Of a stretch of DNA of 64,000 bases, positions 1 to 64,000 are shown in pieces; position 1 is the first letter of the stretch; every line of letters starts with the position of its first letter. The notes beneath the pieces were generated by a model. The model saw only the letters and a list, made by a program, of their open reading frames with translations, searched no databases and was not told the origin of the DNA. Origin of the DNA: Kiritimatiellia bacterium (GTDB lineage Bacteria; Verrucomicrobiota; Kiritimatiellia; JAAZAB01); the NCBI GenBank assembly GCA_040767085.1, contig JAXGPF010000009.1, positions 2,307-66,306 of the forward strand, written 5' to 3'. The translations under genes and the position numbers were made by a program.

Positions 1-140
1 GGTCGCCGGCATTGTCCGCGACGGCGGCATTATTATCGAAATCCAGCAAAGCCACCCGCAGGGGGGCCGCGGCCACCGCCGCGCCCGCCGTCAAACAAGC
101 CGCCAAGATCATCCAGCCGCGCATATGCATCCTCCTTGAA

Positions 141-554
141 TTAATGGAATCCATAAAAATAAAACAGCCAGAACAGCAGCAGCAGCACCAGCACCAGCAT
201 CAGGATGGCCTTGTTGCGCAACACGCGCATTTCCTGGCGCGATGGGCGCAGATCCTGAAAATGGCCGGCCATGAAATAATTGGCGAAACGCTCGCGCCCG
301 AAGCGCGTGGTCGTCCGCCCGGCATTGAACGGTGGTTCAGGCGGCGGCGGCTCCGCCGCCGGCGGGGGTGCAGCGCGGGCGAATAAATCCGCCGCGGGTT
401 TGGCGGAGGGAGGGGGCGGCGGCGGGGGCGCGGCCGGCGCCCGGTGCGCGCCCCGGTTGGCGTTTTTCATTTCCCGTTCCAGGCGCGCCATTTCGCGCTG
501 CAATTCCTGGAGGCGGCGGTCAATCGCGGATGAATTTCTGCTGCCGAATGCCAT
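141..554 (-). CDS. hypothetical tail-anchored protein: N-terminal coiled coil, Pro-rich linker, single C-terminal TM helix
   Basis: ORF with heptad-like segment (RRLQELQREMARLEREMK) and a hydrophobic C-terminus (ILMLVLVLLLLFWLFYF). Same architecture as the adjacent ORF 576..1304. The Pro-rich stretch could be a GC artefact. Confidence 0.35.
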   Translation of the reverse strand: MAFGSRNSSAIDRRLQELQREMARLEREMKNANRGAHRAPAAPPPPPPPSAKPAADLFARAAPPPAAEPPPPEPPFNAGRTTTRFGRERFANYFMAGHFQDLRPSRQEMRVLRNKAILMLVLVLLLLFWLFYFYGFH

Positions 555-575
555 ATTGCATTCAACTCCTCGAGG

Positions 576-1304
576 CTAATAGGCAAACCGGAAATACATA
601 ACAAAAGCCACCGCGATGATGGTAACGATCAGCGGCAGGCTGGCGGCCAATCCCAGCAGCATCCATGAACCGAACGAACGGGGCGCGGCGGCCGACCCGG
701 AAGCGGCGGCGGGGACGGCCGGCATGGGCGCGCTTTTTTCGCCATGCAGCGCTTCAATGCGCGCGATAGCCTGGTTGAATTCCTTGCGCGCATTTTCCAC
801 AATGACCAGCGCCCGATGGAGTTCCTCGCGAAAACCGGCGCTGTCCGCCGGCCAACGGGATTCATCCAGGCCCCGGGCCATTTCCAGCATGTCCTTGAAG
901 GCGGCATTGGTTTCCGTCACCAGAGCCATGTGTTGATGCAGGCGCACTTCCTCCCGTTCCAGATACACCAGGTATTGATCCAGGCGCTCGATCAGTTCCC
1001 GCTTGCCCGTCTCGTATTTTTCCTGGTTCTGACGGAGTTGCTCCAGGGCATTGCGCTCCTTTTCCAGCGCCTGCTGCCGGGAGCGCAAGCGCTCCAATTC
1101 GTCCATGCGGTCCACCATCTGGCTGTTGATCTCGTTGCGGCGCTGCGCCAGGGGCGTCAGGTTTAATTCCTGCACCGGCACCGGACCGCTTCTTGGCGGC
1201 GCGGACGCGTCCGGCGCGGCCTCGGCGTCCGGCCCGATTTTAACCTGCCGCACCGCATCCCGGCGTTGGATCAAGTCGTCGTCTATGAAGTCGGTACGTG
1301 TCAT
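576..1304 (-). CDS. hypothetical coiled-coil protein with C-terminal TM anchor
   Basis: 242-aa ORF with a long charged coiled-coil region (LERLRSRQQALEKERNALEQLRQNQEK...) ending in a hydrophobic helix (LPLIVTIIAVAFVMYF). No recognisable catalytic motif. Confidence 0.45.
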   Translation of the reverse strand: MTRTDFIDDDLIQRRDAVRQVKIGPDAEAAPDASAPPRSGPVPVQELNLTPLAQRRNEINSQMVDRMDELERLRSRQQALEKERNALEQLRQNQEKYETGKRELIERLDQYLVYLEREEVRLHQHMALVTETNAAFKDMLEMARGLDESRWPADSAGFREELHRALVIVENARKEFNQAIARIEALHGEKSAPMPAVPAAASGSAAAPRSFGSWMLLGLAASLPLIVTIIAVAFVMYFRFAY

Positions 1305-1317
1305 GCGGACAATCTCC

Positions 1318-2046
1318 TTATTCTTCGGGCGGGATGCGTAAAATCTGCCCCGCCGCCAGCTTTTCCGGCCCCGTTAATTTATCGCGGTTAGCCTCGAAAA
1401 TTACCGTCCATTTCCGCGGGTTCTGATACAGCCGGGCGGCGATTTTCGTCAGGGTATCGCCCGGCTGTACCTGGTAGGATTTTCCCGCGGAAGCCGGTCC
1501 AGGGGCCGCCGCGGGCGGGACCGGCGACGGGGCTGTCGGGGCGGCCGCGCCGCGCGACTGGAGCTGCAGTTGCGCCAGGTTGGCGCGCACTTCGCGCAGA
1601 TCTTGTTTCAAAAGTTCGTTTTCCTCGCGCAACTGGCGGATGCGGTGATCCAGGTTATACTCCTGGTCCACCACGCTGGCGCCGTAAGCCATGCGCGCCT
1701 GCCGGATCAACTCTTCAATCATGGTGCGCTTGTCGGCTGCCGGCTGCAGTTCCAGGAAACGGCCGTAATGGTAGATGGCGCGGATATAGTCCTGCTTGTG
1801 GCGGTCATAGAGCAAAGCCGCGTCCAGGTGCGCCTGGCCCAGGTTCGGCTTGCGCGCCAGCGCGCGGTTCAGGATGGCCAACGCCATGTCTTTATTGCCT
1901 TCCTGCGCGCGCGCGCGCGCCTGGCGGATCATGGGATCGCGCAATTCGGAATCGTAGCGTCCGGAGGGGCTGCACCCGGGCAGTACCGCCAAAGCCAGGA
2001 GCGACAGGCACGCCAAGCCTGTCCGGCATGTCTGGTTTAACTTCAT
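1318..2046 (-). CDS. LysM domain-containing TPR lipoprotein
   Basis: Signal peptide with lipobox (LLALAVLPGCS). TPR-like repeats. C-terminal LysM motif (YQVQPGDTLTKIAARLY...WTVIFEANRDKL...GQILRIP). Internal ATG at 2046 chosen as start; the ORF extends to 2115. Confidence 0.6.
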   Translation of the reverse strand: MKLNQTCRTGLACLSLLALAVLPGCSPSGRYDSELRDPMIRQARARAQEGNKDMALAILNRALARKPNLGQAHLDAALLYDRHKQDYIRAIYHYGRFLELQPAADKRTMIEELIRQARMAYGASVVDQEYNLDHRIRQLREENELLKQDLREVRANLAQLQLQSRGAAAPTAPSPVPPAAAPGPASAGKSYQVQPGDTLTKIAARLYQNPRKWTVIFEANRDKLTGPEKLAAGQILRIPPEE

Positions 2047-2148
2047 CCCCTCCCCCGGTTCACCGGCGCCGTTGACCGCATAACGCAAAATACGCAAGCA
2101 GGATACTACAGGCATGCCGGAAATGCAAGCCGGGAACGCAGTCCGGAT

Positions 2149-2637
2149 TCAAGCCGGCGGGCGCGGCACATCCCGGGCGGCCGCCGGCAGAATAATTCTG
2201 AACTTGGCCCCTTTGCCGGATTCGGTGGCGACGCAGATATCGCCGCCGTGGTTGCGGACGATTCCCAAGACCGCCGCCAGACCGAGCCCGCGCCCCATGA
2301 ACTTGGTAGTGTAAAAAGGCTCAAACAGATGCGGCAAGCCATCCTGGCCAATACCGCACCCGTCATCCTGTACGATTAATTCGGCGTAGCGGCCGGCGGG
2401 CAAGGTGTGTTTTTGACAATACCGGGATGGCGCATAGCCGGGCTCGATATCCATGCCGCGCACGGACACTCCGATGACGCCATGCTTGTTCTGCATCGCC
2501 TCAACGGCATTGGTGATCAAATTCACCACCACCTGCCGCAACTGCGCCAGGTCGCCTTCGACGCAGGGCGTATCATCGGCCAGGTCAAACCGCAGGTCGG
2601 CATGATGCCCGGCAAGCGTTTTCAGCAACTGCAGCAT
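2149..2637 (-). CDS. histidine kinase HATPase_c domain segment (3' part of the same interrupted HK gene)
   Basis: N/G1/G2 boxes (VVNLITNAVEAM ... DDGCGI ... GRGLGLAAV). Same reading frame as ORF 2668..4920, separated only by the TAA codon and 10 sense codons. Confidence 0.65.
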   Translation of the reverse strand: MLQLLKTLAGHHADLRFDLADDTPCVEGDLAQLRQVVVNLITNAVEAMQNKHGVIGVSVRGMDIEPGYAPSRYCQKHTLPAGRYAELIVQDDGCGIGQDGLPHLFEPFYTTKFMGRGLGLAAVLGIVRNHGGDICVATESGKGAKFRIILPAAARDVPRPPA

Positions 2638-2667
2638 TTCGCCAATGAGCCGCGGCAGGTTGACCGG

Positions 2668-4920
2668 TTACACCATGTACTTCCCCTTGCCCGCATACGC
2701 CAGGAGTTGCGCGGTCAATTCCGCCGCGCGGCGGCAGGCGGAGCGGATGTCCTGCAAATAGGCAACCGGCGGGGCGCCAGGGGGCATTTTCAGCAGTGCC
2801 AGTTCAACGTTGCCCTGGATGCCCATCAGCAGATTGTTGAAGTCGTGGGCGATGCCGCCGGCCAGCAGGCCGATGCTTTCCATTTTTTGAATTTCGCTCA
2901 TCCGCGCTTCAAAACGCTCGCGTTCGGCGGCGGTTTTTTTCTGCTCGGTAATATCCTGCAGCGCCGAGCGGATGCCCTGCATCCGGCCCTGTTCATCCAG
3001 CAGGGCATAGGACTTGACCAGCATCGGCACATGGACGCCGCCGCGCCGGACGAATGTCCATTCGAAGGAAGCGTCCGGAACGGCGCCGGAAACCAGCTGG
3101 CGCTCAAGCGCCGGCCGGGCTGCCTCCTGCTCCAGAATAAACTCCCAGATCGGCCGGCCGACCATCTCCGCCGCCGTGTAGCCCAGCATCTTCAGTTCCG
3201 TGGCGTTGACATGCGTCAGGCGGCCGGCCCGGTCCATCTCGTGGTAACCCACCGGCGCATTGTCGAACAGATGCCGGTAGCGGGCTTCGCTCTGCCGGAC
3301 TGCCTGTTCGGCTTGCAGGCGGCCGATGACATTGCCCACCTGGTGGATCATCAACTCGACCGTGTTGCGGTCATGCTCGGGAATTTCCGTCAGCGCACGC
3401 GAGGCAAGGTTGCAGCAACCGACCAGGCGGTCGCTATGCTTGATCGGCAGCAAGGCGAGCGCGCGCAAGTTTTCAGCGCGCGCCGCGGCCGCAAAGGCGG
3501 GGTGCAGATCATCGCTCAGCATGTAAATCGGCCGGCCGGCGGCGAAAAGCTGCCATTGTTCCATGTCCGGCGAGATCCGCTTGACGGCGCGGACGAATTC
3601 CGGCGATAAACCGTGCGCGGCTGTCAAAATCAACGATCGGCCGGAGCCGTTGCACAGATAAATGCCGCCGCAATCCATACCGGTGATCCGCAGGGCGGCA
3701 TTCAAAAAAAGTTTCAAGGCTTCCGCGGCGGAGCCGGCCGCGGCCAGTTCCAGTCCCAGGTCGCGCTGGATGCGCATGGCATTTTCCACGCGCTTGCGCC
3801 CGGTTAAATCCACGTTCAGTTCCGCGACCACCCATTCGCCCTCGGGCGTCCGGTACGGCACGGTCGTCACCTGTACCGGGCGGTTATTCTCCCGCACCAT
3901 CACTTCCTCGGTGACGGCCTTGGTTTTGGTGGCCAGGGCGCGGATGATGCCACAGCCGGAGCAGGGCGACTGGCGCCCCATGAAATATTCATAGCACTTG
4001 CGCCCGTCGGTTGGGCCGTAAAATTCCTGCCAGCCGGAATCCACGTAACGCAGGTTGAACTGTGCGTCAATAATGTCAACATGCGTGCCGGTCTCCCGCA
4101 GGACGAACTCCAACTGCTTGTGCAGGTCCTCGATTTCACGCCGGGCAAGTTCGCGGTCGGTGACGTCGCGCAGCATGACCACCAGTCCCTGCGATTGCAG
4201 CGGGGCATCCCCCAGCGCCGAAAGCGATATTTCCACGGGAATCCGCCGGTTGCCGCGCGCCTGCAAGGTGCAATCGCTGATGGCGCGCGCCAGCGATAGT
4301 TGCCCGCCCGCGCAGGCGGCCAGTAAATCCAGCGGCGCCGGCGCGCGAGCGGATTGGATTTGCAGCACCTCGCCCAGCGCGCGGCCCCGCGCCTCCTCGA
4401 CCGTCCAACCCGACATCCGTTCCGCCATGCGGTTCATGTATTCAATTCTGCCGGCGGCGTCGGCGGTCACCACCCCCTCCCCCAGGTTGCGGAGGGTAAC
4501 GGCCAGCAAGGCTTCATTGCGGCGCAGGCGTTCGTCCAAGGCATGCTTGTACAGCGCCATTTCCAAGGCGGCGCGCAATTCATGATCGTCCGCAGGTTTG
4601 CGGATAAATCCGAACGGCGCAGTGTGCTTGGCGCGGTCCACGGTCTGTTCGTTGGAATAGGCGGTCAGGTAAATCACCGGCAGGGCAAAGCGGGCGCGGA
4701 TATTTTCGGCGACTTGGATGCCGTCCAGCCGGCCTTGCAGCAAGACATCCATCAACACCAGATCCGGATGGCTGCGTTCGATTTCCGGCAACACCTCGTC
4801 GCCGTCAGCGAGCGGTCCAGCCACCTCGTACCCCATGCGCTCCAGGCGCAGCTTGAGGTCGTACGCCAGAATCTGCTCGTCTTCCACGATCATGATCCGC
4901 GGACGTTGTTTATTCATCAT
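2668..4920 (-). CDS. hybrid sensor histidine kinase/response regulator, N-terminal segment (REC-PAS-GAF-PAS-HisKA), terminated by in-frame TAA
   Basis: N-terminal receiver domain (IMIVEDEQILAYDL...LVLMDVLLQG). PAS/GAF blocks. HisKA H-box (IAHDFNNLLMGIQG). The ORF stops at TAA 2668..2670, where an HK catalytic domain would be expected to follow. Confidence 0.7.
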   Translation of the reverse strand: MMNKQRPRIMIVEDEQILAYDLKLRLERMGYEVAGPLADGDEVLPEIERSHPDLVLMDVLLQGRLDGIQVAENIRARFALPVIYLTAYSNEQTVDRAKHTAPFGFIRKPADDHELRAALEMALYKHALDERLRRNEALLAVTLRNLGEGVVTADAAGRIEYMNRMAERMSGWTVEEARGRALGEVLQIQSARAPAPLDLLAACAGGQLSLARAISDCTLQARGNRRIPVEISLSALGDAPLQSQGLVVMLRDVTDRELARREIEDLHKQLEFVLRETGTHVDIIDAQFNLRYVDSGWQEFYGPTDGRKCYEYFMGRQSPCSGCGIIRALATKTKAVTEEVMVRENNRPVQVTTVPYRTPEGEWVVAELNVDLTGRKRVENAMRIQRDLGLELAAAGSAAEALKLFLNAALRITGMDCGGIYLCNGSGRSLILTAAHGLSPEFVRAVKRISPDMEQWQLFAAGRPIYMLSDDLHPAFAAAARAENLRALALLPIKHSDRLVGCCNLASRALTEIPEHDRNTVELMIHQVGNVIGRLQAEQAVRQSEARYRHLFDNAPVGYHEMDRAGRLTHVNATELKMLGYTAAEMVGRPIWEFILEQEAARPALERQLVSGAVPDASFEWTFVRRGGVHVPMLVKSYALLDEQGRMQGIRSALQDITEQKKTAAERERFEARMSEIQKMESIGLLAGGIAHDFNNLLMGIQGNVELALLKMPPGAPPVAYLQDIRSACRRAAELTAQLLAYAGKGKYMV

Positions 4921-4941
4921 GCCCCTGCCTTCGCGTGCATT

Positions 4942-5733
4942 TTAACAGGGGCGGCCCGATAGCGCAAGGAATATATTCGCGGGAACGTCAGACGCGTGCC
5001 GGGCGGGACGCGCCGGCGCCTCCGTCCCGCGCGTTATGGCCCCGGCGCGCCGGACCGCCTGCCGGGCCAGGATTGTCAGCGGATCCACCAGCGGCAGTCC
5101 GGCGCAGTCGCGGCGCAGAACCACGGAAATTTCCGTGCAGCCCGCGACAATCAGTTCAGCGCCGGCGCGGCGCAGCGCTTCGCCGGCTGCGCGCAGTTGG
5201 GCGGCCGGCAGGCGGCACCCGCCGGCTTTAACGCCGCGCGGACCGTAAATCGCCTCCATGACCAGCCGCTGCTGGTCGGCGGCGGCCGGCGCCAGCACCC
5301 GGCGCCGGCAGCGCCGGAAAGCCTGCTGGTAAATCCGCGTCCGCAGGGTGCCGGTCGTGGCCAAGAGCCCTACCCGCCGGACGCCGGGATAATGTTCCGC
5401 CACGTAGGCGGCCGCCGCCGCCGGCATATCGAGCACCGGCACGCGCACGGCGCGGCGGATGGCCGGCAGGTAATAATGCGCCGTGTTGCAGGGAATCACG
5501 ATGAAATCCGCGCCCGCGGCTGCCAGGCGGCGGGCGGCCCGGCGCAGGGCCGGCGCCGGAGACGGACCGCGCCCAAGAATGGCCGCCGTCCGGTCGGGAA
5601 TGGAAGGATCGTTGAAAATAATTACCGGGACATGTTCCTGGTCGGCCCCGGCGCACGTGGAGCGGATAATGCGCCGGAACAATTCCGCCGTGGCTTCCGG
5701 GCCGACGCCGCCTAGGATGCCGATGGTTTGCAT
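4942..5733 (-). CDS. aspartate/glutamate racemase family protein
   Basis: Motifs MQTIGILGGVGPEAT, PCNTAHYY and GCTE typical of Asp/Glu racemases. Internal ATG at 5733 chosen as start; the ORF extends to 5961. Confidence 0.6.
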   Translation of the reverse strand: MQTIGILGGVGPEATAELFRRIIRSTCAGADQEHVPVIIFNDPSIPDRTAAILGRGPSPAPALRRAARRLAAAGADFIVIPCNTAHYYLPAIRRAVRVPVLDMPAAAAAYVAEHYPGVRRVGLLATTGTLRTRIYQQAFRRCRRRVLAPAAADQQRLVMEAIYGPRGVKAGGCRLPAAQLRAAGEALRRAGAELIVAGCTEISVVLRRDCAGLPLVDPLTILARQAVRRAGAITRGTEAPARPARHASDVPANIFLALSGRPC

Positions 5734-5752
5734 GGGCGCGGTGGGACTGGCT

Positions 5753-6397
5753 TCAATCGGGGTTGACGCTGGTATAAACAAAATCGCGGGGGATGCCGAG
5801 GCGTTCGCGCAAGGCCGGCATGCTGCGCCCGACTTCGGCGTCAAGCTGCTCGAAATAATTTCCGCCGGCGGCGTCCATATCCACGAAAAACGGGCCGAAC
5901 CGCTCCACCTCGAACACCCAGGTGGCTTCGGTCTTGCCCAATTCCTCCAGGAAATACACACCGGCGACGCGCTTGACCTGGGAGACTAATTGGTTGCCGC
6001 AGAGACCGATTTTGGTCAGGTGCACACCGCCCACTTCCCGGAGGGCATCGGCCGTGCCGCGGCCCATGGTCGTCTTCCCGATCAAAACATGCAATTGCAG
6101 ACGGCGGATCAAGCCCGGGCTGTAACGTTCAAAACGAATGCTGGAAGTCGGTTCGATGCTGACCACTTCCCATCCGCCGCCTGCCTGGCGCATCACCGGG
6201 CCGACATGGAAGAAAGTGTTGACCGCCGCAAAGTCAATCGGCGGCAGGATGTTTTCGGTCATGGCGCGGATATGCAGCCGGCTGCGTCCCGTGAAGACCA
6301 GCCCGCTGAGGGTCACCATGTCGCCCAGGCGCAACTGGCGGGCCCGATCCGAAGTCAAAGGCAATTGCAAATCAGGAATATCAGATACGGGGGTCAT
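5753..6397 (-). CDS. class I fumarate hydratase / L(+)-tartrate dehydratase beta subunit (C-terminal catalytic domain type)
   Basis: Translation resembles the Fumerase_C / TtdB family. Start ATG at 6397 overlaps the stop of the upstream alpha subunit by 4 nt (ATGA). Confidence 0.65.
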   Translation of the reverse strand: MTPVSDIPDLQLPLTSDRARQLRLGDMVTLSGLVFTGRSRLHIRAMTENILPPIDFAAVNTFFHVGPVMRQAGGGWEVVSIEPTSSIRFERYSPGLIRRLQLHVLIGKTTMGRGTADALREVGGVHLTKIGLCGNQLVSQVKRVAGVYFLEELGKTEATWVFEVERFGPFFVDMDAAGGNYFEQLDAEVGRSMPALRERLGIPRDFVYTSVNPD

Positions 6398-7296
6398 GCG
6401 AAATCTCCGGAATAATCCGCGCGGCCGTCGCCGGCCAGTACCGCTTTCCAGCGCCGTCCCACCATGCATTGGGCGTTGACCGCCACCGGCAAGGCGGCGG
6501 TGTGCGTGACCGCCGCCGCCGCGTGGAGGCCCATGACCGCGTTGACGCCGCGGACGCCCATGGGCCCGAGCCCCAGGTTGCGCGCCGCGGCCAGCAGTTC
6601 GCTTTCCAGGGCGGCCAGACCCGGGTCCGGGTTGCGCGAACCCAGCGGACGCAGCACCGCTGCTTCCTTGGCCAGGCGCAGGCAGAGGTCCGCCGTGCCG
6701 CCCAGGCCTACGCCAACGATAGCCGGCGGGCAGATTTTCCCCGCGTAACAGCTTTCGCGGATGGCGTCCAGGACAAATTTCACGATGCCTTCACGGCCGT
6801 CGGAAGGATAGAGCATCCGGTAAAAGGTGCCAAAAATTTCCGAGCCGCCGCCCTTGGGCGCGGCCACGATTTCCAGGCCGTCGCCGTCGCCGGCGAACCG
6901 CAGTTCCACCTTGGGCATACCAGGCCCGACATTATCGCCGGGATTGGCGCGCGTCAGGGGATTCACCATGGTCGGCCGCAAAAAATTATCCGCCGTGGCC
7001 CGGCGGGTGGCGGCAGCCGCGGCCGGCCACAGCGCGCCGAAGCCGCCCTGGATCGCCGTCCGGCTGCCGGCGCTCACGAAAAAGAGGGGAAAACCCGTGT
7101 CGGCGCAGACCAGGCCCCGGCCGGACTCCGCCAGGCGGGCGTTTTCCAGGCTGATTTCCAGGTGGCGCTGCGCCAGCGGTTCGCGTTCTTCCGCCAGGGC
7201 GGCCGCCAATGCCCGCTGGACGTCCGGCGGCAGGCGGGCGGCTGCCAGGCGCATGGCTTCGTACATGGCGTTTTCAATTTGAACTTGTGTGATCAT
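6394..7296 (-). CDS. class I fumarate hydratase alpha subunit (Fe-S hydro-lyase N-terminal domain type)
   Basis: 300-aa ORF resembling the FumA-N / TtdA family. Translationally coupled to the beta subunit gene. Confidence 0.65.
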   Translation of the reverse strand: MITQVQIENAMYEAMRLAAARLPPDVQRALAAALAEEREPLAQRHLEISLENARLAESGRGLVCADTGFPLFFVSAGSRTAIQGGFGALWPAAAAATRRATADNFLRPTMVNPLTRANPGDNVGPGMPKVELRFAGDGDGLEIVAAPKGGGSEIFGTFYRMLYPSDGREGIVKFVLDAIRESCYAGKICPPAIVGVGLGGTADLCLRLAKEAAVLRPLGSRNPDPGLAALESELLAAARNLGLGPMGVRGVNAVMGLHAAAAVTHTAALPVAVNAQCMVGRRWKAVLAGDGRADYSGDFA

Positions 7297-7437
7297 AAAA
7301 TATCCCGCGGAGCAATGACATCAAATTAAAATACAATACCTGCCGGCGGATTGCAACGCAAATTTTCAGCCGAACTTGCGGAATCCTGCACGGTGAATCC
7401 TGCTTGCCGCCATCCAGCCGATGTTTTATACTCCGGG

Positions 7438-7465
7438 CCGGATTTGAAAACAGAGGGAAATCCGG
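7438..7465 (+). promoter_or_regulatory. perfect 8-bp inverted repeat (CCGGATTT-12 nt-AAATCCGG) in the hydF leader, downstream of a TATACT -10-like hexamer
   Basis: Seen directly in the sequence, about 30 nt upstream of the hydF ATG, in a locally AT-richer intergenic region. Confidence 0.3.
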
Positions 7466-7493
7466 ATGATCGCCAGAACCTGAGCAGGAACTT

Positions 7494-8765
7494 ATGCATA
7501 AAGGCAAGGAAACCAAACCCCATATCGGCATCTTCGGACGCCGCAACACCGGCAAAAGTTCAATCATCAACGCCCTGACGGGCCAGGATATCGCCATCGT
7601 TTCCCCGCAAGCGGGCACGACGACGGACCCGGTTAAAAAATCCATGGAGATTTTCGGCGTCGGCCCGGCCGTGATCATTGACACGGCCGGACTGGATGAC
7701 ACGGGCGAACTCGGCCGGCAGCGGGTACGGAAAACCCGGGAAGTCATCCCGACCGTTGACGCGGCCATTGTGGTCCTGGCGGAGAACCAATTCGGACAGG
7801 AGGAAGAAAACCTGCTGGATGAACTGTATGAAAACGGGGTGCCCTTTCTTTTCGTTTGCAACAAAACCGACCTGGCGCCCGCGGATACCGCGCTGCAAAC
7901 GGCGCTCCGGAACCGATTCCACCGGCCGGTCATTGACTTCAGCGCCGTGCGCCCGACCAACCTGGAAGATCTGATCCAGGCTATCCGCGCCACCATCCCG
8001 GAAACCGCATACCTCAAACCATCGCTGTTCGGCGGCTTGCTGCATGGCGGCGATATTGTCATGCTGATCACGCCGATCGACACGGAAGCCCCGGAAGGGC
8101 GCCTCATCCTCCCCCAGGTGCAGGCCATCCGGGATATACTGGACAATCAATGCGTCGCCATAGTCCTGAAGGAAACAGAGGCGGAAGCGTTCCTCCGGAC
8201 TACCGGCGTCAAGCCGCGCCTGGCGGTATGCGACAGTTCGATTTTCCGGCAAACCGGCGCCATTGTGCCGCCGGACATCCCGCTGACGGGCTTCAGCATC
8301 CTGCTCGCCCATTGCAAGGGCGAATTTGATAGTTACTTGAAGGGCACCCCCGCCCTGGCACGGCTGCAGGACAACGACCGGGTGCTGATCCTGGAATCCT
8401 GCACCCACCATGTGGTGTGCGATGATATCGGCCGCGTCAAAATACCGCGGTGGATGCGCAGTTTCAGCGGAAAAAACCTGCGCTTCGACACTGTGGCGGG
8501 CCTGAACAAGCTGGACCGGCCGATTGCCGACTACGCGCTGGTGGTGCAATGCGGCGGCTGCATGATCACCAGGAAACAGCTGGTGAACCGCTTGAAGCCC
8601 GCCATTGACCAGGGCATTCCGGTCACCAATTACGGCATGGCCATTGCCTGGATGCAAGGAGTGTACCAGCGTGCGATTGCGCCTTTTATTAGCGTAGCAC
8701 CGGCTCAAGCAACTGCGCCGCCGGACAAGCCGGCCGCCAGCAGGCGCGCGATGGCTTCGGGATAG
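7494..8765 (+). CDS. hydF: [FeFe]-hydrogenase maturation GTPase HydF
   Basis: N-terminal GTPase motifs (IGIFGRRNTGKSSIINAL; AGTTTDPV; DTAGLDD; CNKTDL). C-terminal Cys/His cluster (CTHHVVCDD ... QCGGC) in the position of the HydF FeS-binding motif. Confidence 0.7.
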   Translation: MHKGKETKPHIGIFGRRNTGKSSIINALTGQDIAIVSPQAGTTTDPVKKSMEIFGVGPAVIIDTAGLDDTGELGRQRVRKTREVIPTVDAAIVVLAENQFGQEEENLLDELYENGVPFLFVCNKTDLAPADTALQTALRNRFHRPVIDFSAVRPTNLEDLIQAIRATIPETAYLKPSLFGGLLHGGDIVMLITPIDTEAPEGRLILPQVQAIRDILDNQCVAIVLKETEAEAFLRTTGVKPRLAVCDSSIFRQTGAIVPPDIPLTGFSILLAHCKGEFDSYLKGTPALARLQDNDRVLILESCTHHVVCDDIGRVKIPRWMRSFSGKNLRFDTVAGLNKLDRPIADYALVVQCGGCMITRKQLVNRLKPAIDQGIPVTNYGMAIAWMQGVYQRAIAPFISVAPAQATAPPDKPAASRRAMASG

Positions 8766-9328
8766 GCCTGGTGTTCCTGTTCCTGGATGCGGGCATGCAG
8801 CGAGTCCGGTGTATCGTCCGGCCGCACCGGCACCGCGCGCTGGAGGATGATCCGGCCGGTGTCCACCCCGGCATCCACGAAATGCACCGTGCAGCCGGTC
8901 ACCTGCACGCCGTATTCCAGGGCCTGGCGCCAGGCGGCCAAGCCCGGGAAAGACGGCAGCAGCGAAGGATGGATATTAATAATGCGCCCGGGATAGGCCT
9001 GCAGCAAGGCCGGCTTGATGATGCGCATGAAGCCGGCCAGCGCCACCAGTTCCACCGCGTGTGCCCGGAGCAATTCAATCACCCGGTTTTCCGCGGCGCC
9101 TTCCAGCTTGGTTTTAAAGGGCGCGGGATCGACGTAAAACGCCGGGATGCCAGCGCGGCGCGCGCGGTCCAGGATCAAGGCGTCCGGCACATCGGAAATG
9201 ACGCAGGCCATCCGGGCCGGCAGGCGTCCGGCGGCGATGGCGTCGGCAAGCGCCTGGAAATTGCTTCCCCGCCCCGACCCTAAAACGCCCAGGGCGGTCT
9301 GTTTGTTTGCGGTCCTGGTTGGTGGCAT
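8705..9328 (-). CDS. purN: phosphoribosylglycinamide formyltransferase
   Basis: GVLGSGRGSNF and NIHPSLLPSFPG motifs of GAR transformylase. Internal ATG at 9328 chosen as start. Confidence 0.8.
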   Translation of the reverse strand: MPPTRTANKQTALGVLGSGRGSNFQALADAIAAGRLPARMACVISDVPDALILDRARRAGIPAFYVDPAPFKTKLEGAAENRVIELLRAHAVELVALAGFMRIIKPALLQAYPGRIINIHPSLLPSFPGLAAWRQALEYGVQVTGCTVHFVDAGVDTGRIILQRAVPVRPDDTPDSLHARIQEQEHQAYPEAIARLLAAGLSGGAVA

Positions 9329-9512
9329 GCGGGCATAATAGCAGGATGGGCCGGCGCATCGCAAGCATATCCCGCTGCCCGCGGCATGTTTTTAGGATAG
9401 CATCAGGCTGCGTCATGCGCGTAAAATACGGCGCCGACCCTCAACAGCTTCAGCGCAGCGGGGCGTGCGGCGGCGAAAATCCGGATTGTAACTTGCGGAT
9501 GAATTTCATACA

Positions 9513-11954
9513 ATGCATCCGCAAACCCGCTTCACGGTCTTGAGCAGGCGCCCGGCGGGATACATCATGCAAAGCACAAGCCTATATCATTCCATTCTGG
9601 ATGCCATGCCGGAGATGGTGTACATCTGCGACGCGCATAACCGCCTGGAATACATCAATCCCGCCATGGCCCGCCGGCTGCAGCGCGACGCGGCCGGCGA
9701 ACTTTGCCACCAGGCTATTTACCAGCGCGAACAGCCCTGTCAATGGTGCCCCCGCGCCCGGCCGGCGCCGGACGGCAACAGACCATGCGAAACCACGCGC
9801 ACCATGGACGGCCGCACTTTCCGCATCGCATGCACGCCCATCTCACACGAAAACCGCCCGGCGTCCTACCTGTTCATCATGCGGGATATCACGGACAGCC
9901 GGCAGGCGGAACAGGCGCTGCAGGAAAGCGAAGCCCGCTACAAGCGGCTGGTGGCATCGGTCACGGATTACATTTACTCCGTCAAGATCAAGGATGGCAA
10001 AGTCGCTTCCACCCTGCATGGCGAAGGATGCATCGCCGTCACCGGTTACTCCACCGCGGATTACGAGCAAGACCCGGATTTGTGGTTCAAGATGGTGCAC
10101 GAAGATGACCGCGCCAAGGTGCTGGATCAGGCCCGCCGCCTGCTGGCGGGAGAAACCGTGCCGCCGCTGGAACACCGCCTGCTCCATAAGAACGGCAAAA
10201 TCTGCTGGGTGCGCAATACGGCCGTGGTCCACCGCGACAGCCGCAACCAGGTGGTCGCCTACGACGGCCTGGTCTCCAACATCACCGAACGCAAACTGGC
10301 CGAAGAACAGCTGAACGAACACGCCCGTAAACTGGAAATCATCAACCGCATCATCATGGCCGTCAACAAGGCCTCCACGCTGGCCAGCACCCTGGAGGAG
10401 GCGCTGCACTCGGCGCTGGAATTGATGCAGTTCCGCGGCGGCGGCATCTACCTGGTGAATGAATCCGCCGGCACGGCGGAAATGCGCTGTGTCAACGGCT
10501 TTCCGGCTGATTTCATCACGGCCATGGCGCGCCTGGACTTGCGCGACAACCGCTATGCCGGCCTGTTCCATGACGGGCGGGCGGCATTCGACGGCAATTG
10601 CCGCCTGACGCAGCCGGAATTCGCCCGGCATTGGAACATCGCCGCTCTGGCGCGCCTGCCGCTCATTTCCCAGGATAAAATCATCGGGCTGCTGCTGCTG
10701 GCCGATCCCGCCCCGCATAACTTCACCCCGGCCGAGCAGGACATCCTGCTGTCCATCGCCCGGCAAATCGGCACGGCCCTGGCCAAAACCAGCTCCGAAC
10801 TGGCGCTGCGGGAGAGCGAAAACCGTTACCGCACCATCACGGAACAATCGCTGGTCGGCGTGCAGATCATCAAGGATGGCCGGCTGATTTTCGTCAATGA
10901 AGGCTGGACCGCCATCACCGGCTACACCCGCCGCGACCTGGAGCATTGGAGCGACCGCGACTTCCTCCGGATCATCCACCCGGAAGACCAGCAGTTTTTC
11001 ATGAAGCACATGCAGGATTGCCAGGACGCCGACAACGGCGGGAGCAAGCCCTGCGATTACCGGTTTATCGCGCAATCCGGCGCAACGAAGTGGGTGGCCC
11101 TGCATGTCCGCCGGGTCAACTTCGCCGACGGCGCCGCGGTCATGGCCATTATCGTGGACATTACCAACCGCAAGCTCGCCGAGCAGGCGCTGGCCGCGGC
11201 CCACCAGCGCCTGCAGGCCCGCGAAGAGCAGTTGCGGGCGATCAACCAGGAGCTCAGCGCCGCCAACGCGCAATTGAAGGCCAGCGAGACCAAACTGATG
11301 GCCGCCAACCGCGACAAGGAAATCCTGCTGAAAGAAATCCACCATCGCGTCAAAAACAATCTGCAGGTGGTCTCCAGCCTGCTGAAGCTGCAATTGGCGC
11401 ACATCCAGGACGAGCAGGCCCGGCAACTTCTCGGTGAATGCCAGAACCGGATCAAGTCCATCGCGATCGTGCATGAAAAACTGTACCAGGCGCCCAACCT
11501 GGCGGAAGTCAATGTCGGCGAATACATTCAAAGCCTGACCAAGCACCTTTTTCGCGCCTTCCTGGTTGATCCGGAATCCGTCAGCGTCAAAATCGAAGCC
11601 GGCGAGGTCGTTCTGGGGATCGACAAGGCCATTCCCTGCAGCCTGCTGATCAACGAACTGGTGTCCAATTCCCTCAAATATGCCTTCGCCCGCTGCCATC
11701 GCGGTGAAATTTCAATCAAGTTGCAGGCCGCCCCCGGCGCCCGGTACCTGCTGGAAGTGGCCGACAGCGGCTGCGGCATTCCCGCGCACGTGGATATCCG
11801 CAACACCGCCACGCTGGGCATGCAGCTGGTGATGACCTTCGTGGAACAATTGAACGGCACCATTACCCTTGATAAAAGCCGCGGGACGCGTTTTATCATT
11901 TCCTTCACCGACGAGAAGAAAGCCGCGGCTCTCGCGCCGCCGGCCAAGCCATGA
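9513..11954 (+). CDS. multi-PAS/GAF sensor histidine kinase (HisKA_2/HWE-type H-box)
   Basis: Several PAS blocks. H-box HHRVKNNLQVVSSLLKLQ. HATPase G-boxes (DSGCGIP, GTLGMQLV). An alternative start at 9567 (MQSTSLY) is possible. Confidence 0.75.
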   Translation: MHPQTRFTVLSRRPAGYIMQSTSLYHSILDAMPEMVYICDAHNRLEYINPAMARRLQRDAAGELCHQAIYQREQPCQWCPRARPAPDGNRPCETTRTMDGRTFRIACTPISHENRPASYLFIMRDITDSRQAEQALQESEARYKRLVASVTDYIYSVKIKDGKVASTLHGEGCIAVTGYSTADYEQDPDLWFKMVHEDDRAKVLDQARRLLAGETVPPLEHRLLHKNGKICWVRNTAVVHRDSRNQVVAYDGLVSNITERKLAEEQLNEHARKLEIINRIIMAVNKASTLASTLEEALHSALELMQFRGGGIYLVNESAGTAEMRCVNGFPADFITAMARLDLRDNRYAGLFHDGRAAFDGNCRLTQPEFARHWNIAALARLPLISQDKIIGLLLLADPAPHNFTPAEQDILLSIARQIGTALAKTSSELALRESENRYRTITEQSLVGVQIIKDGRLIFVNEGWTAITGYTRRDLEHWSDRDFLRIIHPEDQQFFMKHMQDCQDADNGGSKPCDYRFIAQSGATKWVALHVRRVNFADGAAVMAIIVDITNRKLAEQALAAAHQRLQAREEQLRAINQELSAANAQLKASETKLMAANRDKEILLKEIHHRVKNNLQVVSSLLKLQLAHIQDEQARQLLGECQNRIKSIAIVHEKLYQAPNLAEVNVGEYIQSLTKHLFRAFLVDPESVSVKIEAGEVVLGIDKAIPCSLLINELVSNSLKYAFARCHRGEISIKLQAAPGARYLLEVADSGCGIPAHVDIRNTATLGMQLVMTFVEQLNGTITLDKSRGTRFIISFTDEKKAAALAPPAKP

Positions 11955-12985
11955 AACGCGCCCACCGCCGCCGCAAGCAGAAATTAATGCGCTTGCTCGC
12001 CGCCCGCGCGCCCGACACGTCCGCCCGGCTTTACCGCGCCGCTGACGCCGTGCGCCGCTTGAACATGGGCAACGCGGTTTACCTGCGCGGCATCGTTGAA
12101 TTTTCCAATTGCTGCTCCAATCGCTGCTGGTACTGCGGCTTGCGCGCGGATAACCGGCGGGTGCGTCGATACCGCATGCCGCCCGATGAGATACTGACGG
12201 CCTGCCGCCAACTGGCTGCCGCCGGGATGACCACGGTGGTGCTGCAATCCGGCGAGGCCCGGACCTGCGGCGACCGCGACCTGGGCCGGCTGATCGAACG
12301 GATCAAGGCGGAAACGGCCCTGGCGGTCACCGTGTCGGTCGGCAACCGTCCCCGCGATGTTTACGCCTATTGGCGCGCCTGCGGTATGGACCGTTACTTC
12401 CTGCGGTTTGAGACCAGTCATCCGCGTTTATTCGCGCGCCTGCATCCGGACTGCACCCTGGCGGAACGTCTGGCGTGCCTGCGCAGCCTGCAAGCGCTGG
12501 GCGTGCAGACCGGCAGCGGCTTCATGATCGGGCTTCCCGGCGAAACGCGCTCCATCCTGGCCGACAATATCCTGCTCTGCCGCGAACTGGACCTGGACAT
12601 GATCGGCATCGGCCCTTTCATCCCCCACCCCGACACGCCGCTGGGCCGGGCGCGGAACGTTTACCGGGCCGATCCGGAAATTTTCTTCCGGGCGCTGGCC
12701 GCTTTGCGGATATTCAACCCGCGCGCCCATATCCCCGCTACGACCGCCTTTGACGCTGTTTTCCCGGGCGCGGGCCGCGACCTCGCCCTGCAGCGCGGCG
12801 CCAACGTTTTCATGCCCAACAGCACGCCCGCCTCCTACCGCGGCGATTACCTGCTTTATCCCGGCAAGCCGGGCGTGGACAGCGACGGGGCCGCGGCGGC
12901 CCGCGACGTCCGGCGGCGCCTGCGGCGACTGGGGCGCCCGCTGGGCCGGGGTCCCGGCCATTCCCTCAAGCACAGGCCCCTTTAA
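11951..12985 (+). CDS. hydE: [FeFe]-hydrogenase maturase HydE (radical SAM, BioB-like)
   Basis: CX3CX2C (CSNRCWYC). BioB/HydE-like core. C-terminal block (GANVFMPNSTPASYRGDYLLYPGK ... LGRGPGHS) matching the HydE tail. ATG overlaps the HK stop by 4 nt. Confidence 0.75.
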   Translation: MKRAHRRRKQKLMRLLAARAPDTSARLYRAADAVRRLNMGNAVYLRGIVEFSNCCSNRCWYCGLRADNRRVRRYRMPPDEILTACRQLAAAGMTTVVLQSGEARTCGDRDLGRLIERIKAETALAVTVSVGNRPRDVYAYWRACGMDRYFLRFETSHPRLFARLHPDCTLAERLACLRSLQALGVQTGSGFMIGLPGETRSILADNILLCRELDLDMIGIGPFIPHPDTPLGRARNVYRADPEIFFRALAALRIFNPRAHIPATTAFDAVFPGAGRDLALQRGANVFMPNSTPASYRGDYLLYPGKPGVDSDGAAAARDVRRRLRRLGRPLGRGPGHSLKHRPL

Positions 12986-12989
12986 CACC

Positions 12990-15254
12990 ATGGATACCGC
13001 CATACCCCAGGCCAACCTCAGCCACGCGGACAAGGTCCGGGCCCTGCCGTGGTATTACACCTTTCATGCGTCCAACACGGTCTTCGTGCTGCTGACGATT
13101 TTCGGACCGGTTTTTCCCCTTTTCATGCATGCCATGGGATTGCGGAAAGCGCAAATCGGCGCCTTGCTGGCCATCCCGCATGTCTTTACCATTCTGGCTT
13201 TGTTGATTGCGGGGCTGGTCAGCCGGCGCGGGCCGAAGCGCATTTTCATTTCGATGACCATCGCGCGGGTGATCATCATCTCCGGCTTGCTGATCATCCC
13301 GCTGGCGCGCCGATGGCTGACGCCGCCGCAAATCTTCCTGGCACTGTCAACCATTATCGCCGGGTTTGCTTTTTGCCGGGCCGTGGCGGAAACGGGATAC
13401 CTGCCATGGGAAAAGCAGTTTATTCCCGATCGCAGCCGCGGCAAGGTCTATGCCATCAACGGCATCATCGCCGGCCTGACCGCCTTCGGCACATCGCTGG
13501 CTGCCTCCCTGGTTTTGCGGCGTTTTCACGGCATCGTCGGCTACCAATGGCTGATTCTGGCCGGCATCGCCTTCAGCCTGGTCTCGATCTGGTGCCTGCG
13601 GTTTATCCCCGGCGGCAGTCCGGCGCCGTCCGCCCTCCGCTCCCGTCCCATCCTGGAAAGCCTGATGATTCCGATGCGCGACTCCAATTTCCGGCGTTTC
13701 CTGCTGGTCAACGGCCTGTTTGTGCTGGCCTGCGGCGTCTTCCCTTTCCTGCCCTTGTACCTGCAATCTCAATTCGGGCTGCCGCCTGCCCGCATCATGA
13801 CGATGGACATGGCCCTGCGCGGGGGCATCCTGGCCGCCAGCCTGTTCTGGGGCTGGAGCGCCGATCGCTTCGGCGGCCGGCCGGTGGGCATTACCGGCAT
13901 CCTGATGGTGATGGTTTTTCCGCTGGCCTTGTGCCTGCTCCCTCCGCAGATTCAGCCGCTGGCACTGGTGCTGGGCGCCATTTACTGTTTTTACGGGATG
14001 GCAGTCCAGGGGTACCTGGTGGGATTGACCCGCTACCTCTACGCCGATGCCGTGCCGACGCAAGCCAGCGCCGGATACTTTGCCCTGCATTATTCCACCA
14101 GCGGCGTCTGCACGGCCATCGGCCCTTTAATCGCCGGGTACCTGCTGGATAGCTGCGCGCCGCTTAACCGGCAATGGGGCTGGTTCGCCATCACGCCTTA
14201 CACGCCGGTGCTGCTGGTTTCCACCGCGCTTTTCGCCGCCGCCGCCGCGTTCGGCCACCGGCTGCGCAGCGCCGCCGCCCTGCCCACGGGCAAATTTCTG
14301 TCGCTGCTGATCCAGGGCAATCCGCTGCTGGCGTTCGGCTCGATCGTACGCTATCAATTCGCCTGGAACGAAAACGAGCGCATCAGCACCACGGAACACA
14401 TGGGCCGGGCGAAAAACACCGCCAGCGCGGACGAATTGCTGGCATCGCTCCAGGACCCCAGTTTTAATGTGCGTTACGAAGCCATTCTGGCGATTGCCCG
14501 CCTGCCCGCCACGCCGCAATTGACCGATGCGCTGGTCGGCGTGCTGCGCAGCAAGGAGCCGGATTTGAGCGTGGCGGCGGGCTGGGCCTTAGGGCGGCTC
14601 GGCGATCGACGCGCCATCCCCGCCCTGCGGGAAACCCTGCAATCGGAATTTGCTCTGCTCCGGTCCCGGGCCGCCCGTTCGCTGGCCATCCTGGGAGACA
14701 GCGCCAGCGCCGCCGCGATGCTGGAAGCCTTGCGCCATGAACAGAATGACGCCATCCGCGTCGCCTACGCCACCGCCCTGGGCAGTCTTCGGGTCGAGGA
14801 CGCCTTGCCCGCGATTCTGGATTTGCTGGACCGGCTGCCAGCCGGACCGCTGCGCAACGAGGCGGCGCTGGCGGCGGCCCGGATCGTCGGTTGCGACAGC
14901 CGGTTCATCCGTCTCTGGCGCGCCGCCCGGCACGAGACCGGCGCTGCCGGCGCCGAAGCTTTGCGGCAGGCGGCGCCGTTGTTCGCCGGCCGCCGGGAGG
15001 GGCCGCCGGCGGCGCGCGCGGCCTGGCACACCGCCATTCAGGCCCTGCAGTCAGGCGACAGCGCCGGCGGCGCGCGCCATCTTGCATGGCTGCTTTCACT
15101 CATGGAAGCCCTGCCCGGCGGCGCGCTGGAACGCCAGGTCTGGGCGGCATGCCGGCAGCATCTGGAATCGGCCGGCAAGGGAGAACTGCGCCGGGAATAT
15201 CTGTTGCTGGCGCTCAGTCTGCTGCAAAAAAGCGCGCAAAGCGCCGATAATTAA
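12990..15254 (+). CDS. MFS transporter fused to a C-terminal HEAT-repeat (PBS lyase-like) domain
   Basis: About 12 predicted TM helices with MFS-like loop spacing (aa 1-470), followed by repeated HEAT-like units (VRYEAILAIARL..., LRSRAARSLAILGD, AIRVAYATALGSL...). ATG at 12990 lies 5 nt after the hydE stop. Confidence 0.6.
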   Translation: MDTAIPQANLSHADKVRALPWYYTFHASNTVFVLLTIFGPVFPLFMHAMGLRKAQIGALLAIPHVFTILALLIAGLVSRRGPKRIFISMTIARVIIISGLLIIPLARRWLTPPQIFLALSTIIAGFAFCRAVAETGYLPWEKQFIPDRSRGKVYAINGIIAGLTAFGTSLAASLVLRRFHGIVGYQWLILAGIAFSLVSIWCLRFIPGGSPAPSALRSRPILESLMIPMRDSNFRRFLLVNGLFVLACGVFPFLPLYLQSQFGLPPARIMTMDMALRGGILAASLFWGWSADRFGGRPVGITGILMVMVFPLALCLLPPQIQPLALVLGAIYCFYGMAVQGYLVGLTRYLYADAVPTQASAGYFALHYSTSGVCTAIGPLIAGYLLDSCAPLNRQWGWFAITPYTPVLLVSTALFAAAAAFGHRLRSAAALPTGKFLSLLIQGNPLLAFGSIVRYQFAWNENERISTTEHMGRAKNTASADELLASLQDPSFNVRYEAILAIARLPATPQLTDALVGVLRSKEPDLSVAAGWALGRLGDRRAIPALRETLQSEFALLRSRAARSLAILGDSASAAAMLEALRHEQNDAIRVAYATALGSLRVEDALPAILDLLDRLPAGPLRNEAALAAARIVGCDSRFIRLWRAARHETGAAGAEALRQAAPLFAGRREGPPAARAAWHTAIQALQSGDSAGGARHLAWLLSLMEALPGGALERQVWAACRQHLESAGKGELRREYLLLALSLLQKSAQSADN

Positions 15255-15294
15255 GCCAGCGGCCCGGCGGAGCGGCGCCGTACAGGCTGTGCCG

Positions 15295-16044
15295 CTACCC
15301 CCGGGGGCCGGACCGCGAACGGCGGGCCGGGCCGGGATGCAACCGGTTGATCTCAGCCAGCAAGTGCGCGGCCGCTTGGCGTTCGGCTTCGCGCTTGTTG
15401 GCGCCCGCACCCATGGCGGCGGTATTGCCCGCCGTCACACGCACCTGAAACTGGATCGCATGCGACGGGCCGCTGCGCCTGACCACTTCGTATTTCGGTC
15501 CGGATTTCCAGCGTTTCTGGGCCAGGGCCTGCAACTGGCCCTTTGGATTATCGCCCCAGAAGTCATGCGGATCTATGGCGATCGCCGGCAAGATGACTTT
15601 TTTGAAGATGCGGGCGACGGCCTTCAGGCCGCCATCCAGGTAGGCGGCGCCGAGAATGGCTTCCATGGCATCCAGCACGTTGGAATCCCGGCGGTTGCCG
15701 CCGGACAGGCGTTCGCCCTTGCCCAGGAGCAAGTAGTCGCCCAGCCCGATGGCGTGTCCCACCTGCGCCAGGGCTTCGCCGCTGGTGTAGCGGCTGCGCA
15801 GGCTAGTCAAGGCACCCTCCTGCAGTTCGGGATATTTCAGGTAAAGGAAATGGCCGACTACCAGGCCCAGGGCCGCGTCGCCGAGGTATTCCAGGCGCTG
15901 ATTATCGTCCTGGACGTTTTCGGTTTCGAACCGGTAGGATGGATGCGAAAGCGCCATGACCAGGCCGCGGCGGCGGCGGAAGGCATAACCCAGCTTCCGC
16001 TCGAGCTGACGGTACGGATTTTGGATGATGGAGAGCAATCTCAT
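15295..16044 (-). CDS. rnc: ribonuclease III
   Basis: RNase III signature ERLEYLGDAALGLVV plus a C-terminal dsRBD. Internal ATG at 16044 chosen; overlaps the xer stop by 4 nt. Confidence 0.8.
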   Translation of the reverse strand: MRLLSIIQNPYRQLERKLGYAFRRRRGLVMALSHPSYRFETENVQDDNQRLEYLGDAALGLVVGHFLYLKYPELQEGALTSLRSRYTSGEALAQVGHAIGLGDYLLLGKGERLSGGNRRDSNVLDAMEAILGAAYLDGGLKAVARIFKKVILPAIAIDPHDFWGDNPKGQLQALAQKRWKSGPKYEVVRRSGPSHAIQFQVRVTAGNTAAMGAGANKREAERQAAAHLLAEINRLHPGPARRSRSGPRG

Positions 16045-16928
16045 GCGCGTGGATGGAATTGGGTGTGAATGCTTTTCAACCGGGACTGATCGAGATGGGT
16101 GTAAATCTGGGTCGTGGCGATATCGGCATGCCCGAGCATCTCCTGGATCATGCGCAGGGGCGCTCCGTTGTATAAAAGGTGTGTGGCGAAGGAATGCCGC
16201 AGCGTGTGCGGGGAAATTTTCTTGCCGATACCGGCCCGGCGCGCATATTGTTTCACGAGGTGCCAGACGGTCTTGCGGCTCAGGGCGGCGCCGCGGCGGG
16301 AGAGGAACACCTCGCGGTCCGCGCGCTCGCCCAGTAAAACCGGCCGGACGGCGGCAAGATAAGTCTGCAGCAACCGCGCGCATGTTTCCGAAAACGGCAC
16401 CAGGCGCTCCTTTTCGCCTTTACCCACGCAGCGCAAAAAACCGGCGTCAAAATGCAGGTCGTCCACGCGCAGCCGGCAGATTTCAGACACGCGCAGGCCG
16501 GTGGCATACATCGTTTCCAGGATGGCGCGATCCCGCTGCCGGAGGGGCGCTTCCCCTTCCGGCGCGTGCAGCAATTGCTCCACCTCGCGCAGCGACAGGT
16601 TGGCCGGCAGCACTTTCCACAACCGCGGCGAATCCATCGCCGCCACCACATCGCGCGCCAGCAGATTCTCCTCGTGCAGGAACCGGAACCAGATGCGGAT
16701 ACTCACAAATTCCCGCGAAATGGAATTCAATCCCATGCCGCGCGCGCGCTCGTCCATCAGGAAATCCAGCACCAGCGCCCGGGTGACGCTGTTCAAGACC
16801 GCCACCCGGCGCCGTTCCAGGAAGCGCTTGAACTTCAACAAGTCGGCGGCATACGCCGCGCGGGTATTCGCGCTCAGCCCGCGCTCCAGGCTGACGTAAT
16901 CCAAAAACTGCTCAATCAACGTCTGCAT
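16041..16928 (-). CDS. tyrosine recombinase XerC/XerD family
   Basis: Phage-integrase fold with R...HxxR...Y motifs (ATGLRVSE; HTLRHSFATHLL; TQIYTH). Confidence 0.8.
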   Translation of the reverse strand: MQTLIEQFLDYVSLERGLSANTRAAYAADLLKFKRFLERRRVAVLNSVTRALVLDFLMDERARGMGLNSISREFVSIRIWFRFLHEENLLARDVVAAMDSPRLWKVLPANLSLREVEQLLHAPEGEAPLRQRDRAILETMYATGLRVSEICRLRVDDLHFDAGFLRCVGKGEKERLVPFSETCARLLQTYLAAVRPVLLGERADREVFLSRRGAALSRKTVWHLVKQYARRAGIGKKISPHTLRHSFATHLLYNGAPLRMIQEMLGHADIATTQIYTHLDQSRLKSIHTQFHPRA

Positions 16929-16945
16929 GCAATGGGCGGCACGAT

Positions 16946-17293
16946 TCAGCGGACGGCAGCCGGCAGGTTGGCCGCCGCGTTGGTGTTAGCCGGGATGTCA
17001 TTGGCATCGAATCCGGCATTGGCAATGATGAATTCCAGGTTTTTCCGGGCAATGACCATGGAATTATAGGTGACCCGCACGGTGCGGGCCGCGATGTCCG
17101 GCTGGACGGTTTTGATCCCCGGATAACGGATGAAGGCGTCCTGAACGATGCGGGCGCATTCCTGGTCCTTCAGACCTGGCACCTGGATCGTTACGGTGCG
17201 CATATCCTGCTTGCGGCAGCCGGATGCCCAGCAACATCCGGCGGCCAGCAGTCCGGCGATCAAAATCTTAAACCAGCGAAATGGGCAATCCAT
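16946..17293 (-). CDS. hypothetical lipoprotein (HMA-like fold without CxxC)
   Basis: Signal peptide plus lipobox (LLAAGCCWASGC). Short beta-alpha-beta-like domain. Confidence 0.4.
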   Translation of the reverse strand: MDCPFRWFKILIAGLLAAGCCWASGCRKQDMRTVTIQVPGLKDQECARIVQDAFIRYPGIKTVQPDIAARTVRVTYNSMVIARKNLEFIIANAGFDANDIPANTNAAANLPAAVR

Positions 17294-17428
17294 TCTTATC
17301 CTCCGAATGGTGGTTCTGTCTCCGGCCGGGCTGCCCGGCCGCAAGACCGCCTGATCCCGTCAAACATACACCAATCCCGGCGCATTCGGCAAGGATTTTT
17401 CCGCGCCCGCCCCGGCCAGTGTGCAACC

Positions 17429-18373
17429 TTACTCCTGAGCGGGAGGTGTTTCAGGCCCGGCCGCCGCCGGCGACGCGGCCACCGGATCGAACAACCACCG
17501 CTTATTAAACCAGAACCACTGCTCCGGCTCGTCCCGCACGCAGCGGTCAAACACATCGAACACCGCCTGCGTCATCCGCCGGGCATCCGTCTGCTTGTCC
17601 AGCGCAGAATCCGGCCGCACCGGGTCGAACACCCGGTAAACATGGCGCCCCCATCCAACGCGGGTAATGACGCAAGGGAAGATCGGCGCGTTGGTCTGAC
17701 GGGCAATAAAGCCCATCCCGCCGGCGATGTTGGCGGTCTGGCCAAGGAAATGCACGGCCAGGGCCGGCGTGGGCGAACGCACGTCCGGCAGGATTGCCAG
17801 CACCTTGCCGGCGCGGATGCGCCGGATGATCCCCTTGGCCGCATGCTGATCGCGCAGGATGGTTTCGAACCCGGTTTGGGCCCGCAAGCGGTTCATGTAA
17901 TCATCCGCCAGCAGGTTTTTCTGGCGGGCGGCGATCGAGAACAGCGGCAGCTTGTAAGCCAGGCAGGCCAGGGCGGCCATTTCCCACGCGCCCATGTGCA
18001 TGGTGGCAATGATGGCGCCTTGACCGGTCTGCGCCTGGGCGCGCAGCTTGTCAATGCCGTCTTCGCTGACCACGCGCATGATCCATTCCGGGCTCATCAC
18101 GGGAATGCGCATCAAATCCACGCAACTGAAAACGAAGTTGCGCCAGGAGCCCCAGGCGATGCGGCGGACTTCCCGCCGTGACAGGTCCGGGCCGAAGATT
18201 TCACGGATGCGCGCTTCCGCGGTCCGCACCCGGAAACGCGCCGTGTAAAAGCCCAGCCAGGCCAGCCCCCACCCCAACGCCAGGGCGGCGCGGTAAGGCA
18301 AGATTCCCGCCAGGGCGCCCACGGCGCGCAAGGCAAAGTATTCCGCGTAATGTTTCGGTTTATGGCGCATCAC
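17429..18373 (-). CDS. lipid A biosynthesis lauroyl/myristoyl acyltransferase family protein (LPLAT/HtrB-like)
   Basis: N-terminal TM anchor. HX4D-like region (ATMHMGAWE). Size and order typical of LpxL/LpxM family. Confidence 0.6.
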   Translation of the reverse strand: MMRHKPKHYAEYFALRAVGALAGILPYRAALALGWGLAWLGFYTARFRVRTAEARIREIFGPDLSRREVRRIAWGSWRNFVFSCVDLMRIPVMSPEWIMRVVSEDGIDKLRAQAQTGQGAIIATMHMGAWEMAALACLAYKLPLFSIAARQKNLLADDYMNRLRAQTGFETILRDQHAAKGIIRRIRAGKVLAILPDVRSPTPALAVHFLGQTANIAGGMGFIARQTNAPIFPCVITRVGWGRHVYRVFDPVRPDSALDKQTDARRMTQAVFDVFDRCVRDEPEQWFWFNKRWLFDPVAASPAAAGPETPPAQE

Positions 18374-18428
18374 AGTTCCCCTGATGGCTCCGCCCGGCGA
18401 CAGCGCACTGCCTGCCCGGCCGCCCCGG

Positions 18429-19580
18429 TCAAGCCGGCTGGTTTTTACGATCTAAAATCCGCGTGACGGCCCGGCGGACCAGGTCCGCTATCCGCAGCAG
18501 CGTTGATTGCCGGAACGCAACGGCATTCACCGGACAGACCTCGCTGCAGCAGCCGCATTCGATGCAGGCGCCCGAATCCAGAACTGGCGGCCCGGCCGCG
18601 GGCAGGGCGATGGCCGGCGCCGGACAGGCGGCGATGCAGCGCCCGCAGCGTATGCAATTGGGAGCAAATGCCGGGCGGTTCCACAACCAGGGCCTTAAAA
18701 GCCGCACCAGGCGCGCGGAAATCAACCGGTGGGCGAAGGTCGCCGGCAGTTCGAATGGCGGCAAAACCGAGGCGCCGTCCAGATCGCCCAAACAAACCGG
18801 AGCGAGCGGCGGAGTCGCCATCAGCAGCGGCGCCAGGCAGGGCAACTTGTCCGGCCGGATGCGCAGGAGACGGCAAAGCGCCAGTTCCAGGGCCGCCCCG
18901 TCATCAGCGGCAGCCAGAAATCCCAGGCGCACCGGCCGGCCGGCGGTCGGACCGTTCCCTTCCATGGCAGTGACGGCGTCGCAAATCGTCAACCCGGGCC
19001 GCACCAGGCCGTACAAATGCGCCATCAAGCCGCCCAGCATGGCCGGAGTGGGAAAGGCCTTGTGCAGGGCGGTTTTCTGGGCGCCGGGCAGCACGCCGAA
19101 GATGTTTTTAACGGGGCCGGTCAAAATCGTCAGCAAATGCGTCTTCAACTTCGGCACATTGACGATCAAGTCCGCTTCCAGCACCGGCCGGGCAATGCTG
19201 AACGGCACGCCCTGGTAGTTAAAAAGGCGGGCGCCGGACTGCTCCAGGTTCAATAAAGGCGTGTGTTCGTCGGCGCACATTGCGGCAAATCCCGTGGCTT
19301 CCCAGACGCGTTCCATTTTATGTGGCGCGGCGGCGCTGTCGGCCACCGCCACGGTATGGCCCTGCCGGCGCAGATGGCGGATAATGGCGCGCACGACTTC
19401 CGGGTGGGTCGTGGCGGCGTGCTCGGGCGGTCGGTCGGTCAGCAGGTTGGGCTTGATCAGCACGCGCCGGCCCCCTCCCGCCAATGCTGCCGGGCGCAGC
19501 GTATCCAGGAGGCGCCCCAGCGCCGCCGCCACCGCCGCCGGCTGGTAGTCCGCGCATCTGGCGAAAGCGACCGCCGTCAT
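18429..19580 (-). CDS. DUF362-like protein with C-terminal 2x[4Fe-4S] ferredoxin domain
   Basis: Two CxxCxxCxxxCP motifs (CIRCGRCIAACP; CIECGCCSEVCP) at the C-terminus. The N-terminal domain resembles DUF362. Confidence 0.55.
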   Translation of the reverse strand: MTAVAFARCADYQPAAVAAALGRLLDTLRPAALAGGGRRVLIKPNLLTDRPPEHAATTHPEVVRAIIRHLRRQGHTVAVADSAAAPHKMERVWEATGFAAMCADEHTPLLNLEQSGARLFNYQGVPFSIARPVLEADLIVNVPKLKTHLLTILTGPVKNIFGVLPGAQKTALHKAFPTPAMLGGLMAHLYGLVRPGLTICDAVTAMEGNGPTAGRPVRLGFLAAADDGAALELALCRLLRIRPDKLPCLAPLLMATPPLAPVCLGDLDGASVLPPFELPATFAHRLISARLVRLLRPWLWNRPAFAPNCIRCGRCIAACPAPAIALPAAGPPVLDSGACIECGCCSEVCPVNAVAFRQSTLLRIADLVRRAVTRILDRKNQPA

Positions 19581-20002
19581 GACATGGCTTCCGGTGGCGG
19601 CGGGCCGCGCCGGGCCAGGGCCACGCGCAGGGGATAACGCAGGCGCAATTCGTTTTCCAGGAGGATTTCCACCCAGTATGCGCCTGGTTCGGGGAAGTTC
19701 AAGTTGACGAAAAACTCCAGGTTGGTCATGGTGGCTTCAATCGAGGGGAGCTTGATGGGAATCTCGCGGCCGGATACGAGGACGGTGGACTGGTCCGGCT
19801 TGACAATCCGCGTTAGCTGCCGGAATTCGCCGTCGCCGCCGCACCAGCGGTTCACCACACAAACCCGGGGAAAGTTCAACGGCAACTGCGGCCCGGAGAT
19901 GAAGTCGAACAGGCCGATCAGGATGAACTTGCCGTTATGTTCCTGGCGCACATCGTCGCAAACCACGCTGAACTGCAAGTCGGGAATTATTTTGGAGTCC
20001 AT
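19577..20002 (-). CDS. hypothetical protein (no recognisable motif), translationally coupled to the DUF362/ferredoxin gene
   Basis: 141-aa ORF. Locally lower GC than flanks. Its stop overlaps the downstream start (ATGA). Confidence 0.4.
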   Translation of the reverse strand: MDSKIIPDLQFSVVCDDVRQEHNGKFILIGLFDFISGPQLPLNFPRVCVVNRWCGGDGEFRQLTRIVKPDQSTVLVSGREIPIKLPSIEATMTNLEFFVNLNFPEPGAYWVEILLENELRLRYPLRVALARRGPPPPEAMS

Positions 20003-20069
20003 GGCATTTTCATTTCCGTAGGTTAACCGTCATGCTGGCGCGCCGGCCGGCGGCAACGGGCGGCCAGTT

Positions 20070-20957
20070 TCACGTTGCCGCGGGCGGGTGCGGCGGCGCG
20101 GCGCCCGTTTGCGAGCAGACATACGCCGCCAGGCGGTTGGCGCGCCGGTTGATTTCCGGCAAGGGCCGGTCATTGAGCCGGCCCATAACCACCGCGGCGG
20201 CAAAAGCATCGCCCGCGCCCACCGTATCCGCCACCGCTACCGGGCAGCCCGGGTGTTCGTCCCGGCGGTGGCGTTCCGCCAGCAGGCTGCCGCGGGCGCC
20301 GCGCGTCAACGCCACCAGCTCCAGCGGATAACGCTCGAACAAAACGCGCAACAGGCCATCCAGGGAGGCGGGCAGGCCGAGCAGGCGCGCCGCGGCGGGC
20401 AACTCCTCATCGCTGATTTTCAGTATGTCGGCCATGCGCAGCGAGGCGTCCAGCACCTCCCGGTCGTAAAAATTTTCGCGTAAATTGATGTCGAACATCC
20501 GCAGACAGCGCGGCGGAACAGCCCGGATAAAACCGTGGATAGCGGCGCGCGCGGCGGGGCGGCGCTGGCCCAGCGTGCCGAAACAAACGGCATCCAGCGC
20601 GCCGGCCGCCTGTTCCAGCGCCGGCGTCAGCCGCCAATAATCCCAGGCCCGGTCCGCGGCGATGGTGTAAACCGGCCGGCCGGCCCCGTCCAGCCGGACC
20701 TCCACGACGCCCGTGGGATGGGCGGGATCCACGCTCACATTCGTATCGTCCAATCCCATGGCCCGGATCGCGGAGCGCAGCGCCTGGCCGTCGTCATCCG
20801 CGCCGACGGCGCTCACAACCATGGAGCGGGCGCCCAGGGCGCCGGCATGGTAAGCGAAATTGGCCGGCGCGCCGCCCGGCTGGCGGCCGCCGGGGAGCAA
20901 GTCCCATAACAGTTCGCCCACGCCGGCAACGCTGAACCTTTTACCAGGGCCATTCAT
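20070..20957 (-). CDS. PfkB-family carbohydrate kinase
   Basis: N-terminal GG motif region (VAGVGELLWDL) and C-terminal anion-hole motif (DTVGAGDAFAAAVV) of the ribokinase/PfkB family. Confidence 0.65.
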   Translation of the reverse strand: MNGPGKRFSVAGVGELLWDLLPGGRQPGGAPANFAYHAGALGARSMVVSAVGADDDGQALRSAIRAMGLDDTNVSVDPAHPTGVVEVRLDGAGRPVYTIAADRAWDYWRLTPALEQAAGALDAVCFGTLGQRRPAARAAIHGFIRAVPPRCLRMFDINLRENFYDREVLDASLRMADILKISDEELPAAARLLGLPASLDGLLRVLFERYPLELVALTRGARGSLLAERHRRDEHPGCPVAVADTVGAGDAFAAAVVMGRLNDRPLPEINRRANRLAAYVCSQTGAAPPHPPAAT

Positions 20958-20960
20958 AAT

Positions 20961-21545
20961 TCACCGGCGCAAAGCCTGGCGGATGATCTCCTCCACCGTG
21001 CCTTCAGCCGGCAGGCGGCCCGCCGCCGCCGCCGCCATTTTCTGCGCATCCGCCGGCTTATATCCCAGAGCCGCCAGCGCCCGCGCGGCATCCTGGACGC
21101 GCTGATCGCCCGGCAGCGCCGCCGCGCCATCAGGCAGGCCGGGATGCTTGATTTTATCGCGCAACTCCACCACCATCCGATCGGCGATTTTACGGCCGAT
21201 GCCGGAAATACTGCTCAAACGGGCGGTATCGCCGGCGGCAATGGCGGAGGACAATTCGGTCGCCGCCAGGCCGCTCAAAGCGCTCATGGCGGTGCGCGGC
21301 CCGATCCCGGTCACTCCCAGCAACAGCCCGAAAAGCCGACGTTCCGCCGGCGTGGCGAAACCGTACAAAAGATGCTGATCCTCGCGGACATAGTCATGCA
21401 CCCAGACGCGGCAGCACTCGCCGGCCGCGGGCAGGCGCGCGTAACTGTTCAGGGAAATAAACACCTCGTAACCGACGCCAGCCAGATCCAGGACCACGCG
21501 CGTGGGCGATTTTTCCGCCAGTGAGCCTTCCAGGAAGTCAATCAT
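20961..21545 (-). CDS. ruvA: Holliday junction DNA helicase RuvA
   Basis: MIDFLEGSL...GVGYEV N-terminus. HhH motifs (GIGPRTA). C-terminal RuvB-binding domain. The ORF extends upstream to 21605, but RuvA homology begins at the ATG at 21545. Confidence 0.85.
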   Translation of the reverse strand: MIDFLEGSLAEKSPTRVVLDLAGVGYEVFISLNSYARLPAAGECCRVWVHDYVREDQHLLYGFATPAERRLFGLLLGVTGIGPRTAMSALSGLAATELSSAIAAGDTARLSSISGIGRKIADRMVVELRDKIKHPGLPDGAAALPGDQRVQDAARALAALGYKPADAQKMAAAAAGRLPAEGTVEEIIRQALRR

Positions 21546-21547
21546 GT

Positions 21548-22075
21548 TCAAATTTCCTTGGGAGCGAGCGCGCCATGAAAGCGCGTGGCGCCATGCAGAT
21601 GGCAAACGGCGATGGCCAGGGCATCCGCGGCGTCTTCCTGCGGCTCATCGCGCAGGCGCAACAGCGCCACGATCATCCGGCGCACCTGATCCTTGTCCGC
21701 GGCGCCATACCCCGTCACCGCCAGCTTGACCCGCCGCGGCGGATACTCGTACACCGGAAGGCCGGCGGCGGCAATGGCAGCCAGCGCCGCTCCGCGCGCC
21801 TGCCCCAGCGCCAGAGCCGTTTTGACGTTTTTACAAAAGAACACGCCTTCAATTGCCACTGCGTCCGGCTCCAAGCGCCGGATGATATCGGCCAGCGATT
21901 GCGACAAGTGCTGCAGGCAGCGTGAGACCGGGCGCGCCGGCGGATTGCGGATCACGCAATATTCAATGGCTTCCAGGATGCTGCCGCGCGCCTGCACCAC
22001 GGCCACGCCGGAAGAGCGCAGCGACGTATCCAATCCCATCACCCGCGGCGCGGGTTGGCGGGCGGGAGCGTTCAT
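21548..22075 (-). CDS. ruvC: crossover junction endodeoxyribonuclease RuvC
   Basis: VMGLDTSLRSSGVAVV N-terminus with catalytic D/E pattern (IEGVFF, DAADALAIA). Confidence 0.85.
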   Translation of the reverse strand: MNAPARQPAPRVMGLDTSLRSSGVAVVQARGSILEAIEYCVIRNPPARPVSRCLQHLSQSLADIIRRLEPDAVAIEGVFFCKNVKTALALGQARGAALAAIAAAGLPVYEYPPRRVKLAVTGYGAADKDQVRRMIVALLRLRDEPQEDAADALAIAVCHLHGATRFHGALAPKEI

Positions 22076-22827
22076 TTCGATTCCAATTCCGCCAGCAACG
22101 CTTCGTCCACGTCCAGGTTGGAATAGACATTCTGGACGTCATCGTTTTCTTCCAGGGCCTCGATGAATTTCATGACATGGCTGGCCACGCTTTTATCGGT
22201 CACGTTCATGTAACTGTCCGGGATCAGCGTGATTTCGGCGGAGGTGGTTTTGATCCCCGCCTTCTCCAGGGCATCCATCACCGCCTGATATTCCGCCGGT
22301 TCGGTGATAACCTCGAACACGCCGCCATCCTGCTGCATGTCTTCCGCGCCGGCTTCCAGCACGATACTCATCAGTTTTTCTTCTTCCACGGCGCCGGCAT
22401 CCACCAGGATCTGGCCCTTGCGTTTAAAATTGCGCATGACCGAGCCCGGCCCGGCCAGGTTGCTGCCGAACCGGGTGAAGATGTGGCGGATTTCCGAGGC
22501 GGCGCGGTTTTTATTGTCGGTCAGGGCCTTGACGATTAAAGCCACGCCCCCGCCCGCATAACCCTCGTAAACGATTTCCTCCAACTGGGCCCCGGCGATT
22601 TCACCGGTCCCTTTCTTGATGGCGCGTTCCACATTGTCGGCCGGCATGTTTGCCGCACGGGCCTTGTTCATAATGGTGCGCAGCGACGGATTCATGTCCG
22701 GATTGCCGCCGCCCGCGCGGGCCGACAGGGTTAATTCCTTGCTCAAGCGGCTGAAAATCTGGCCGCGCTTGGCGTCCGCCGCGCCTTTCTTGTGCTGAAT
22801 GGTTTTCCATTTGCTATGGCCGCTCAT
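22072..22827 (-). CDS. yebC: YebC/PmpR family DNA-binding transcriptional regulator
   Basis: MSGHSKWKTIQHKKGAADAKRGQIFS... canonical YebC N-terminus. Overlaps the ruvC start. Confidence 0.85.
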   Translation of the reverse strand: MSGHSKWKTIQHKKGAADAKRGQIFSRLSKELTLSARAGGGNPDMNPSLRTIMNKARAANMPADNVERAIKKGTGEIAGAQLEEIVYEGYAGGGVALIVKALTDNKNRAASEIRHIFTRFGSNLAGPGSVMRNFKRKGQILVDAGAVEEEKLMSIVLEAGAEDMQQDGGVFEVITEPAEYQAVMDALEKAGIKTTSAEITLIPDSYMNVTDKSVASHVMKFIEALEENDDVQNVYSNLDVDEALLAELESK

Positions 22828-22863
22828 CTGGTCCTCCTGCTGTTACAAGCTCCAACTTCACAA

Positions 22864-23817
22864 TTAAGCAACCGGCGCCGGCAGCAACGCCGCGTCCGGC
22901 AACATGTTATACCCCAGCAATTCCGCCGGGGCGTCCGGGCCGCATTCCTGCTGCCAGCCCAAAGCAAATCCCAGGTCTTCCATGCGCCGGCACACGGCCG
23001 CATATTCCGCCGGCGTCACCCGGCGGTTCCAGCCGGCGCAATGCGCCGCCCGGTACGCCGGCACATATTGCCCCATCAGGCTCACCGCGGTTTCCGGGCC
23101 GAGATTTTCCGCCAACCATTCCAGGCTGGCGCAGGCCTCCTGGGCCCGGCCCGGCAAAACCAGCACGCGGCAAATCAAGCCCGACCTGGCCACGCCCGCG
23201 TCATCCAGACGCAAGGGTCCGGTCTGCCGCCGCATTTCCTGAAGCGCCCGGCGCGCCTGGCGCACGTAATCCGGCGCATCTGAAGCAACCCGGGCCGTGG
23301 CGTCGTCGGCGTAACGCAGGTCGGCCAGGTACACCGCCACAAGGCCTTCCAACTCGCGCAACGTCTCCACCCGCTCGTAGCTGCTGGTATTATACACCAC
23401 CGGCAAATCGCCGCCGGCGGCCCGGGCCCGGGCCAGGGCCGCCATAATCTGCGGCAACCATGGCGTCGGGCTGACCAGGTTCCAGTTATGGCAGCCGGCC
23501 GCCTGCAACTCCAGCAATATCTCCGCCAGCCGGTCCACGCTGCAATCCCGCCCGGCCCCTTCCTGGCTCCATGGGTAATTCTGGCAATAAAGGCACCGCA
23601 GTGTGCAGCGGCTGAAGAAAACCGCGCCGGATCCCCGTGTCCCGGCCAATGGCGGCTCCTCGCCGCAATGCGGTCCGTAACGATAAATCCGCGGCAGGCT
23701 GCCGGCCCCGCAATAACCTTGCGCGCCGTCGGAACGCCGCGCCCGGCAGCGCCGCGGGCACAATTCGCAAGCCGCCGCGCCGAGCAGCGGCGCCATCTCC
23801 GGCCGAACTTCGATCAA
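22864..23817 (-). CDS. radical SAM protein, PflA-like / AmmeMemoRadiSam-type
   Basis: N-terminal Cys-rich segment (CELCPRRC...GYCG). Radical SAM core CX3CX2C followed by QNY (CTLRCLYCQNY). Confidence 0.6.
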   Translation of the reverse strand: MIEVRPEMAPLLGAAACELCPRRCRARRSDGAQGYCGAGSLPRIYRYGPHCGEEPPLAGTRGSGAVFFSRCTLRCLYCQNYPWSQEGAGRDCSVDRLAEILLELQAAGCHNWNLVSPTPWLPQIMAALARARAAGGDLPVVYNTSSYERVETLRELEGLVAVYLADLRYADDATARVASDAPDYVRQARRALQEMRRQTGPLRLDDAGVARSGLICRVLVLPGRAQEACASLEWLAENLGPETAVSLMGQYVPAYRAAHCAGWNRRVTPAEYAAVCRRMEDLGFALGWQQECGPDAPAELLGYNMLPDAALLPAPVA

Positions 23818-25826
23818 TCCTCTGTTTCCTTGGTTTTTTCAGCTTCCGCAATAATTTTCTGGGCGATGTTGGACGGCACGATATCATAACGCGCAAACTG
23901 CATTTCAAACGAACCGCGGCCGCCGGTGATGCTGCGCAACTCGGAACAATAGCGGAATAACTCCACCTGGGGGACATCCGCCGTGATCACCTGGAGCCCA
24001 TCCTGGACGTCCACGCCCAGAATCCGGCCCCGGCGGTGGTTCAAGTCGCCGTTGATATCGCCCATGTACTGGTCCGGCACCATGACCTTGATACTCATGA
24101 CCGGCTCCAGCAGCACGGGTTTCGCCTTGCTCATGGCGTCCTTAAAGGCGCGGGAGGCGGCGATCTTAAACGCGATTTCCGAGGAATCCACATCATGGTA
24201 GGATCCGTCATACACGGTGACCCGCACATTCACCACGGGGCAGCCGGCCAGCGCGCCATGGCGCATGGCCTCCACGAACCCCTTTTCGCAAGCGGGAATG
24301 AAATTGCGCGGAATGACGCCGCCGACCACGGCGTCTTCGAACCATTCCTCGCCTTGGGGCAGGGGCTGGACCTTAGCGTAAACTTCCGCGTATTGACCGC
24401 GGCCGCCGGATTGTTTCTTATGCCGGTAATGCCCGTCGCCGAGGCTGGTAACCGTCTCGCGGTATGACACCTTGGGCACTTTAAACTCCAGATTCAGATT
24501 GCTGCGCTTGCGCACCATTTCGCGCACGAGTTCCAGGTGGGCGTCGCCCATGCCGGACAGGATCATCTCGTTCGTATCGGGGTTGCGCTCCATTTTCAAG
24601 GTGGGATCGTCTTCGATCGCGCGCTGGAGAGCGACGCCGATCTTGTCATCCTCGCCGTCCTTGGCAAACACCGCGTTGAAGACCACCGGATTGCGGAACA
24701 CCACCGGCGCGAACTCGATCTTCCGGCCGGGGGCGCAGAGGCTGTCGTTCAATTGCGTGTTTTTCAACTTCGGTAAAGCGATAATGTCGCCCGCGTGCGC
24801 CTCGCCCACCGGCACCTGCTTCTTGCCGCAGGGCGCAAAAAACGCGCCGATGGTCTCCTTGACGCCCCGGGTGGCGTTATAAATTTCCATACCTTCGCGG
24901 AAAGTGCCGCTGACCACGCGGGCGAAAGCCAGTTTGCCGGCATAAGGGTCTGTCAGGGAACGCCAGACAAAGGCGCTGCATGGGGCTTCCGGGGCGGAAT
25001 CCACCGCCTGGTCCTGGGCGTCTTTGAGAGGGCGGTCCAGCGGGGAGGGAAACAGCCGGGCGATACCGTCCAGCAAATCCGCCACGCCGGCGTCCTTCGG
25101 GGCCGTAGCGGCAAAGACGGGGACCAGGCTGCCGGACGCGACGGCGCCGCGCAAGCCTTTTTCGATTTCGTCCGGCGTCAGTTCTTCGCCGCCCAGGAAT
25201 TTTTCAATCAGCGCATCGTCCGTCTCCGCGGCCTTTTCCAGCAGCGCGTTGCGGGCTTCCGCGGCGGCCGCCGGCAGATCGGGCCTGGCGTCCAGCAAGG
25301 CCACCGGGCGGCCATCCAACCAGGCGGTCACCGGCACACAGGCGCCGCCCCAGACCTCCTGGATTTCCGCCAGGATTTTGGCGTAATCCGCCGATTCGCG
25401 ATCCAGTCCGGTGATCACCACGGCGCGCGGCAGGCCGCGGTTTTCGCATTGCCGCCAGGCGGCGCGGGTGCCGACCTGGATACCGTCCACGGCGTCCACC
25501 GCGATCAACACGGCATCCGCCATATGCAGGGCGCATTGCACCTGGCCGAAAAAATCGTCCGTGCCCGGGGTATCCACAAACATCAATTGCGTTTTCGCGC
25601 CGCGGGGATTCCGGTAAACGGCGCATAAGGGCGTGGCGTAAATACTGGTCTTGCGCGAGATTTCCTCGTCCGTGTAATCGCACATGCTGGTGCCGTTGGC
25701 GGGCGAGCCCTGGCGGTCATTCATGCCCGTTTTGAAAAGCATGGCATCGCACAAGGCGGTTTTGCCGCTGCCGCTGTGGCCCGCAAGCGCGAAATTGCGT
25801 ACATCTTTAACCGCAATATCTTTCAT
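23814..25826 (-). CDS. elongation factor G-like GTPase (EF-G paralog with atypical G1 motif)
   Basis: 670 aa. G-domain (GHSGSGKTAL instead of AHIDAGKT; DTPG; TGLD). EF-G domains II-V recognisable. Its stop overlaps the radical SAM gene start by 4 nt. Confidence 0.7.
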   Translation of the reverse strand: MKDIAVKDVRNFALAGHSGSGKTALCDAMLFKTGMNDRQGSPANGTSMCDYTDEEISRKTSIYATPLCAVYRNPRGAKTQLMFVDTPGTDDFFGQVQCALHMADAVLIAVDAVDGIQVGTRAAWRQCENRGLPRAVVITGLDRESADYAKILAEIQEVWGGACVPVTAWLDGRPVALLDARPDLPAAAAEARNALLEKAAETDDALIEKFLGGEELTPDEIEKGLRGAVASGSLVPVFAATAPKDAGVADLLDGIARLFPSPLDRPLKDAQDQAVDSAPEAPCSAFVWRSLTDPYAGKLAFARVVSGTFREGMEIYNATRGVKETIGAFFAPCGKKQVPVGEAHAGDIIALPKLKNTQLNDSLCAPGRKIEFAPVVFRNPVVFNAVFAKDGEDDKIGVALQRAIEDDPTLKMERNPDTNEMILSGMGDAHLELVREMVRKRSNLNLEFKVPKVSYRETVTSLGDGHYRHKKQSGGRGQYAEVYAKVQPLPQGEEWFEDAVVGGVIPRNFIPACEKGFVEAMRHGALAGCPVVNVRVTVYDGSYHDVDSSEIAFKIAASRAFKDAMSKAKPVLLEPVMSIKVMVPDQYMGDINGDLNHRRGRILGVDVQDGLQVITADVPQVELFRYCSELRSITGGRGSFEMQFARYDIVPSNIAQKIIAEAEKTKETED

Positions 25827-25911
25827 GATCCTCCCTTAATAGACATACCCGCGCGACCCCAAAGCCGCCTTTTGTCATTTATAGCCGAAGCGGCGGGCGA
25901 ATGCAAGACAA

Positions 25912-26844
25912 TCAATCCACCGTCCGGGCGCCGACCTTGTGTTTCCAGATGAGGAAAAAGGCCGCCACCGACGCCGCCGCCAGCCCCACGATCACCCAGA
26001 AGGCCATCGGATGCTGCATGTTCATCGGCATGCTCACATTCATGGAAAAGGCGCTCACGACGAAAGTCGGCACCATGATGCCGATGGTAATGATATTGAG
26101 GGTTTTCATCAGGACGTTCAGGTTGTTGTTGACGATGGACACGCGCGCATCCATCATGCTGGCCAGAATGGTCGAATAGATCTCCGCCAGGCGATAACAC
26201 TGGTTGTTCTCGATGAAAATGTCTTCCAGCAATTCCAGGTCCCGGTCCGTCATCCCCAGCTTGGCGGCGTTGTACTTCCACCGGTCAATCAGGGATGAGT
26301 TGGAATTGATGGCGCTGAGGTAATACACCAGGCTTTTTTCGAGGGTAAACAAGTTCAACAGGTACTTGTTTTCCATGGCGGTGCTGATTTTCTGCTCCAG
26401 GGAATCGGCAATCATGTTGATCACCTTCAGGTGTTCCACATAATGCTGAATCGTGCGATAAACCAGCCGCAGCGCCAGGTCCAGGAGGGAATTCACCCGG
26501 TTAAACAACTTGCCGCTGAACAGTTGAATGTCGTCGGACAGCAGCACGACCAGGCGTTCCTGGAAGAGAAACACGCCGACCGATCCCACTTTGAACAGGA
26601 ACTGGTCCCGGGAAGAATAATTCTTCGGGCGCTTGAAGATCATGGCCACATGGTCTTCCTCGAATTCCAGGCGCGACAATTCGTCGGGGTCGAGGGCGGA
26701 ATTCATGGTGTGCTCGTCCAGTTTGTATGTGCCGAGCAGCAGCTTGCGTTCGGCATCGTCCGGCGCGATGAACACCAGGATGTTGCCGGGCTGGTCGCCG
26801 CTTTCCTGCAAGCGCCCGTCCCGCAGTAAATATTGCTTTAACAT
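25912..26844 (-). CDS. corA: CorA-family divalent cation transporter (variant GMN motif SMN)
   Basis: Two C-terminal TM helices with an (A)FSMNVSMP loop motif. Cytoplasmic N-terminal domain. Visibly lower GC than neighbours. Confidence 0.6.
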   Translation of the reverse strand: MLKQYLLRDGRLQESGDQPGNILVFIAPDDAERKLLLGTYKLDEHTMNSALDPDELSRLEFEEDHVAMIFKRPKNYSSRDQFLFKVGSVGVFLFQERLVVLLSDDIQLFSGKLFNRVNSLLDLALRLVYRTIQHYVEHLKVINMIADSLEQKISTAMENKYLLNLFTLEKSLVYYLSAINSNSSLIDRWKYNAAKLGMTDRDLELLEDIFIENNQCYRLAEIYSTILASMMDARVSIVNNNLNVLMKTLNIITIGIMVPTFVVSAFSMNVSMPMNMQHPMAFWVIVGLAAASVAAFFLIWKHKVGARTVD

Positions 26845-26854
26845 AAACGTAAAA

Positions 26855-26876
26855 CTTTCAAAACGTGAGTTTTGAA
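26855..26876 (-). promoter_or_regulatory. 9-bp inverted repeat TTTCAAAAC-GTGA-GTTTTGAAA in the corA leader / divergent promoter region
   Basis: Perfect palindrome located 11-32 nt upstream of the corA start, in the AT-richer 250-nt gap shared with the divergent GT39 gene. Confidence 0.3.
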
Positions 26877-27096
26877 AAATTTAACGCAAAACCAGCGTCA
26901 AAAGCAAAGCCGGCGTCTCCGGCTATGCAACAGGCCACTATATAACGATTTTGCTGCCGCTCGTCAAGCGGCATTTTACCCACCCAGCCTGTGTCATTCC
27001 CGGCTGCCCGCCCGGCTCGTCCGCCGTAGTCTTGCGCTCAAATCGAAGGCACAGCATATTTTTCGTGCATCGCGCCGCGGAATCATTTAAATTGAC

Positions 27097-28851
27097 TTGT
27101 TTCGATTCGGAACAGGATTATTGCCGCCGCCAACAGGAAGGTTCAGGATGGACGCTGTTTCGCCTTTGTCGCACCCACTGGCGCGCGGCGCCGCGCTGGC
27201 GCTGGCCGCGGCGCTGCTGGTCATGCTCTTCGGCCGCGGCTTGATGGACCCCGACGAGGGGCGCTACGCCGAAATCCCGCGCGAGATGGCGGTGTCGGGC
27301 AACTGGATGGAAATGCGCCTGTTGGGATTCCGGTATTATGAAAAGCCCCCCCTGGCCTACTGGCTGACCGCCCCGGCAATCCTGGCCTGCGGCGCCCGCG
27401 ACTGGGCGGTGCGGATTCCGCTGGCGCTCAACCTTGCCGGCATGGCCTGGCTGTTTTACCGGTTGATGCGCCGGGAATGGCCGGCCGACTCCAGCCGTTG
27501 GACACTGCTCATCGGTTCCGCATCCCTGGGCTTTACCGCCGGCTTCACGCTCCTGATGACCGATCCGTTCCTGGCGCTGTTTTTTAGTTTGACCTGCTAC
27601 TGGGCGTACCTATGGTTTGAGACACCGCCGCCAGCCGCGGGACGGCGCGCCCGGCTGGCCGTCGCCGCCGGCGCCGCCGCCGCGCTGGGTTTCCTGACCA
27701 AGGGCGCCGTGGCGGCGGTACTGCCCGGCGCCATCATCCTGATCTGGGCGGCATGGGAACGCCGGCTGCGCCAGCTGCGCTTTTCGCTGTTGGCCTGGGC
27801 CGGCGTGATTTTCCTGGCCATCGCCGGCAGCGCCCTGCTCCTGATCGAGCGGCACAACCCGGGCTTTTTCCTGCATTTTATCTGGAATGAACATATCGCC
27901 CGCTTTACCGGCACCCGCGAATTGCAGGGCCATCCGGAGCCGTTCTGGTATTTCGGCTATATCATACCGCTGCTGCTGGCGCCGTGGACGCTGTTCCTGG
28001 CGCGCGCGGCCAGGATGATGGCGGCGCGGCGCGCGCTTCAGACCGACCGTCTGACGCGCCTGCTGCTGGTCTGGGCTGGCGTCGTGGTGTTCTTTTTTTC
28101 CGCCAGCACGGGCAAACTGATGTCCTACATCCTGCCGGCCATCTTTCCCATCCTGATCCTGCTGGGCCGCTGGGGGATCGCTGAACCGTTCGACGGCACA
28201 GAGGCCGACCGCCGCTTGATCCGGTGGGGAACCGCCGGAACGCTGCTCATCATGGCGGCTTTGATCCTGGCCTGGGCGGCCAGTTACACGGACATCTTCC
28301 CGGACAAACTACAGCCGGTCCGCGGCGCCAGCATCCTGGCCTTACTGCCGCTGGCTGCCTGTGGTTGGCCGGCTCTGCGCTGCTGGCGCGCCGGCAGCGA
28401 CTTCCGTCCGCCCGTGGCGCTATTGAACGCCGGCATTCTCCTGACCGCGGCCTTGATGCTGACCCCGCTTCCCGGCCGCTGTTTCAACGTTACCGCCCGC
28501 AAAAACTCGGCCATCGTCTACCAGGCCCTGGCCGGCCGCCTGACGCCGGCGGACCGCCTGGTCTCGTTATGGTCCTACCGTCCTTCGCTGGCTTTTTATA
28601 CCGGGCGGATTTACCGGCCGTACCAAAGCCGGAACGAACTGCTGTTCGGCATGCGCATGGAGCCGGGCCGTCCGGCCGATATGCAGCATCCGGATGAAAT
28701 CCGCGCTTTGGCCGCCGGCACCCCGGGCCGGGTGTACGCCCTGGTTGAGCCGGATGATTACGTCAAGCGGTTGCCGGAACTAGGGCTTAAATTCCAGGCA
28801 ACGGATTTGCCGTGCGATCCCAGGACCATCATCCTGGAAGTTGTGCCGTGA
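27097..28851 (+). CDS. glycosyltransferase family 39/83 protein (ArnT/PMT-like)
   Basis: Periplasmic-loop DE motif (MDPDEGRYAEI...YYEKPPLAYWL) after TM1. About 11 TM helices. An alternative start at 27148 is possible. Confidence 0.65.
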   Translation: MFRFGTGLLPPPTGRFRMDAVSPLSHPLARGAALALAAALLVMLFGRGLMDPDEGRYAEIPREMAVSGNWMEMRLLGFRYYEKPPLAYWLTAPAILACGARDWAVRIPLALNLAGMAWLFYRLMRREWPADSSRWTLLIGSASLGFTAGFTLLMTDPFLALFFSLTCYWAYLWFETPPPAAGRRARLAVAAGAAAALGFLTKGAVAAVLPGAIILIWAAWERRLRQLRFSLLAWAGVIFLAIAGSALLLIERHNPGFFLHFIWNEHIARFTGTRELQGHPEPFWYFGYIIPLLLAPWTLFLARAARMMAARRALQTDRLTRLLLVWAGVVVFFFSASTGKLMSYILPAIFPILILLGRWGIAEPFDGTEADRRLIRWGTAGTLLIMAALILAWAASYTDIFPDKLQPVRGASILALLPLAACGWPALRCWRAGSDFRPPVALLNAGILLTAALMLTPLPGRCFNVTARKNSAIVYQALAGRLTPADRLVSLWSYRPSLAFYTGRIYRPYQSRNELLFGMRMEPGRPADMQHPDEIRALAAGTPGRVYALVEPDDYVKRLPELGLKFQATDLPCDPRTIILEVVP

Positions 28852-28903
28852 AAGGCCGCGGAAAGGGCTTGTCACAGCATCGTACAAACGCTAGATTACT
28901 GAT

Positions 28904-29758
28904 ATGAATGACTCTTCCAGCGAAAATAATTCCGGCGATTCCGCATCGGAAATTCTGAACGCCATCGCGGCTTTCGAAAAAATCCTGGAAGCGATCCCGA
29001 ACGATCGCATTTCCCTGGAAACCCTCGCCGATGCGTACGACAAGATCGGCGACCGCGCCCGCGCCCGGACTTACCTGCTGCGCCTGGGAGACGCGCTGCT
29101 CGAGGAAAAAGACGAGGATGCCGCCCGGGACCTGCTGCACAAGCTGCGCGCCTACGCGCCCAACGACGCCGAAGTCCAGAACATTATCGCCCGCATCGAG
29201 AGAATGGAGCCCGAAAAAATCCGGGCCATGGTTTTGGACGCTCCCGGCCAGCCGGCGGCGCCCCGCACCGCCAACATCGCCGCGGAAATTTCTTTCGCAT
29301 GGAATTTACTGCAGGCGAAAAAACTGACCCAGGAAGAATATGCCGGCGTAGTGCGTGACCTGACGGAAAATTCCGCCAAGTCCGCCGTTATCACCGTTTC
29401 CACTCTGCACGTGTTGAATGACCGGAATTTCCCGGGGATGAACGAGGTGCTGGCATTCGTCGCCGGCGCCTGCAACACCCCCATGATCTGCCTGGCCAAT
29501 TTCGAGATCCCGCCCGAAACAGCGGCGCTGCTGCCATTGGAATTCACCATCCGGCGCGGGGCGATCATTTTTGAACTGATGGGCAAAGATGCGCTGGCGG
29601 CCGTGCTCAACCCATACGACGAACAACTGGCCATGGATATCGAAGACCTGACGGGCAAACCGGCCTACCTGTATCTGGTGCACCCATCCGACTTCGACGC
29701 CGCCATCGACAAAATCAAGCAAGCCCTGGCGCCGCCGGCATCCGGATCGAATGCTTAA
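28904..29758 (+). CDS. TPR-like protein with C-terminal GspE-N/MshEN-like domain
   Basis: N-terminal helical repeats. The C-terminal 90 aa (LLPLEFTIRRGAIIFELMGKDALAAVLNPYDEQLAMDIEDLTGKPAYLYLVHPSDFDAAI) match the T2SSE_N/MshEN pattern. Confidence 0.5.
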   Translation: MNDSSSENNSGDSASEILNAIAAFEKILEAIPNDRISLETLADAYDKIGDRARARTYLLRLGDALLEEKDEDAARDLLHKLRAYAPNDAEVQNIIARIERMEPEKIRAMVLDAPGQPAAPRTANIAAEISFAWNLLQAKKLTQEEYAGVVRDLTENSAKSAVITVSTLHVLNDRNFPGMNEVLAFVAGACNTPMICLANFEIPPETAALLPLEFTIRRGAIIFELMGKDALAAVLNPYDEQLAMDIEDLTGKPAYLYLVHPSDFDAAIDKIKQALAPPASGSNA

Positions 29759-29805
29759 CGTCCCCGGCGTCCGGCCCGGGCCGGCGCCGCCGGCCCGGCG
29801 GCGCC

Positions 29806-30389
29806 ATGACGCCGGCCCTGTGCGCTTCAGATTTTCCCGGCAGCGCCCAACTGGCGGCGCAGTTGCAAAGGCGGCAGACCCGTAGTCTGGCGTATCAGGC
29901 GGGAAAAATAATTCGGATCCCGGAAGCCGCACTTGCCGGCCGCGCCGCTTCTTCCATATCGGGATGGATGAAGATCACGACCGCTCCCATACCCAATTCG
30001 CGGCGGCCGTGAATGTGCTGGCGGCTGGCCTGCAACAGCGGGGCCTGCGCGCAGTCATGTGGCGCGATACCCGCCTGGACGCGCGCGGCCTGGTGTTCAA
30101 TGAAAAACACAGCGCCGTGGAAAAAGCATTGCCTGCCAGCGTGGTGCGGATGGTCTGGAATTACGAAGGCGTCAGCGACACGGAAACCATCCGGGCCATG
30201 TGGGATGGCGGGTTTGAAATCTGGGCGGGAATTGCCGGCGCCAAGCCGGAATCCGCCGCTGCGTGGGCGCGCCTGCTGGCCCACCCCGGTAATCCGCATC
30301 CCGGCATCATCATCACCAACTGGAAACCCTGCATCCCGGCCTACCGTCCCTTCCATCTGGGCATGCTGAATGCGCTGGCTGGGGTTTAA
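29806..30389 (+). pseudogene. possible frameshifted remnant of a glycoside-hydrolase-like gene
   Basis: Coding-like signal in two different frames (ORFs 29806..30012 and 29964..30389). The junction translates FFHIGMDEDHD, reminiscent of the H-x-G-G-D-E motif of GH20-type hydrolases. Located in an otherwise empty convergent gap. Confidence 0.25.
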
Positions 30390-31300
30390 TACAGCGTAGC
30401 GCCCACCCTCAGGAAACGCGTTTCACCTTGGTAGCGGAGCAAAACACCGTCTTCCTGTATTTTCAGTAGGATGACCCCTTCTATCTGGCTCCCTGAAAAA
30501 ACCATGGTATTGTTGAGCCGCGCGGCGCCTTCACCGGGAACCGCGCTGCACAAAACACCCGATAAATTTAAGCGCGGCCATATTACCGGCGGGGCGGGCT
30601 GGACGGCAACCGCCGCCGGCGACACCTGTGGCTTCGGCACGGGTGCAGCAGCCACTTCCGCCGGGGACGGCGGCGGAGCTAACGCGGCAGGCGCATTGGC
30701 GTCCGGCGCGCTGTCAGGCGCCGTAACTGGAGCCGGCGCAGCCCCGTCTGCAGTGGCCGGCGCCAAGACGGGCGGCGGCGCGGGCGCTGGAGATGCAGCC
30801 GGGCCGGAGGCGGCGGCAGCGGCAGAATTATCCTGGGGTGGCGCAACCTCAGCCGGCACTGAAGCGGGCGCGCCCGGTTCGGAAGCTGCCGCGGGCAATG
30901 ACGCCAATTGCGTACGCTCCGCACCATGCTGGAAATGCCGCCAGGCCATCCACAACAAGCCAAAGACGGCCGCCAGGATCAACAAGACTGCCAGGACCAC
31001 GCCCAGCATCCCCAACCAGGGGCGCCGCGTCTTGTCAGCCAAGGGCGGCGGATCGCGCGGCTCTTCCGAAAATGCTTCCGGCTCCGGCACGGACTTGCGC
31101 ATCGAAAGCTTGCCGGGCGCCGGAGTATGTCCCGGCGCCGGCCGGGGTTCCGGCACCGGCCGGGGCTCCGGCGCCGGCGGAGGGGGCGTTTTCTCCGTCG
31201 GTGCGGCCGTGCCATCCGGCGGCGCGCTGGCCGCTTCTGGTGACCGTCCATTGCCGAACTCCGCCTGCTGCCTTCTAAGGGCTTCCTGAATCAAACTCAT
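30386..31300 (-). CDS. GspB/ExeB-like protein (Pro/Ala-rich, single TM, conserved C-terminal domain)
   Basis: Cytoplasmic Pro-rich N-terminus. TM helix (LGMLGVVLAVLLILAAVFGLLW). Periplasmic low-complexity linker. C-terminal block (VFSGSQIEGVILLKIQEDGVLLRYQGETRFLRV) resembling the GspB C-terminal domain. Start overlaps the gspA-like stop. Confidence 0.5.
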   Translation of the reverse strand: MSLIQEALRRQQAEFGNGRSPEAASAPPDGTAAPTEKTPPPPAPEPRPVPEPRPAPGHTPAPGKLSMRKSVPEPEAFSEEPRDPPPLADKTRRPWLGMLGVVLAVLLILAAVFGLLWMAWRHFQHGAERTQLASLPAAASEPGAPASVPAEVAPPQDNSAAAAASGPAASPAPAPPPVLAPATADGAAPAPVTAPDSAPDANAPAALAPPPSPAEVAAAPVPKPQVSPAAVAVQPAPPVIWPRLNLSGVLCSAVPGEGAARLNNTMVFSGSQIEGVILLKIQEDGVLLRYQGETRFLRVGATLY

Positions 31301-32106
31301 ATATTTCCCTCCAACTGTCTGATGGCTTTTTCAACGCAGGGCTTTTCAATGACCCTGACATTCGCGACATAGCCGGCCAACAGGGTGATATCGCACAAAG
31401 CATTGACCAGGCGCGGCACACCTTTGGTGTACTCGTAGACACGCCGCAAGGCCTCGGCGCGGAATAATTCGCCGCCAGCCCAACCGGCAGTCCGCAGACG
31501 ATGGCGGACGTAATCGCCAATTTCCTCTTCCGTCAGCGGCAGCAAGTGATAACGGACAGTGATCCGCTGGCGCAATTGCCGCAATTCCGGCGCCGCCAGG
31601 CGCTGTTTTAATTCCGGCTGCCCGCACAGCACGATTTGCAGGAGTTTGTGCTGGTCGGTCTCCAGGTTGGACAGCAAACGCACCTGTTCCAGGACGGCCG
31701 GCGTAAGGTCCTGCGCTTCGTCAATAATGACCGCCACATTATTGCCATTGCGCAATTGTTCCAGCAGAAAGGCGTTCAAACACTCGATATAGGCCAGGCG
31801 GTCGCGCCCTTTGACGCTCAAGCCGAAATCAGCCAGAATTGCCCGCAGCAACTGGCTCTCCGTCAGGCAGGGATTCAAGACCATGGCCGTCTGGATCGTA
31901 CTCGACAGCCTGGACAAAACGGCCCGGCAGAGCGTAGTTTTACCCGCGCCGACTTCGCCGGTCAATTCGATGAAGCCCTTGCGGTGTTCGATGCCGTAAA
32001 GCAGGTGATCGAACGCCTCGCGGTGTCGCGGCGTGAAGAAGAGGAACCGCGGGTCCGGAGTGATGTTGAAAGGCGCTTCTTTCAGGCCGTAATGTTGAAA
32101 ATACAT
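31297..32106 (-). CDS. GspA/ExeA-like AAA ATPase (general secretion pathway protein A family)
   Basis: Walker A GEVGAGKTT. Walker B VIIDEAQDL. ExeA-like N-terminus (YGLKEAPFNITPDPRFLF). Confidence 0.65.
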   Translation of the reverse strand: MYFQHYGLKEAPFNITPDPRFLFFTPRHREAFDHLLYGIEHRKGFIELTGEVGAGKTTLCRAVLSRLSSTIQTAMVLNPCLTESQLLRAILADFGLSVKGRDRLAYIECLNAFLLEQLRNGNNVAVIIDEAQDLTPAVLEQVRLLSNLETDQHKLLQIVLCGQPELKQRLAAPELRQLRQRITVRYHLLPLTEEEIGDYVRHRLRTAGWAGGELFRAEALRRVYEYTKGVPRLVNALCDITLLAGYVANVRVIEKPCVEKAIRQLEGNI

Positions 32107-32109
32107 AAT

Positions 32110-32988
32110 TCAATCATGCGCATGATCGGCGTCGTCCTGGTGCATATCAGATTCGCCGACATGGTCATGTTGGCATATATGCCGGTTATGTGCAAGCAAG
32201 TTATCCAGCAGGTCCGCCGCGGGCGGGCGGGGTTGTTCGCCGCGGCGCAGGGCCGCAAGGCGGGCGCGCACGCCGGTGCGCGCCGGGAAAATATCGAGGA
32301 TGCCTTCGTGCAATTCCGCCGCCAGCGCCGTTTGGCCCTGCAGTTCGGCCAGCAAGGCGCGGTACATTTTCATCTGGGCCGCATCCAGGCGCGCATCGTC
32401 ATCATCACTGGCCAGCGGATGCGGCCAGAGACGCAGGCCGGCATCGAGCGTGCTGGCCGCGGCCGGCCAGCGGCCGCGGCGCATCCAGAGCCGGCCCTGT
32501 TCCAGAAAAATCCGGTAATCGCGGGGATGGTGGCGATAAGCTTCGCGAAGCAATTCCAGCGCCAGATCCGGCCGGCCGAGTTGTTCGGCCAACCAGAAAG
32601 ATCCCACCGCATAGGCCGTGACATTGCCCGGATCCATCCGTGTGGCAATAAACAGCCATGGCAGCACTTCCTGCATTTCGCCGGGTTGCAGGTGTTGCTG
32701 CACCCGGGGCGCGACGGCGTCATGCAGCGCGCTGAACCAGCCGTTAAAAGCCCGGGGCGGCGGCGCGGAAACCCCTTTGTGAAACACGCTATCCGCCTTT
32801 AAAAACAAGCGTTCACCCAGCGCGGACCGGCTGCCGCCCAGCAGGCGCAGGAAGACCGTCGTGCCGGCGGCGCGGGAAGGCTCCCCCGCCGCCGGGCCGG
32901 CCTGGACAAAAATCAGGCAAGCCAGGCTGAAGGCCGACGCCCACAAGGCCCCGGTCAAAAGCAGAGGATGCATCATGGATGTGCGCAT
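32110..32988 (-). CDS. secreted TPR-like protein with His/Asp-rich C-terminus
   Basis: Signal peptide. TPR-like helices. C-terminal tail HNRHICQHDHVGESDMHQDDADHAHD. Confidence 0.45.
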   Translation of the reverse strand: MRTSMMHPLLLTGALWASAFSLACLIFVQAGPAAGEPSRAAGTTVFLRLLGGSRSALGERLFLKADSVFHKGVSAPPPRAFNGWFSALHDAVAPRVQQHLQPGEMQEVLPWLFIATRMDPGNVTAYAVGSFWLAEQLGRPDLALELLREAYRHHPRDYRIFLEQGRLWMRRGRWPAAASTLDAGLRLWPHPLASDDDDARLDAAQMKMYRALLAELQGQTALAAELHEGILDIFPARTGVRARLAALRRGEQPRPPAADLLDNLLAHNRHICQHDHVGESDMHQDDADHAHD

Positions 32989-33003
32989 GCTCTCTTCCTT
33001 GCC

Positions 33004-33792
33004 TCAAATCCGCGCGGCGCGTGAAAATTTCTTGTTGCGGTAAACCAGCCAGGCGGCGGACAGCAACAAGCCCGTCAACACCGCTCCGTACGCCAGGATC
33101 ATGCCCACCGCGGCCCAATCCGCCGGCGGCCAGTCATGCGCCAGGCGCAGGCGCAGATCGAACAATTCCAGGTGCGGCAGGGCAAAGTAAAGGGCGAGCA
33201 GCAGATCGTGCCGGGTTCCGGCGGCATGCAGGATCAACTCCGGAATCCGCGGCGCCAGGAAATAGGCGCTCAGGCTCCAGACATAAGCCAGCGCCGCGGC
33301 GGCATCGTAATTCATGCAGGTGGAAAGCAGGACGCTCATCGCCGCCAGCACGGCCAGGCAGGCAGCCTGGAGCAAGCCATGCTGGATGAAAATGGCGCCC
33401 GCAAAAGAACCGCCCCGCAGCGCCACGATCGCCGCCAGCACGGCATGCAGCCACAGGCAGGCGGCCAGGCCGCCCAACCAGGCGCCCAACCATTTGCCGG
33501 CCAGCAGTTGCCAGCGGGTCAGCGGCTTGGACAGGAGGATGAATATCGTGCCTTCCGCTTCCTCGCGCGGCAGCTGGCGCGCGGCGTAATTGACGGTCAG
33601 GTACCAGGCGCAAATCCAGACCATCAGCAATCCGATTTCCTTGACGTAGCCGGGCATCCCGCCCAAGCCGAAAATATTCAAAGAAATCATGCCCAGCAGG
33701 AACGCGGCCATCAAGATCAGCAGGACGTAGACGTCCTTGCGGCGCAGCATTTCCAGCCAGACAATCTGGGCAATGGTCAGGATTTTGCGCAT
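33004..33792 (-). CDS. ABC-2 type transporter permease
   Basis: Six hydrophobic helices. The internal ATG at 33792 overlaps the ATPase gene end. Confidence 0.55.
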   Translation of the reverse strand: MRKILTIAQIVWLEMLRRKDVYVLLILMAAFLLGMISLNIFGLGGMPGYVKEIGLLMVWICAWYLTVNYAARQLPREEAEGTIFILLSKPLTRWQLLAGKWLGAWLGGLAACLWLHAVLAAIVALRGGSFAGAIFIQHGLLQAACLAVLAAMSVLLSTCMNYDAAAALAYVWSLSAYFLAPRIPELILHAAGTRHDLLLALYFALPHLELFDLRLRLAHDWPPADWAAVGMILAYGAVLTGLLLSAAWLVYRNKKFSRAARI

Positions 33793-34511
33793 GCCAGCAG
33801 CCTCAGAAAATATTGCTCCAGACTTTCGCCCGGACGCGCCAGGCCGGCAATCGGGCCGGACGCCGCCAGGCGCCCCCGGACGATAATGCCAACGCTGTCG
33901 CATACTTTTTCCACTTCCGACAATTCGTGCGAGGAAAAAAACACCGTGCACCCGCGTGCGCGCAGTTCTTCCATGATCCGCCGGACTTCGATGCGGCCGG
34001 GCGGATCGAAACCGCTGGTCGGCTCGTCAAGGATCACCAGTTCCGGATCGTTGATTAAGGCTTGCGCCAGCCCCAGACGTTGCAGCATGCCCCGCGAATA
34101 AACGGCAATCCGCCGGTCCGCCGCGCCGGCCAGCCCTACCCGTTCCAGCAGGACGCCGGCCCGCCGGCGCGCCGCCGCGGCCGTCAGGTCAAAGAGCCGA
34201 CCCATCATGCACAACAATTCCCGCCCGGTCAGAAACCGGTAAATCTCCGGCCGCTCGGACATGTACCCGATCCGGCTGCGCGCCAGCGCCTGGCGGACAT
34301 CCCCGCCCAGAATCCGCAGCGTGCCGGAAGTCGGTGCGATAAATCCCAGCAGCGCGTGGACGGTGGTGGTTTTGCCGGCGCCGTTGGGGCCGATAAAGCC
34401 GAATACCTGCCCGCGCGGCACGCTCAGATTCAAGCCGTCCACCGCGCGCACACTCCCATGGCGCGCGGGAAATTCCACCACGAGGTTTTGTATTTCAATC
34501 GCCGGATTCAT
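33777..34511 (-). CDS. ABC transporter ATP-binding protein
   Basis: Walker A GPNGAGKTT. Signature YSRGMLQRLGLA. Walker B LVILDEPTSG. Confidence 0.85.
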   Translation of the reverse strand: MNPAIEIQNLVVEFPARHGSVRAVDGLNLSVPRGQVFGFIGPNGAGKTTTVHALLGFIAPTSGTLRILGGDVRQALARSRIGYMSERPEIYRFLTGRELLCMMGRLFDLTAAAARRRAGVLLERVGLAGAADRRIAVYSRGMLQRLGLAQALINDPELVILDEPTSGFDPPGRIEVRRIMEELRARGCTVFFSSHELSEVEKVCDSVGIIVRGRLAASGPIAGLARPGESLEQYFLRLLACAKS

Positions 34512-35886
34512 GAGCCATCGCCATCAATTGGTCTATCTTGCGTTGAAAATAACGCCGTTGGCGCGCCGTGGCAAGCTTTTCCTGCGCGATCCGACGGCGC
34601 AACCCGGACCAGTCCAGCCCGGCCGTGCCCCCCAGGTGGGTTTTGCGTGCGATCGCGGCGGCCGGATCGGCGTCCTGCAAATCCGCCAGGTGTTCCTTGA
34701 CATACCGGTAAGCGTCGCGGAAGGCCATGCCCTCGGCGGTCAATTCCAGGGCGCGGTCGGCGGCGAAAACGGCGGGAGTAAATCCCCGGCGCAGGGCTGC
34801 CCGGTCAACGGCCAAGCCGGCGATCAAGGGGCGCATGACGCAGAGCGATCCGCGGACGACCTGGAAGCCGCGCATGAACGGCGCCTTGGTCTCCTGCAAG
34901 TCGCGGTTGTACCCGCCCGGCAGACCCTTCACCATGTCCGCCACGCCGAAAGCATCCGCCAGCGCGGCCGCGGCGCGGGCGCGCAACAATTCCAGGATGT
35001 CGGGATTGTTCTTCTGGGGCATGATGCTGCTGCCTGTGCAAAGTTCCGGCGGCAGGCGGAAATACCCGAACTCCGGCATGGTGAAAAGCATCAGGTCCTG
35101 CGCCAGGCGCGAGAGGGTCAGCATGATCTGCGATAACGCCATCAGGATCATGGATTCCAGTTTTCCGCGGGCGTTGGCGGCAGCCATCACGTTGTGGCAG
35201 GGCGCGGCAAATCCCAGCAGTTTCGCCGTCAACCGCCGGTCGAGCGGCAGCGGCACCCCGTACCCGGCCGCCGAACCCAGGGGGCACCGGTCGTTCAGAT
35301 CATAGGCGCTCCGCAGCAAAACCATGTCGTCCAGCAGCCCCTCGGCATAGGCGCCGGCCCACAATCCGACGGAACTGGGCATAGCCGGCTGCATATGCGT
35401 GCGCCCCACCATCGGCAACCGGCGGTAGCGGCAGGCGAAGGCCGCCAGGGCTGACGCCAATTCCAGCAATTCCGCTTCCACGGCGAGCATCTGGTCCTTG
35501 GCGTACAGCCGCAAATCCACGGCTACCTGGTCATTGCGGCTGCGGCCGGTATGCACCCGGCGGCCCAGTTCGCCCAGCCGCGCGGTCAAAACCCGTTCCA
35601 CGGCCAGGTGCACATCCTGATCGGCGATGGTGATTGCAAACCGGCCCTGCCGGGCGAGGCGCCGGATGCGGCCGAGTTCGGCCACAACCCGCGCCGCATC
35701 CGTACGGCTGAACAAACGGGGGCGCACGGGTATTTGCGCCAGCATGACGACATGCGCCGCGGTGCCAATGCAATCGGCGTCCACCAGGTTTCGATCCAGA
35801 CGCAAATCCTCGCCGGCCGTGTATTCCAGCGCCAGCGGCGCAATAGCGCCTACGGTTGTTTGCAGCTTGCCGTCGGATGCCGCCAT
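34495..35886 (-). CDS. argH: argininosuccinate lyase
   Basis: Fumarate-lyase signature GSSIMPQKNNPD and ASL-specific TGRSRNDQVAVDLRLY. Confidence 0.85.
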   Translation of the reverse strand: MAASDGKLQTTVGAIAPLALEYTAGEDLRLDRNLVDADCIGTAAHVVMLAQIPVRPRLFSRTDAARVVAELGRIRRLARQGRFAITIADQDVHLAVERVLTARLGELGRRVHTGRSRNDQVAVDLRLYAKDQMLAVEAELLELASALAAFACRYRRLPMVGRTHMQPAMPSSVGLWAGAYAEGLLDDMVLLRSAYDLNDRCPLGSAAGYGVPLPLDRRLTAKLLGFAAPCHNVMAAANARGKLESMILMALSQIMLTLSRLAQDLMLFTMPEFGYFRLPPELCTGSSIMPQKNNPDILELLRARAAAALADAFGVADMVKGLPGGYNRDLQETKAPFMRGFQVVRGSLCVMRPLIAGLAVDRAALRRGFTPAVFAADRALELTAEGMAFRDAYRYVKEHLADLQDADPAAAIARKTHLGGTAGLDWSGLRRRIAQEKLATARQRRYFQRKIDQLMAMAHESGD

Positions 35887-36027
35887 GATTTACGCCTTTC
35901 CTTATTTTTGCTCAAAAAATTCCCTTTCCCTGTCCCATTTGGCGGCTATAATAGCAATTCAACGGCGCATTTTCAATCAAGAACAGCAAAACGCGGCCCT
36001 CGCCCGCCAAGATCCGCATTCCCGCAT

Positions 36028-36903
36028 ATGCAAAAACATTTCGACAATCAAATCCGCCGGGTCGAAAACATCCTGGAAGCAAGGCTGCCGCCCGCCGACG
36101 CCATGCCGCAGCCATTGCACACCGCCATGCGGTACAGTGTTTTCGCGGGGGGCAAACGCCTGCGCCCGCTCTTGTGCCTCGCAGCCGCCGCGGCTGCCGG
36201 CGGCGATGACACGCCGGCCCTGCTGCCCGCCGCGGCCCTGGAAGCGCTGCACACCTATACCCTGATCCATGACGACTTGCCCGGCATGGATAACGACAGT
36301 TTGCGCCGCGGCCGGCCCACGCTCCACGTAGTTTACGGTGAAGCCATCGCCATTCTGGCCGGGGATGCTCTCTTGACCCTGGCCTTCGAATGGCTGGCCG
36401 AGACCCATGCCACCCCGCCCTATCATCCCAATCAATTGAGCCTGGAACTGGCCCAAGCCGCCGGGAGCCGGGGCGTCATTGCCGGGCAGGCGGAAGATAT
36501 TGCCGCCGAACGCCAGCCGCCAAATCCGGCCCGTCTGGAATTCATCCATCGGCATAAAACCGGCGACCTGATTCGCGCCGCCGTCCGCATGGGCGCCATC
36601 GCCGCCGGTGCGTCCCCCGGCGTCCTGGCAGGGGTGACAGCTTACGGCGAGCATATCGGCCTGGCGTTCCAGATCGTGGATGATTTGCTGAACGCCACGG
36701 CGGAGGTCGGACAACTGGGTAAAGCGGCCGGCAGCGATGCCCAGCGCGGCAAAATGACCTGGGTGTCGGTGCATGGCCTGGCGGCCGCGCGCCAGGCCGC
36801 CGATCGCCTGGCCGCAACAGCCCGGCGCGATTTGCAGGGACTGCCGGGCGACACGGCCCCATTGCGCGAACTGGCGCGGATGATGATTGAACGCAACAAA
36901 TAA
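36028..36903 (+). CDS. ispA: polyprenyl diphosphate synthase (FPP/GGPP synthase family)
   Basis: FARM LIHDDLPGMDNDSLRRG and SARM FQIVDDLLN motifs. ATG at 36028 chosen; the ORF extends further upstream. Confidence 0.8.
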   Translation: MQKHFDNQIRRVENILEARLPPADAMPQPLHTAMRYSVFAGGKRLRPLLCLAAAAAAGGDDTPALLPAAALEALHTYTLIHDDLPGMDNDSLRRGRPTLHVVYGEAIAILAGDALLTLAFEWLAETHATPPYHPNQLSLELAQAAGSRGVIAGQAEDIAAERQPPNPARLEFIHRHKTGDLIRAAVRMGAIAAGASPGVLAGVTAYGEHIGLAFQIVDDLLNATAEVGQLGKAAGSDAQRGKMTWVSVHGLAAARQAADRLAATARRDLQGLPGDTAPLRELARMMIERNK

Positions 36904-36908
36904 CACGT

Positions 36909-38168
36909 ATGCACCCGCCGTTGAAATATCTGCAAGCTGCCGCCGGCACGGCCCTGGCCCTCCTGATCTGGACCTTTGCCTCCAAAGCGCTGCAGGATGC
37001 CGTTGTTTTTGGCGCCGCCCTTTACGCCATGTATGCCGCCTGGCGCACCGGCCGCGAGTTGGCTGCCTGGCGCCAACCGGCGGGCATGGCTTTTACGGCG
37101 GTGGCCCTTTACATGGCATTATCCCTGCCTTGCTCGCGCGCGCCGGCGGCATCGTTTCGGGATTTCACAGGCCTATTGGAGATTTTCGCCGGCGCGTTTG
37201 CCATCCCGGTGATTTTCAACACCAGGCCGCGGCTGGAGGCGGCCCTGCTGTATAGCGCCAATGCCGTTGTTTTAACGCTGGCCTTTGACCTCGGCCGGCT
37301 CGCTTGCCTGCTCGGACCGGACTTGATGGAGCAGGCCCATGCCTTCCAGCCTTTCATTTTGAATCACAGCAACGTCGCCAGCATGCTGGCGGGACTGGCG
37401 GCGCTGGCGTACTTTTACTTCTTCTGGCAGTGGCGCCAAACCAGGCGCTGGCCGGCGCGCGCCTGCCTGTTGGGCATGTCCGCCGCCCTGGCTTACCAGG
37501 TCGTGCTGGCTTCCCGCGGGCCGCAGCTGGCACTGGCATTGACGGCAGCCGCGATGGGCGCGCTCCTGCCGGGCGCGCGCCGCAAGATTGCCTGGGGTCT
37601 GGCCGCGGCCTGCCTGGGAGCGCTGCTGGCGGGCCATGCGGGAAAGCTGAACCGGCGCATCGTCCCGCCGCCGCCCGACCCGGCGGCGGCCGCCGCGCCC
37701 GCCAGCACGCCGACCCCAGCCGTCCGCATCGCAGAAATTTTACGGCGCAACCTGAATCAGCGCGACATTGTCTGGGAGCACACCTGGCGCCTGGCACGGC
37801 AACGCCCGTGGTTCGGCCATGGTTATGGCAAGCGCAACTTCACCAGCATCTATTACCAGAATGAACCGCCGCCGGCGGATTTTTATTATCCGCACCCGCA
37901 TCAATACTGGCTCAAATTATTCTTCGAATTCGGCTGGACGGGCCTGCTGCTGCATTTGGCGGCCTGGTTGTGTCTGGCATGGCAATTGATGCGCCGCATC
38001 TACCGGGAACCGACCTTCAGCGCGCGGCTCTGGCCGGGCATCCCCGCTTTAATGCTGCTGTGCATTCACCTGTATGGATTGGGCGATTACCCGGACAATC
38101 TCGTTCAAACCGCCCAAATCTGGCTGATACCGGTGGCGCTGGCAATTATCGCCGAACGCGCCGAATGA
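36909..38168 (+). CDS. O-antigen ligase (Wzy_C)-family membrane protein
   Basis: About 10 TM helices with a large periplasmic loop. Wzy_C-like region (LASRGPQLALAL). Confidence 0.5.
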   Translation: MHPPLKYLQAAAGTALALLIWTFASKALQDAVVFGAALYAMYAAWRTGRELAAWRQPAGMAFTAVALYMALSLPCSRAPAASFRDFTGLLEIFAGAFAIPVIFNTRPRLEAALLYSANAVVLTLAFDLGRLACLLGPDLMEQAHAFQPFILNHSNVASMLAGLAALAYFYFFWQWRQTRRWPARACLLGMSAALAYQVVLASRGPQLALALTAAAMGALLPGARRKIAWGLAAACLGALLAGHAGKLNRRIVPPPPDPAAAAAPASTPTPAVRIAEILRRNLNQRDIVWEHTWRLARQRPWFGHGYGKRNFTSIYYQNEPPPADFYYPHPHQYWLKLFFEFGWTGLLLHLAAWLCLAWQLMRRIYREPTFSARLWPGIPALMLLCIHLYGLGDYPDNLVQTAQIWLIPVALAIIAERAE

Positions 38169-38216
38169 CGCGCGCACCGGCCCTGTAGCGGCCGAACTGC
38201 GTTCGGCATCTGCCAA

Positions 38217-39341
38217 TTACCCGCTACACGCCGGCGCCGGACCGCATGAACCGCGAATGACTAACCGACTCTGCAAGCGGATGCCGGGACATTCCGCGCC
38301 CGGCGACAGCATGCGCCGTTCCAGCATGGCCACGGCCGCCGCCCCCAACTCGTAACGCGGCACGCGCACAGTGGTCAACGGCGGGCGGGCCTGCTCCGCG
38401 CCCGGCGCGTCGTCAAACCCCAGGACCGATACATCTCCGGGGACGCGCAAACCGTCCTGCTCCAGCGCTTCGATGACGCCCAGCGCCTTAACATCCGTGG
38501 ATGCGAACACCGCGGTGAACGCCGCCGTCCGTCGTCGCAGCTCCCGGACAGCGGCCGCGCCATTTTCCGCCATGCCGTACGGCGCATACGCCACTAGCTG
38601 TTCGTCGTAAGGAACCCCGAAGGTGTGCAAGCCGATGGCGTAGCCCGCCATCCGCTCGGAATGGCGGGGCGTATCCTGTGGCGGAATGACCAAGGCCACC
38701 GCGCGGTGCCCAAGTTGCTGGATCAAATAGGACATGCCTTCCACCACGCCGCTCAGCCGGTCAATCGCGACGGTATTCGGAGGAAGCTGGCCGGCGACTC
38801 CATACGGACGCATCGCCACCCAGGGCACACGGGCTGTCCGGGCGCGCTCCTCGACGCCGGGCGGCGGATCGAGCATGATCAGGCCTAAGGCTGCCGACGG
38901 CGCCCCGTCCAAATGCCCGGCCAATTCCGGGTAATCCAGCAAGCGCACCCGGCCGTCAAAATTGTTGATCACACCGCGGTGGAGTTCATACGTGACGAAC
39001 CAGCTGACATCGGTGCGTTTTAAATCATCCGGCGAGTGCAGTCCGCAAAGCAACAGCGTGCGTTCGCGGGTGCGCGGCGGCGGCGCATGCCGGGCGGCGA
39101 CAAAAGTGCCGGCGCCTTTCCGCCGCACCACCATGCCGCGGCGCTCCAGTTCCGCCAGGGCGCGGGTTACGGTCGCCGTGCTTAAGCCGTATCGCTGTTT
39201 CAATTCGGCTTCCGTGCACAACTTGTCGCCGACGGCATAGGCGCCGCTCCGGATGGCCGATTCCAGGCGGGCGCACAGCTGGGCGTACTTGGGCACGGCG
39301 CTGGAATCATCCAGTGGAGCGAATTTGTGTTTTCCGCTCAT
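38217..39341 (-). CDS. GntR-family transcriptional regulator with LacI/PBP1-type sugar-binding domain
   Basis: N-terminal GntR wHTH (LCTEAELKQRYGLSTATVTRALAELERRGMV). C-terminal periplasmic-binding-protein-like domain. Confidence 0.65.
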   Translation of the reverse strand: MSGKHKFAPLDDSSAVPKYAQLCARLESAIRSGAYAVGDKLCTEAELKQRYGLSTATVTRALAELERRGMVVRRKGAGTFVAARHAPPPRTRERTLLLCGLHSPDDLKRTDVSWFVTYELHRGVINNFDGRVRLLDYPELAGHLDGAPSAALGLIMLDPPPGVEERARTARVPWVAMRPYGVAGQLPPNTVAIDRLSGVVEGMSYLIQQLGHRAVALVIPPQDTPRHSERMAGYAIGLHTFGVPYDEQLVAYAPYGMAENGAAAVRELRRRTAAFTAVFASTDVKALGVIEALEQDGLRVPGDVSVLGFDDAPGAEQARPPLTTVRVPRYELGAAAVAMLERRMLSPGAECPGIRLQSRLVIRGSCGPAPACSG

Positions 39342-40756
39342 ACCGAGACCTTGATTTGATCGCGCGTCACCCATTCCCCGGTTTCATCGCCGATGGAGAT
39401 GCGCGCGGGGTACAAAAGGCCCCAATCGCGCCGGCGCCGGTAAGAATCCAGCAATACCGGGAGGCTGGGCTGCAGCCGGCCGCGGAAACGCTCGCGGCCC
39501 CAGACCATGATGCGCACATCTGCCGGATCGATCCCCATACGGGGATGCAGCCAGAGGGTGAAGCGCCGGACATTTTTCGGGGTGACCTCAATCACGCCAT
39601 CGTCCCGGATATAGGCATCCACCGCCCCGCCCGGGACGTGTTTGCGGCGGACGGTGAAGGCGATATTGTTCCAATCGTCCTCCACGGCATCGCGGCAATC
39701 TGACATGGTCAACATGTCGAACATGATGGTTTCGTCGCCCACCTCGTCAATCGTCACCCAGCGCGCATGCGGCGCCTCCGCCAGATCATGAAAATCGGTG
39801 TGGTTTTGCGCCGCCACGGAAGGCGTCTTGTGCCGGCGCCAGTCGCTCCAGGGCGTCAAGCCGCGCGGCGTCACCGCCACCACCCGCGGGTAATACGGAT
39901 TGCGCCTTTGATCCCGGCTCCATTTCAGCCATTCGTACAAAGCCGGCCGGGCATCCAGCAACGGATGCCCGCCGGAATGTTCGCGGTAAAAATTCGCCAC
40001 TCCAACCTGATCAAGGCGCAGCTTGGCGGCGCGGGCGAACTCGATATCCGTCCCATGCCGGCGCCGGAACATGACTGCGTCGTTGATCCCCTGCGAAATC
40101 CAGATGGTGGTGCCCATCAACGCCGGCCAGTAAGCCAGGTCCCAGTGGCTGGACGAACTGAAAACGCTGGCAAACCGGTCCGCCAGGCGATGCGCCATGT
40201 GATTGGCGCCCATGCCGCCCATTGAAGTGCCGCCCAGAATGACATTGTCGGGATCAATATTATAAAAACTCTCCAGTTCGGTAATGACATCCGCCAGGTA
40301 CGGCTCCGCCTCCGGCAGATGCCAGCGCGCCCAACTGCGGGGATGCGGCGGCGCCGACGGACAGCAAACGATCCGCCCGCTGCCTTCCAGCAAATCATTG
40401 AGATTCTGGTGCTCATAAAAGTGCCGCCCGCCATCACCGCCGCCCCGCCCTCCGCCATGCAACATGAGCAGCAGCCCATAAGCCCGGGCCGGATCATAAT
40501 CCGGCGGCACATAGACGGTCAGCGGCTGGTCGGGATATCTGCCGGCCAACCCCGGCGACAGGAAGGCGCGGCTGATCTGCCAGCCGGTGGCCGGCCGCGG
40601 CGGACGGACCGGTTTTAATGCGGCGATGATTTCATCGAAATCCGCCGGCGGAACGTCCTGCAAGGCGGCGCGCAGTTCCATGCGCGCGGCTTCGCCGCCG
40701 GTCGACAGATATGCGCGAGCTTGTTGGATAATGGCCTGCATGGCGTTAAGATTCAT
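39338..40756 (-). CDS. alpha/beta-hydrolase (esterase / PHB-depolymerase-like)
   Basis: Nucleophile elbow GGTSMGG. LLMLHGGG oxyanion region. ATG at 40756 chosen; the ORF extends to 41029. Confidence 0.5.
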   Translation of the reverse strand: MNLNAMQAIIQQARAYLSTGGEAARMELRAALQDVPPADFDEIIAALKPVRPPRPATGWQISRAFLSPGLAGRYPDQPLTVYVPPDYDPARAYGLLLMLHGGGRGGGDGGRHFYEHQNLNDLLEGSGRIVCCPSAPPHPRSWARWHLPEAEPYLADVITELESFYNIDPDNVILGGTSMGGMGANHMAHRLADRFASVFSSSSHWDLAYWPALMGTTIWISQGINDAVMFRRRHGTDIEFARAAKLRLDQVGVANFYREHSGGHPLLDARPALYEWLKWSRDQRRNPYYPRVVAVTPRGLTPWSDWRRHKTPSVAAQNHTDFHDLAEAPHARWVTIDEVGDETIMFDMLTMSDCRDAVEDDWNNIAFTVRRKHVPGGAVDAYIRDDGVIEVTPKNVRRFTLWLHPRMGIDPADVRIMVWGRERFRGRLQPSLPVLLDSYRRRRDWGLLYPARISIGDETGEWVTRDQIKVSV

Positions 40757-40802
40757 ATGACATCCCTGCGGGGATGTCAATTTTTTTCGGCTGATATGAT
40801 GA

Positions 40803-41171
40803 TTACAGTGGCCGGCGGCGCCGGGTGATTTCCACGGCAGCGCGCGCCAGGCAGCGGCAGGGCCGCGGCTTGGCCAGCAGTATCCGGACTTCTGATATGC
40901 GCCGGTCTGCCAAACACTCCGCCGCCAGCCGGTGCGCCAGCGATTCCAGCAAGACCCAGGGGCGGCCACGCGCCGCCGCGCGCAGGCGTTCCGCCAGCGC
41001 GGCGTAATCCACGGTATCCGCGAGGGCATCCGATCTCCCGGCCGGCGCCAGGTCGCAAACCAGCGCCACGGACGCCAGCAACCGGCGCGGGCGCCGGCGT
41101 TCGGCCGGGGTAACCCCGATCCGGCAGTGCAAAACCAAATCGTCCAGATGCATTAAGTCCCGGTATGACAT
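40803..41171 (-). CDS. folB: dihydroneopterin aldolase
   Basis: 122-aa ORF resembling FolB (LVLHCRIGVTPAER...TVDYAAL). Confidence 0.7.
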   Translation of the reverse strand: MSYRDLMHLDDLVLHCRIGVTPAERRRPRRLLASVALVCDLAPAGRSDALADTVDYAALAERLRAAARGRPWVLLESLAHRLAAECLADRRISEVRILLAKPRPCRCLARAAVEITRRRRPL

Positions 41172-41174
41172 AGG

Positions 41175-41891
41175 CTATCCCCGGAGGTGCTGGCCCCCAT
41201 CTACATAAATCACCTGGCCGGTAATGACGTCGCTGGTCAACAGGAACAGCAGCGCCGCGGCGATATCCTGCGGCGCCGGCCGGCGTCCCAAGGGAATGTC
41301 TCCGGCCGGCTCGCGCGCCGCCCGGCGACGCGGCAGCAGCACCGGGCCGGGGGCAATGGCGTTGATGACGCAGGCCGGCGCCAGTTCCAGGGCGGCCGCG
41401 GCCGTCGTCGCCGCCAGGGCCTTTTTCGACAGGGAGTAAGCCAGGGAATCGGAACGGTTGGAGACGATGCGTTGATCCAGGATATTGACGATCCGGCCGG
41501 CGGCGGTTTGCGCGGCGAAGTAACGCATCAGCAGCACCGGAGCAACCAGATTGATTTCCAAGGCCGCGCGCAGGTCGGCGGCGCCGGTATGGCGCAGGTC
41601 GCAGCGGTGGAAGACGGCGGCGTTATTGACGAGGATATCCAGGCCGCCCAGCGCGCGCCGCGCGGCGCCGATCAGGCGGCGGCAATCCGCCGGGCGCGCC
41701 AAATCCGCCGGCAGGGCCGCCGCCCGGCAGCCGCGCCGGCGCAAGGCTTCAGCCAGTTCCCCGGCCGCGCGGCGCGACCGGTGGTAATGCACCCCCACAT
41801 CGCAACCGGCATCCGCCAACGCCAGGCATAGCGCCTGGCCGATGCGCATCGCCCCGCCGGTAACCAAGGCCTTTTTACCGCTTAAAATCAT
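41175..41891 (-). CDS. SDR-family oxidoreductase (possible pteridine reductase, by adjacency to folB)
   Basis: TGGAMRIG cofactor motif, NNAA, and YSLSKKA catalytic Y-x3-K. Confidence 0.65.
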   Translation of the reverse strand: MILSGKKALVTGGAMRIGQALCLALADAGCDVGVHYHRSRRAAGELAEALRRRGCRAAALPADLARPADCRRLIGAARRALGGLDILVNNAAVFHRCDLRHTGAADLRAALEINLVAPVLLMRYFAAQTAAGRIVNILDQRIVSNRSDSLAYSLSKKALAATTAAAALELAPACVINAIAPGPVLLPRRRAAREPAGDIPLGRRPAPQDIAAALLFLLTSDVITGQVIYVDGGQHLRG

Positions 41892-42675
41892 CGGAATGAA
41901 TCCATTTTCCCAGTGCGCGATCGTAGACATCCACCACCCAGCGCAGGGGCGAATACATCAGGCGCAGGCGGACCATGGCCACGAACATTTCCAGGGAAGC
42001 CCGGACGATGTTCAGACGCGAACCGGAAATATCATGCCACACCGTGGGGGCTTCGACAATGGAAAAACCGGCGCGGCGCAGTTGGAAAAGCAGGTCCACG
42101 TCGAACGCCCAGCGAGTGATCCCCAGCGCCGGCAAAACCGCGCGGCCGGCGGCGCGGGTCATCAACTTGGCGCCGCACTGGGTGTCCGAGATGCGCAAGC
42201 CGAATAAAAGCCGCACAAACCAATTAAAAAGCAGGGAAGCCGCCCGGCGGCTCAGCGGCTGGCGCGGGCTGATCCGGGAGCGCGGATGCCGGCGCGAGGC
42301 GATCACGGCTCCAGCCGCGCCGATGCGGCGCACCAGGTCATGAAAGGCCTCCGGGGGAGTCGCGCCGTCGGCATCCACAAAACCGATCAAGCCGCCCCGG
42401 GCGCGCTCCAGCCCCAGGATGACCGCGCCGCCTTTGCCGATAACGCGATTTTCCACGATGACCTGCAACTGTGGGAAGCGGGGCGCGAATGATCGCGCCA
42501 CCGCTTCCGTGGCGTCGCGGGATCCGTTCACCACCACCAGCAATTCAAACGCGCCATCGAAAATTTCGCTGAAATACGGCAGGTATGCCTCCAGCATCCG
42601 GCCCAGCCGTGCTTCCTCGTTATAAGCTGGCACAACAATCGATAATTGGAGGCTGGATTGGTCCATAATCTTCAC
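41875..42675 (-). CDS. family 2 glycosyltransferase (polyprenyl-phosphate hexosyltransferase-like)
   Basis: SIVVPAYNEE and DAD motifs (VDADGATPP). DPM1/ArnC-like size. Confidence 0.7.
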   Translation of the reverse strand: MKIMDQSSLQLSIVVPAYNEEARLGRMLEAYLPYFSEIFDGAFELLVVVNGSRDATEAVARSFAPRFPQLQVIVENRVIGKGGAVILGLERARGGLIGFVDADGATPPEAFHDLVRRIGAAGAVIASRRHPRSRISPRQPLSRRAASLLFNWFVRLLFGLRISDTQCGAKLMTRAAGRAVLPALGITRWAFDVDLLFQLRRAGFSIVEAPTVWHDISGSRLNIVRASLEMFVAMVRLRLMYSPLRWVVDVYDRALGKWIHSDDFKR

Positions 42676-42748
42676 AAGCGGCCTGCGGCCACGATTAAAG
42701 ACTGCAGGCTGCCTTCAGATACCAGGCGCCAGGCTGCCAGCGCCGGAT

Positions 42749-43900
42749 TTATGACGACGCATCCCGCACTTTCTGGATGGGCAGGCCGCGCCGGATGTAA
42801 GTCGGCTTATCGAGGTTCTCGCTGTCCATGATTGTCGGCTCGACGCCATCAAACCGGCCGGCGGCATTGGCGCCGAACAAACTGAGCTGCGTGGCTTTGC
42901 CGCGCGGAACCGGCGATGGCGCCGGCGCGGTTTTGCCCACCGCCCCCAGCGCGGCGGGATTGGCGTCTTCCGCCAGGAACACCATGGCCCAGATTTTGCC
43001 GGTCAGCGCCGGATCGCAAGCCATTCCCGTCATCATTAACGCTTCCGCGCCGCCGTTGCCGCCCAGGCGCGCAACGATGTGCTGCGCTTCCCGCAGGGTT
43101 AAATCCGGGCCGCCGGAAATATTCAAAATGAAGGCGCGAGCTGCGCGCAATGCCGCCCCGCCGTCCAGCAAAGGGTGGTTCAACAAGGCCGCCGCCGCCT
43201 GTTCCGCCTTGTCGTCGCCCGCGGCTTCCGCGCAGGCCATCAGGCAGCGCCCGTTGCCCAGGCGCACCAGAGCGCATAAATCAGCGAAGGAAACGTTAAT
43301 CACGCCGCGCCGGGCCAGCAGGCGCCAGAGCGCCTGCAGGCAAGCGCGCAAGAAGTCATGCGCATTATCGAACAGGCGGTCCAGCGGGGCATCCTCCGCC
43401 GCGCCGGACAACAGGCGCTGGTTCGGCAGGCAGATTACGCCGTCCGCCGCCTCCTGCAAGGCCAGCAGCCCCTGCGCCGCCTGGTCCTGGCGGCGGCGGC
43501 TTTCGCAATCGAAAGGCAGCATGGACAGCGCCAGCGTCAAGGCGCCAAACTTACGGGCCTCGGCCATGATCATGGGCGCCGCCCCGGTCCCCGTGCCGCC
43601 GCCCAATCCCGTCGCCAGCAATACCAGCCGGGCCTGCTCCAGCCATGGCCGCAAGGCGGGCAGGTCTTCTTCCATGGCACGTTGACCCAGGCGGGGGTCG
43701 CCGCCCGTGCCCAGGCCATGAAGATGCCGCGCGCCGATTTGCAGGAATTGCACGCCGGCATCCGGCGGCATCTCGCGCGCTTCCGTGTTGACCGCCAGCA
43801 TTGGCGGATGCTCCGGCCAGGCGGAAGCCAACGCCGCGACGGCCGTGCAACCGCTGTCACCCACCCCGACAATCAACATATTCGTTGGCGGCATATCCAC
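42749..43900 (-). CDS. ftsZ: cell division protein FtsZ (divergent N-terminus and T1 loop)
   Basis: Tubulin signature GGGTGTGAAP followed by MIAEARKFGALTLALSMLPFDCESRRR, with near residue-by-residue correspondence to canonical FtsZ. The T1 loop is GVGDSGCTA instead of GGGGGNA. C-terminal LDKPTYIRRG resembles the FtsA-binding peptide. Located at the end of the dcw order. Confidence 0.8.
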   Translation of the reverse strand: MDMPPTNMLIVGVGDSGCTAVAALASAWPEHPPMLAVNTEAREMPPDAGVQFLQIGARHLHGLGTGGDPRLGQRAMEEDLPALRPWLEQARLVLLATGLGGGTGTGAAPMIMAEARKFGALTLALSMLPFDCESRRRQDQAAQGLLALQEAADGVICLPNQRLLSGAAEDAPLDRLFDNAHDFLRACLQALWRLLARRGVINVSFADLCALVRLGNGRCLMACAEAAGDDKAEQAAAALLNHPLLDGGAALRAARAFILNISGGPDLTLREAQHIVARLGGNGGAEALMMTGMACDPALTGKIWAMVFLAEDANPAALGAVGKTAPAPSPVPRGKATQLSLFGANAAGRFDGVEPTIMDSENLDKPTYIRRGLPIQKVRDASS

Positions 43901-43903
43901 CTT

Positions 43904-45112
43904 TCACCGTCCCATCCAGCGCGCCATTTTCTGCCAAAAACCCGGCGGGGGCGCGCGGCGCGCGTTCTTGATCGCATAGCGTATCATTCCCAGCGGGGCG
44001 GCATATTCGGGACCTTCGTAGGCATTGGCCATGCCGCTGTAATTCTTGGGCTTGCCGACGGAACAGGGCAAGTCAAACACCCGCTCCGCCACCCCGGCGA
44101 TGCCCTTGAGATGCGATCCGCCGCCGGCCAGGACCACGCCCGCGCCCAATCCCGGCACCAGGCCGCGGGCGTCAAGGTTGCGTTTGATAATTTCGAACAA
44201 TTCGCTCACCCGGGCGTTGATGATCGTGTAAAGATCGGCGGCGGAGATGGAACAGGCGGCGAAACCGCCCTCGGCATGGATCGTGATCCGCTGGAATGGG
44301 GCGCCGGAATTCATGATCTGGGCCGTGCCGTTTTCCTTTTTCAAGACTTCAGCCCGCTTCATCGGCAGGTTGAATCCCATGGCAATGTCATTGGTCACGT
44401 GATCGCCGCCAACCGCCAGGACGCCGACATCGGCGATGATGCCGTCATGGTAAACCAGATAACTGCTGGTGCCCGCGCCCAGGTCGATGACCAGCACCCC
44501 GCATTCCTTCTGCTCCGGCGTCAAGGTGGCCAGCGCGGAGCACAAGCCGCTGCAGGCGAGATCCGTGACTTCCAGGCCGACCGATTGCGCCGCATTTACA
44601 AACTGGCTGAGCAGGTTCCGCAAGCCATGCACGATCAGCATGTCCAGCGAAAGGCGGCTGCCCTGCATTTTTTCCGGGTTGACGATCCCGGTCTGGCTGT
44701 CCACGGTGTATTTCTGGGGAATGGAGTGCAGCACCTCGCGGTCATGCGGCAGGTTGATTGTCCGGGCGATGTGCATCACCTCGTTAATGTCCTCTTCCGT
44801 CACGCCGCGCAGGGCATCAAACACGGGCACGCTGCCGGGATTGATCACGCTCTGGATATGCCCGCCCGCGGCCACCAGGTTCACCGCGCGGATGTCCACG
44901 CCGCCGCTTTCCTCGGCGCCCCGCACGGCCAGCCGGACGCATTCCGCCGCCTTCTCGAGGTCAACGATGATGCCTTTGCGCACACCGCAGGAAGGGCATT
45001 GCCCCAGTCCGGTAATCAGGATGTTGCCATCTTCGCGCGCTTCACCTACCAGCGCGCAGATTTTTGCAGTTCCGATTTCCAACGCCACCACCGGCGGAAA
45101 TGACATAACCAC
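43904..45112 (-). CDS. ftsA: cell division protein FtsA
   Basis: Actin-fold motifs (VALEIGTAKICALVGE; VIDLGAGTSS) and its position between ftsQ and ftsZ. Confidence 0.85.
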   Translation of the reverse strand: MVMSFPPVVALEIGTAKICALVGEAREDGNILITGLGQCPSCGVRKGIIVDLEKAAECVRLAVRGAEESGGVDIRAVNLVAAGGHIQSVINPGSVPVFDALRGVTEEDINEVMHIARTINLPHDREVLHSIPQKYTVDSQTGIVNPEKMQGSRLSLDMLIVHGLRNLLSQFVNAAQSVGLEVTDLACSGLCSALATLTPEQKECGVLVIDLGAGTSSYLVYHDGIIADVGVLAVGGDHVTNDIAMGFNLPMKRAEVLKKENGTAQIMNSGAPFQRITIHAEGGFAACSISAADLYTIINARVSELFEIIKRNLDARGLVPGLGAGVVLAGGGSHLKGIAGVAERVFDLPCSVGKPKNYSGMANAYEGPEYAAPLGMIRYAIKNARRAPPPGFWQKMARWMGR

Positions 45113-45119
45113 TCCGTTG

Positions 45120-46016
45120 CTACTGCTGCGCCGGAAAATTATTTTCCAGCGTCATATTGAGGATTTTGAAGGCGCGGCCCTGGCGCTTGATATCCGCCAA
45201 CCGCTGTAATTTCTTCTCCAGATACTGGCGCGACAATGTGGAACGAAAGTTCATCTGCTGCCAGGCAAAGCGTACTTCGCTGTCATCTGCCAGCAGCAGA
45301 TTCAATTCTTCGGGCGCCCTCAAATCCACCCGCACGATATTCACATAACGTCCGGCCGGCGTGTTTTGGCAGGCGCCTAAAACATCCAGCGCCAGCATGA
45401 TCCGCGTGCCGCCCAGGTCCATGCCCGGACGCGCCAGAACCAGGTCATGCCCGGTAATCCAAGGCAGCCGGCGGGCGGCGTCCACCCCCCCCATGACCCG
45501 TCCTTCGGCATCGAGGGCCAGGGTGTATCCCTCCATTTTCAAACGCGCCAGAGCGGCCCGCTCCCGCGCCCGCACCAGCAACTGGCTGGGCAGGCGGCGC
45601 GATAATTCCACATCCTTGAGCTTGGGCAGCTTGGCCAGCAAGGCACGGCGGGCGACCGGCAGGCTGTCGGCAAAAAGGTTGTCCCCGGGACGAAACGGCA
45701 AAAACGCCAGGATATCCGCCTGGGCCACCTCGATCCCGGGGCATTCTACGCGGATGTCGCGGAGCGTAAAGAAGCGGTTGTTCCAGAAAAGCGCGCCGCC
45801 GATCGCATGAAATGTCATCCAGATGACCGTCAGCCCGGCGCCGAAAGCGAGCGCGATCACCGCCACGGCCGCGCCTTTGCGCCAATTCCAGCGGCTGCCG
45901 CCGTCCCGCCGCATTTTAACTTCCAGGATGGACGGCCGCGCCGCAGCCGCGCGCCGGCGCGCGCCGCGGCGCTCTCGTTGAATTTGCTGCCTGCGCTTGA
46001 AAAACATCGCGCCCAC
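45120..46016 (-). CDS. ftsQ: cell division protein FtsQ/DivIB (POTRA)
   Basis: Basic N-terminus, single TM, then a POTRA-like region (FFTLRDIRVEC...). Sits in the dcw position. Confidence 0.65.
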   Translation of the reverse strand: MGAMFFKRRQQIQRERRGARRRAAAARPSILEVKMRRDGGSRWNWRKGAAVAVIALAFGAGLTVIWMTFHAIGGALFWNNRFFTLRDIRVECPGIEVAQADILAFLPFRPGDNLFADSLPVARRALLAKLPKLKDVELSRRLPSQLLVRARERAALARLKMEGYTLALDAEGRVMGGVDAARRLPWITGHDLVLARPGMDLGGTRIMLALDVLGACQNTPAGRYVNIVRVDLRAPEELNLLLADDSEVRFAWQQMNFRSTLSRQYLEKKLQRLADIKRQGRAFKILNMTLENNFPAQQ

Positions 46017-46100
46017 CCTCCGTCATCGCGCTGGTTGATCCCGTCGATTCCCGCGCCAGTTTTGCCGCCGGTTTTTACCGTTCCGCATGTATCCGGCCGG

Positions 46101-47009
46101 CTAAGCCGGCGCCGGAATTTCCGCCAGCGCCAGTTCCATGATCCGACGGCACAAATCCGCGAACGGCAGACCCGCGGCGGCCGCGGCCTTCGGCAGCAGG
46201 CTGGTTTCGGTAAAACCGGGAATGGTGTTCAATTCCAGCGCGAACAACGCGCCATCATCGCGCAGACGGAAATCCACCCGGCCGAACCCGCGTCCGCCTA
46301 AAACCTGAAACGTCCGGACGGCCAAATCCTGGCAGCGCCCTGCGGTTTCCTCCGGGAGGGGCGCGGGGGCGAGGTATTCCGTCACGCCCTGGGTATACTT
46401 GGCGCGGTAATCGTAGTTGCTGTCGGGCGCGCGGATTTCCACCACCGGCAATGCCTGGCCGCCCACAATCCCCACCGTCAACTCGCGCCCCGGAATGTAT
46501 TCCTCGACCACCACCGCGCCGTTATAAGCCATGGCGTCCGCCAGCGCGGCGTCCCATTCCGCTTCACGGAGCACCCGGTGCACACCGAAGCTCGATCCCT
46601 GGCGCGGCGGTTTAACCACAGCCGGCAAGGGCATCTGACGGCGTCCGCCGGGTTGCAGCACTTCGTATCCCGGCGTGGGGATGCCGTTGGACAGCATGGC
46701 TTGCTTGGAAAGTATTTTGTCGAAAGCCAGCCGGCTGGCTGCCGGCCCCGAGCCGGTGTAAGGCACCCCCAACACTTCCAGGCGTTCCTGCACGGCGCCA
46801 TCCTCGCCGAATTCACCGTGCAGCGCGATGAACGCCGCCTGCGCGTTTTCCGGCAGAACCAGTTCCGGTCCGGTGATATCAACTTCCTCGACCATGTAGC
46901 CAGCCTGGCGCAAACCGCGCGCCACAGCCGCGCCGGAACGCAGCGACACTTCGCGTTCCTTGGAAAAACCGCCCATTAAAACCGCAATTGTAGCACCCAT
47001 ATCAATCAC
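46101..47009 (-). CDS. ddl: D-alanine--D-alanine ligase
   Basis: ATP-grasp motifs (ALHGEFGEDGAVQ; GVPYTGSG; ELNTIPGFT). Confidence 0.85.
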   Translation of the reverse strand: MIDMGATIAVLMGGFSKEREVSLRSGAAVARGLRQAGYMVEEVDITGPELVLPENAQAAFIALHGEFGEDGAVQERLEVLGVPYTGSGPAASRLAFDKILSKQAMLSNGIPTPGYEVLQPGGRRQMPLPAVVKPPRQGSSFGVHRVLREAEWDAALADAMAYNGAVVVEEYIPGRELTVGIVGGQALPVVEIRAPDSNYDYRAKYTQGVTEYLAPAPLPEETAGRCQDLAVRTFQVLGGRGFGRVDFRLRDDGALFALELNTIPGFTETSLLPKAAAAAGLPFADLCRRIMELALAEIPAPA

Positions 47010-49380
47010 AATATACTATCTCGCGGACAAGCTCAATATCAAAACCGACCGACACTCTTTTTTTCATGATTTCGATCAGCGCCCGGATATCCGATGCCGT
47101 GGTTCCGGCCTCCGCCGTGATCACATTGGCGTGGGTTTCAGCCACCCGCGCGCCGCCGACCGCCAGGCTTTTGCAGCCGGCAGCCTCCAGCAGGCGGCCG
47201 GCATAATCGCCCGGCGGATTGCGGAACACCGAGCCGGCGGAGGCGCCCCAATGCATTTTGCCGCGGCGCGCTGCTATCTCCGCCAGGCGCCGGCGAATTT
47301 CCGCGGGCGCCGCCGGAACTGCCTGTAAAACCGCGCCAACCGCCACCCTTTGATCCAGGCCCCGGCAAGCGCGGTATCCGAATCCCAGTTCCGCCGCCGC
47401 CAGATCGCTGGCAACGCCGGTCCGGTCCAAACACAGAGCCGAGGTCACGCAGGTTCCGATGGCCGCGCCCCAGGCGCCGGCGTTCATGCGCAATGCGCCG
47501 CCCACCGTGCCGGGAATACCGTGTAAAAATTCCAGTCCGCCCAGGCCCTGTTCCGCGCACCAGGCGGTCAACTCCGCCAGCCGTACCCCGGCGCCCGCCT
47601 CCAACCGGTCCGGGCCCAGTCGGCGCAGTTGCCGGAATCCTTCGCCCGTCAGGCGCAGGACCAGCCCGCGCACTCCCAGATCACTGACCAGCACATTACT
47701 GCCGGCGCCCAGGCAGGTCACCGGCACCTGGCAGCGCGCGGCCCAGCGCAAGACGGCGGCGGCATCCGCCGGATCCCCCGCATCCACCAGCATGTCGGCC
47801 GGTCCGCCCACGCGCCAGGTAGTGCAGGCTGCCAACGATTGCCACGCCTGCCAGCGCGTGGCAGGACCCAATTGCAGCCGGACCAGTTCATCCCGCCACC
47901 CGGGAATCGGGTTCAAAGCCGTCCCCGTCCGCGCGGAATCCAGGGCCGCCGCCGCCCAATCCGCCAGGCGCGCCACATCGCCGGCGCCCGCCACCAGCAA
48001 ATCGTCGCCCGCCGCCAGCGTCCGCCGCAAATATTCCCGGATTTGCTCCATTTCGGCCGCCAGTACGCGCGGCGGCGCGACATTGGACCGGCGGAAAGCG
48101 GCGTACAAATCCCAGACCGTGCCGCCCGCGTCTGCCGTCTCCGATGCCGCGTAAACCGGCGCCAGCAGCAATTCATCCACGCCGGCAAATGCCCCCGGGA
48201 AAGCCTCCGCCAGCGCCCGGGTACGGGTATGACGGTGCGGTTGATACACCATTATACGCCGGCGGGCCGGACCGGCATCGCCGCCTGGATGCGGCAACCG
48301 GCCGAGCATGCCGACGGCGGCCGCGATTTCCGTGGGATGATGGGCGTAATCCGAAAACACCCGGATTGCGGCGGAAGCGTAAATTGTTTCGAACCGCCGG
48401 CGCACCGGCACAAAACCCGCCAGGGCGCGCGCTGCTCCCGCCGGCGCGCAACCCAGCGCCCGGGCGGCGGCGCAGGCGGCCAGGGCGTTCAAGGCGTTGT
48501 GGCGGCCCGCCACCGGCAGCGCCAATTCCATGTCCGGCGCATCCGGCCAGCGCACCCGCAGCCGGATGGACTGTCCGTCATCGCGTAAATCGACGCCGCA
48601 CACGGCGGCGCCGGGTGCAAAGCCATAACCAACCGCCCCGGGTATTCTGGCGCCCAGTTCCGCCGCCGCGGGGTCATCGGCGCAGTAAACCACGCGGCGG
48701 CGCGTACGCGCCAAAACCGCGGCAAAACATGCGCGCAATTCATCCAGACTGGCATAATGCTCGGCATGGTCAAATTCCACGTTAGTCAAGACCGTCACAT
48801 CGGGGGCATAGTCCGCGAGCGTCCCATCGCTTTCATCGGCCTCGGCAACGCAAAGCCGGGCGCCGTTGCCCCGGCCGGCCACACCGTCAAAGGCCGGGCA
48901 ATCGCCGCCGATGCACCAGGCCGGCGCCAGACCGCATTGCCGTAGAATCTGGGTCAGCATGGCCGCGGTGGTGGTTTTGCCGTGGGTGCCGCAAACCGCC
49001 GCGGCGGTCCGTCTCTTCAACCAGGCGGCCAACACCGCGCCGCGCTGGTAAACCGGCAGACCCGCCGCCGCCGCCGCGCGCAATTCCGGATGCGAGACCG
49101 GCACGGCGGTGCTGCGGATCAGCCAGTCTACGCCTGTCAAATGCTCCGCGGAGTGCCCCGTGAATACTTGCACGCCGCGCTCCGCCAGCCAACCGGCCAG
49201 CCGGCTGCCGCCGCGGGCGGCATCGCAGCCGCTGACTGCCCAACCGTCGCACCGCAACTGGTAAGCCAAGCCGGCCAGGCCGACGCCGCAGACCCCGAGA
49301 CAATGCACATGTCCGCCGGGGTGCGCCAGCAGGCGCGCCAGCGCGGCCTGCTCACCGTGCTGATGACTGCCTGGGTCCAT
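47002..49380 (-). CDS. murC/murB: fused UDP-N-acetylmuramate--L-alanine ligase / UDP-N-acetylenolpyruvoylglucosamine reductase (MurC-MurB)
   Basis: 792 aa. Residues 1-~470 carry Mur ligase motifs (VCGTHGKTTTA; DESDGT). Residues ~480-792 carry the MurB FAD-binding and substrate domains (TTWRVGGPAD...GAGSNVLVSD; MNAGAWGAAIG; SAGSVFRNP). Confidence 0.8.
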   Translation of the reverse strand: MDPGSHQHGEQAALARLLAHPGGHVHCLGVCGVGLAGLAYQLRCDGWAVSGCDAARGGSRLAGWLAERGVQVFTGHSAEHLTGVDWLIRSTAVPVSHPELRAAAAAGLPVYQRGAVLAAWLKRRTAAAVCGTHGKTTTAAMLTQILRQCGLAPAWCIGGDCPAFDGVAGRGNGARLCVAEADESDGTLADYAPDVTVLTNVEFDHAEHYASLDELRACFAAVLARTRRRVVYCADDPAAAELGARIPGAVGYGFAPGAAVCGVDLRDDGQSIRLRVRWPDAPDMELALPVAGRHNALNALAACAAARALGCAPAGAARALAGFVPVRRRFETIYASAAIRVFSDYAHHPTEIAAAVGMLGRLPHPGGDAGPARRRIMVYQPHRHTRTRALAEAFPGAFAGVDELLLAPVYAASETADAGGTVWDLYAAFRRSNVAPPRVLAAEMEQIREYLRRTLAAGDDLLVAGAGDVARLADWAAAALDSARTGTALNPIPGWRDELVRLQLGPATRWQAWQSLAACTTWRVGGPADMLVDAGDPADAAAVLRWAARCQVPVTCLGAGSNVLVSDLGVRGLVLRLTGEGFRQLRRLGPDRLEAGAGVRLAELTAWCAEQGLGGLEFLHGIPGTVGGALRMNAGAWGAAIGTCVTSALCLDRTGVASDLAAAELGFGYRACRGLDQRVAVGAVLQAVPAAPAEIRRRLAEIAARRGKMHWGASAGSVFRNPPGDYAGRLLEAAGCKSLAVGGARVAETHANVITAEAGTTASDIRALIEIMKKRVSVGFDIELVREIVYCD

Positions 49381-49403
49381 TGCTACTCCTCGGATCAGTC
49401 CCG

Positions 49404-50525
49404 TCAGACTGATCCGTCTGATCCGGTAATTTTCACGGCGCGGCGCCGCGCAACATCCTGCACCAGGTCCGCCACGCGGGCGGCGGCATCCGGCAGCGCG
49501 CGCGCGGCGGCCGCCGCGCGCATCTGCGCCAGGCGCTCCGGTTGATCCATGGCCTGGGCGATATAATCCGCCAGACGGACGCTGGTGGCGTCAGCCTCCC
49601 GCAGCATATCCGCGGCGCCATATTCATGCATTGCCGCCGCATTGGCCGCCTGGTGGTCATTGGCGGCATAAGGATAAGGCACCAGCAGCGCCGGCACGCC
49701 GAACTGGAGCAGTTCGGCGCAAGTCGCTGCCCCGGCGCGGCAGACGGCCAGGTTGGCCCGCCGGTAAGCCTGGGGCATATCGTGCAGAAAAGGGTAAACC
49801 GCCGCCGGCTGTCCGCGGTCTTGACGGTATAGTTCCTCCACCGCGGGCGCCTCCGCGGCGCCGGCCAGATGGATGACCTGCAGCCGGCGGCCCTGGCGGC
49901 ATAGTTCCTGCACGGCGGCCGGCAGCATCTCGTTCAGGCGGCGGGCGCCGGCGCTGCCGCCCATGACCAGCAGGGTAAAAACTCCGGCGGGCAACGCTGC
50001 CAGCCTGGCATCCGGAATGGCATCCGGCCGGCGGGCGCGCAAAGGAACGCCGGTCAGCTCGAAGCGGGGATGGCGCAAATGGGCGCGCGCCTCGTCAAAT
50101 CCCAGGGCCACCGCCTGCGCCCAGCGTGACAGCCACCGCACCGCCCGGCCGGGAATAACGTTCGCCTCGTGCAGCACCACCGGCACGCCCAGCGAACGCG
50201 CCGCCAACACCGGGCCGCCGGAGGCATAACTGCCCATCGCCAGCAGCACATCCGGCGGCGCGGCGCGCATCAACCGGCGCCATTGGCGGCAGGCCGCCAG
50301 CATCCGCCAGGCGGACGCCAACACCGCGCCGGGCCGGCGCCCGCTCAGGCCGCGGGCAGCCACGGTTAAAACCGGGCCATCCCAGCCGGTCAGCGCCGTT
50401 TTTTCGACTTGCCTGCCGGCCAGCAAAATCGTCACATCGGCGCCGCGTTCGCGCAGCTCCGCCGCCACCGCCAGTCCGGGGAAAATATGTCCGCCGGTCC
50501 CGCCGCAGGCCACCATAATCCGCAT
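49404..50525 (-). CDS. murG: UDP-GlcNAc--undecaprenyl-PP-MurNAc-pentapeptide GlcNAc transferase
   Basis: MRIMVACGGTGGHIFPGLAVA N-terminus and a GT28 C-terminal domain. Confidence 0.85.
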   Translation of the reverse strand: MRIMVACGGTGGHIFPGLAVAAELRERGADVTILLAGRQVEKTALTGWDGPVLTVAARGLSGRRPGAVLASAWRMLAACRQWRRLMRAAPPDVLLAMGSYASGGPVLAARSLGVPVVLHEANVIPGRAVRWLSRWAQAVALGFDEARAHLRHPRFELTGVPLRARRPDAIPDARLAALPAGVFTLLVMGGSAGARRLNEMLPAAVQELCRQGRRLQVIHLAGAAEAPAVEELYRQDRGQPAAVYPFLHDMPQAYRRANLAVCRAGAATCAELLQFGVPALLVPYPYAANDHQAANAAAMHEYGAADMLREADATSVRLADYIAQAMDQPERLAQMRAAAAARALPDAAARVADLVQDVARRRAVKITGSDGSV

Positions 50526-50539
50526 GCTTCACTCCAAGA

Positions 50540-51304
50540 TCAAGCGGTGCGCGGCGGCGGTTGGCGTCCCAGCCGCTGCAACACCTGCAGCATATCAATC
50601 CAGACATCTTTTTTGGCGGCGGGATTGCGCAGCAGGTAGGAAGGATGGTAAGTCGGCATCAAAGGAATACCGTCAAATTCCAGCCAATGGCCGCGCACGC
50701 GGCTGATCCGGAACTCGGGGCCGGGCTGCAGCAATCCTTCCACCGCCGTGGCGCCCAGCGCCACGATGACCCGCGGGCGCAAGGCCGCGATTTGCGCTTT
50801 CAGAAAAGGCAGGCAGACTTGCATTTCCGCCGGTTCCGGCTTGCGGTTATTGGGCGGCCGGCATTTGAGGATGTTGCCGATAAACACCTCGCGGCGGGTG
50901 AAGCCCATGGCCTCGATCATGCGCGTGAGCAATTGGCCGGCGCGGCCGACAAACGCCTCGCCCCGCAAGTCCTCTTCTTCCCCCGGCGCCTCGCCGACAA
51001 ACATCAGCTCGGGATGGAGGTTCCCCTGCCCTGGAACGGTCTTGGTGCGGGTGCGGTGCAGGACGCAGCGCTTGCAGCGGGCGATCTCGGCCGCCAGCCC
51101 GGCCAGGGTTTCCGCCGCGGCTGCCGCCGCCGGTGCGGCCGGTATGGGTTCCAGCGGGGGCGCCGGAGCGGGCGCGGGCGGGTCCGGCCGCCGGGCGCGG
51201 TAGATTTCCCTGACTCCGCATTCCTTCAAATCAGCGACATGCCCGGCCAGATTATCCAACAGCCCGGCCAGCGCGGCGGCGGGCGTTTTATCCGGCTGCT
51301 TCAT
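50540..51304 (-). CDS. uracil-DNA glycosylase, family 4 (with N-terminal Ala/Pro-rich extension)
   Basis: Family-4 motifs GEAPGEEEDLRGEAFVGRAGQLL and HPSYLLRNP. Internal Met chosen as start. Coordinates taken from the ORF track. Confidence 0.65.
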   Translation of the reverse strand: MKQPDKTPAAALAGLLDNLAGHVADLKECGVREIYRARRPDPPAPAPAPPLEPIPAAPAAAAAAETLAGLAAEIARCKRCVLHRTRTKTVPGQGNLHPELMFVGEAPGEEEDLRGEAFVGRAGQLLTRMIEAMGFTRREVFIGNILKCRPPNNRKPEPAEMQVCLPFLKAQIAALRPRVIVALGATAVEGLLQPGPEFRISRVRGHWLEFDGIPLMPTYHPSYLLRNPAAKKDVWIDMLQVLQRLGRQPPPRTA

Positions 51305-52037
51305 ATTGGCGTCTCTTCCGCAGGCTGACGAACATCGGTCCGAAAACGACATAGATCACGCCCAACAGCAGCATGACCAATGCAGCGGCGGGCGCCAGAT
51401 GCAAATCCCGCAAAAACAACATCGCCACCAGCGCGACGCACGGCACAAAAATCCCCATCGCCTTGGTCGGCTTGGGATAATGCACATTCGAGACCTGCAG
51501 GGTGATCATCGCCACCACGCCGGAAAGGAACACCAGCGCCACCGGTCCCTGTTTCAACTGGAAATAATCGCCCAGCACGCCGGTTTGTTCGAGGAAAACG
51601 AAAATCGCCACCCAGCCGGCGCTGGCCGTGATGGGCAGTCCGCAATAGCCGCCCTGTCCGCGCAGGGGATCCTTGACCTTGAAACGCGCCAGCCGGATGA
51701 CGCCCGAGAGCACAACCATGGCGGTCATCAGCACACGCCACCCGATGAAGGACTGGAGCGATACCTGGTAAATCAGGATGGCCGGCGCCAGGCCGAAGGC
51801 GGTCATATCCACGTACGTATCCAGTTCGGCGCCGAACGGGCTGGTGCCCCTGATGCGCCGGGCCAGGTTGCCGTCCAAGCCGTCCAGGATCATCGCCAGC
51901 ATGATGAACTGGGCGGAGAGCATGAAATGCGCTTCACCCTCCAGGGCCAGCAGCATGCTGAAAAATCCGCAAAGCATTGCAAAAAGCGTAACCGCGGTCG
52001 GCAGTAATTGGCGCCAAGTCATACATAACCTTTCCAT
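51288..52037 (-). CDS. pssA: CDP-diacylglycerol--serine O-phosphatidyltransferase (CDP-alcohol phosphatidyltransferase family)
   Basis: CDP-OH P-transferase motif DGLDGNLARR...GAELDTYVD. The ORF's upstream start is TTG at 52151; ATG at 52037 (or 52022) is the more likely start. Confidence 0.7.
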   Translation of the reverse strand: MERLCMTWRQLLPTAVTLFAMLCGFFSMLLALEGEAHFMLSAQFIMLAMILDGLDGNLARRIRGTSPFGAELDTYVDMTAFGLAPAILIYQVSLQSFIGWRVLMTAMVVLSGVIRLARFKVKDPLRGQGGYCGLPITASAGWVAIFVFLEQTGVLGDYFQLKQGPVALVFLSGVVAMITLQVSNVHYPKPTKAMGIFVPCVALVAMLFLRDLHLAPAAALVMLLLGVIYVVFGPMFVSLRKRRQYEAAG

Positions 52038-52154
52038 GGGCGTCGTCTGCGAAACGCGCAAGACAATTCGATCATAAAATCCCGCCGGTATCAGGCAGCA
52101 TGGATAGCAGGATACCGCCGGACATGTCAAGCGCAAAGCGCCCGGCGGCAAGCA

Positions 52155-54122
52155 TTATTCCGCCGGCGCGGCGGGCGGCAGCGACACGGCCGGCGGCATG
52201 GCATCTCCGATCGCCTTGTCCCGCCAGCGGCTGGTCAGGGCGGCGGCTTCCTCGCGGGTGCGCGCCACGCTCGGCGTGACAAAGATCAGCAGGTTGGTGC
52301 GTTCGATACCCTTGACCGAATGCCGGAAAATCCAGCCCAGCAGCGGAATCGAACCCAGGAACGGCACGCGCCGCTCCTTTTCCACGTTGTCCTCGCGGAT
52401 CAGGCCGCTGATTACAATCGTTTCGCCGCTGGGAACGGTCAAGGTGGTGGTCACCTCCCGGCGGGCGATCGTCGGAGTGAAGGCCTTGCCGTCGGTGGTG
52501 GCTTCCAGCACGGCTTCAATGCTGGGATTCAGGCGCATGCACACTTCGCCGTCCGGGTTGACCTGGGGCGTCACTTTCAACTTGATCCCCACGTCAATCC
52601 GGTCAATGTTTTCGATCACGTCGCGCGCGGTGCCGGAGCCGCCTTCAATGGTGGATTTCAGGATGGGAATGTTTTTGCCGATGGTAACGCTGGCCTCCTG
52701 GTTGTTCTGCGCCCATAAGGGCACGTTGGACAGGATTTTAAAATTCGATTCGTATTTCAGCGCGTTGACATTCATCAAAAACGGAAAACGCGGCACGACA
52801 TTGCCGTTGGCGTCGGTGTAACTGCCATTGGCCAGGCCGAAAGTCAGCCCCTGCGGCACCACGCCCTGCACGACTTGCGCCAGCAGCCGATCCTCGCCTT
52901 CGGCGGCGCGGGAACCGCCGACGATGACGGTCGAGTCCTGTTCCGGCGAGGCGGAGGATAGGAATTCGGCGCCGTAATCATGGCCGTCGCCGAGGGTCAA
53001 TTCCGCGATCATGACCTCCACCAGCACCTGGGGCGGCGGCAGATCCAGTTTTTCAACGAGCTGGCGGACCATTTCAAAATCCTGGGGAGCGGCATCCACC
53101 ATCAGCGCGTTGTTGGCCAGGTTGGCCTCGATGGCGATGATCGAGCGGTCGGCGTTTTTCTCGGCGTTGCGCGCCAGCAGCGCGGTCAGGCTTTTGGCGG
53201 CGTCTTCCGCCGAAAGGTACTTCAGGAAAATGGCCTGCAGATGGCCGCTGACCGCCTGGGCTTCCACGTCCAACCGGGCGATCAAATCCTTGATTTCGGC
53301 CACCTGCGCCGGGGTGCCGGCCAGGATCAGGCTGTTGGAATGCGGCGCGGCCACAACTACGGCGTCGGCCAGCCCGCCGCCGCCGCCCTCGCTGCGCGCC
53401 AGGCGCTGCCGGATGCGCTCGCCCTCGGTGTCCGCCCGCGAGCGCAGGCCGCTGAGGGCCTGGTTCAATTCGTCCGCCATGTTGCGCGCGACCGCGTGTT
53501 TCAGGGCATGGAGTTCGGTCACGCGCGCGGCGCCCGGCTGGTCAATCTGGGCGATCACGGCCTCCAGGCGGCGGATATTGTCCGCCGTATCGGTCACCAC
53601 CAGGTGGTTGGTGGTTTCCAGCGCCGCCAGGGCGCCGCTTTTGCCGCCATCCACCATCGGCTCCAGCATGCGGCGCAACTCCGCCGCGCTGACATGCGCG
53701 AGCCGGATGACCTTGGTCACCAGCGCGCCGCCGGCAGGCGATGCATCCGGCGGGAGTACCGGCGCCGCGGGGACAGGGCGCGGCGCCCGCACCACCACCC
53801 GGCAGACGCCGTCCTGCTCCAGCACGGCGTAGCCGGCGGCTTCCAGCACGGCCAGCAGCAGCGGATACACCTCGGATGCGGGAATTTGCGCGGGGGTGAC
53901 GACCGTCACCTTGCCTTCCACGGCGGGATCTACCACGAACCGCCGACCGGTAATGTCGCCCGCCAGCTTGACCAGGAACCGCACTTCCACCTGGTCGAAG
54001 TTGAAATTGACGAAAGTGGACTGGCCGGCGGCGGCCGCCGGCGGCGTTTCGGCGCGACCGAGCGGCAGCAGGCAGAGAGCCGCCGCCAGGCCGATATGCG
54101 GCATGTAAAAACAGCGTCGCAT
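52155..54122 (-). CDS. secretin (GspD/PilQ superfamily, T2SS-type N0/N domains)
   Basis: Signal peptide. N0-like domain (VNFNFDQVEVRFLVKLAGDITGRRFVVDP). Canonical secretin C-domain (GETIVISGLIREDNVEKERRVPFLGSIPLLGWIFRHS...TNLLIFVTPSV). Confidence 0.8.
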   Translation of the reverse strand: MRRCFYMPHIGLAAALCLLPLGRAETPPAAAAGQSTFVNFNFDQVEVRFLVKLAGDITGRRFVVDPAVEGKVTVVTPAQIPASEVYPLLLAVLEAAGYAVLEQDGVCRVVVRAPRPVPAAPVLPPDASPAGGALVTKVIRLAHVSAAELRRMLEPMVDGGKSGALAALETTNHLVVTDTADNIRRLEAVIAQIDQPGAARVTELHALKHAVARNMADELNQALSGLRSRADTEGERIRQRLARSEGGGGGLADAVVVAAPHSNSLILAGTPAQVAEIKDLIARLDVEAQAVSGHLQAIFLKYLSAEDAAKSLTALLARNAEKNADRSIIAIEANLANNALMVDAAPQDFEMVRQLVEKLDLPPPQVLVEVMIAELTLGDGHDYGAEFLSSASPEQDSTVIVGGSRAAEGEDRLLAQVVQGVVPQGLTFGLANGSYTDANGNVVPRFPFLMNVNALKYESNFKILSNVPLWAQNNQEASVTIGKNIPILKSTIEGGSGTARDVIENIDRIDVGIKLKVTPQVNPDGEVCMRLNPSIEAVLEATTDGKAFTPTIARREVTTTLTVPSGETIVISGLIREDNVEKERRVPFLGSIPLLGWIFRHSVKGIERTNLLIFVTPSVARTREEAAALTSRWRDKAIGDAMPPAVSLPPAAPAE

Positions 54123-54895
54123 CAGCGGGCAATTCCCCGTTCCGAAGCCTCGATAAATTCTATCAGGTGCTGCACTTCCGGCGCCAGCGGCACATTTTGC
54201 CGGATTTTTTCCAGGGCCTGGCGCGTGTTGAGGTTTTCGCGGTACAAAATCCGGTAGGCTGTTTTCAGATGCTGGCGCGCCTCATCGGAGATCCCGCGCC
54301 GCTGGAGGGCGACGGCATTGACGCCATGCACCGCCGCGGGATTGCCGTCAGCCATCATGTACGGGGGGATATCCTGGGTGGCCTTGGAACAGCCGCCCAT
54401 GATGGACATGCGGCCGATGCGCACAAACTGGTGCACGCCGCACAAGCCGCCGATGACGGCGAAATCCTCCACCGTCACATGGCCGGCCAGGGTGCCGGCA
54501 TTGGAAATGATCACGCCGTTGCCCACCGTGCATTGATGCGCCACATGCGAATAGGCCATGATGTGGCACCCCTCGCCCACCCGCGTCACATCGCCCTCGT
54601 TGGTGCCGGAGTTGACGGTGACATATTCCCGGAGCGTCGTGCGCGCGCCGATTTCCACAAAAGTTTTCCCGCCCTTGAACTTCAGGTCCTGCGTCTGCGA
54701 GCCGATGCTGGCGAACGGGAAAATCACGCAATCCGGGCCGATAGTCGTATGCCCATCCAGGAAAACATGCGGCATGACGCGCGTCCGCGCCCCCAGCCGC
54801 ACATGCGGCCCGACGATCGCATAAGCGCCGACCGCCACGTCCGCATCCAGCTCCGCGCCGGACTCGATAACCGCGGTGGGATGAATCAGGGTCAT
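54122..54895 (-). CDS. lpxA: acyl-ACP--UDP-N-acetylglucosamine O-acyltransferase
   Basis: Left-handed beta-helix hexapeptide repeats starting MTLIHPTAVIESGAEL, catalytic His region (MAYSHVAHQC), and C-terminal helical domain. Confidence 0.85.
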   Translation of the reverse strand: MTLIHPTAVIESGAELDADVAVGAYAIVGPHVRLGARTRVMPHVFLDGHTTIGPDCVIFPFASIGSQTQDLKFKGGKTFVEIGARTTLREYVTVNSGTNEGDVTRVGEGCHIMAYSHVAHQCTVGNGVIISNAGTLAGHVTVEDFAVIGGLCGVHQFVRIGRMSIMGGCSKATQDIPPYMMADGNPAAVHGVNAVALQRRGISDEARQHLKTAYRILYRENLNTRQALEKIRQNVPLAPEVQHLIEFIEASERGIAR

Positions 54896-55338
54896 ACCCC
54901 GGCCTTTTCCGTGGTAAACATGAACATCAATTCGGCTTCCGAAGCCGGTTGGCCGTCCACCAGCACGCGCCCCTGGACGCGCACCACCCGGGCGCGCCGG
55001 TTCAGCATGGTCACTTCAATCCGCATGGCATCGCCCGGCACGATCGGCCGGCGGAAACGGGCCTTATCGATCGCCATGAAAAGCGGGACCTGGCCCTTGA
55101 TGCCGGTCTGCCGGCTGAGGAGGATGCCGCCGGCCTGGGCCATGGCTTCGAGCTGCAGCACGCCCGGCATGATCGGGCGCCCGGGAAAATGTCCGTTGAA
55201 AAAAGGCTCGTTGATGGTGATGTTCTTCAGGGCCACGATGCGGTCCTTGTCGTCGCATTCCAGCACGCGGTCCACCAGGAGCATCGGGTAGCGATGCGGC
55301 AGGATTTGCATGATTTCATCAATCTCAATTGTCGTCAT
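54892..55338 (-). CDS. fabZ: 3-hydroxyacyl-ACP dehydratase
   Basis: Hot-dog fold motifs ILPHRYPMLLVDRV and FFNGHFPGRPIMPGVLQLEAMAQ. ATG at 55338; the longer ORF upstream runs into the tRNA. Confidence 0.85.
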   Translation of the reverse strand: MTTIEIDEIMQILPHRYPMLLVDRVLECDDKDRIVALKNITINEPFFNGHFPGRPIMPGVLQLEAMAQAGGILLSRQTGIKGQVPLFMAIDKARFRRPIVPGDAMRIEVTMLNRRARVVRVQGRVLVDGQPASEAELMFMFTTEKAGV

Positions 55339-55410
55339 AAAGGCTCCCCTTCTGCTGCATCGCGTTCCCTGCCGACGGCGGCCAACGCTGCTCGTTTGAC
55401 TGCTTTTCAA

Positions 55411-55502
55411 TGGCGGAGGGAGAGGGATTTGAACCCCCGGTGCCCTTGCGAGCACACATGATTTCGAGTCATGCGCATTCAACCGGACTCTGCCATCCCT
55501 CC
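55411..55502 (-). tRNA. tRNA-Ser (anticodon CGA) with long variable arm
   Basis: Reverse complement reads GGAGGGATGGCAGAGTCCGGTTGAATGCGCATGACTCGAAATCATGTGTGCTCGCAAGGGCACCGGGGGTTCAAATCCCTCTCCCTCCGCCA. It has a 7-bp acceptor stem, an anticodon stem CATGA/TCATG with loop CTCGAAA, a long extra arm, a T-arm GGTTCAAATCC and an encoded CCA. Confidence 0.75.
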
Positions 55503-55811
55503 TTGGATGCCTGCTTTACGCTGGAACGCCCAGCGGGCCGGCACAACTGGAATTCAAGATACAAAAACCGCGCAAGGCAGTCAACGCTAATTACCGCCGG
55601 GAGGCGCCGGAAGCAGGGCTGCGTCATGCTCCCGCGCCTTGCGCGCCGTTCCGGATCAGAAGCGGCCAAGGGACCCAGGCTTTGCCAAGGCTACGCCCGG
55701 CGAAGTCCGGCTTTGCCGGACTCAGCCGGGCAAGCAGCACCGAGCCGTTTTTTCCGAGAATGACGCAGCCCTGGCGCTGGAAGGTGGGCATGGCAGATTT
55801 GGGGGCAGCGG

Positions 55812-55960
55812 CAATGCGGTTTTTTTGAACAGAAGGCGGAACAAGGATTTTTCGGATTCTTGAACAGAAGACGGAATAAGGGCGGAACAAGGATTGTTCG
55901 GATTTTTGAATCGAAGTCGGAATAAGGGCGGAACAAGAGGAATATTTTTTCAAACCGGCA
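55812..55960. repeat. three imperfect tandem repeats (about 35-46 nt units) carrying five copies of CGGAAYAAG
   Basis: Units begin TTGAACAGAAGGCGGAACAAGG / TTGAACAGAAGACGGAATAAGGGCGGAACAAGG / TTGAATCGAAGTCGGAATAAGGGCGGAACAAGAGG. Lies in a lower-GC intergenic region upstream (5') of tRNA-Ser. Confidence 0.5.
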
Positions 55961-56001
55961 CCTTCGTCCGGCTTTGCCGGCTTCCGCCTTATGTTCAATT
56001 C

Positions 56002-57117
56002 TCAGTTTTTGGACATATCGGCCAAACACAAGCCGTTTTCCCGCATCCACCGGCCGACGGCATGAAACCTTTCCGGCGCCACCGCTATGCCGTCCGCAAA
56101 CGGGCACAGAACAAAATTCGCCTGCCTGATCCGGGGGGTCAGCAAACGGTCCAGGGCAGCCGGAATTTCATCGAGGCGGCCGGCGGCAAAGATCGTGGGA
56201 TCAAGGCATCCGAGGATGATCAAATCTTCTCCCAGCACATCCAGGGCGTCAGCCCAGGGCGTATTCCCGGTGGGCGGCGGAGTCAGGGCATGGATGCCGT
56301 CGCAACCGGTTTCCTTGATCAGGTCCAGGATGCCGTGCACATGCCCGCACATGTGCAGCAGGGCGGTTTTGCCGTTGGCCTTCACCGCGTCCACGAAATC
56401 ACGCTGGTGCGGCATATTGTACCGGCGGTAGACTTCCGGACTGATGTAATACGTGCTGGTGTTTTCGGCCAGCATCACGGAATCGCAGGGCGTACGGGCC
56501 AGGATGTCAAAGGCCTGCCGCTCGCGCTGATGGATGGCCTGGATCAACCCATGGACTTCCGCTGGATGATCGGCCTGCAGGTAATAAAAATTCTCCGTCC
56601 CCATGTCCAGTTCCAGCAGGCGCGGAATGGTGGAAGGTCCCCAGAAACGGGTAACCACGCCGTGTTCCCCGATTAAAGCGTTTAACGCCGCCAGGGCGGC
56701 GGAATCGTCATGCGCCGTGAATGTCGCGCCTTCCCACATGTCCCGGTAAATCAGCACCGCCTCCAGGGAATCCACCGGGAATTTGACGGGATGCGCGCCA
56801 TCCTGAATCCCGGTCAGCGCACCCCGGGGTGTCTGCCAGCGGGTGGTCTTCCGGGAGCCTTCGCGTTCATGGCGGATTTCCACGAAATCCGGCCATCGCA
56901 GCGACGGCGATCGGAACGCGTAAGGAGTATTCCAGCCATCCAGCATGAAAATATCGCAGCCGATGTGCTTGTAAAAATCAATGCCGCCGTGGCCGCGCTG
57001 CTCGGCTGGCAGCAAGGCCAGCGTGGCATCGTCCACGAGCGTGGTCCAGGACAAGCGGTCTTTGGGCTGCTTGCGCAACACGGCTTCCAGGCGTTCACGT
57101 CCGGTCATACTTGGCAT
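56002..57117 (-). CDS. uroporphyrinogen decarboxylase (URO-D)-family protein (methyltransferase MtaA/CmuA-like)
   Basis: 371-aa ORF with overall URO-D/MtaA-like TIM-barrel pattern (e.g. LLHMCGHVHGILDLIKETGCDGIH). Confidence 0.5.
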   Translation of the reverse strand: MPSMTGRERLEAVLRKQPKDRLSWTTLVDDATLALLPAEQRGHGGIDFYKHIGCDIFMLDGWNTPYAFRSPSLRWPDFVEIRHEREGSRKTTRWQTPRGALTGIQDGAHPVKFPVDSLEAVLIYRDMWEGATFTAHDDSAALAALNALIGEHGVVTRFWGPSTIPRLLELDMGTENFYYLQADHPAEVHGLIQAIHQRERQAFDILARTPCDSVMLAENTSTYYISPEVYRRYNMPHQRDFVDAVKANGKTALLHMCGHVHGILDLIKETGCDGIHALTPPPTGNTPWADALDVLGEDLIILGCLDPTIFAAGRLDEIPAALDRLLTPRIRQANFVLCPFADGIAVAPERFHAVGRWMRENGLCLADMSKN

Positions 57118-57278
57118 ACCTCCATTGTATTGTTACGGTGCAGGATATCGCCGACGCTGTCCAGGATGTGATTCGGGCGGTCGGCGAAACGCGCCAGGCT
57201 CGACCGGCTGGTCACGCCGGTCAGCACGAGCACGGTCTCAATTTCAGCTTCAAAGCCGGCGACGATGTCGGTATCCAT
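57105..57278 (-). pseudogene. C-terminal fragment of a HAD-IIA (NagD-like) hydrolase gene (remnant)
   Basis: 57-codon ORF translating to MDTDIVAGFEAEIETVLVLTGVTSRSSLARFADRPNHILDSVGDI..., which aligns with the NagD-family C-terminus (GDNLRTDILAGFQAGLETILVLSGVS...). No N-terminal HAD motifs (DxDG) are present upstream. It lies in the same frame just after the lpxA-paralog stop. Confidence 0.35.
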
Positions 57279-57293
57279 TCGGCCACCGTAAAT

Positions 57294-58112
57294 TCAGGTT
57301 TCAGCCCCGGCATCCCCACCGGCATCGCCGCGCCCATGGCCGTGGCGGCAGATGCCGCGCTTGGAAGCCTCCACGAAATCCGCCAGTTCGCCGGCCGGGC
57401 CGGCGGGACACTCGCCGCGGATGGCCGCTGCCGCCTGGCTGAAATTCATATCGGAAAGGTAGAGCATCCGGAAGGCGCGTTTGAGCGCCAGGCGGTCCGC
57501 CGGCGGCATGCCGGCGCGGCGCAAGCCGACGATATTCAACCCGGCCACCTGGTTGAGGTGCAGGCTGGCCACCGTGCAGAATGGCGGCACATCCTTGCTG
57601 ACGCCGCTGCCGCCGCCAAGCATCGCCAGGCGTCCCACGCGGACGAATTGATGCACCATGCAATTGCCGCTGAGAAACGCGCCGGCGCCGATTTCAGCGT
57701 AGCCGCCCAGCAGCACGCCGTTGGCGAGGATGACGCGGTCGCCCAGCCGCGAATTATGGCCGACATGGCTGTTGGCCATCAGAAAACACCCGGCGCCAAT
57801 TTCAGTCGCGGTGCCGGGCTTGGTGCCGCGGTGCACCGTCACCCCTTCGCGGAGGACGCAGGCGCCGCCGATCCGGACGTAACTTTCACGGCCGTCGAAG
57901 GCCTTATCCTGCGGCAGGTCGCCCAGCACGGCATGGGCATGCACGCGGCAGCCGGCGCCCAGGGTAGTGTGCCGCAAAATCGCCGCATGCGGGCCGATGA
58001 CACAGCGGTCGCCGATCACCGCGCCGGCTTCGACAACCGCCAGCGGGCCGACCGTCACCTCGGCGCCTAATTCCGCCTGCGGACTGACCACTGCCGTGGG
58101 ATGAATGCTCAT
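57294..58112 (-). CDS. second LpxA-family acyltransferase paralog
   Basis: MSIHPTAVVSPQAEL hexapeptide-repeat beta-helix. MANSHVGHN catalytic region. LpxA-like C-terminal helices (ADFVEASKRGI) followed by an atypical ~18-aa Gly/Asp-rich tail. Confidence 0.7.
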   Translation of the reverse strand: MSIHPTAVVSPQAELGAEVTVGPLAVVEAGAVIGDRCVIGPHAAILRHTTLGAGCRVHAHAVLGDLPQDKAFDGRESYVRIGGACVLREGVTVHRGTKPGTATEIGAGCFLMANSHVGHNSRLGDRVILANGVLLGGYAEIGAGAFLSGNCMVHQFVRVGRLAMLGGGSGVSKDVPPFCTVASLHLNQVAGLNIVGLRRAGMPPADRLALKRAFRMLYLSDMNFSQAAAAIRGECPAGPAGELADFVEASKRGICRHGHGRGDAGGDAGAET

Positions 58113-58195
58113 ACATGTCCTTGTATTTCATTTCCGCTCCGGCATGGAGCGCGCGGGAATCATATGCGCCCGGGACGCCAAAATCAAAATTATTT

Positions 58196-58945
58196 TCACG
58201 TAAAATCCACCAGGCCCTTTTCGCGGACGCTGACGAAGTCCCGCTCGGCGCCGCCGGCGCGCCCCAGCACCACGTGGTCGAGCACACGGATGGAGATGAT
58301 TTTGCCGGCATCGATCAACTGGCGGGTGATGTGCAAATCTTCCGCGGAAGGCGTCGGATCGCCGGAGGGATGGTTATGGGCCAGGACCACGGCGGCGCTG
58401 GCGGCCTGGATGGCGGCGCGGAAGACTTCGCGCGGATGCACCAGGCTGGCGTTCAGCAAGCCGCGGCTGACGGGTATCGGCCGCCCCTGCAGGCGGTTCT
58501 TGGTGTTCAGCAGCAAAACCCAGAAAGTTTCGCCCTTCAGCACCCGCGCATCTTCGCGGAGCGCCGCCGCCACGTCGGCGGGGGTGCGGATGGCCGGCGC
58601 CTCTTCGAGTTTCTCGTCCGCCAGCCGCCGCCCCAGTTCCAGCGCCGCCTTCAACACCTGAGCCTTGACCGGCCCGAGGCCCGGCCCCCGCAATTCCCGT
58701 TCCGATGCCGCCGCCAGTTCCGAAAGCGAACCATAGCGCCGCAGCAGACGCCGGGCGAGTTCCAGCACATTCAACCCGCGCGTGCCGCTGCGGAGGATGA
58801 TGGCCAGCAGGACGTCGTCTTCCACGGAATCCACGCCGAAACGCTCCAGCAATTCGCGCGGGCGCTGGCAAGCCGGCAAATCGCGCAGGCGGTAAACAAC
58901 ATCCTCCGGCGGGGATGGCGCATCAGGCTGAGTGGTCTTTTTCAT
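58196..58945 (-). CDS. radC: RadC-family JAB/MPN domain protein
   Basis: HhH N-terminal region and JAMM motif (VLAHNHPSGDPTPSAEDLHITRQL). Confidence 0.8.
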   Translation of the reverse strand: MKKTTQPDAPSPPEDVVYRLRDLPACQRPRELLERFGVDSVEDDVLLAIILRSGTRGLNVLELARRLLRRYGSLSELAAASERELRGPGLGPVKAQVLKAALELGRRLADEKLEEAPAIRTPADVAAALREDARVLKGETFWVLLLNTKNRLQGRPIPVSRGLLNASLVHPREVFRAAIQAASAAVVLAHNHPSGDPTPSAEDLHITRQLIDAGKIISIRVLDHVVLGRAGGAERDFVSVREKGLVDFT

Positions 58946-59897
58946 AGGTTTCCACCTTGATGGCAACCGGCCCATGCCCTTCCCAGTATGCCTGCACCAG
59001 GACGGCGCGCTGCGCTACCGGCAGCTTGCGGTCGATTTCGATCCAATCCACGCGCAGCTTGTGACGGAACCAGGTCATCTGTTTCTTGGCCAGTTGACGG
59101 GTGCGCACGATCACGCGTTCCAGGGCTGCCGCCGCGGTGCAGTCGCCGCGCAAACATGCCATGGCCTCGGCATAGCCGATCGCCTGCCCGGCGGTTGGCG
59201 CTTCGGCCAGGCCGGCGGCCATCAAGCGGCGGGTTTCCTCCAGGAGGCCGGCGGCAAACATGGCCCGCGCGCGCTCCACGATTACCGCCTGCAACTGGTC
59301 CGGCGGCAGACGCAGTCCGGGGATGGACGGCGGCGACGCCGGCGGATTCGCGGCCGGTGCGGCCGGCGCGGCACGCGCGAGTTCGAACGCCCGCACCAGG
59401 CGCCGCGGATTGTCCGGATCCCGCAGGCGCGCCAAGTGGTCCGGAGCAAGTTCCCGCAGGCGCGCCGCGAGCGCCGCCGCGCCCCCGCCGCGCAGGATTT
59501 CCTCCGCCTCCGCCCGCCAGGCCGGATCGGGCGGCGGACGGCGTTCCAGTCCCTGCAACAGGCACTGGAGATACAATCCCGTGCCGCCGACCACGATCAG
59601 GGGTTGTCGGCGCGCCGCCGCGCGGCGGGCAGCCGCGCAGGCCGCGCGGTAATAAAGGCTGAGGTTGCACGGTTCGCCCGGTTCCGCCAGGTCCAGTCCG
59701 GCATAAGGCACTTCCGCGCGTTCCGCCGGCGTGGGCTTGGCGGTGCCGATATCCATCCCCCGGTACAGCAGCATGGAATCGGCCGACAGGATGGCAGCGC
59801 CCATGCGCCGCGCCAGCCAATGCGCCACGGCGGATTTGCCCGATGCCGTACAGCCGGTCAAGTAATATGCTCGGCACACCTTGGTTCCCCGTTGCAT
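58923..59897 (-). CDS. miaA: tRNA dimethylallyltransferase
   Basis: P-loop GCTASGKSAVA. ILSADSMLLYRGMDIGTAKPT. VGGTGLY. Confidence 0.8.
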   Translation of the reverse strand: MQRGTKVCRAYYLTGCTASGKSAVAHWLARRMGAAILSADSMLLYRGMDIGTAKPTPAERAEVPYAGLDLAEPGEPCNLSLYYRAACAAARRAAARRQPLIVVGGTGLYLQCLLQGLERRPPPDPAWRAEAEEILRGGGAAALAARLRELAPDHLARLRDPDNPRRLVRAFELARAAPAAPAANPPASPPSIPGLRLPPDQLQAVIVERARAMFAAGLLEETRRLMAAGLAEAPTAGQAIGYAEAMACLRGDCTAAAALERVIVRTRQLAKKQMTWFRHKLRVDWIEIDRKLPVAQRAVLVQAYWEGHGPVAIKVETYEKDHSA

Positions 59898-59932
59898 GCC
59901 AGCGGCTGGCGGCGGGCAAACGCCCGGCGGGA

Positions 59933-60400
59933 TCAACCTGCCGCCGGGGCCGGCGTCCGGCCGCCGCGCCAGGCCGAAATCAAATAGATCGCAACGCCCA
60001 GAAAAATGGCGGCATCCGCCAGGTTAAAGGTCGGCCAGTGGTGCCGGCGCCAGTAAAAATCGAGAAAATCCACCACCCAGCCCAGGCGGATACGGTCAAT
60101 CAGGTTGCCCAGAACGCCGCCGAGCATCAATCCCAACGCCAGCCGGTGCACGCCGCGCGCATCCACCAGCCAGCGGTAAAAAAAAGCGATTGCCGCCAGC
60201 GCCGCCAACGAGAAAAGCGTCAGCCAGACATTTTGATGCTGCAAGGTTCCCCACACCGCGCCGGTATTGCGGACATGTGTCAGGCTGAAAAAACCGGGCC
60301 AGAGGGCCACCGACTCTCCCAGCAGGAGGCGAGCCTGCACCAGGTGCTTGGTCCACTGATCCAAACCGGCCAACGCCAGGGCCAGCGCCAGGGTAATCAC
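59933..60400 (-). CDS. lspA: lipoprotein signal peptidase II
   Basis: Four TM helices with conserved NTGAVWG and FNLADAAI motifs. Confidence 0.8.
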   Translation of the reverse strand: MITLALALALAGLDQWTKHLVQARLLLGESVALWPGFFSLTHVRNTGAVWGTLQHQNVWLTLFSLAALAAIAFFYRWLVDARGVHRLALGLMLGGVLGNLIDRIRLGWVVDFLDFYWRRHHWPTFNLADAAIFLGVAIYLISAWRGGRTPAPAAG

Positions 60401-61017
60401 TCATCCTCCGCCGGCGGTTCCGTCTGAGTTTTGTCGCTGGCGGCATACATCGCCGAGACATCCGCCGCCCGCATGCGCTTGCGGTCCATCTCGGAACGGG
60501 ACTGGCAGGCGACGCACATGCGGGAATACGGCAGGACCATCATGCGGGATTTCTCGATGGCGCAGCCGCAGCTTTCGCACAAACCGTAAGAGCCGATGGC
60601 CAGACGGTTCAAGGCCTCGTCAATTTCAAAAACGATATCCTGGCCGGAACTGACGCGGGTCAGTGCGAAATCGCGGTCATAATTATCCGTGCCCTGTTCC
60701 TCCGAGCGGAAATTGATTTCCGCGTCATTCTGCGTACGGTTGAGATTGTCCGTCGCCAGGAAATTAATCTGGCCGGTGATCCGTTCCCGCAGCCGGAGCA
60801 GCGCTTCGCGCATTCCGCTGTAATCCGGCGCCTTCCGGCGCGGCTGGCCTGACGGGGCGGAGCGGGCCGCGGTTTTTTTGACGGCCGGGCCGGCTTTCTT
60901 CCTGGCGGCCGGGCCAGCTTTTTTCCTGGCGGCGGGCGCAAGTTTGGCGCGCGCCTTTTTCACCGCCGGCCGCGACGGTTTCGTCTTCGATTTATTCCGC
61001 ACATCTTTTTTTGCCAT
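60397..61017 (-). CDS. DksA/TraR-family C4 zinc-finger protein with Lys/Ala-rich (histone H1-like) N-terminal extension
   Basis: C-terminal CESCGCAI...CVAC zinc finger preceded by a DksA-like coiled coil. The N-terminal 60 aa are AKKA/KKAGPA repeats. Confidence 0.6.
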   Translation of the reverse strand: MAKKDVRNKSKTKPSRPAVKKARAKLAPAARKKAGPAARKKAGPAVKKTAARSAPSGQPRRKAPDYSGMREALLRLRERITGQINFLATDNLNRTQNDAEINFRSEEQGTDNYDRDFALTRVSSGQDIVFEIDEALNRLAIGSYGLCESCGCAIEKSRMMVLPYSRMCVACQSRSEMDRKRMRAADVSAMYAASDKTQTEPPAEDE

Positions 61018-61080
61018 GTCGCATTCCTTGCTAAATGTTATTTATATATTAACAAACCCGCGCCGGTAAAGCAACCGCAT

Positions 61081-64000
61081 TTAACGGCGGCCAACCGCCA
61101 CGCGAAACCGCCTCCCGCCGATTTCCTCCTCCGCCTCGGCGTCCGCCGCGCCCGCGGGGATGTCCGCCATTTCTGCCAGGGCCAACTCCGCCAGGCGCTC
61201 CCGCCAGGGCTGGGGCAGCGGGCCTTCCAGCACCAGCCGGATGCGGTCGCTGACGGCGTACCCGGCGCGTTTGCGCAGGTCCTGAATCAGGCGATTCAAC
61301 TCGTTCGCCAGCCCCTCTTCTTCCAGCGCGGGAGTCAGCCGGCGGTCTAACGCCACCAACACCCCGCGATCGGCCATTACCTCGGCGCCGTCGCGGCCGA
61401 CGTAATTGACCGCCACCTGGCTGCGTTCCAACGTCCATTCTTCCGCGCCGTCGAAGACGACGATCTTGTCACCCGACTCGCGCGCCTGGCCGGCCTTGGC
61501 GGCGCGGATGATGCGCTGGGTGGCGCGGCCCCACAGCGGACCGATACTCCGGGCATCGGGCGTCGCGCGCAATTCCGCCAATTCGGAATAATCGCGCAGG
61601 ATGACGATTTTTTTGACATTCAACTCGTGGGCGACAACTTCCCGCTGCGCCGGGGTCAGGCGCGCCAGCATGTCCGGCGGAGCCGCCACGGAAAGCGCAG
61701 CCAGCGGCTGGCGCACCCGGATACCGAGCTGCTGGCGCAGCGCCAGCCCCAGCGACACCACGAGGCGCGCCAGGCGCGTTTCCTCCACCAAAGCCGGGTT
61801 GGCATATGCATCCGGCACGGCGGGCCAGTCGGCCAGGTGCACGGACTCCTCGCCGGTCAAATTGCGGTAAATCACGTCCGTGAGGAAAGGCGCCGCGGGC
61901 GCCAGCAGCTTGGCGGTGGTGATCAGCACATAATACAGCGTGTCGTAGGCAGCACGCTTGCCGGGCGTCAGACCGCCGCCCCAGAAACGCTCCCGCGACT
62001 GGCGGACATACCAGTTGGTCAAATCATCCAGGAAGTCGAACAGCGGGGCCAGGGCGTGGTTGAGGTAAAAGCCACGGTAGGCTTCCGTTACCCTGCGCTC
62101 CGCGTCCTGGAGCACCGCCAGAATCCAGCGGTCCAGCGGATGATCGGGGCTGGGCGCGGCGGCGGGATTGCCGCGGTAACCGTCAATATTGGCGTAAGTG
62201 ACAAAGAACGAGTAAACATTCCACAGCGGCAGCAGCACCCGCCGCGCCTGTTCCGGCACGCCGGCGTCCTTGAAATTCATATCTTCCATGGCCACGGCGG
62301 GCGAGTTCAACAGGTAGAGCCGCAAGGCATCCGCGCCATGCCGGTCAATCAATTCCATCGGGTCGGTGAAATTTTTGCGCGACTTGGAAATCTTGGTTCC
62401 ATCCGCCGCCAGCAGCGTGCCGTGCACCAGGCATTGCTTGAAGGCGGCGCGCCCCAGCAGGGCTGCGGCCAGGACGTGCAGGTAATAAAACCAGCCGCGG
62501 ATTTGCCCCGGATACTCAATGATGAAATCGGCGGGGAAATGAGTTTCAAACCATTCCCGGTTTTCGAACGGATAATGACATTGCCCGTATGGCATCGCGC
62601 CGGATTCAAACCAGCAATCCAGCACTTCCGGCACCCGGTGCATCCGCCCGCCGCAGGCCGGACAGACAGGCACGACCTGGTCCAGGTGTTCCTTATGCAG
62701 GTCGCTGATCTCCCGGCCGGCGGCCGCCGCGATTTCCGCGCGCGATCCCATCACCAGCCGCCGGCCGCAGGCGTGATTATCGCAGATCCAGACCGGGATG
62801 GGCGTGCCCCAGTAACGCGAGCGCGAGATATTCCAATCTCGCGCGCCTTCCAGCCATTTGCCGAAACGGCCATGCTGAACGTGTTCGGGCACCCAGCGGA
62901 TTGTCTCGTTGAGACGCAGAAGCTCGGGCTTGATTTTTTCGACGGCAAAATACCAGGCATCCATCGCCCGGTAAATCAAAGGCGTGCGGCAGCGCCAGCA
63001 ATGCGGATAATTATGGTCCAGGGTGCGGTGCGCCAGCAGCAGGCGCCGTTCCTTGAGCGTCCGGATCACATCCCGGTTGCAATCGTGCACATTGCGGCCG
63101 GCGAAATCCGGGACTTCGTCCGTGAAACAGCCGCGGGCGTCCACGGGATTGCGCACGCCCACGCCGTGGCGCTTGCACAGCCAATAGTCCTCTTCGCCGA
63201 AGGCCGGCGCGCAATGCACAATCCCCACCCCGTCGGTCAGCGTCACGAAATCCGCCGGCAGGATGCGAAAGGCGCCCCGTTGGCCATCGGCCAGGAAGTA
63301 AGGGAAAAGCGGGGTATAACGCCGGCCGACCAGGTCCCGGCCGGCGAAGCGGGCGGCAATCCGTGGCGTGGCGCCGAAAATGCCGGACCACTGCGGCAGG
63401 AGGGCCTCGGCCATCACCAGCATCCGGCCGTCATGCTCGAAGGCCGCATACTGGTAGTCCGGCCCGACCGCCAGCGCCAGGTTGGACGGCAGGGTCCAGG
63501 GCGTGGTGGTCCAGGCCAGGTAGTAAGTCGGCAACCCTTCCAGATCATCCTCCGCCTTGAAAGCCACCAGAATTTCCGGGTCCTGGCGCGGCCGGGTGGA
63601 GTCGGATTCGCGGGTGTCGGAAATGGACAAGGCCGTTTCGCAGTGATAGCAATACGGTGTAACGCGGTAATCGCGGTAAATTAAGCCGCGGTCGTAAGCC
63701 TGCTTGAAGACCCACAGCACGGATTCCATGTAATCCGAATCCAGCGTGCGGTAGGCATGTTCGTAATCCACCCAGCGGCCGATCTTGCGGATATACTCCG
63801 CCCAGGCCGTATTGCAATCGGCCACCAGGCGCCGGCAGGCATCGTTAAACGCGGCCACGCCGTAGCGGGATTCAATTTCCGTCTTATCGCGGATGCCAAG
63901 CTGTTTTTCGACGGCGTTTTCAATGGGCAGCCCGTGGCAATCCCACCCCCAGCGCCGCGGCACCGACCAGCCGGCCATCGTGAAAAAGCGCGCCATTGCA
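61081..64000 (-). CDS. ileS: isoleucine--tRNA ligase (5'-truncated by window edge)
   Basis: WGWDCHGLPIE. KMSKS variant KISKSRKNF. Editing and anticodon-binding domains. The HIGH region and N-terminus lie beyond position 64000. Confidence 0.85.
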   Translation of the reverse strand, partial: AMARFFTMAGWSVPRRWGWDCHGLPIENAVEKQLGIRDKTEIESRYGVAAFNDACRRLVADCNTAWAEYIRKIGRWVDYEHAYRTLDSDYMESVLWVFKQAYDRGLIYRDYRVTPYCYHCETALSISDTRESDSTRPRQDPEILVAFKAEDDLEGLPTYYLAWTTTPWTLPSNLALAVGPDYQYAAFEHDGRMLVMAEALLPQWSGIFGATPRIAARFAGRDLVGRRYTPLFPYFLADGQRGAFRILPADFVTLTDGVGIVHCAPAFGEEDYWLCKRHGVGVRNPVDARGCFTDEVPDFAGRNVHDCNRDVIRTLKERRLLLAHRTLDHNYPHCWRCRTPLIYRAMDAWYFAVEKIKPELLRLNETIRWVPEHVQHGRFGKWLEGARDWNISRSRYWGTPIPVWICDNHACGRRLVMGSRAEIAAAAGREISDLHKEHLDQVVPVCPACGGRMHRVPEVLDCWFESGAMPYGQCHYPFENREWFETHFPADFIIEYPGQIRGWFYYLHVLAAALLGRAAFKQCLVHGTLLAADGTKISKSRKNFTDPMELIDRHGADALRLYLLNSPAVAMEDMNFKDAGVPEQARRVLLPLWNVYSFFVTYANIDGYRGNPAAAPSPDHPLDRWILAVLQDAERRVTEAYRGFYLNHALAPLFDFLDDLTNWYVRQSRERFWGGGLTPGKRAAYDTLYYVLITTAKLLAPAAPFLTDVIYRNLTGEESVHLADWPAVPDAYANPALVEETRLARLVVSLGLALRQQLGIRVRQPLAALSVAAPPDMLARLTPAQREVVAHELNVKKIVILRDYSELAELRATPDARSIGPLWGRATQRIIRAAKAGQARESGDKIVVFDGAEEWTLERSQVAVNYVGRDGAEVMADRGVLVALDRRLTPALEEEGLANELNRLIQDLRKRAGYAVSDRIRLVLEGPLPQPWRERLAELALAEMADIPAGAADAEAEEEIGGRRFRVAVGRR

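Follow-up and report, generated by a model that had tools for sequence, protein, structure and literature searches.

The locus described here raises the question of why a secretin gene should lie between lpxA and a pssA-like gene, in a string of genes for lipid A synthesis and cell division. The DNA is from a member of the Kiritimatiellia, which belong to the PVC group. An earlier note on this DNA took the secretin to be an orphan that forms a constitutive outer-membrane channel. Adjacency to gspE and gspF is typical for secretins of the type II secretion system (T2SS), but it is not what defines the protein, and comparison with relatives makes it very probable that the gene is an ordinary T2SS gspD in its ancestral place behind lpxA, which only looks orphaned after a rearrangement in this lineage moved gspE and gspF. 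The window referred to below is the whole 64-kb stretch of DNA that was analysed.

Genetic organisation of the locus

The features of the region are as follows.

54892..55482, minus strand: fabZ, longest ORF (Pfam FabA, 1.4e-35, residues 61-183)
54122..54895, minus strand: lpxA, acyl-ACP--UDP-GlcNAc O-acyltransferase (NCBIfam LpxA equivalogs)
52155..54122, minus strand: gspD, predicted T2SS secretin, 655 aa (Pfam, NCBIfam, full-length alignment to solved GspD)
52023..52154, minus strand: gspD-pssA spacer, 132 nt, with a promoter-like block and a weak terminator-like hairpin
51288..52022, minus strand: gene for a pssA-like CDP-alcohol phosphatidyltransferase (Pfam CDP-OH_P_transf; NCBIfam pssA)
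42749..51352, minus strand: UDG, murG, murC-murB fusion, ddl, ftsQ, ftsA and ftsZ (Pfam)

The genes form a co-directional string, fabZ, lpxA, gspD, pssA-like, UDG, murG, murC-murB (a fusion predicting a protein of 792 aa), ddl, ftsQ, ftsA and ftsZ, and the Pfam annotation agrees with the order given in the earlier note. The secretin gene had also been described as the only secretion gene in this string, which is correct and holds for all 64 kb. Neither gspE nor gspF was detected in the window by Pfam annotation or by tblastn searches with GspE and GspF of relatives, a six-frame scan of it for prepilin-type leader motifs revealed no prepilin-type genes, and no other secretion-machine gene was found there.

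With the two NCBIfam LpxA equivalogs, whose cut-offs are 226 and 231 bits, the lpxA product reaches 356 and 334 bits. The true start of fabZ may be at about position 55333. fabZ shares 4 nt with lpxA, and base 54122 is common to the TGA of lpxA and the ATG of the secretin gene (sequence GCCCGCTGATGCGACGC), which is the 1-nt overlap that had been claimed. This overlap suggests that gspD may be co-transcribed with lpxA and translationally coupled to lipid A synthesis. Coupling to fabZ and lpxA would give gspD a housekeeping level of expression, and the term constitutive may fit in that sense, for a T2SS component only.

The secretin is predicted to be GspD

The protein was described in the earlier note as a full-length GspD-type secretin, and its domain order is that of one: an apparent N-terminal Sec-type signal, N0, N1-N3, the secretin domain and a short C-terminal tail. 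The N-terminus, MRRCFYMPHIGLAAALCLLPLGRA/ETPP, resembles a Sec signal by eye. Pfam matches are to type_II_gspD_N0 (PF21305) at residues 40-109 (69.4 bits), to Secretin_N (PF03958) in three stretches (133.7 bits) and, over the full profile, to Secretin (PF00263) at residues 454-620 (152.9 bits against a cut-off of 27.5), all of them far above the gathering cut-offs. The N0 and Secretin_N regions can be aligned to N0-N3 of solved GspD, and no AMIN domain was found in the Pfam scan, so that the domain check proposed in the earlier note, N0-N3 against AMIN, comes out on the side of GspD.

Among the curated NCBIfam models, the GspD equivalog TIGR02517 scores 415.7 bits and passes its cut-off of 351.35. 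Identity as PilQ was rejected on a score of 217.7 bits, which is below the cut-off of 284.35, and identity as a type III secretion system secretin likewise, the SctC model giving 135.8 bits against 238.45. MshL reaches 125.6 bits (cut-off 250.2) and HofQ is also under its cut-off. The top matches among solved structures are T2SS secretins (E = 1e-57 to 1e-62, query residues 34-635), while solved PilQ matches at E of about 1e-27 and InvG at 1e-13. Homology to the solved GspD structures is unambiguous at the level of sequence, and all of the sequence-level tests that were run for GspD were passed. All residues that are invariant in a 21-sequence family alignment are present.

An exact-sequence look-up of the window secretin matched no record. 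Its nearest homologs are 94-50% identical, and those that are named are recorded at NCBI and JGI as 'type II secretion system secretin GspD' from metagenome-assembled genomes (MAGs) of Kiritimatiellia or Kiritimatiellae. The source MAGs of some homologs are loosely labelled Verrucomicrobiota or Lentisphaerae.

The domain order N0-N1-N2-N3-secretin is common to the window secretin and proteobacterial T2SS secretins, namely GspD of Vibrio cholerae (EpsD/GspD, 5wq8) and Escherichia coli (5wq7, 5zdh), PulD of Klebsiella pneumoniae (6hcg) and XcpQ of Pseudomonas aeruginosa (5wln). The likeness to PilQ of type IV pili lies in the homologous C-terminal secretin domain, but pilM-P genes are not adjacent to the window gene. 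A secretin taken over by another filament machine, whether a type IV pilus, an MSHA or Tad pilus, a DNA uptake apparatus or a filamentous phage, could explain the setting insofar as the secretins of such systems are homologous, the PilQ, MshL and HofQ models give sub-threshold matches and a gene for an MshEN-domain protein lies 23 kb off. However, this is highly improbable, given that the GspD equivalog alone passes its cut-off, that N0 and three N-domains are present and AMIN is not, that there are no pilin-like genes nearby, and that the ATPase encoded next to the orthologous secretins has GspE, not PilB, as its best model.

Gene order in relatives

The window proteins were mapped onto a sample of 80 loci, one genome per species, of which 77 had enough upstream sequence and 76 any downstream room. 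The gene directly upstream of the orthologous secretin gene is lpxA in 76 of the 77 species, and in nearly all relatives lpxA is in turn preceded by fabZ. In 55 of 76 loci, the secretin gene has a possible start that overlaps the stop codon of lpxA or is no more than 10 nt away from it. Directly downstream, tblastn detected gspE in 71 of 76 loci, followed by gspF wherever the sequence allows. Gene calls in two distant relatives show the same downstream arrangement, with gspE (MshEN and T2SSE domains) and then gspF (T2SSF).

An independent sample was drawn from JGI metagenome loci anchored on gspE, using as query a GspE from the window clade (P0239, described below). About 33 of the 35 Kiritimatiellia-like loci with upstream room carry gspD-gspE-gspF, with or without fabZ-lpxA in view. 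Loci with GspE identities of 40-51% include secretin genes, and neither lpxA nor fabZ adjoins them. From the position of lpxA and gspE in the species sample together with the metagenome loci, the ancestral, class-wide unit is fabZ-lpxA-gspD-gspE-gspF, and the lpxA-gspD junction is its most stable part.

Representatives of this unit (L083 of GCA_936417635.1, and L081/L082) encode secretins 46-65% identical to the window secretin. They share with the window the upstream fabZ-lpxA and the overlapping lpxA/gspD junction, whereas the window and its close relatives have (psd)-pssA-UDG and the dcw genes in place of gspE-gspF. The Kiritimatiellia cluster differs from the proteobacterial arrangement in consisting only of D, E and F, with the G-M genes absent beside the loci examined, and in being joined to fabZ-lpxA instead of forming a separate gsp operon. 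Next to the window gspD, E and F are missing as well. The proposed conservation of lpxA-secretin-pssA in relatives therefore stands for the lpxA-secretin part, but the pssA junction is found in a single nested clade only. The orphan channel itself finds no counterpart in these data, since gspE-gspF come directly after the orthologs in 71 of 76 loci, and nothing points to independence from a T2SS.

A derived arrangement in one nested clade

In a neighbour-joining tree of 84 secretins, the window sequence groups with those of L001-L004, L084 and L085 in one clade. The arrangement with (psd)-pssA-UDG-dcw after the secretin gene is restricted to a single nested monophyletic clade comprising the window, L001, L002, L004 and L084. 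L001, L002 and L004 are the only sampled loci with the order pssA-UDG-murG after the secretin gene, and their secretins share 89% identity or more with that of the window. L084 has fabZ-lpxA-secretin-psd-pssA-UDG, and its secretin is 71% identical by BLASTP and 73% in the multiple alignment. In the group that encloses the window clade, gspE is downstream in each of the remaining 17 members that could be scored, and the same is true of the deeper groups. The pssA-type junction is the derived state. It spans secretin identities of 69-95%, indicating that the rearrangement is old and not an assembly artefact.

A single rearrangement that broke the unit just after gspD, bringing the block from (psd)-pssA-UDG-murG to ftsZ to that point, would give rise to the present order. 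The gspE gene would now be elsewhere in the genome, and the secretin would be unmoved and unchanged in function, having lost only its neighbours.

Using GspE of a neighbouring lineage as query, a small, GC-rich GspE clade was found that is unlike any gspD-linked copy. It consists of P0239, P0223 (82% identical to P0239) and P0229 (75%), and it mirrors the secretin clade. P0239, for which GspE is the best curated model, is encoded on contig CAZYXU010000007.1 of assembly GCA_964650945.1. L004 (CAZYXU010000037.1) is from that MAG too. The genome in which GspE was found is a sister genome, with a secretin 89% identical to that of the window, and not the window's own. Neither a secretin gene nor gspF lies within 10 kb of the P0239 gene. 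P0223, its closest relative, is on a 378-kb contig. A metagenome scan with P0239 detected no close relative, the best match being 65% identical. In L086, where gspE stands alone, a 434-aa protein encoded upstream of it was considered as a divergent GspF and was rejected for want of any similarity to GspF.

As evidence that would count against its reading, the earlier note had named a complete T2SS or T4P operon elsewhere that lacks its own secretin, and this is essentially what was found, in the form of a clade genome with a GspE that has no secretin beside it. However, the direction of movement is the reverse of a relocated secretin: gspD is in the ancestral place, and gspE and gspF have moved.

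Dispersal of gspF in neighbouring lineages

A profile built from nine GspF sequences was used to search for gspF, and the four most divergent or GC-rich matches were looked up. All four belong to other lineages, and gspF of the window clade was not found by this search. Pseudopilins, gspC/L/M and a prepilin peptidase of the window clade were also not found.

Two of the four, P0296 and P0290, are from the L022 lineage, in which gspD-gspE stay behind lpxA without gspF, and an intact gspF is found alone beside gyrB-gyrA. The other two, P0288 and P0289, are from ordinary gspE-gspF arrangements. L174 has no gspF after gspE, and in L087 and L088 gspF is alone, adjoining gyrBA. The clusters of L050 and L113 are also broken up, as possibly is that of L036, where the secretin gene is followed by one for a DNA methylase and the downstream sequence extends for only about 2.7 kb. 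The window's part of the tree thus shows recurrent dispersal of the T2SS core. Such dispersal does not imply loss, since the displaced gspF of the L022 lineage is intact, and a complete T2SS would be expected in the window's organism.

Constraint on the stranded secretin

Pairwise comparisons of the window secretin gene with those of L001, L002 and L004 gave dN/dS values of 0.10-0.12 at dS of 0.32-0.63. The values for lpxA (0.10-0.13) are alike. In a relative-rate comparison, identity to outgroup secretins is equal for rearranged (50.2%) and unrearranged (49.2%) lineages. The secretin is under purifying selection and its rate is not accelerated, with no sign of decay or of a new function.

These values bear on the possibility that the T2SS is decaying, with gspF or other parts lost after the break-up and the secretin gene a remnant that is turning into a pseudogene. 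The missing gspF of the clade is what such decay would leave, and break-up of the cluster recurs in neighbours (the lineages listed above). Decay is nevertheless very unlikely: the secretin gene has an intact reading frame, three genome pairs give a dN/dS of about 0.1 with dS of up to 0.63, and the gene is retained in every clade member across 69-95% secretin identity. In addition, GspE is intact and 82% conserved between two clade members, and where gspF is displaced, in the L022 lineage, it is intact too.

The gspD-pssA spacer

The start of the pssA-like gene was placed at position 52022, at the methionine of MTWRQLL (MTWRQLLPTAVTL...), which is the start of the gene call in L084. The longest ORF begins just past the secretin stop, and this start was rejected by comparison with L084. 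The NCBIfam pssA model gives 99.4 bits, slightly below its cut-off of 107.

The 132-nt spacer includes a perfect TTGACA (52130-52125) separated by 18 nt from TATCCA (52106-52101), which is preceded by TG. In an alignment with the spacers of L001 and L002, both hexamers are invariant and the sequence between them is variable. A weak terminator-like hairpin follows at 52098-52082. The spacer folds no better than shuffled sequences (z = -0.93), and promoter and terminator scans of positions 50000-58500 were not above shuffles. The conserved hexamers form a putative promoter between gspD and pssA.

The gspD-pssA joint is also looser than the tight joints of fabZ, lpxA and gspD. Co-transcription of gspD with pssA and the division genes, as the earlier note had proposed, is doubtful in view of the 132-nt spacer with its conserved promoter-like block. 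A secretin that functions on its own, independently of any T2SS, as a constitutive channel of the outer membrane co-expressed with lipid A and division genes, would suit a gene that is tightly coupled to lpxA, has no other secretion gene within 64 kb and belongs to a clade whose gspF was not located, but it is the least probable of the readings considered, as gspE-gspF follow the orthologs in 71 of 76 relatives, GspE is kept elsewhere in a clade genome, the rate and constraint of the secretin did not change after the split, all N-domains are retained and a promoter-like block precedes the pssA and dcw genes.

Predicted role and significance of the lpxA-gspD linkage

As an ordinary T2SS component, GspD would cross the inner membrane through Sec and, like the GspD channels of solved structure, would assemble as a multimeric, gated pore in the outer membrane. 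The N-domains of known GspD contact the inner-membrane platform, and those of the window protein would be expected, from what is known of the family, to dock there. Judged by family membership, folded periplasmic proteins would be pushed through the pore by the pseudopilus, with GspE powering the process and GspF forming the platform. The gene would accordingly not represent a new kind of outer-membrane channel, only a T2SS secretin minus its neighbours.

Kiritimatiellia break down polysaccharides, for which they probably rely on enzymes that they secrete. A T2SS has been reported in the genome of the cultured relative Kiritimatiella glycovorans, together with many sulfatases bearing signal peptides (PMC5148204), which fits a secretion-dependent lifestyle. 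This genome paper, which mentions the T2SS, was the only one found in the literature searched on the T2SS or secretin of Kiritimatiellia and on lpxA-gspD (PMC5148204), and no description of lpxA-gspD coupling in the class was found in that literature.

That gspDEF is joined to fabZ-lpxA in nearly every Kiritimatiellia species is a modest comparative curiosity. It is conceivable, though on balance rather unlikely, that the fusion is functional and not a frozen accident, with a constitutive T2SS driven from a lipid A or housekeeping promoter and the supply of secretin matched to the synthesis of outer-membrane lipid. If so, gspD would remain tied to lpxA even where gspE and gspF have been torn away. 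Conservation of gene order alone is not a mechanism. For the few Kiritimatiellia in culture, the linkage could be of use in mapping operons and in studying the secretome. The locus also calls for caution with 'orphan' secretins of draft genomes, which need to be checked against relatives before new roles are assigned to them.

Accessory genes elsewhere in the window

Further genes with some T2SS-like features are found at the following positions.

28904-29758, plus strand: TPR and MshEN-domain protein (Pfam), 23 kb from gspD
30386-31300, minus strand: T2SSB-like protein (T2SSB, PF16537, 27.5 bits against a cut-off of 28.4, sub-threshold)
31297-32106, minus strand: ExeA-family AAA_22 ATPase, 269 aa (AAA_22, 93.9 bits)
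32110-32988, minus strand: TPR protein (Pfam)

The earlier note had placed a GspA/GspB-like pair about 20 kb from the secretin gene. A pair consisting of an AAA_22 ATPase and a T2SSB-like protein is indeed present 21 kb from gspD, but the match to GspA/GspB is only loose. As in ExeA/ExeB (GspA/GspB) of Aeromonas, an ExeA-type AAA_22 ATPase adjoins a protein with a T2SSB-like C-terminus. However, the T2SSB match is below the Pfam cut-off, the Pfam scan found no peptidoglycan-binding domain in the ATPase, and the NCBIfam model that the latter matches best, that of the PEP-CTERM-associated ATPase, gives 305 bits where the cut-off is 324.5. The cluster from 28904 to 32988 is best described as loosely T2SS-like accessory genes, with a possible role in secretin assembly.

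Break-up of the T2SS core in relatives

The lineage neighbouring the window's clade (L022 lineage) has a fabZ-lpxA-gspD-gspE unit that lacks gspF (locus L174, 6772-11593), and there a solo, intact gspF adjoins the divergently oriented gyrB-gyrA genes (L087, 6148-7362; L088, 7929-9143). In this region of the Kiritimatiellia tree the T2SS core was dismantled in steps and more than once. No secretin gene lies upstream of gspE-gspF in L118 or, over the 10 kb before gspE, in L113. The D-E-F order is also broken in L050 (5971-8537), where genes for an unknown protein and for a phosphoglucomutase come after the secretin, and possibly in L036 (7781-9283), where the next gene encodes a DNA methylase that may have been inserted. 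L078 (9426-11824), where fabZ directly precedes gspD, is the sole species locus without lpxA found between them.

The surroundings of gspD and gspE may retain traces of how the cluster was split. These are URO-D-family genes, listed below, and opposite-strand shikimate-pathway genes that follow gspE in L086 (DHQS, DeoC) and L174 (DHquinase_I).

Window 56002-57117, minus strand: URO-D-family gene just upstream of fabZ-lpxA-gspD
L081 3873-6506: URO-D-family gene(s) just upstream of fabZ-lpxA-gspD
L086 3718-5953: URO-D-family gene(s) just upstream of a solo gspE

Junction between gspD and pssA

Two members of the window's clade, with secretins 89% (L004) and 71% (L084) identical to that of the window, carry a further gene between the secretin gene and pssA.

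L004 4792-5472: psd, phosphatidylserine decarboxylase
L084 3318-4001: psd, phosphatidylserine decarboxylase

At this position the window, L001 and L002 lack the gene, and no psd occurs anywhere within the 64-kb window. The secretin-pssA junction has therefore changed a second time, after the rearrangement itself. The 132-nt spacer between gspD and pssA in the window includes a promoter-like block.

52101-52130, minus strand: conserved block of TTGACA, 18 nt and TG-n-TATCCA

When the window, L001 and L002 were compared, both hexamers were invariant and the spacer between them was variable. The block probably serves pssA and the dcw genes as a promoter.

Genes on the dcw side

50540-51352, minus strand: uracil-DNA glycosylase superfamily gene, flanked by pssA and murG where the dcw cluster begins
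47002-49380, minus strand: MurC-MurB fusion, a single 792-aa ORF

The position of the first is kept in L001, L002, L004 and L084. In the second, Mur ligase N, M and C domains make up the MurC part, and FAD_binding_4 and MurB_C the MurB part; Verrucomicrobium is known to have a MurB/C fusion.

Other genes in the window

The window encodes a pair of LpxA paralogs separated by 2.4 kb, and both exceed the NCBI LpxA equivalog cut-offs (~230 bits). L001-L003 likewise carry the second copy.

57294-58112, minus strand: LpxA paralog, 288 bits
54122-54895, minus strand: LpxA paralog, 334-356 bits

The cluster at 28904-32988 comprises an ExeA-like ATPase, best matched by the XrtA/PEP-CTERM-associated ATPase TIGR03015 at just under cut-off, and two TPR proteins, one of which bears an MshEN domain (c-di-GMP-binding type). 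The cluster may be an exopolysaccharide or PEP-CTERM-type module and not a T2SS accessory pair.
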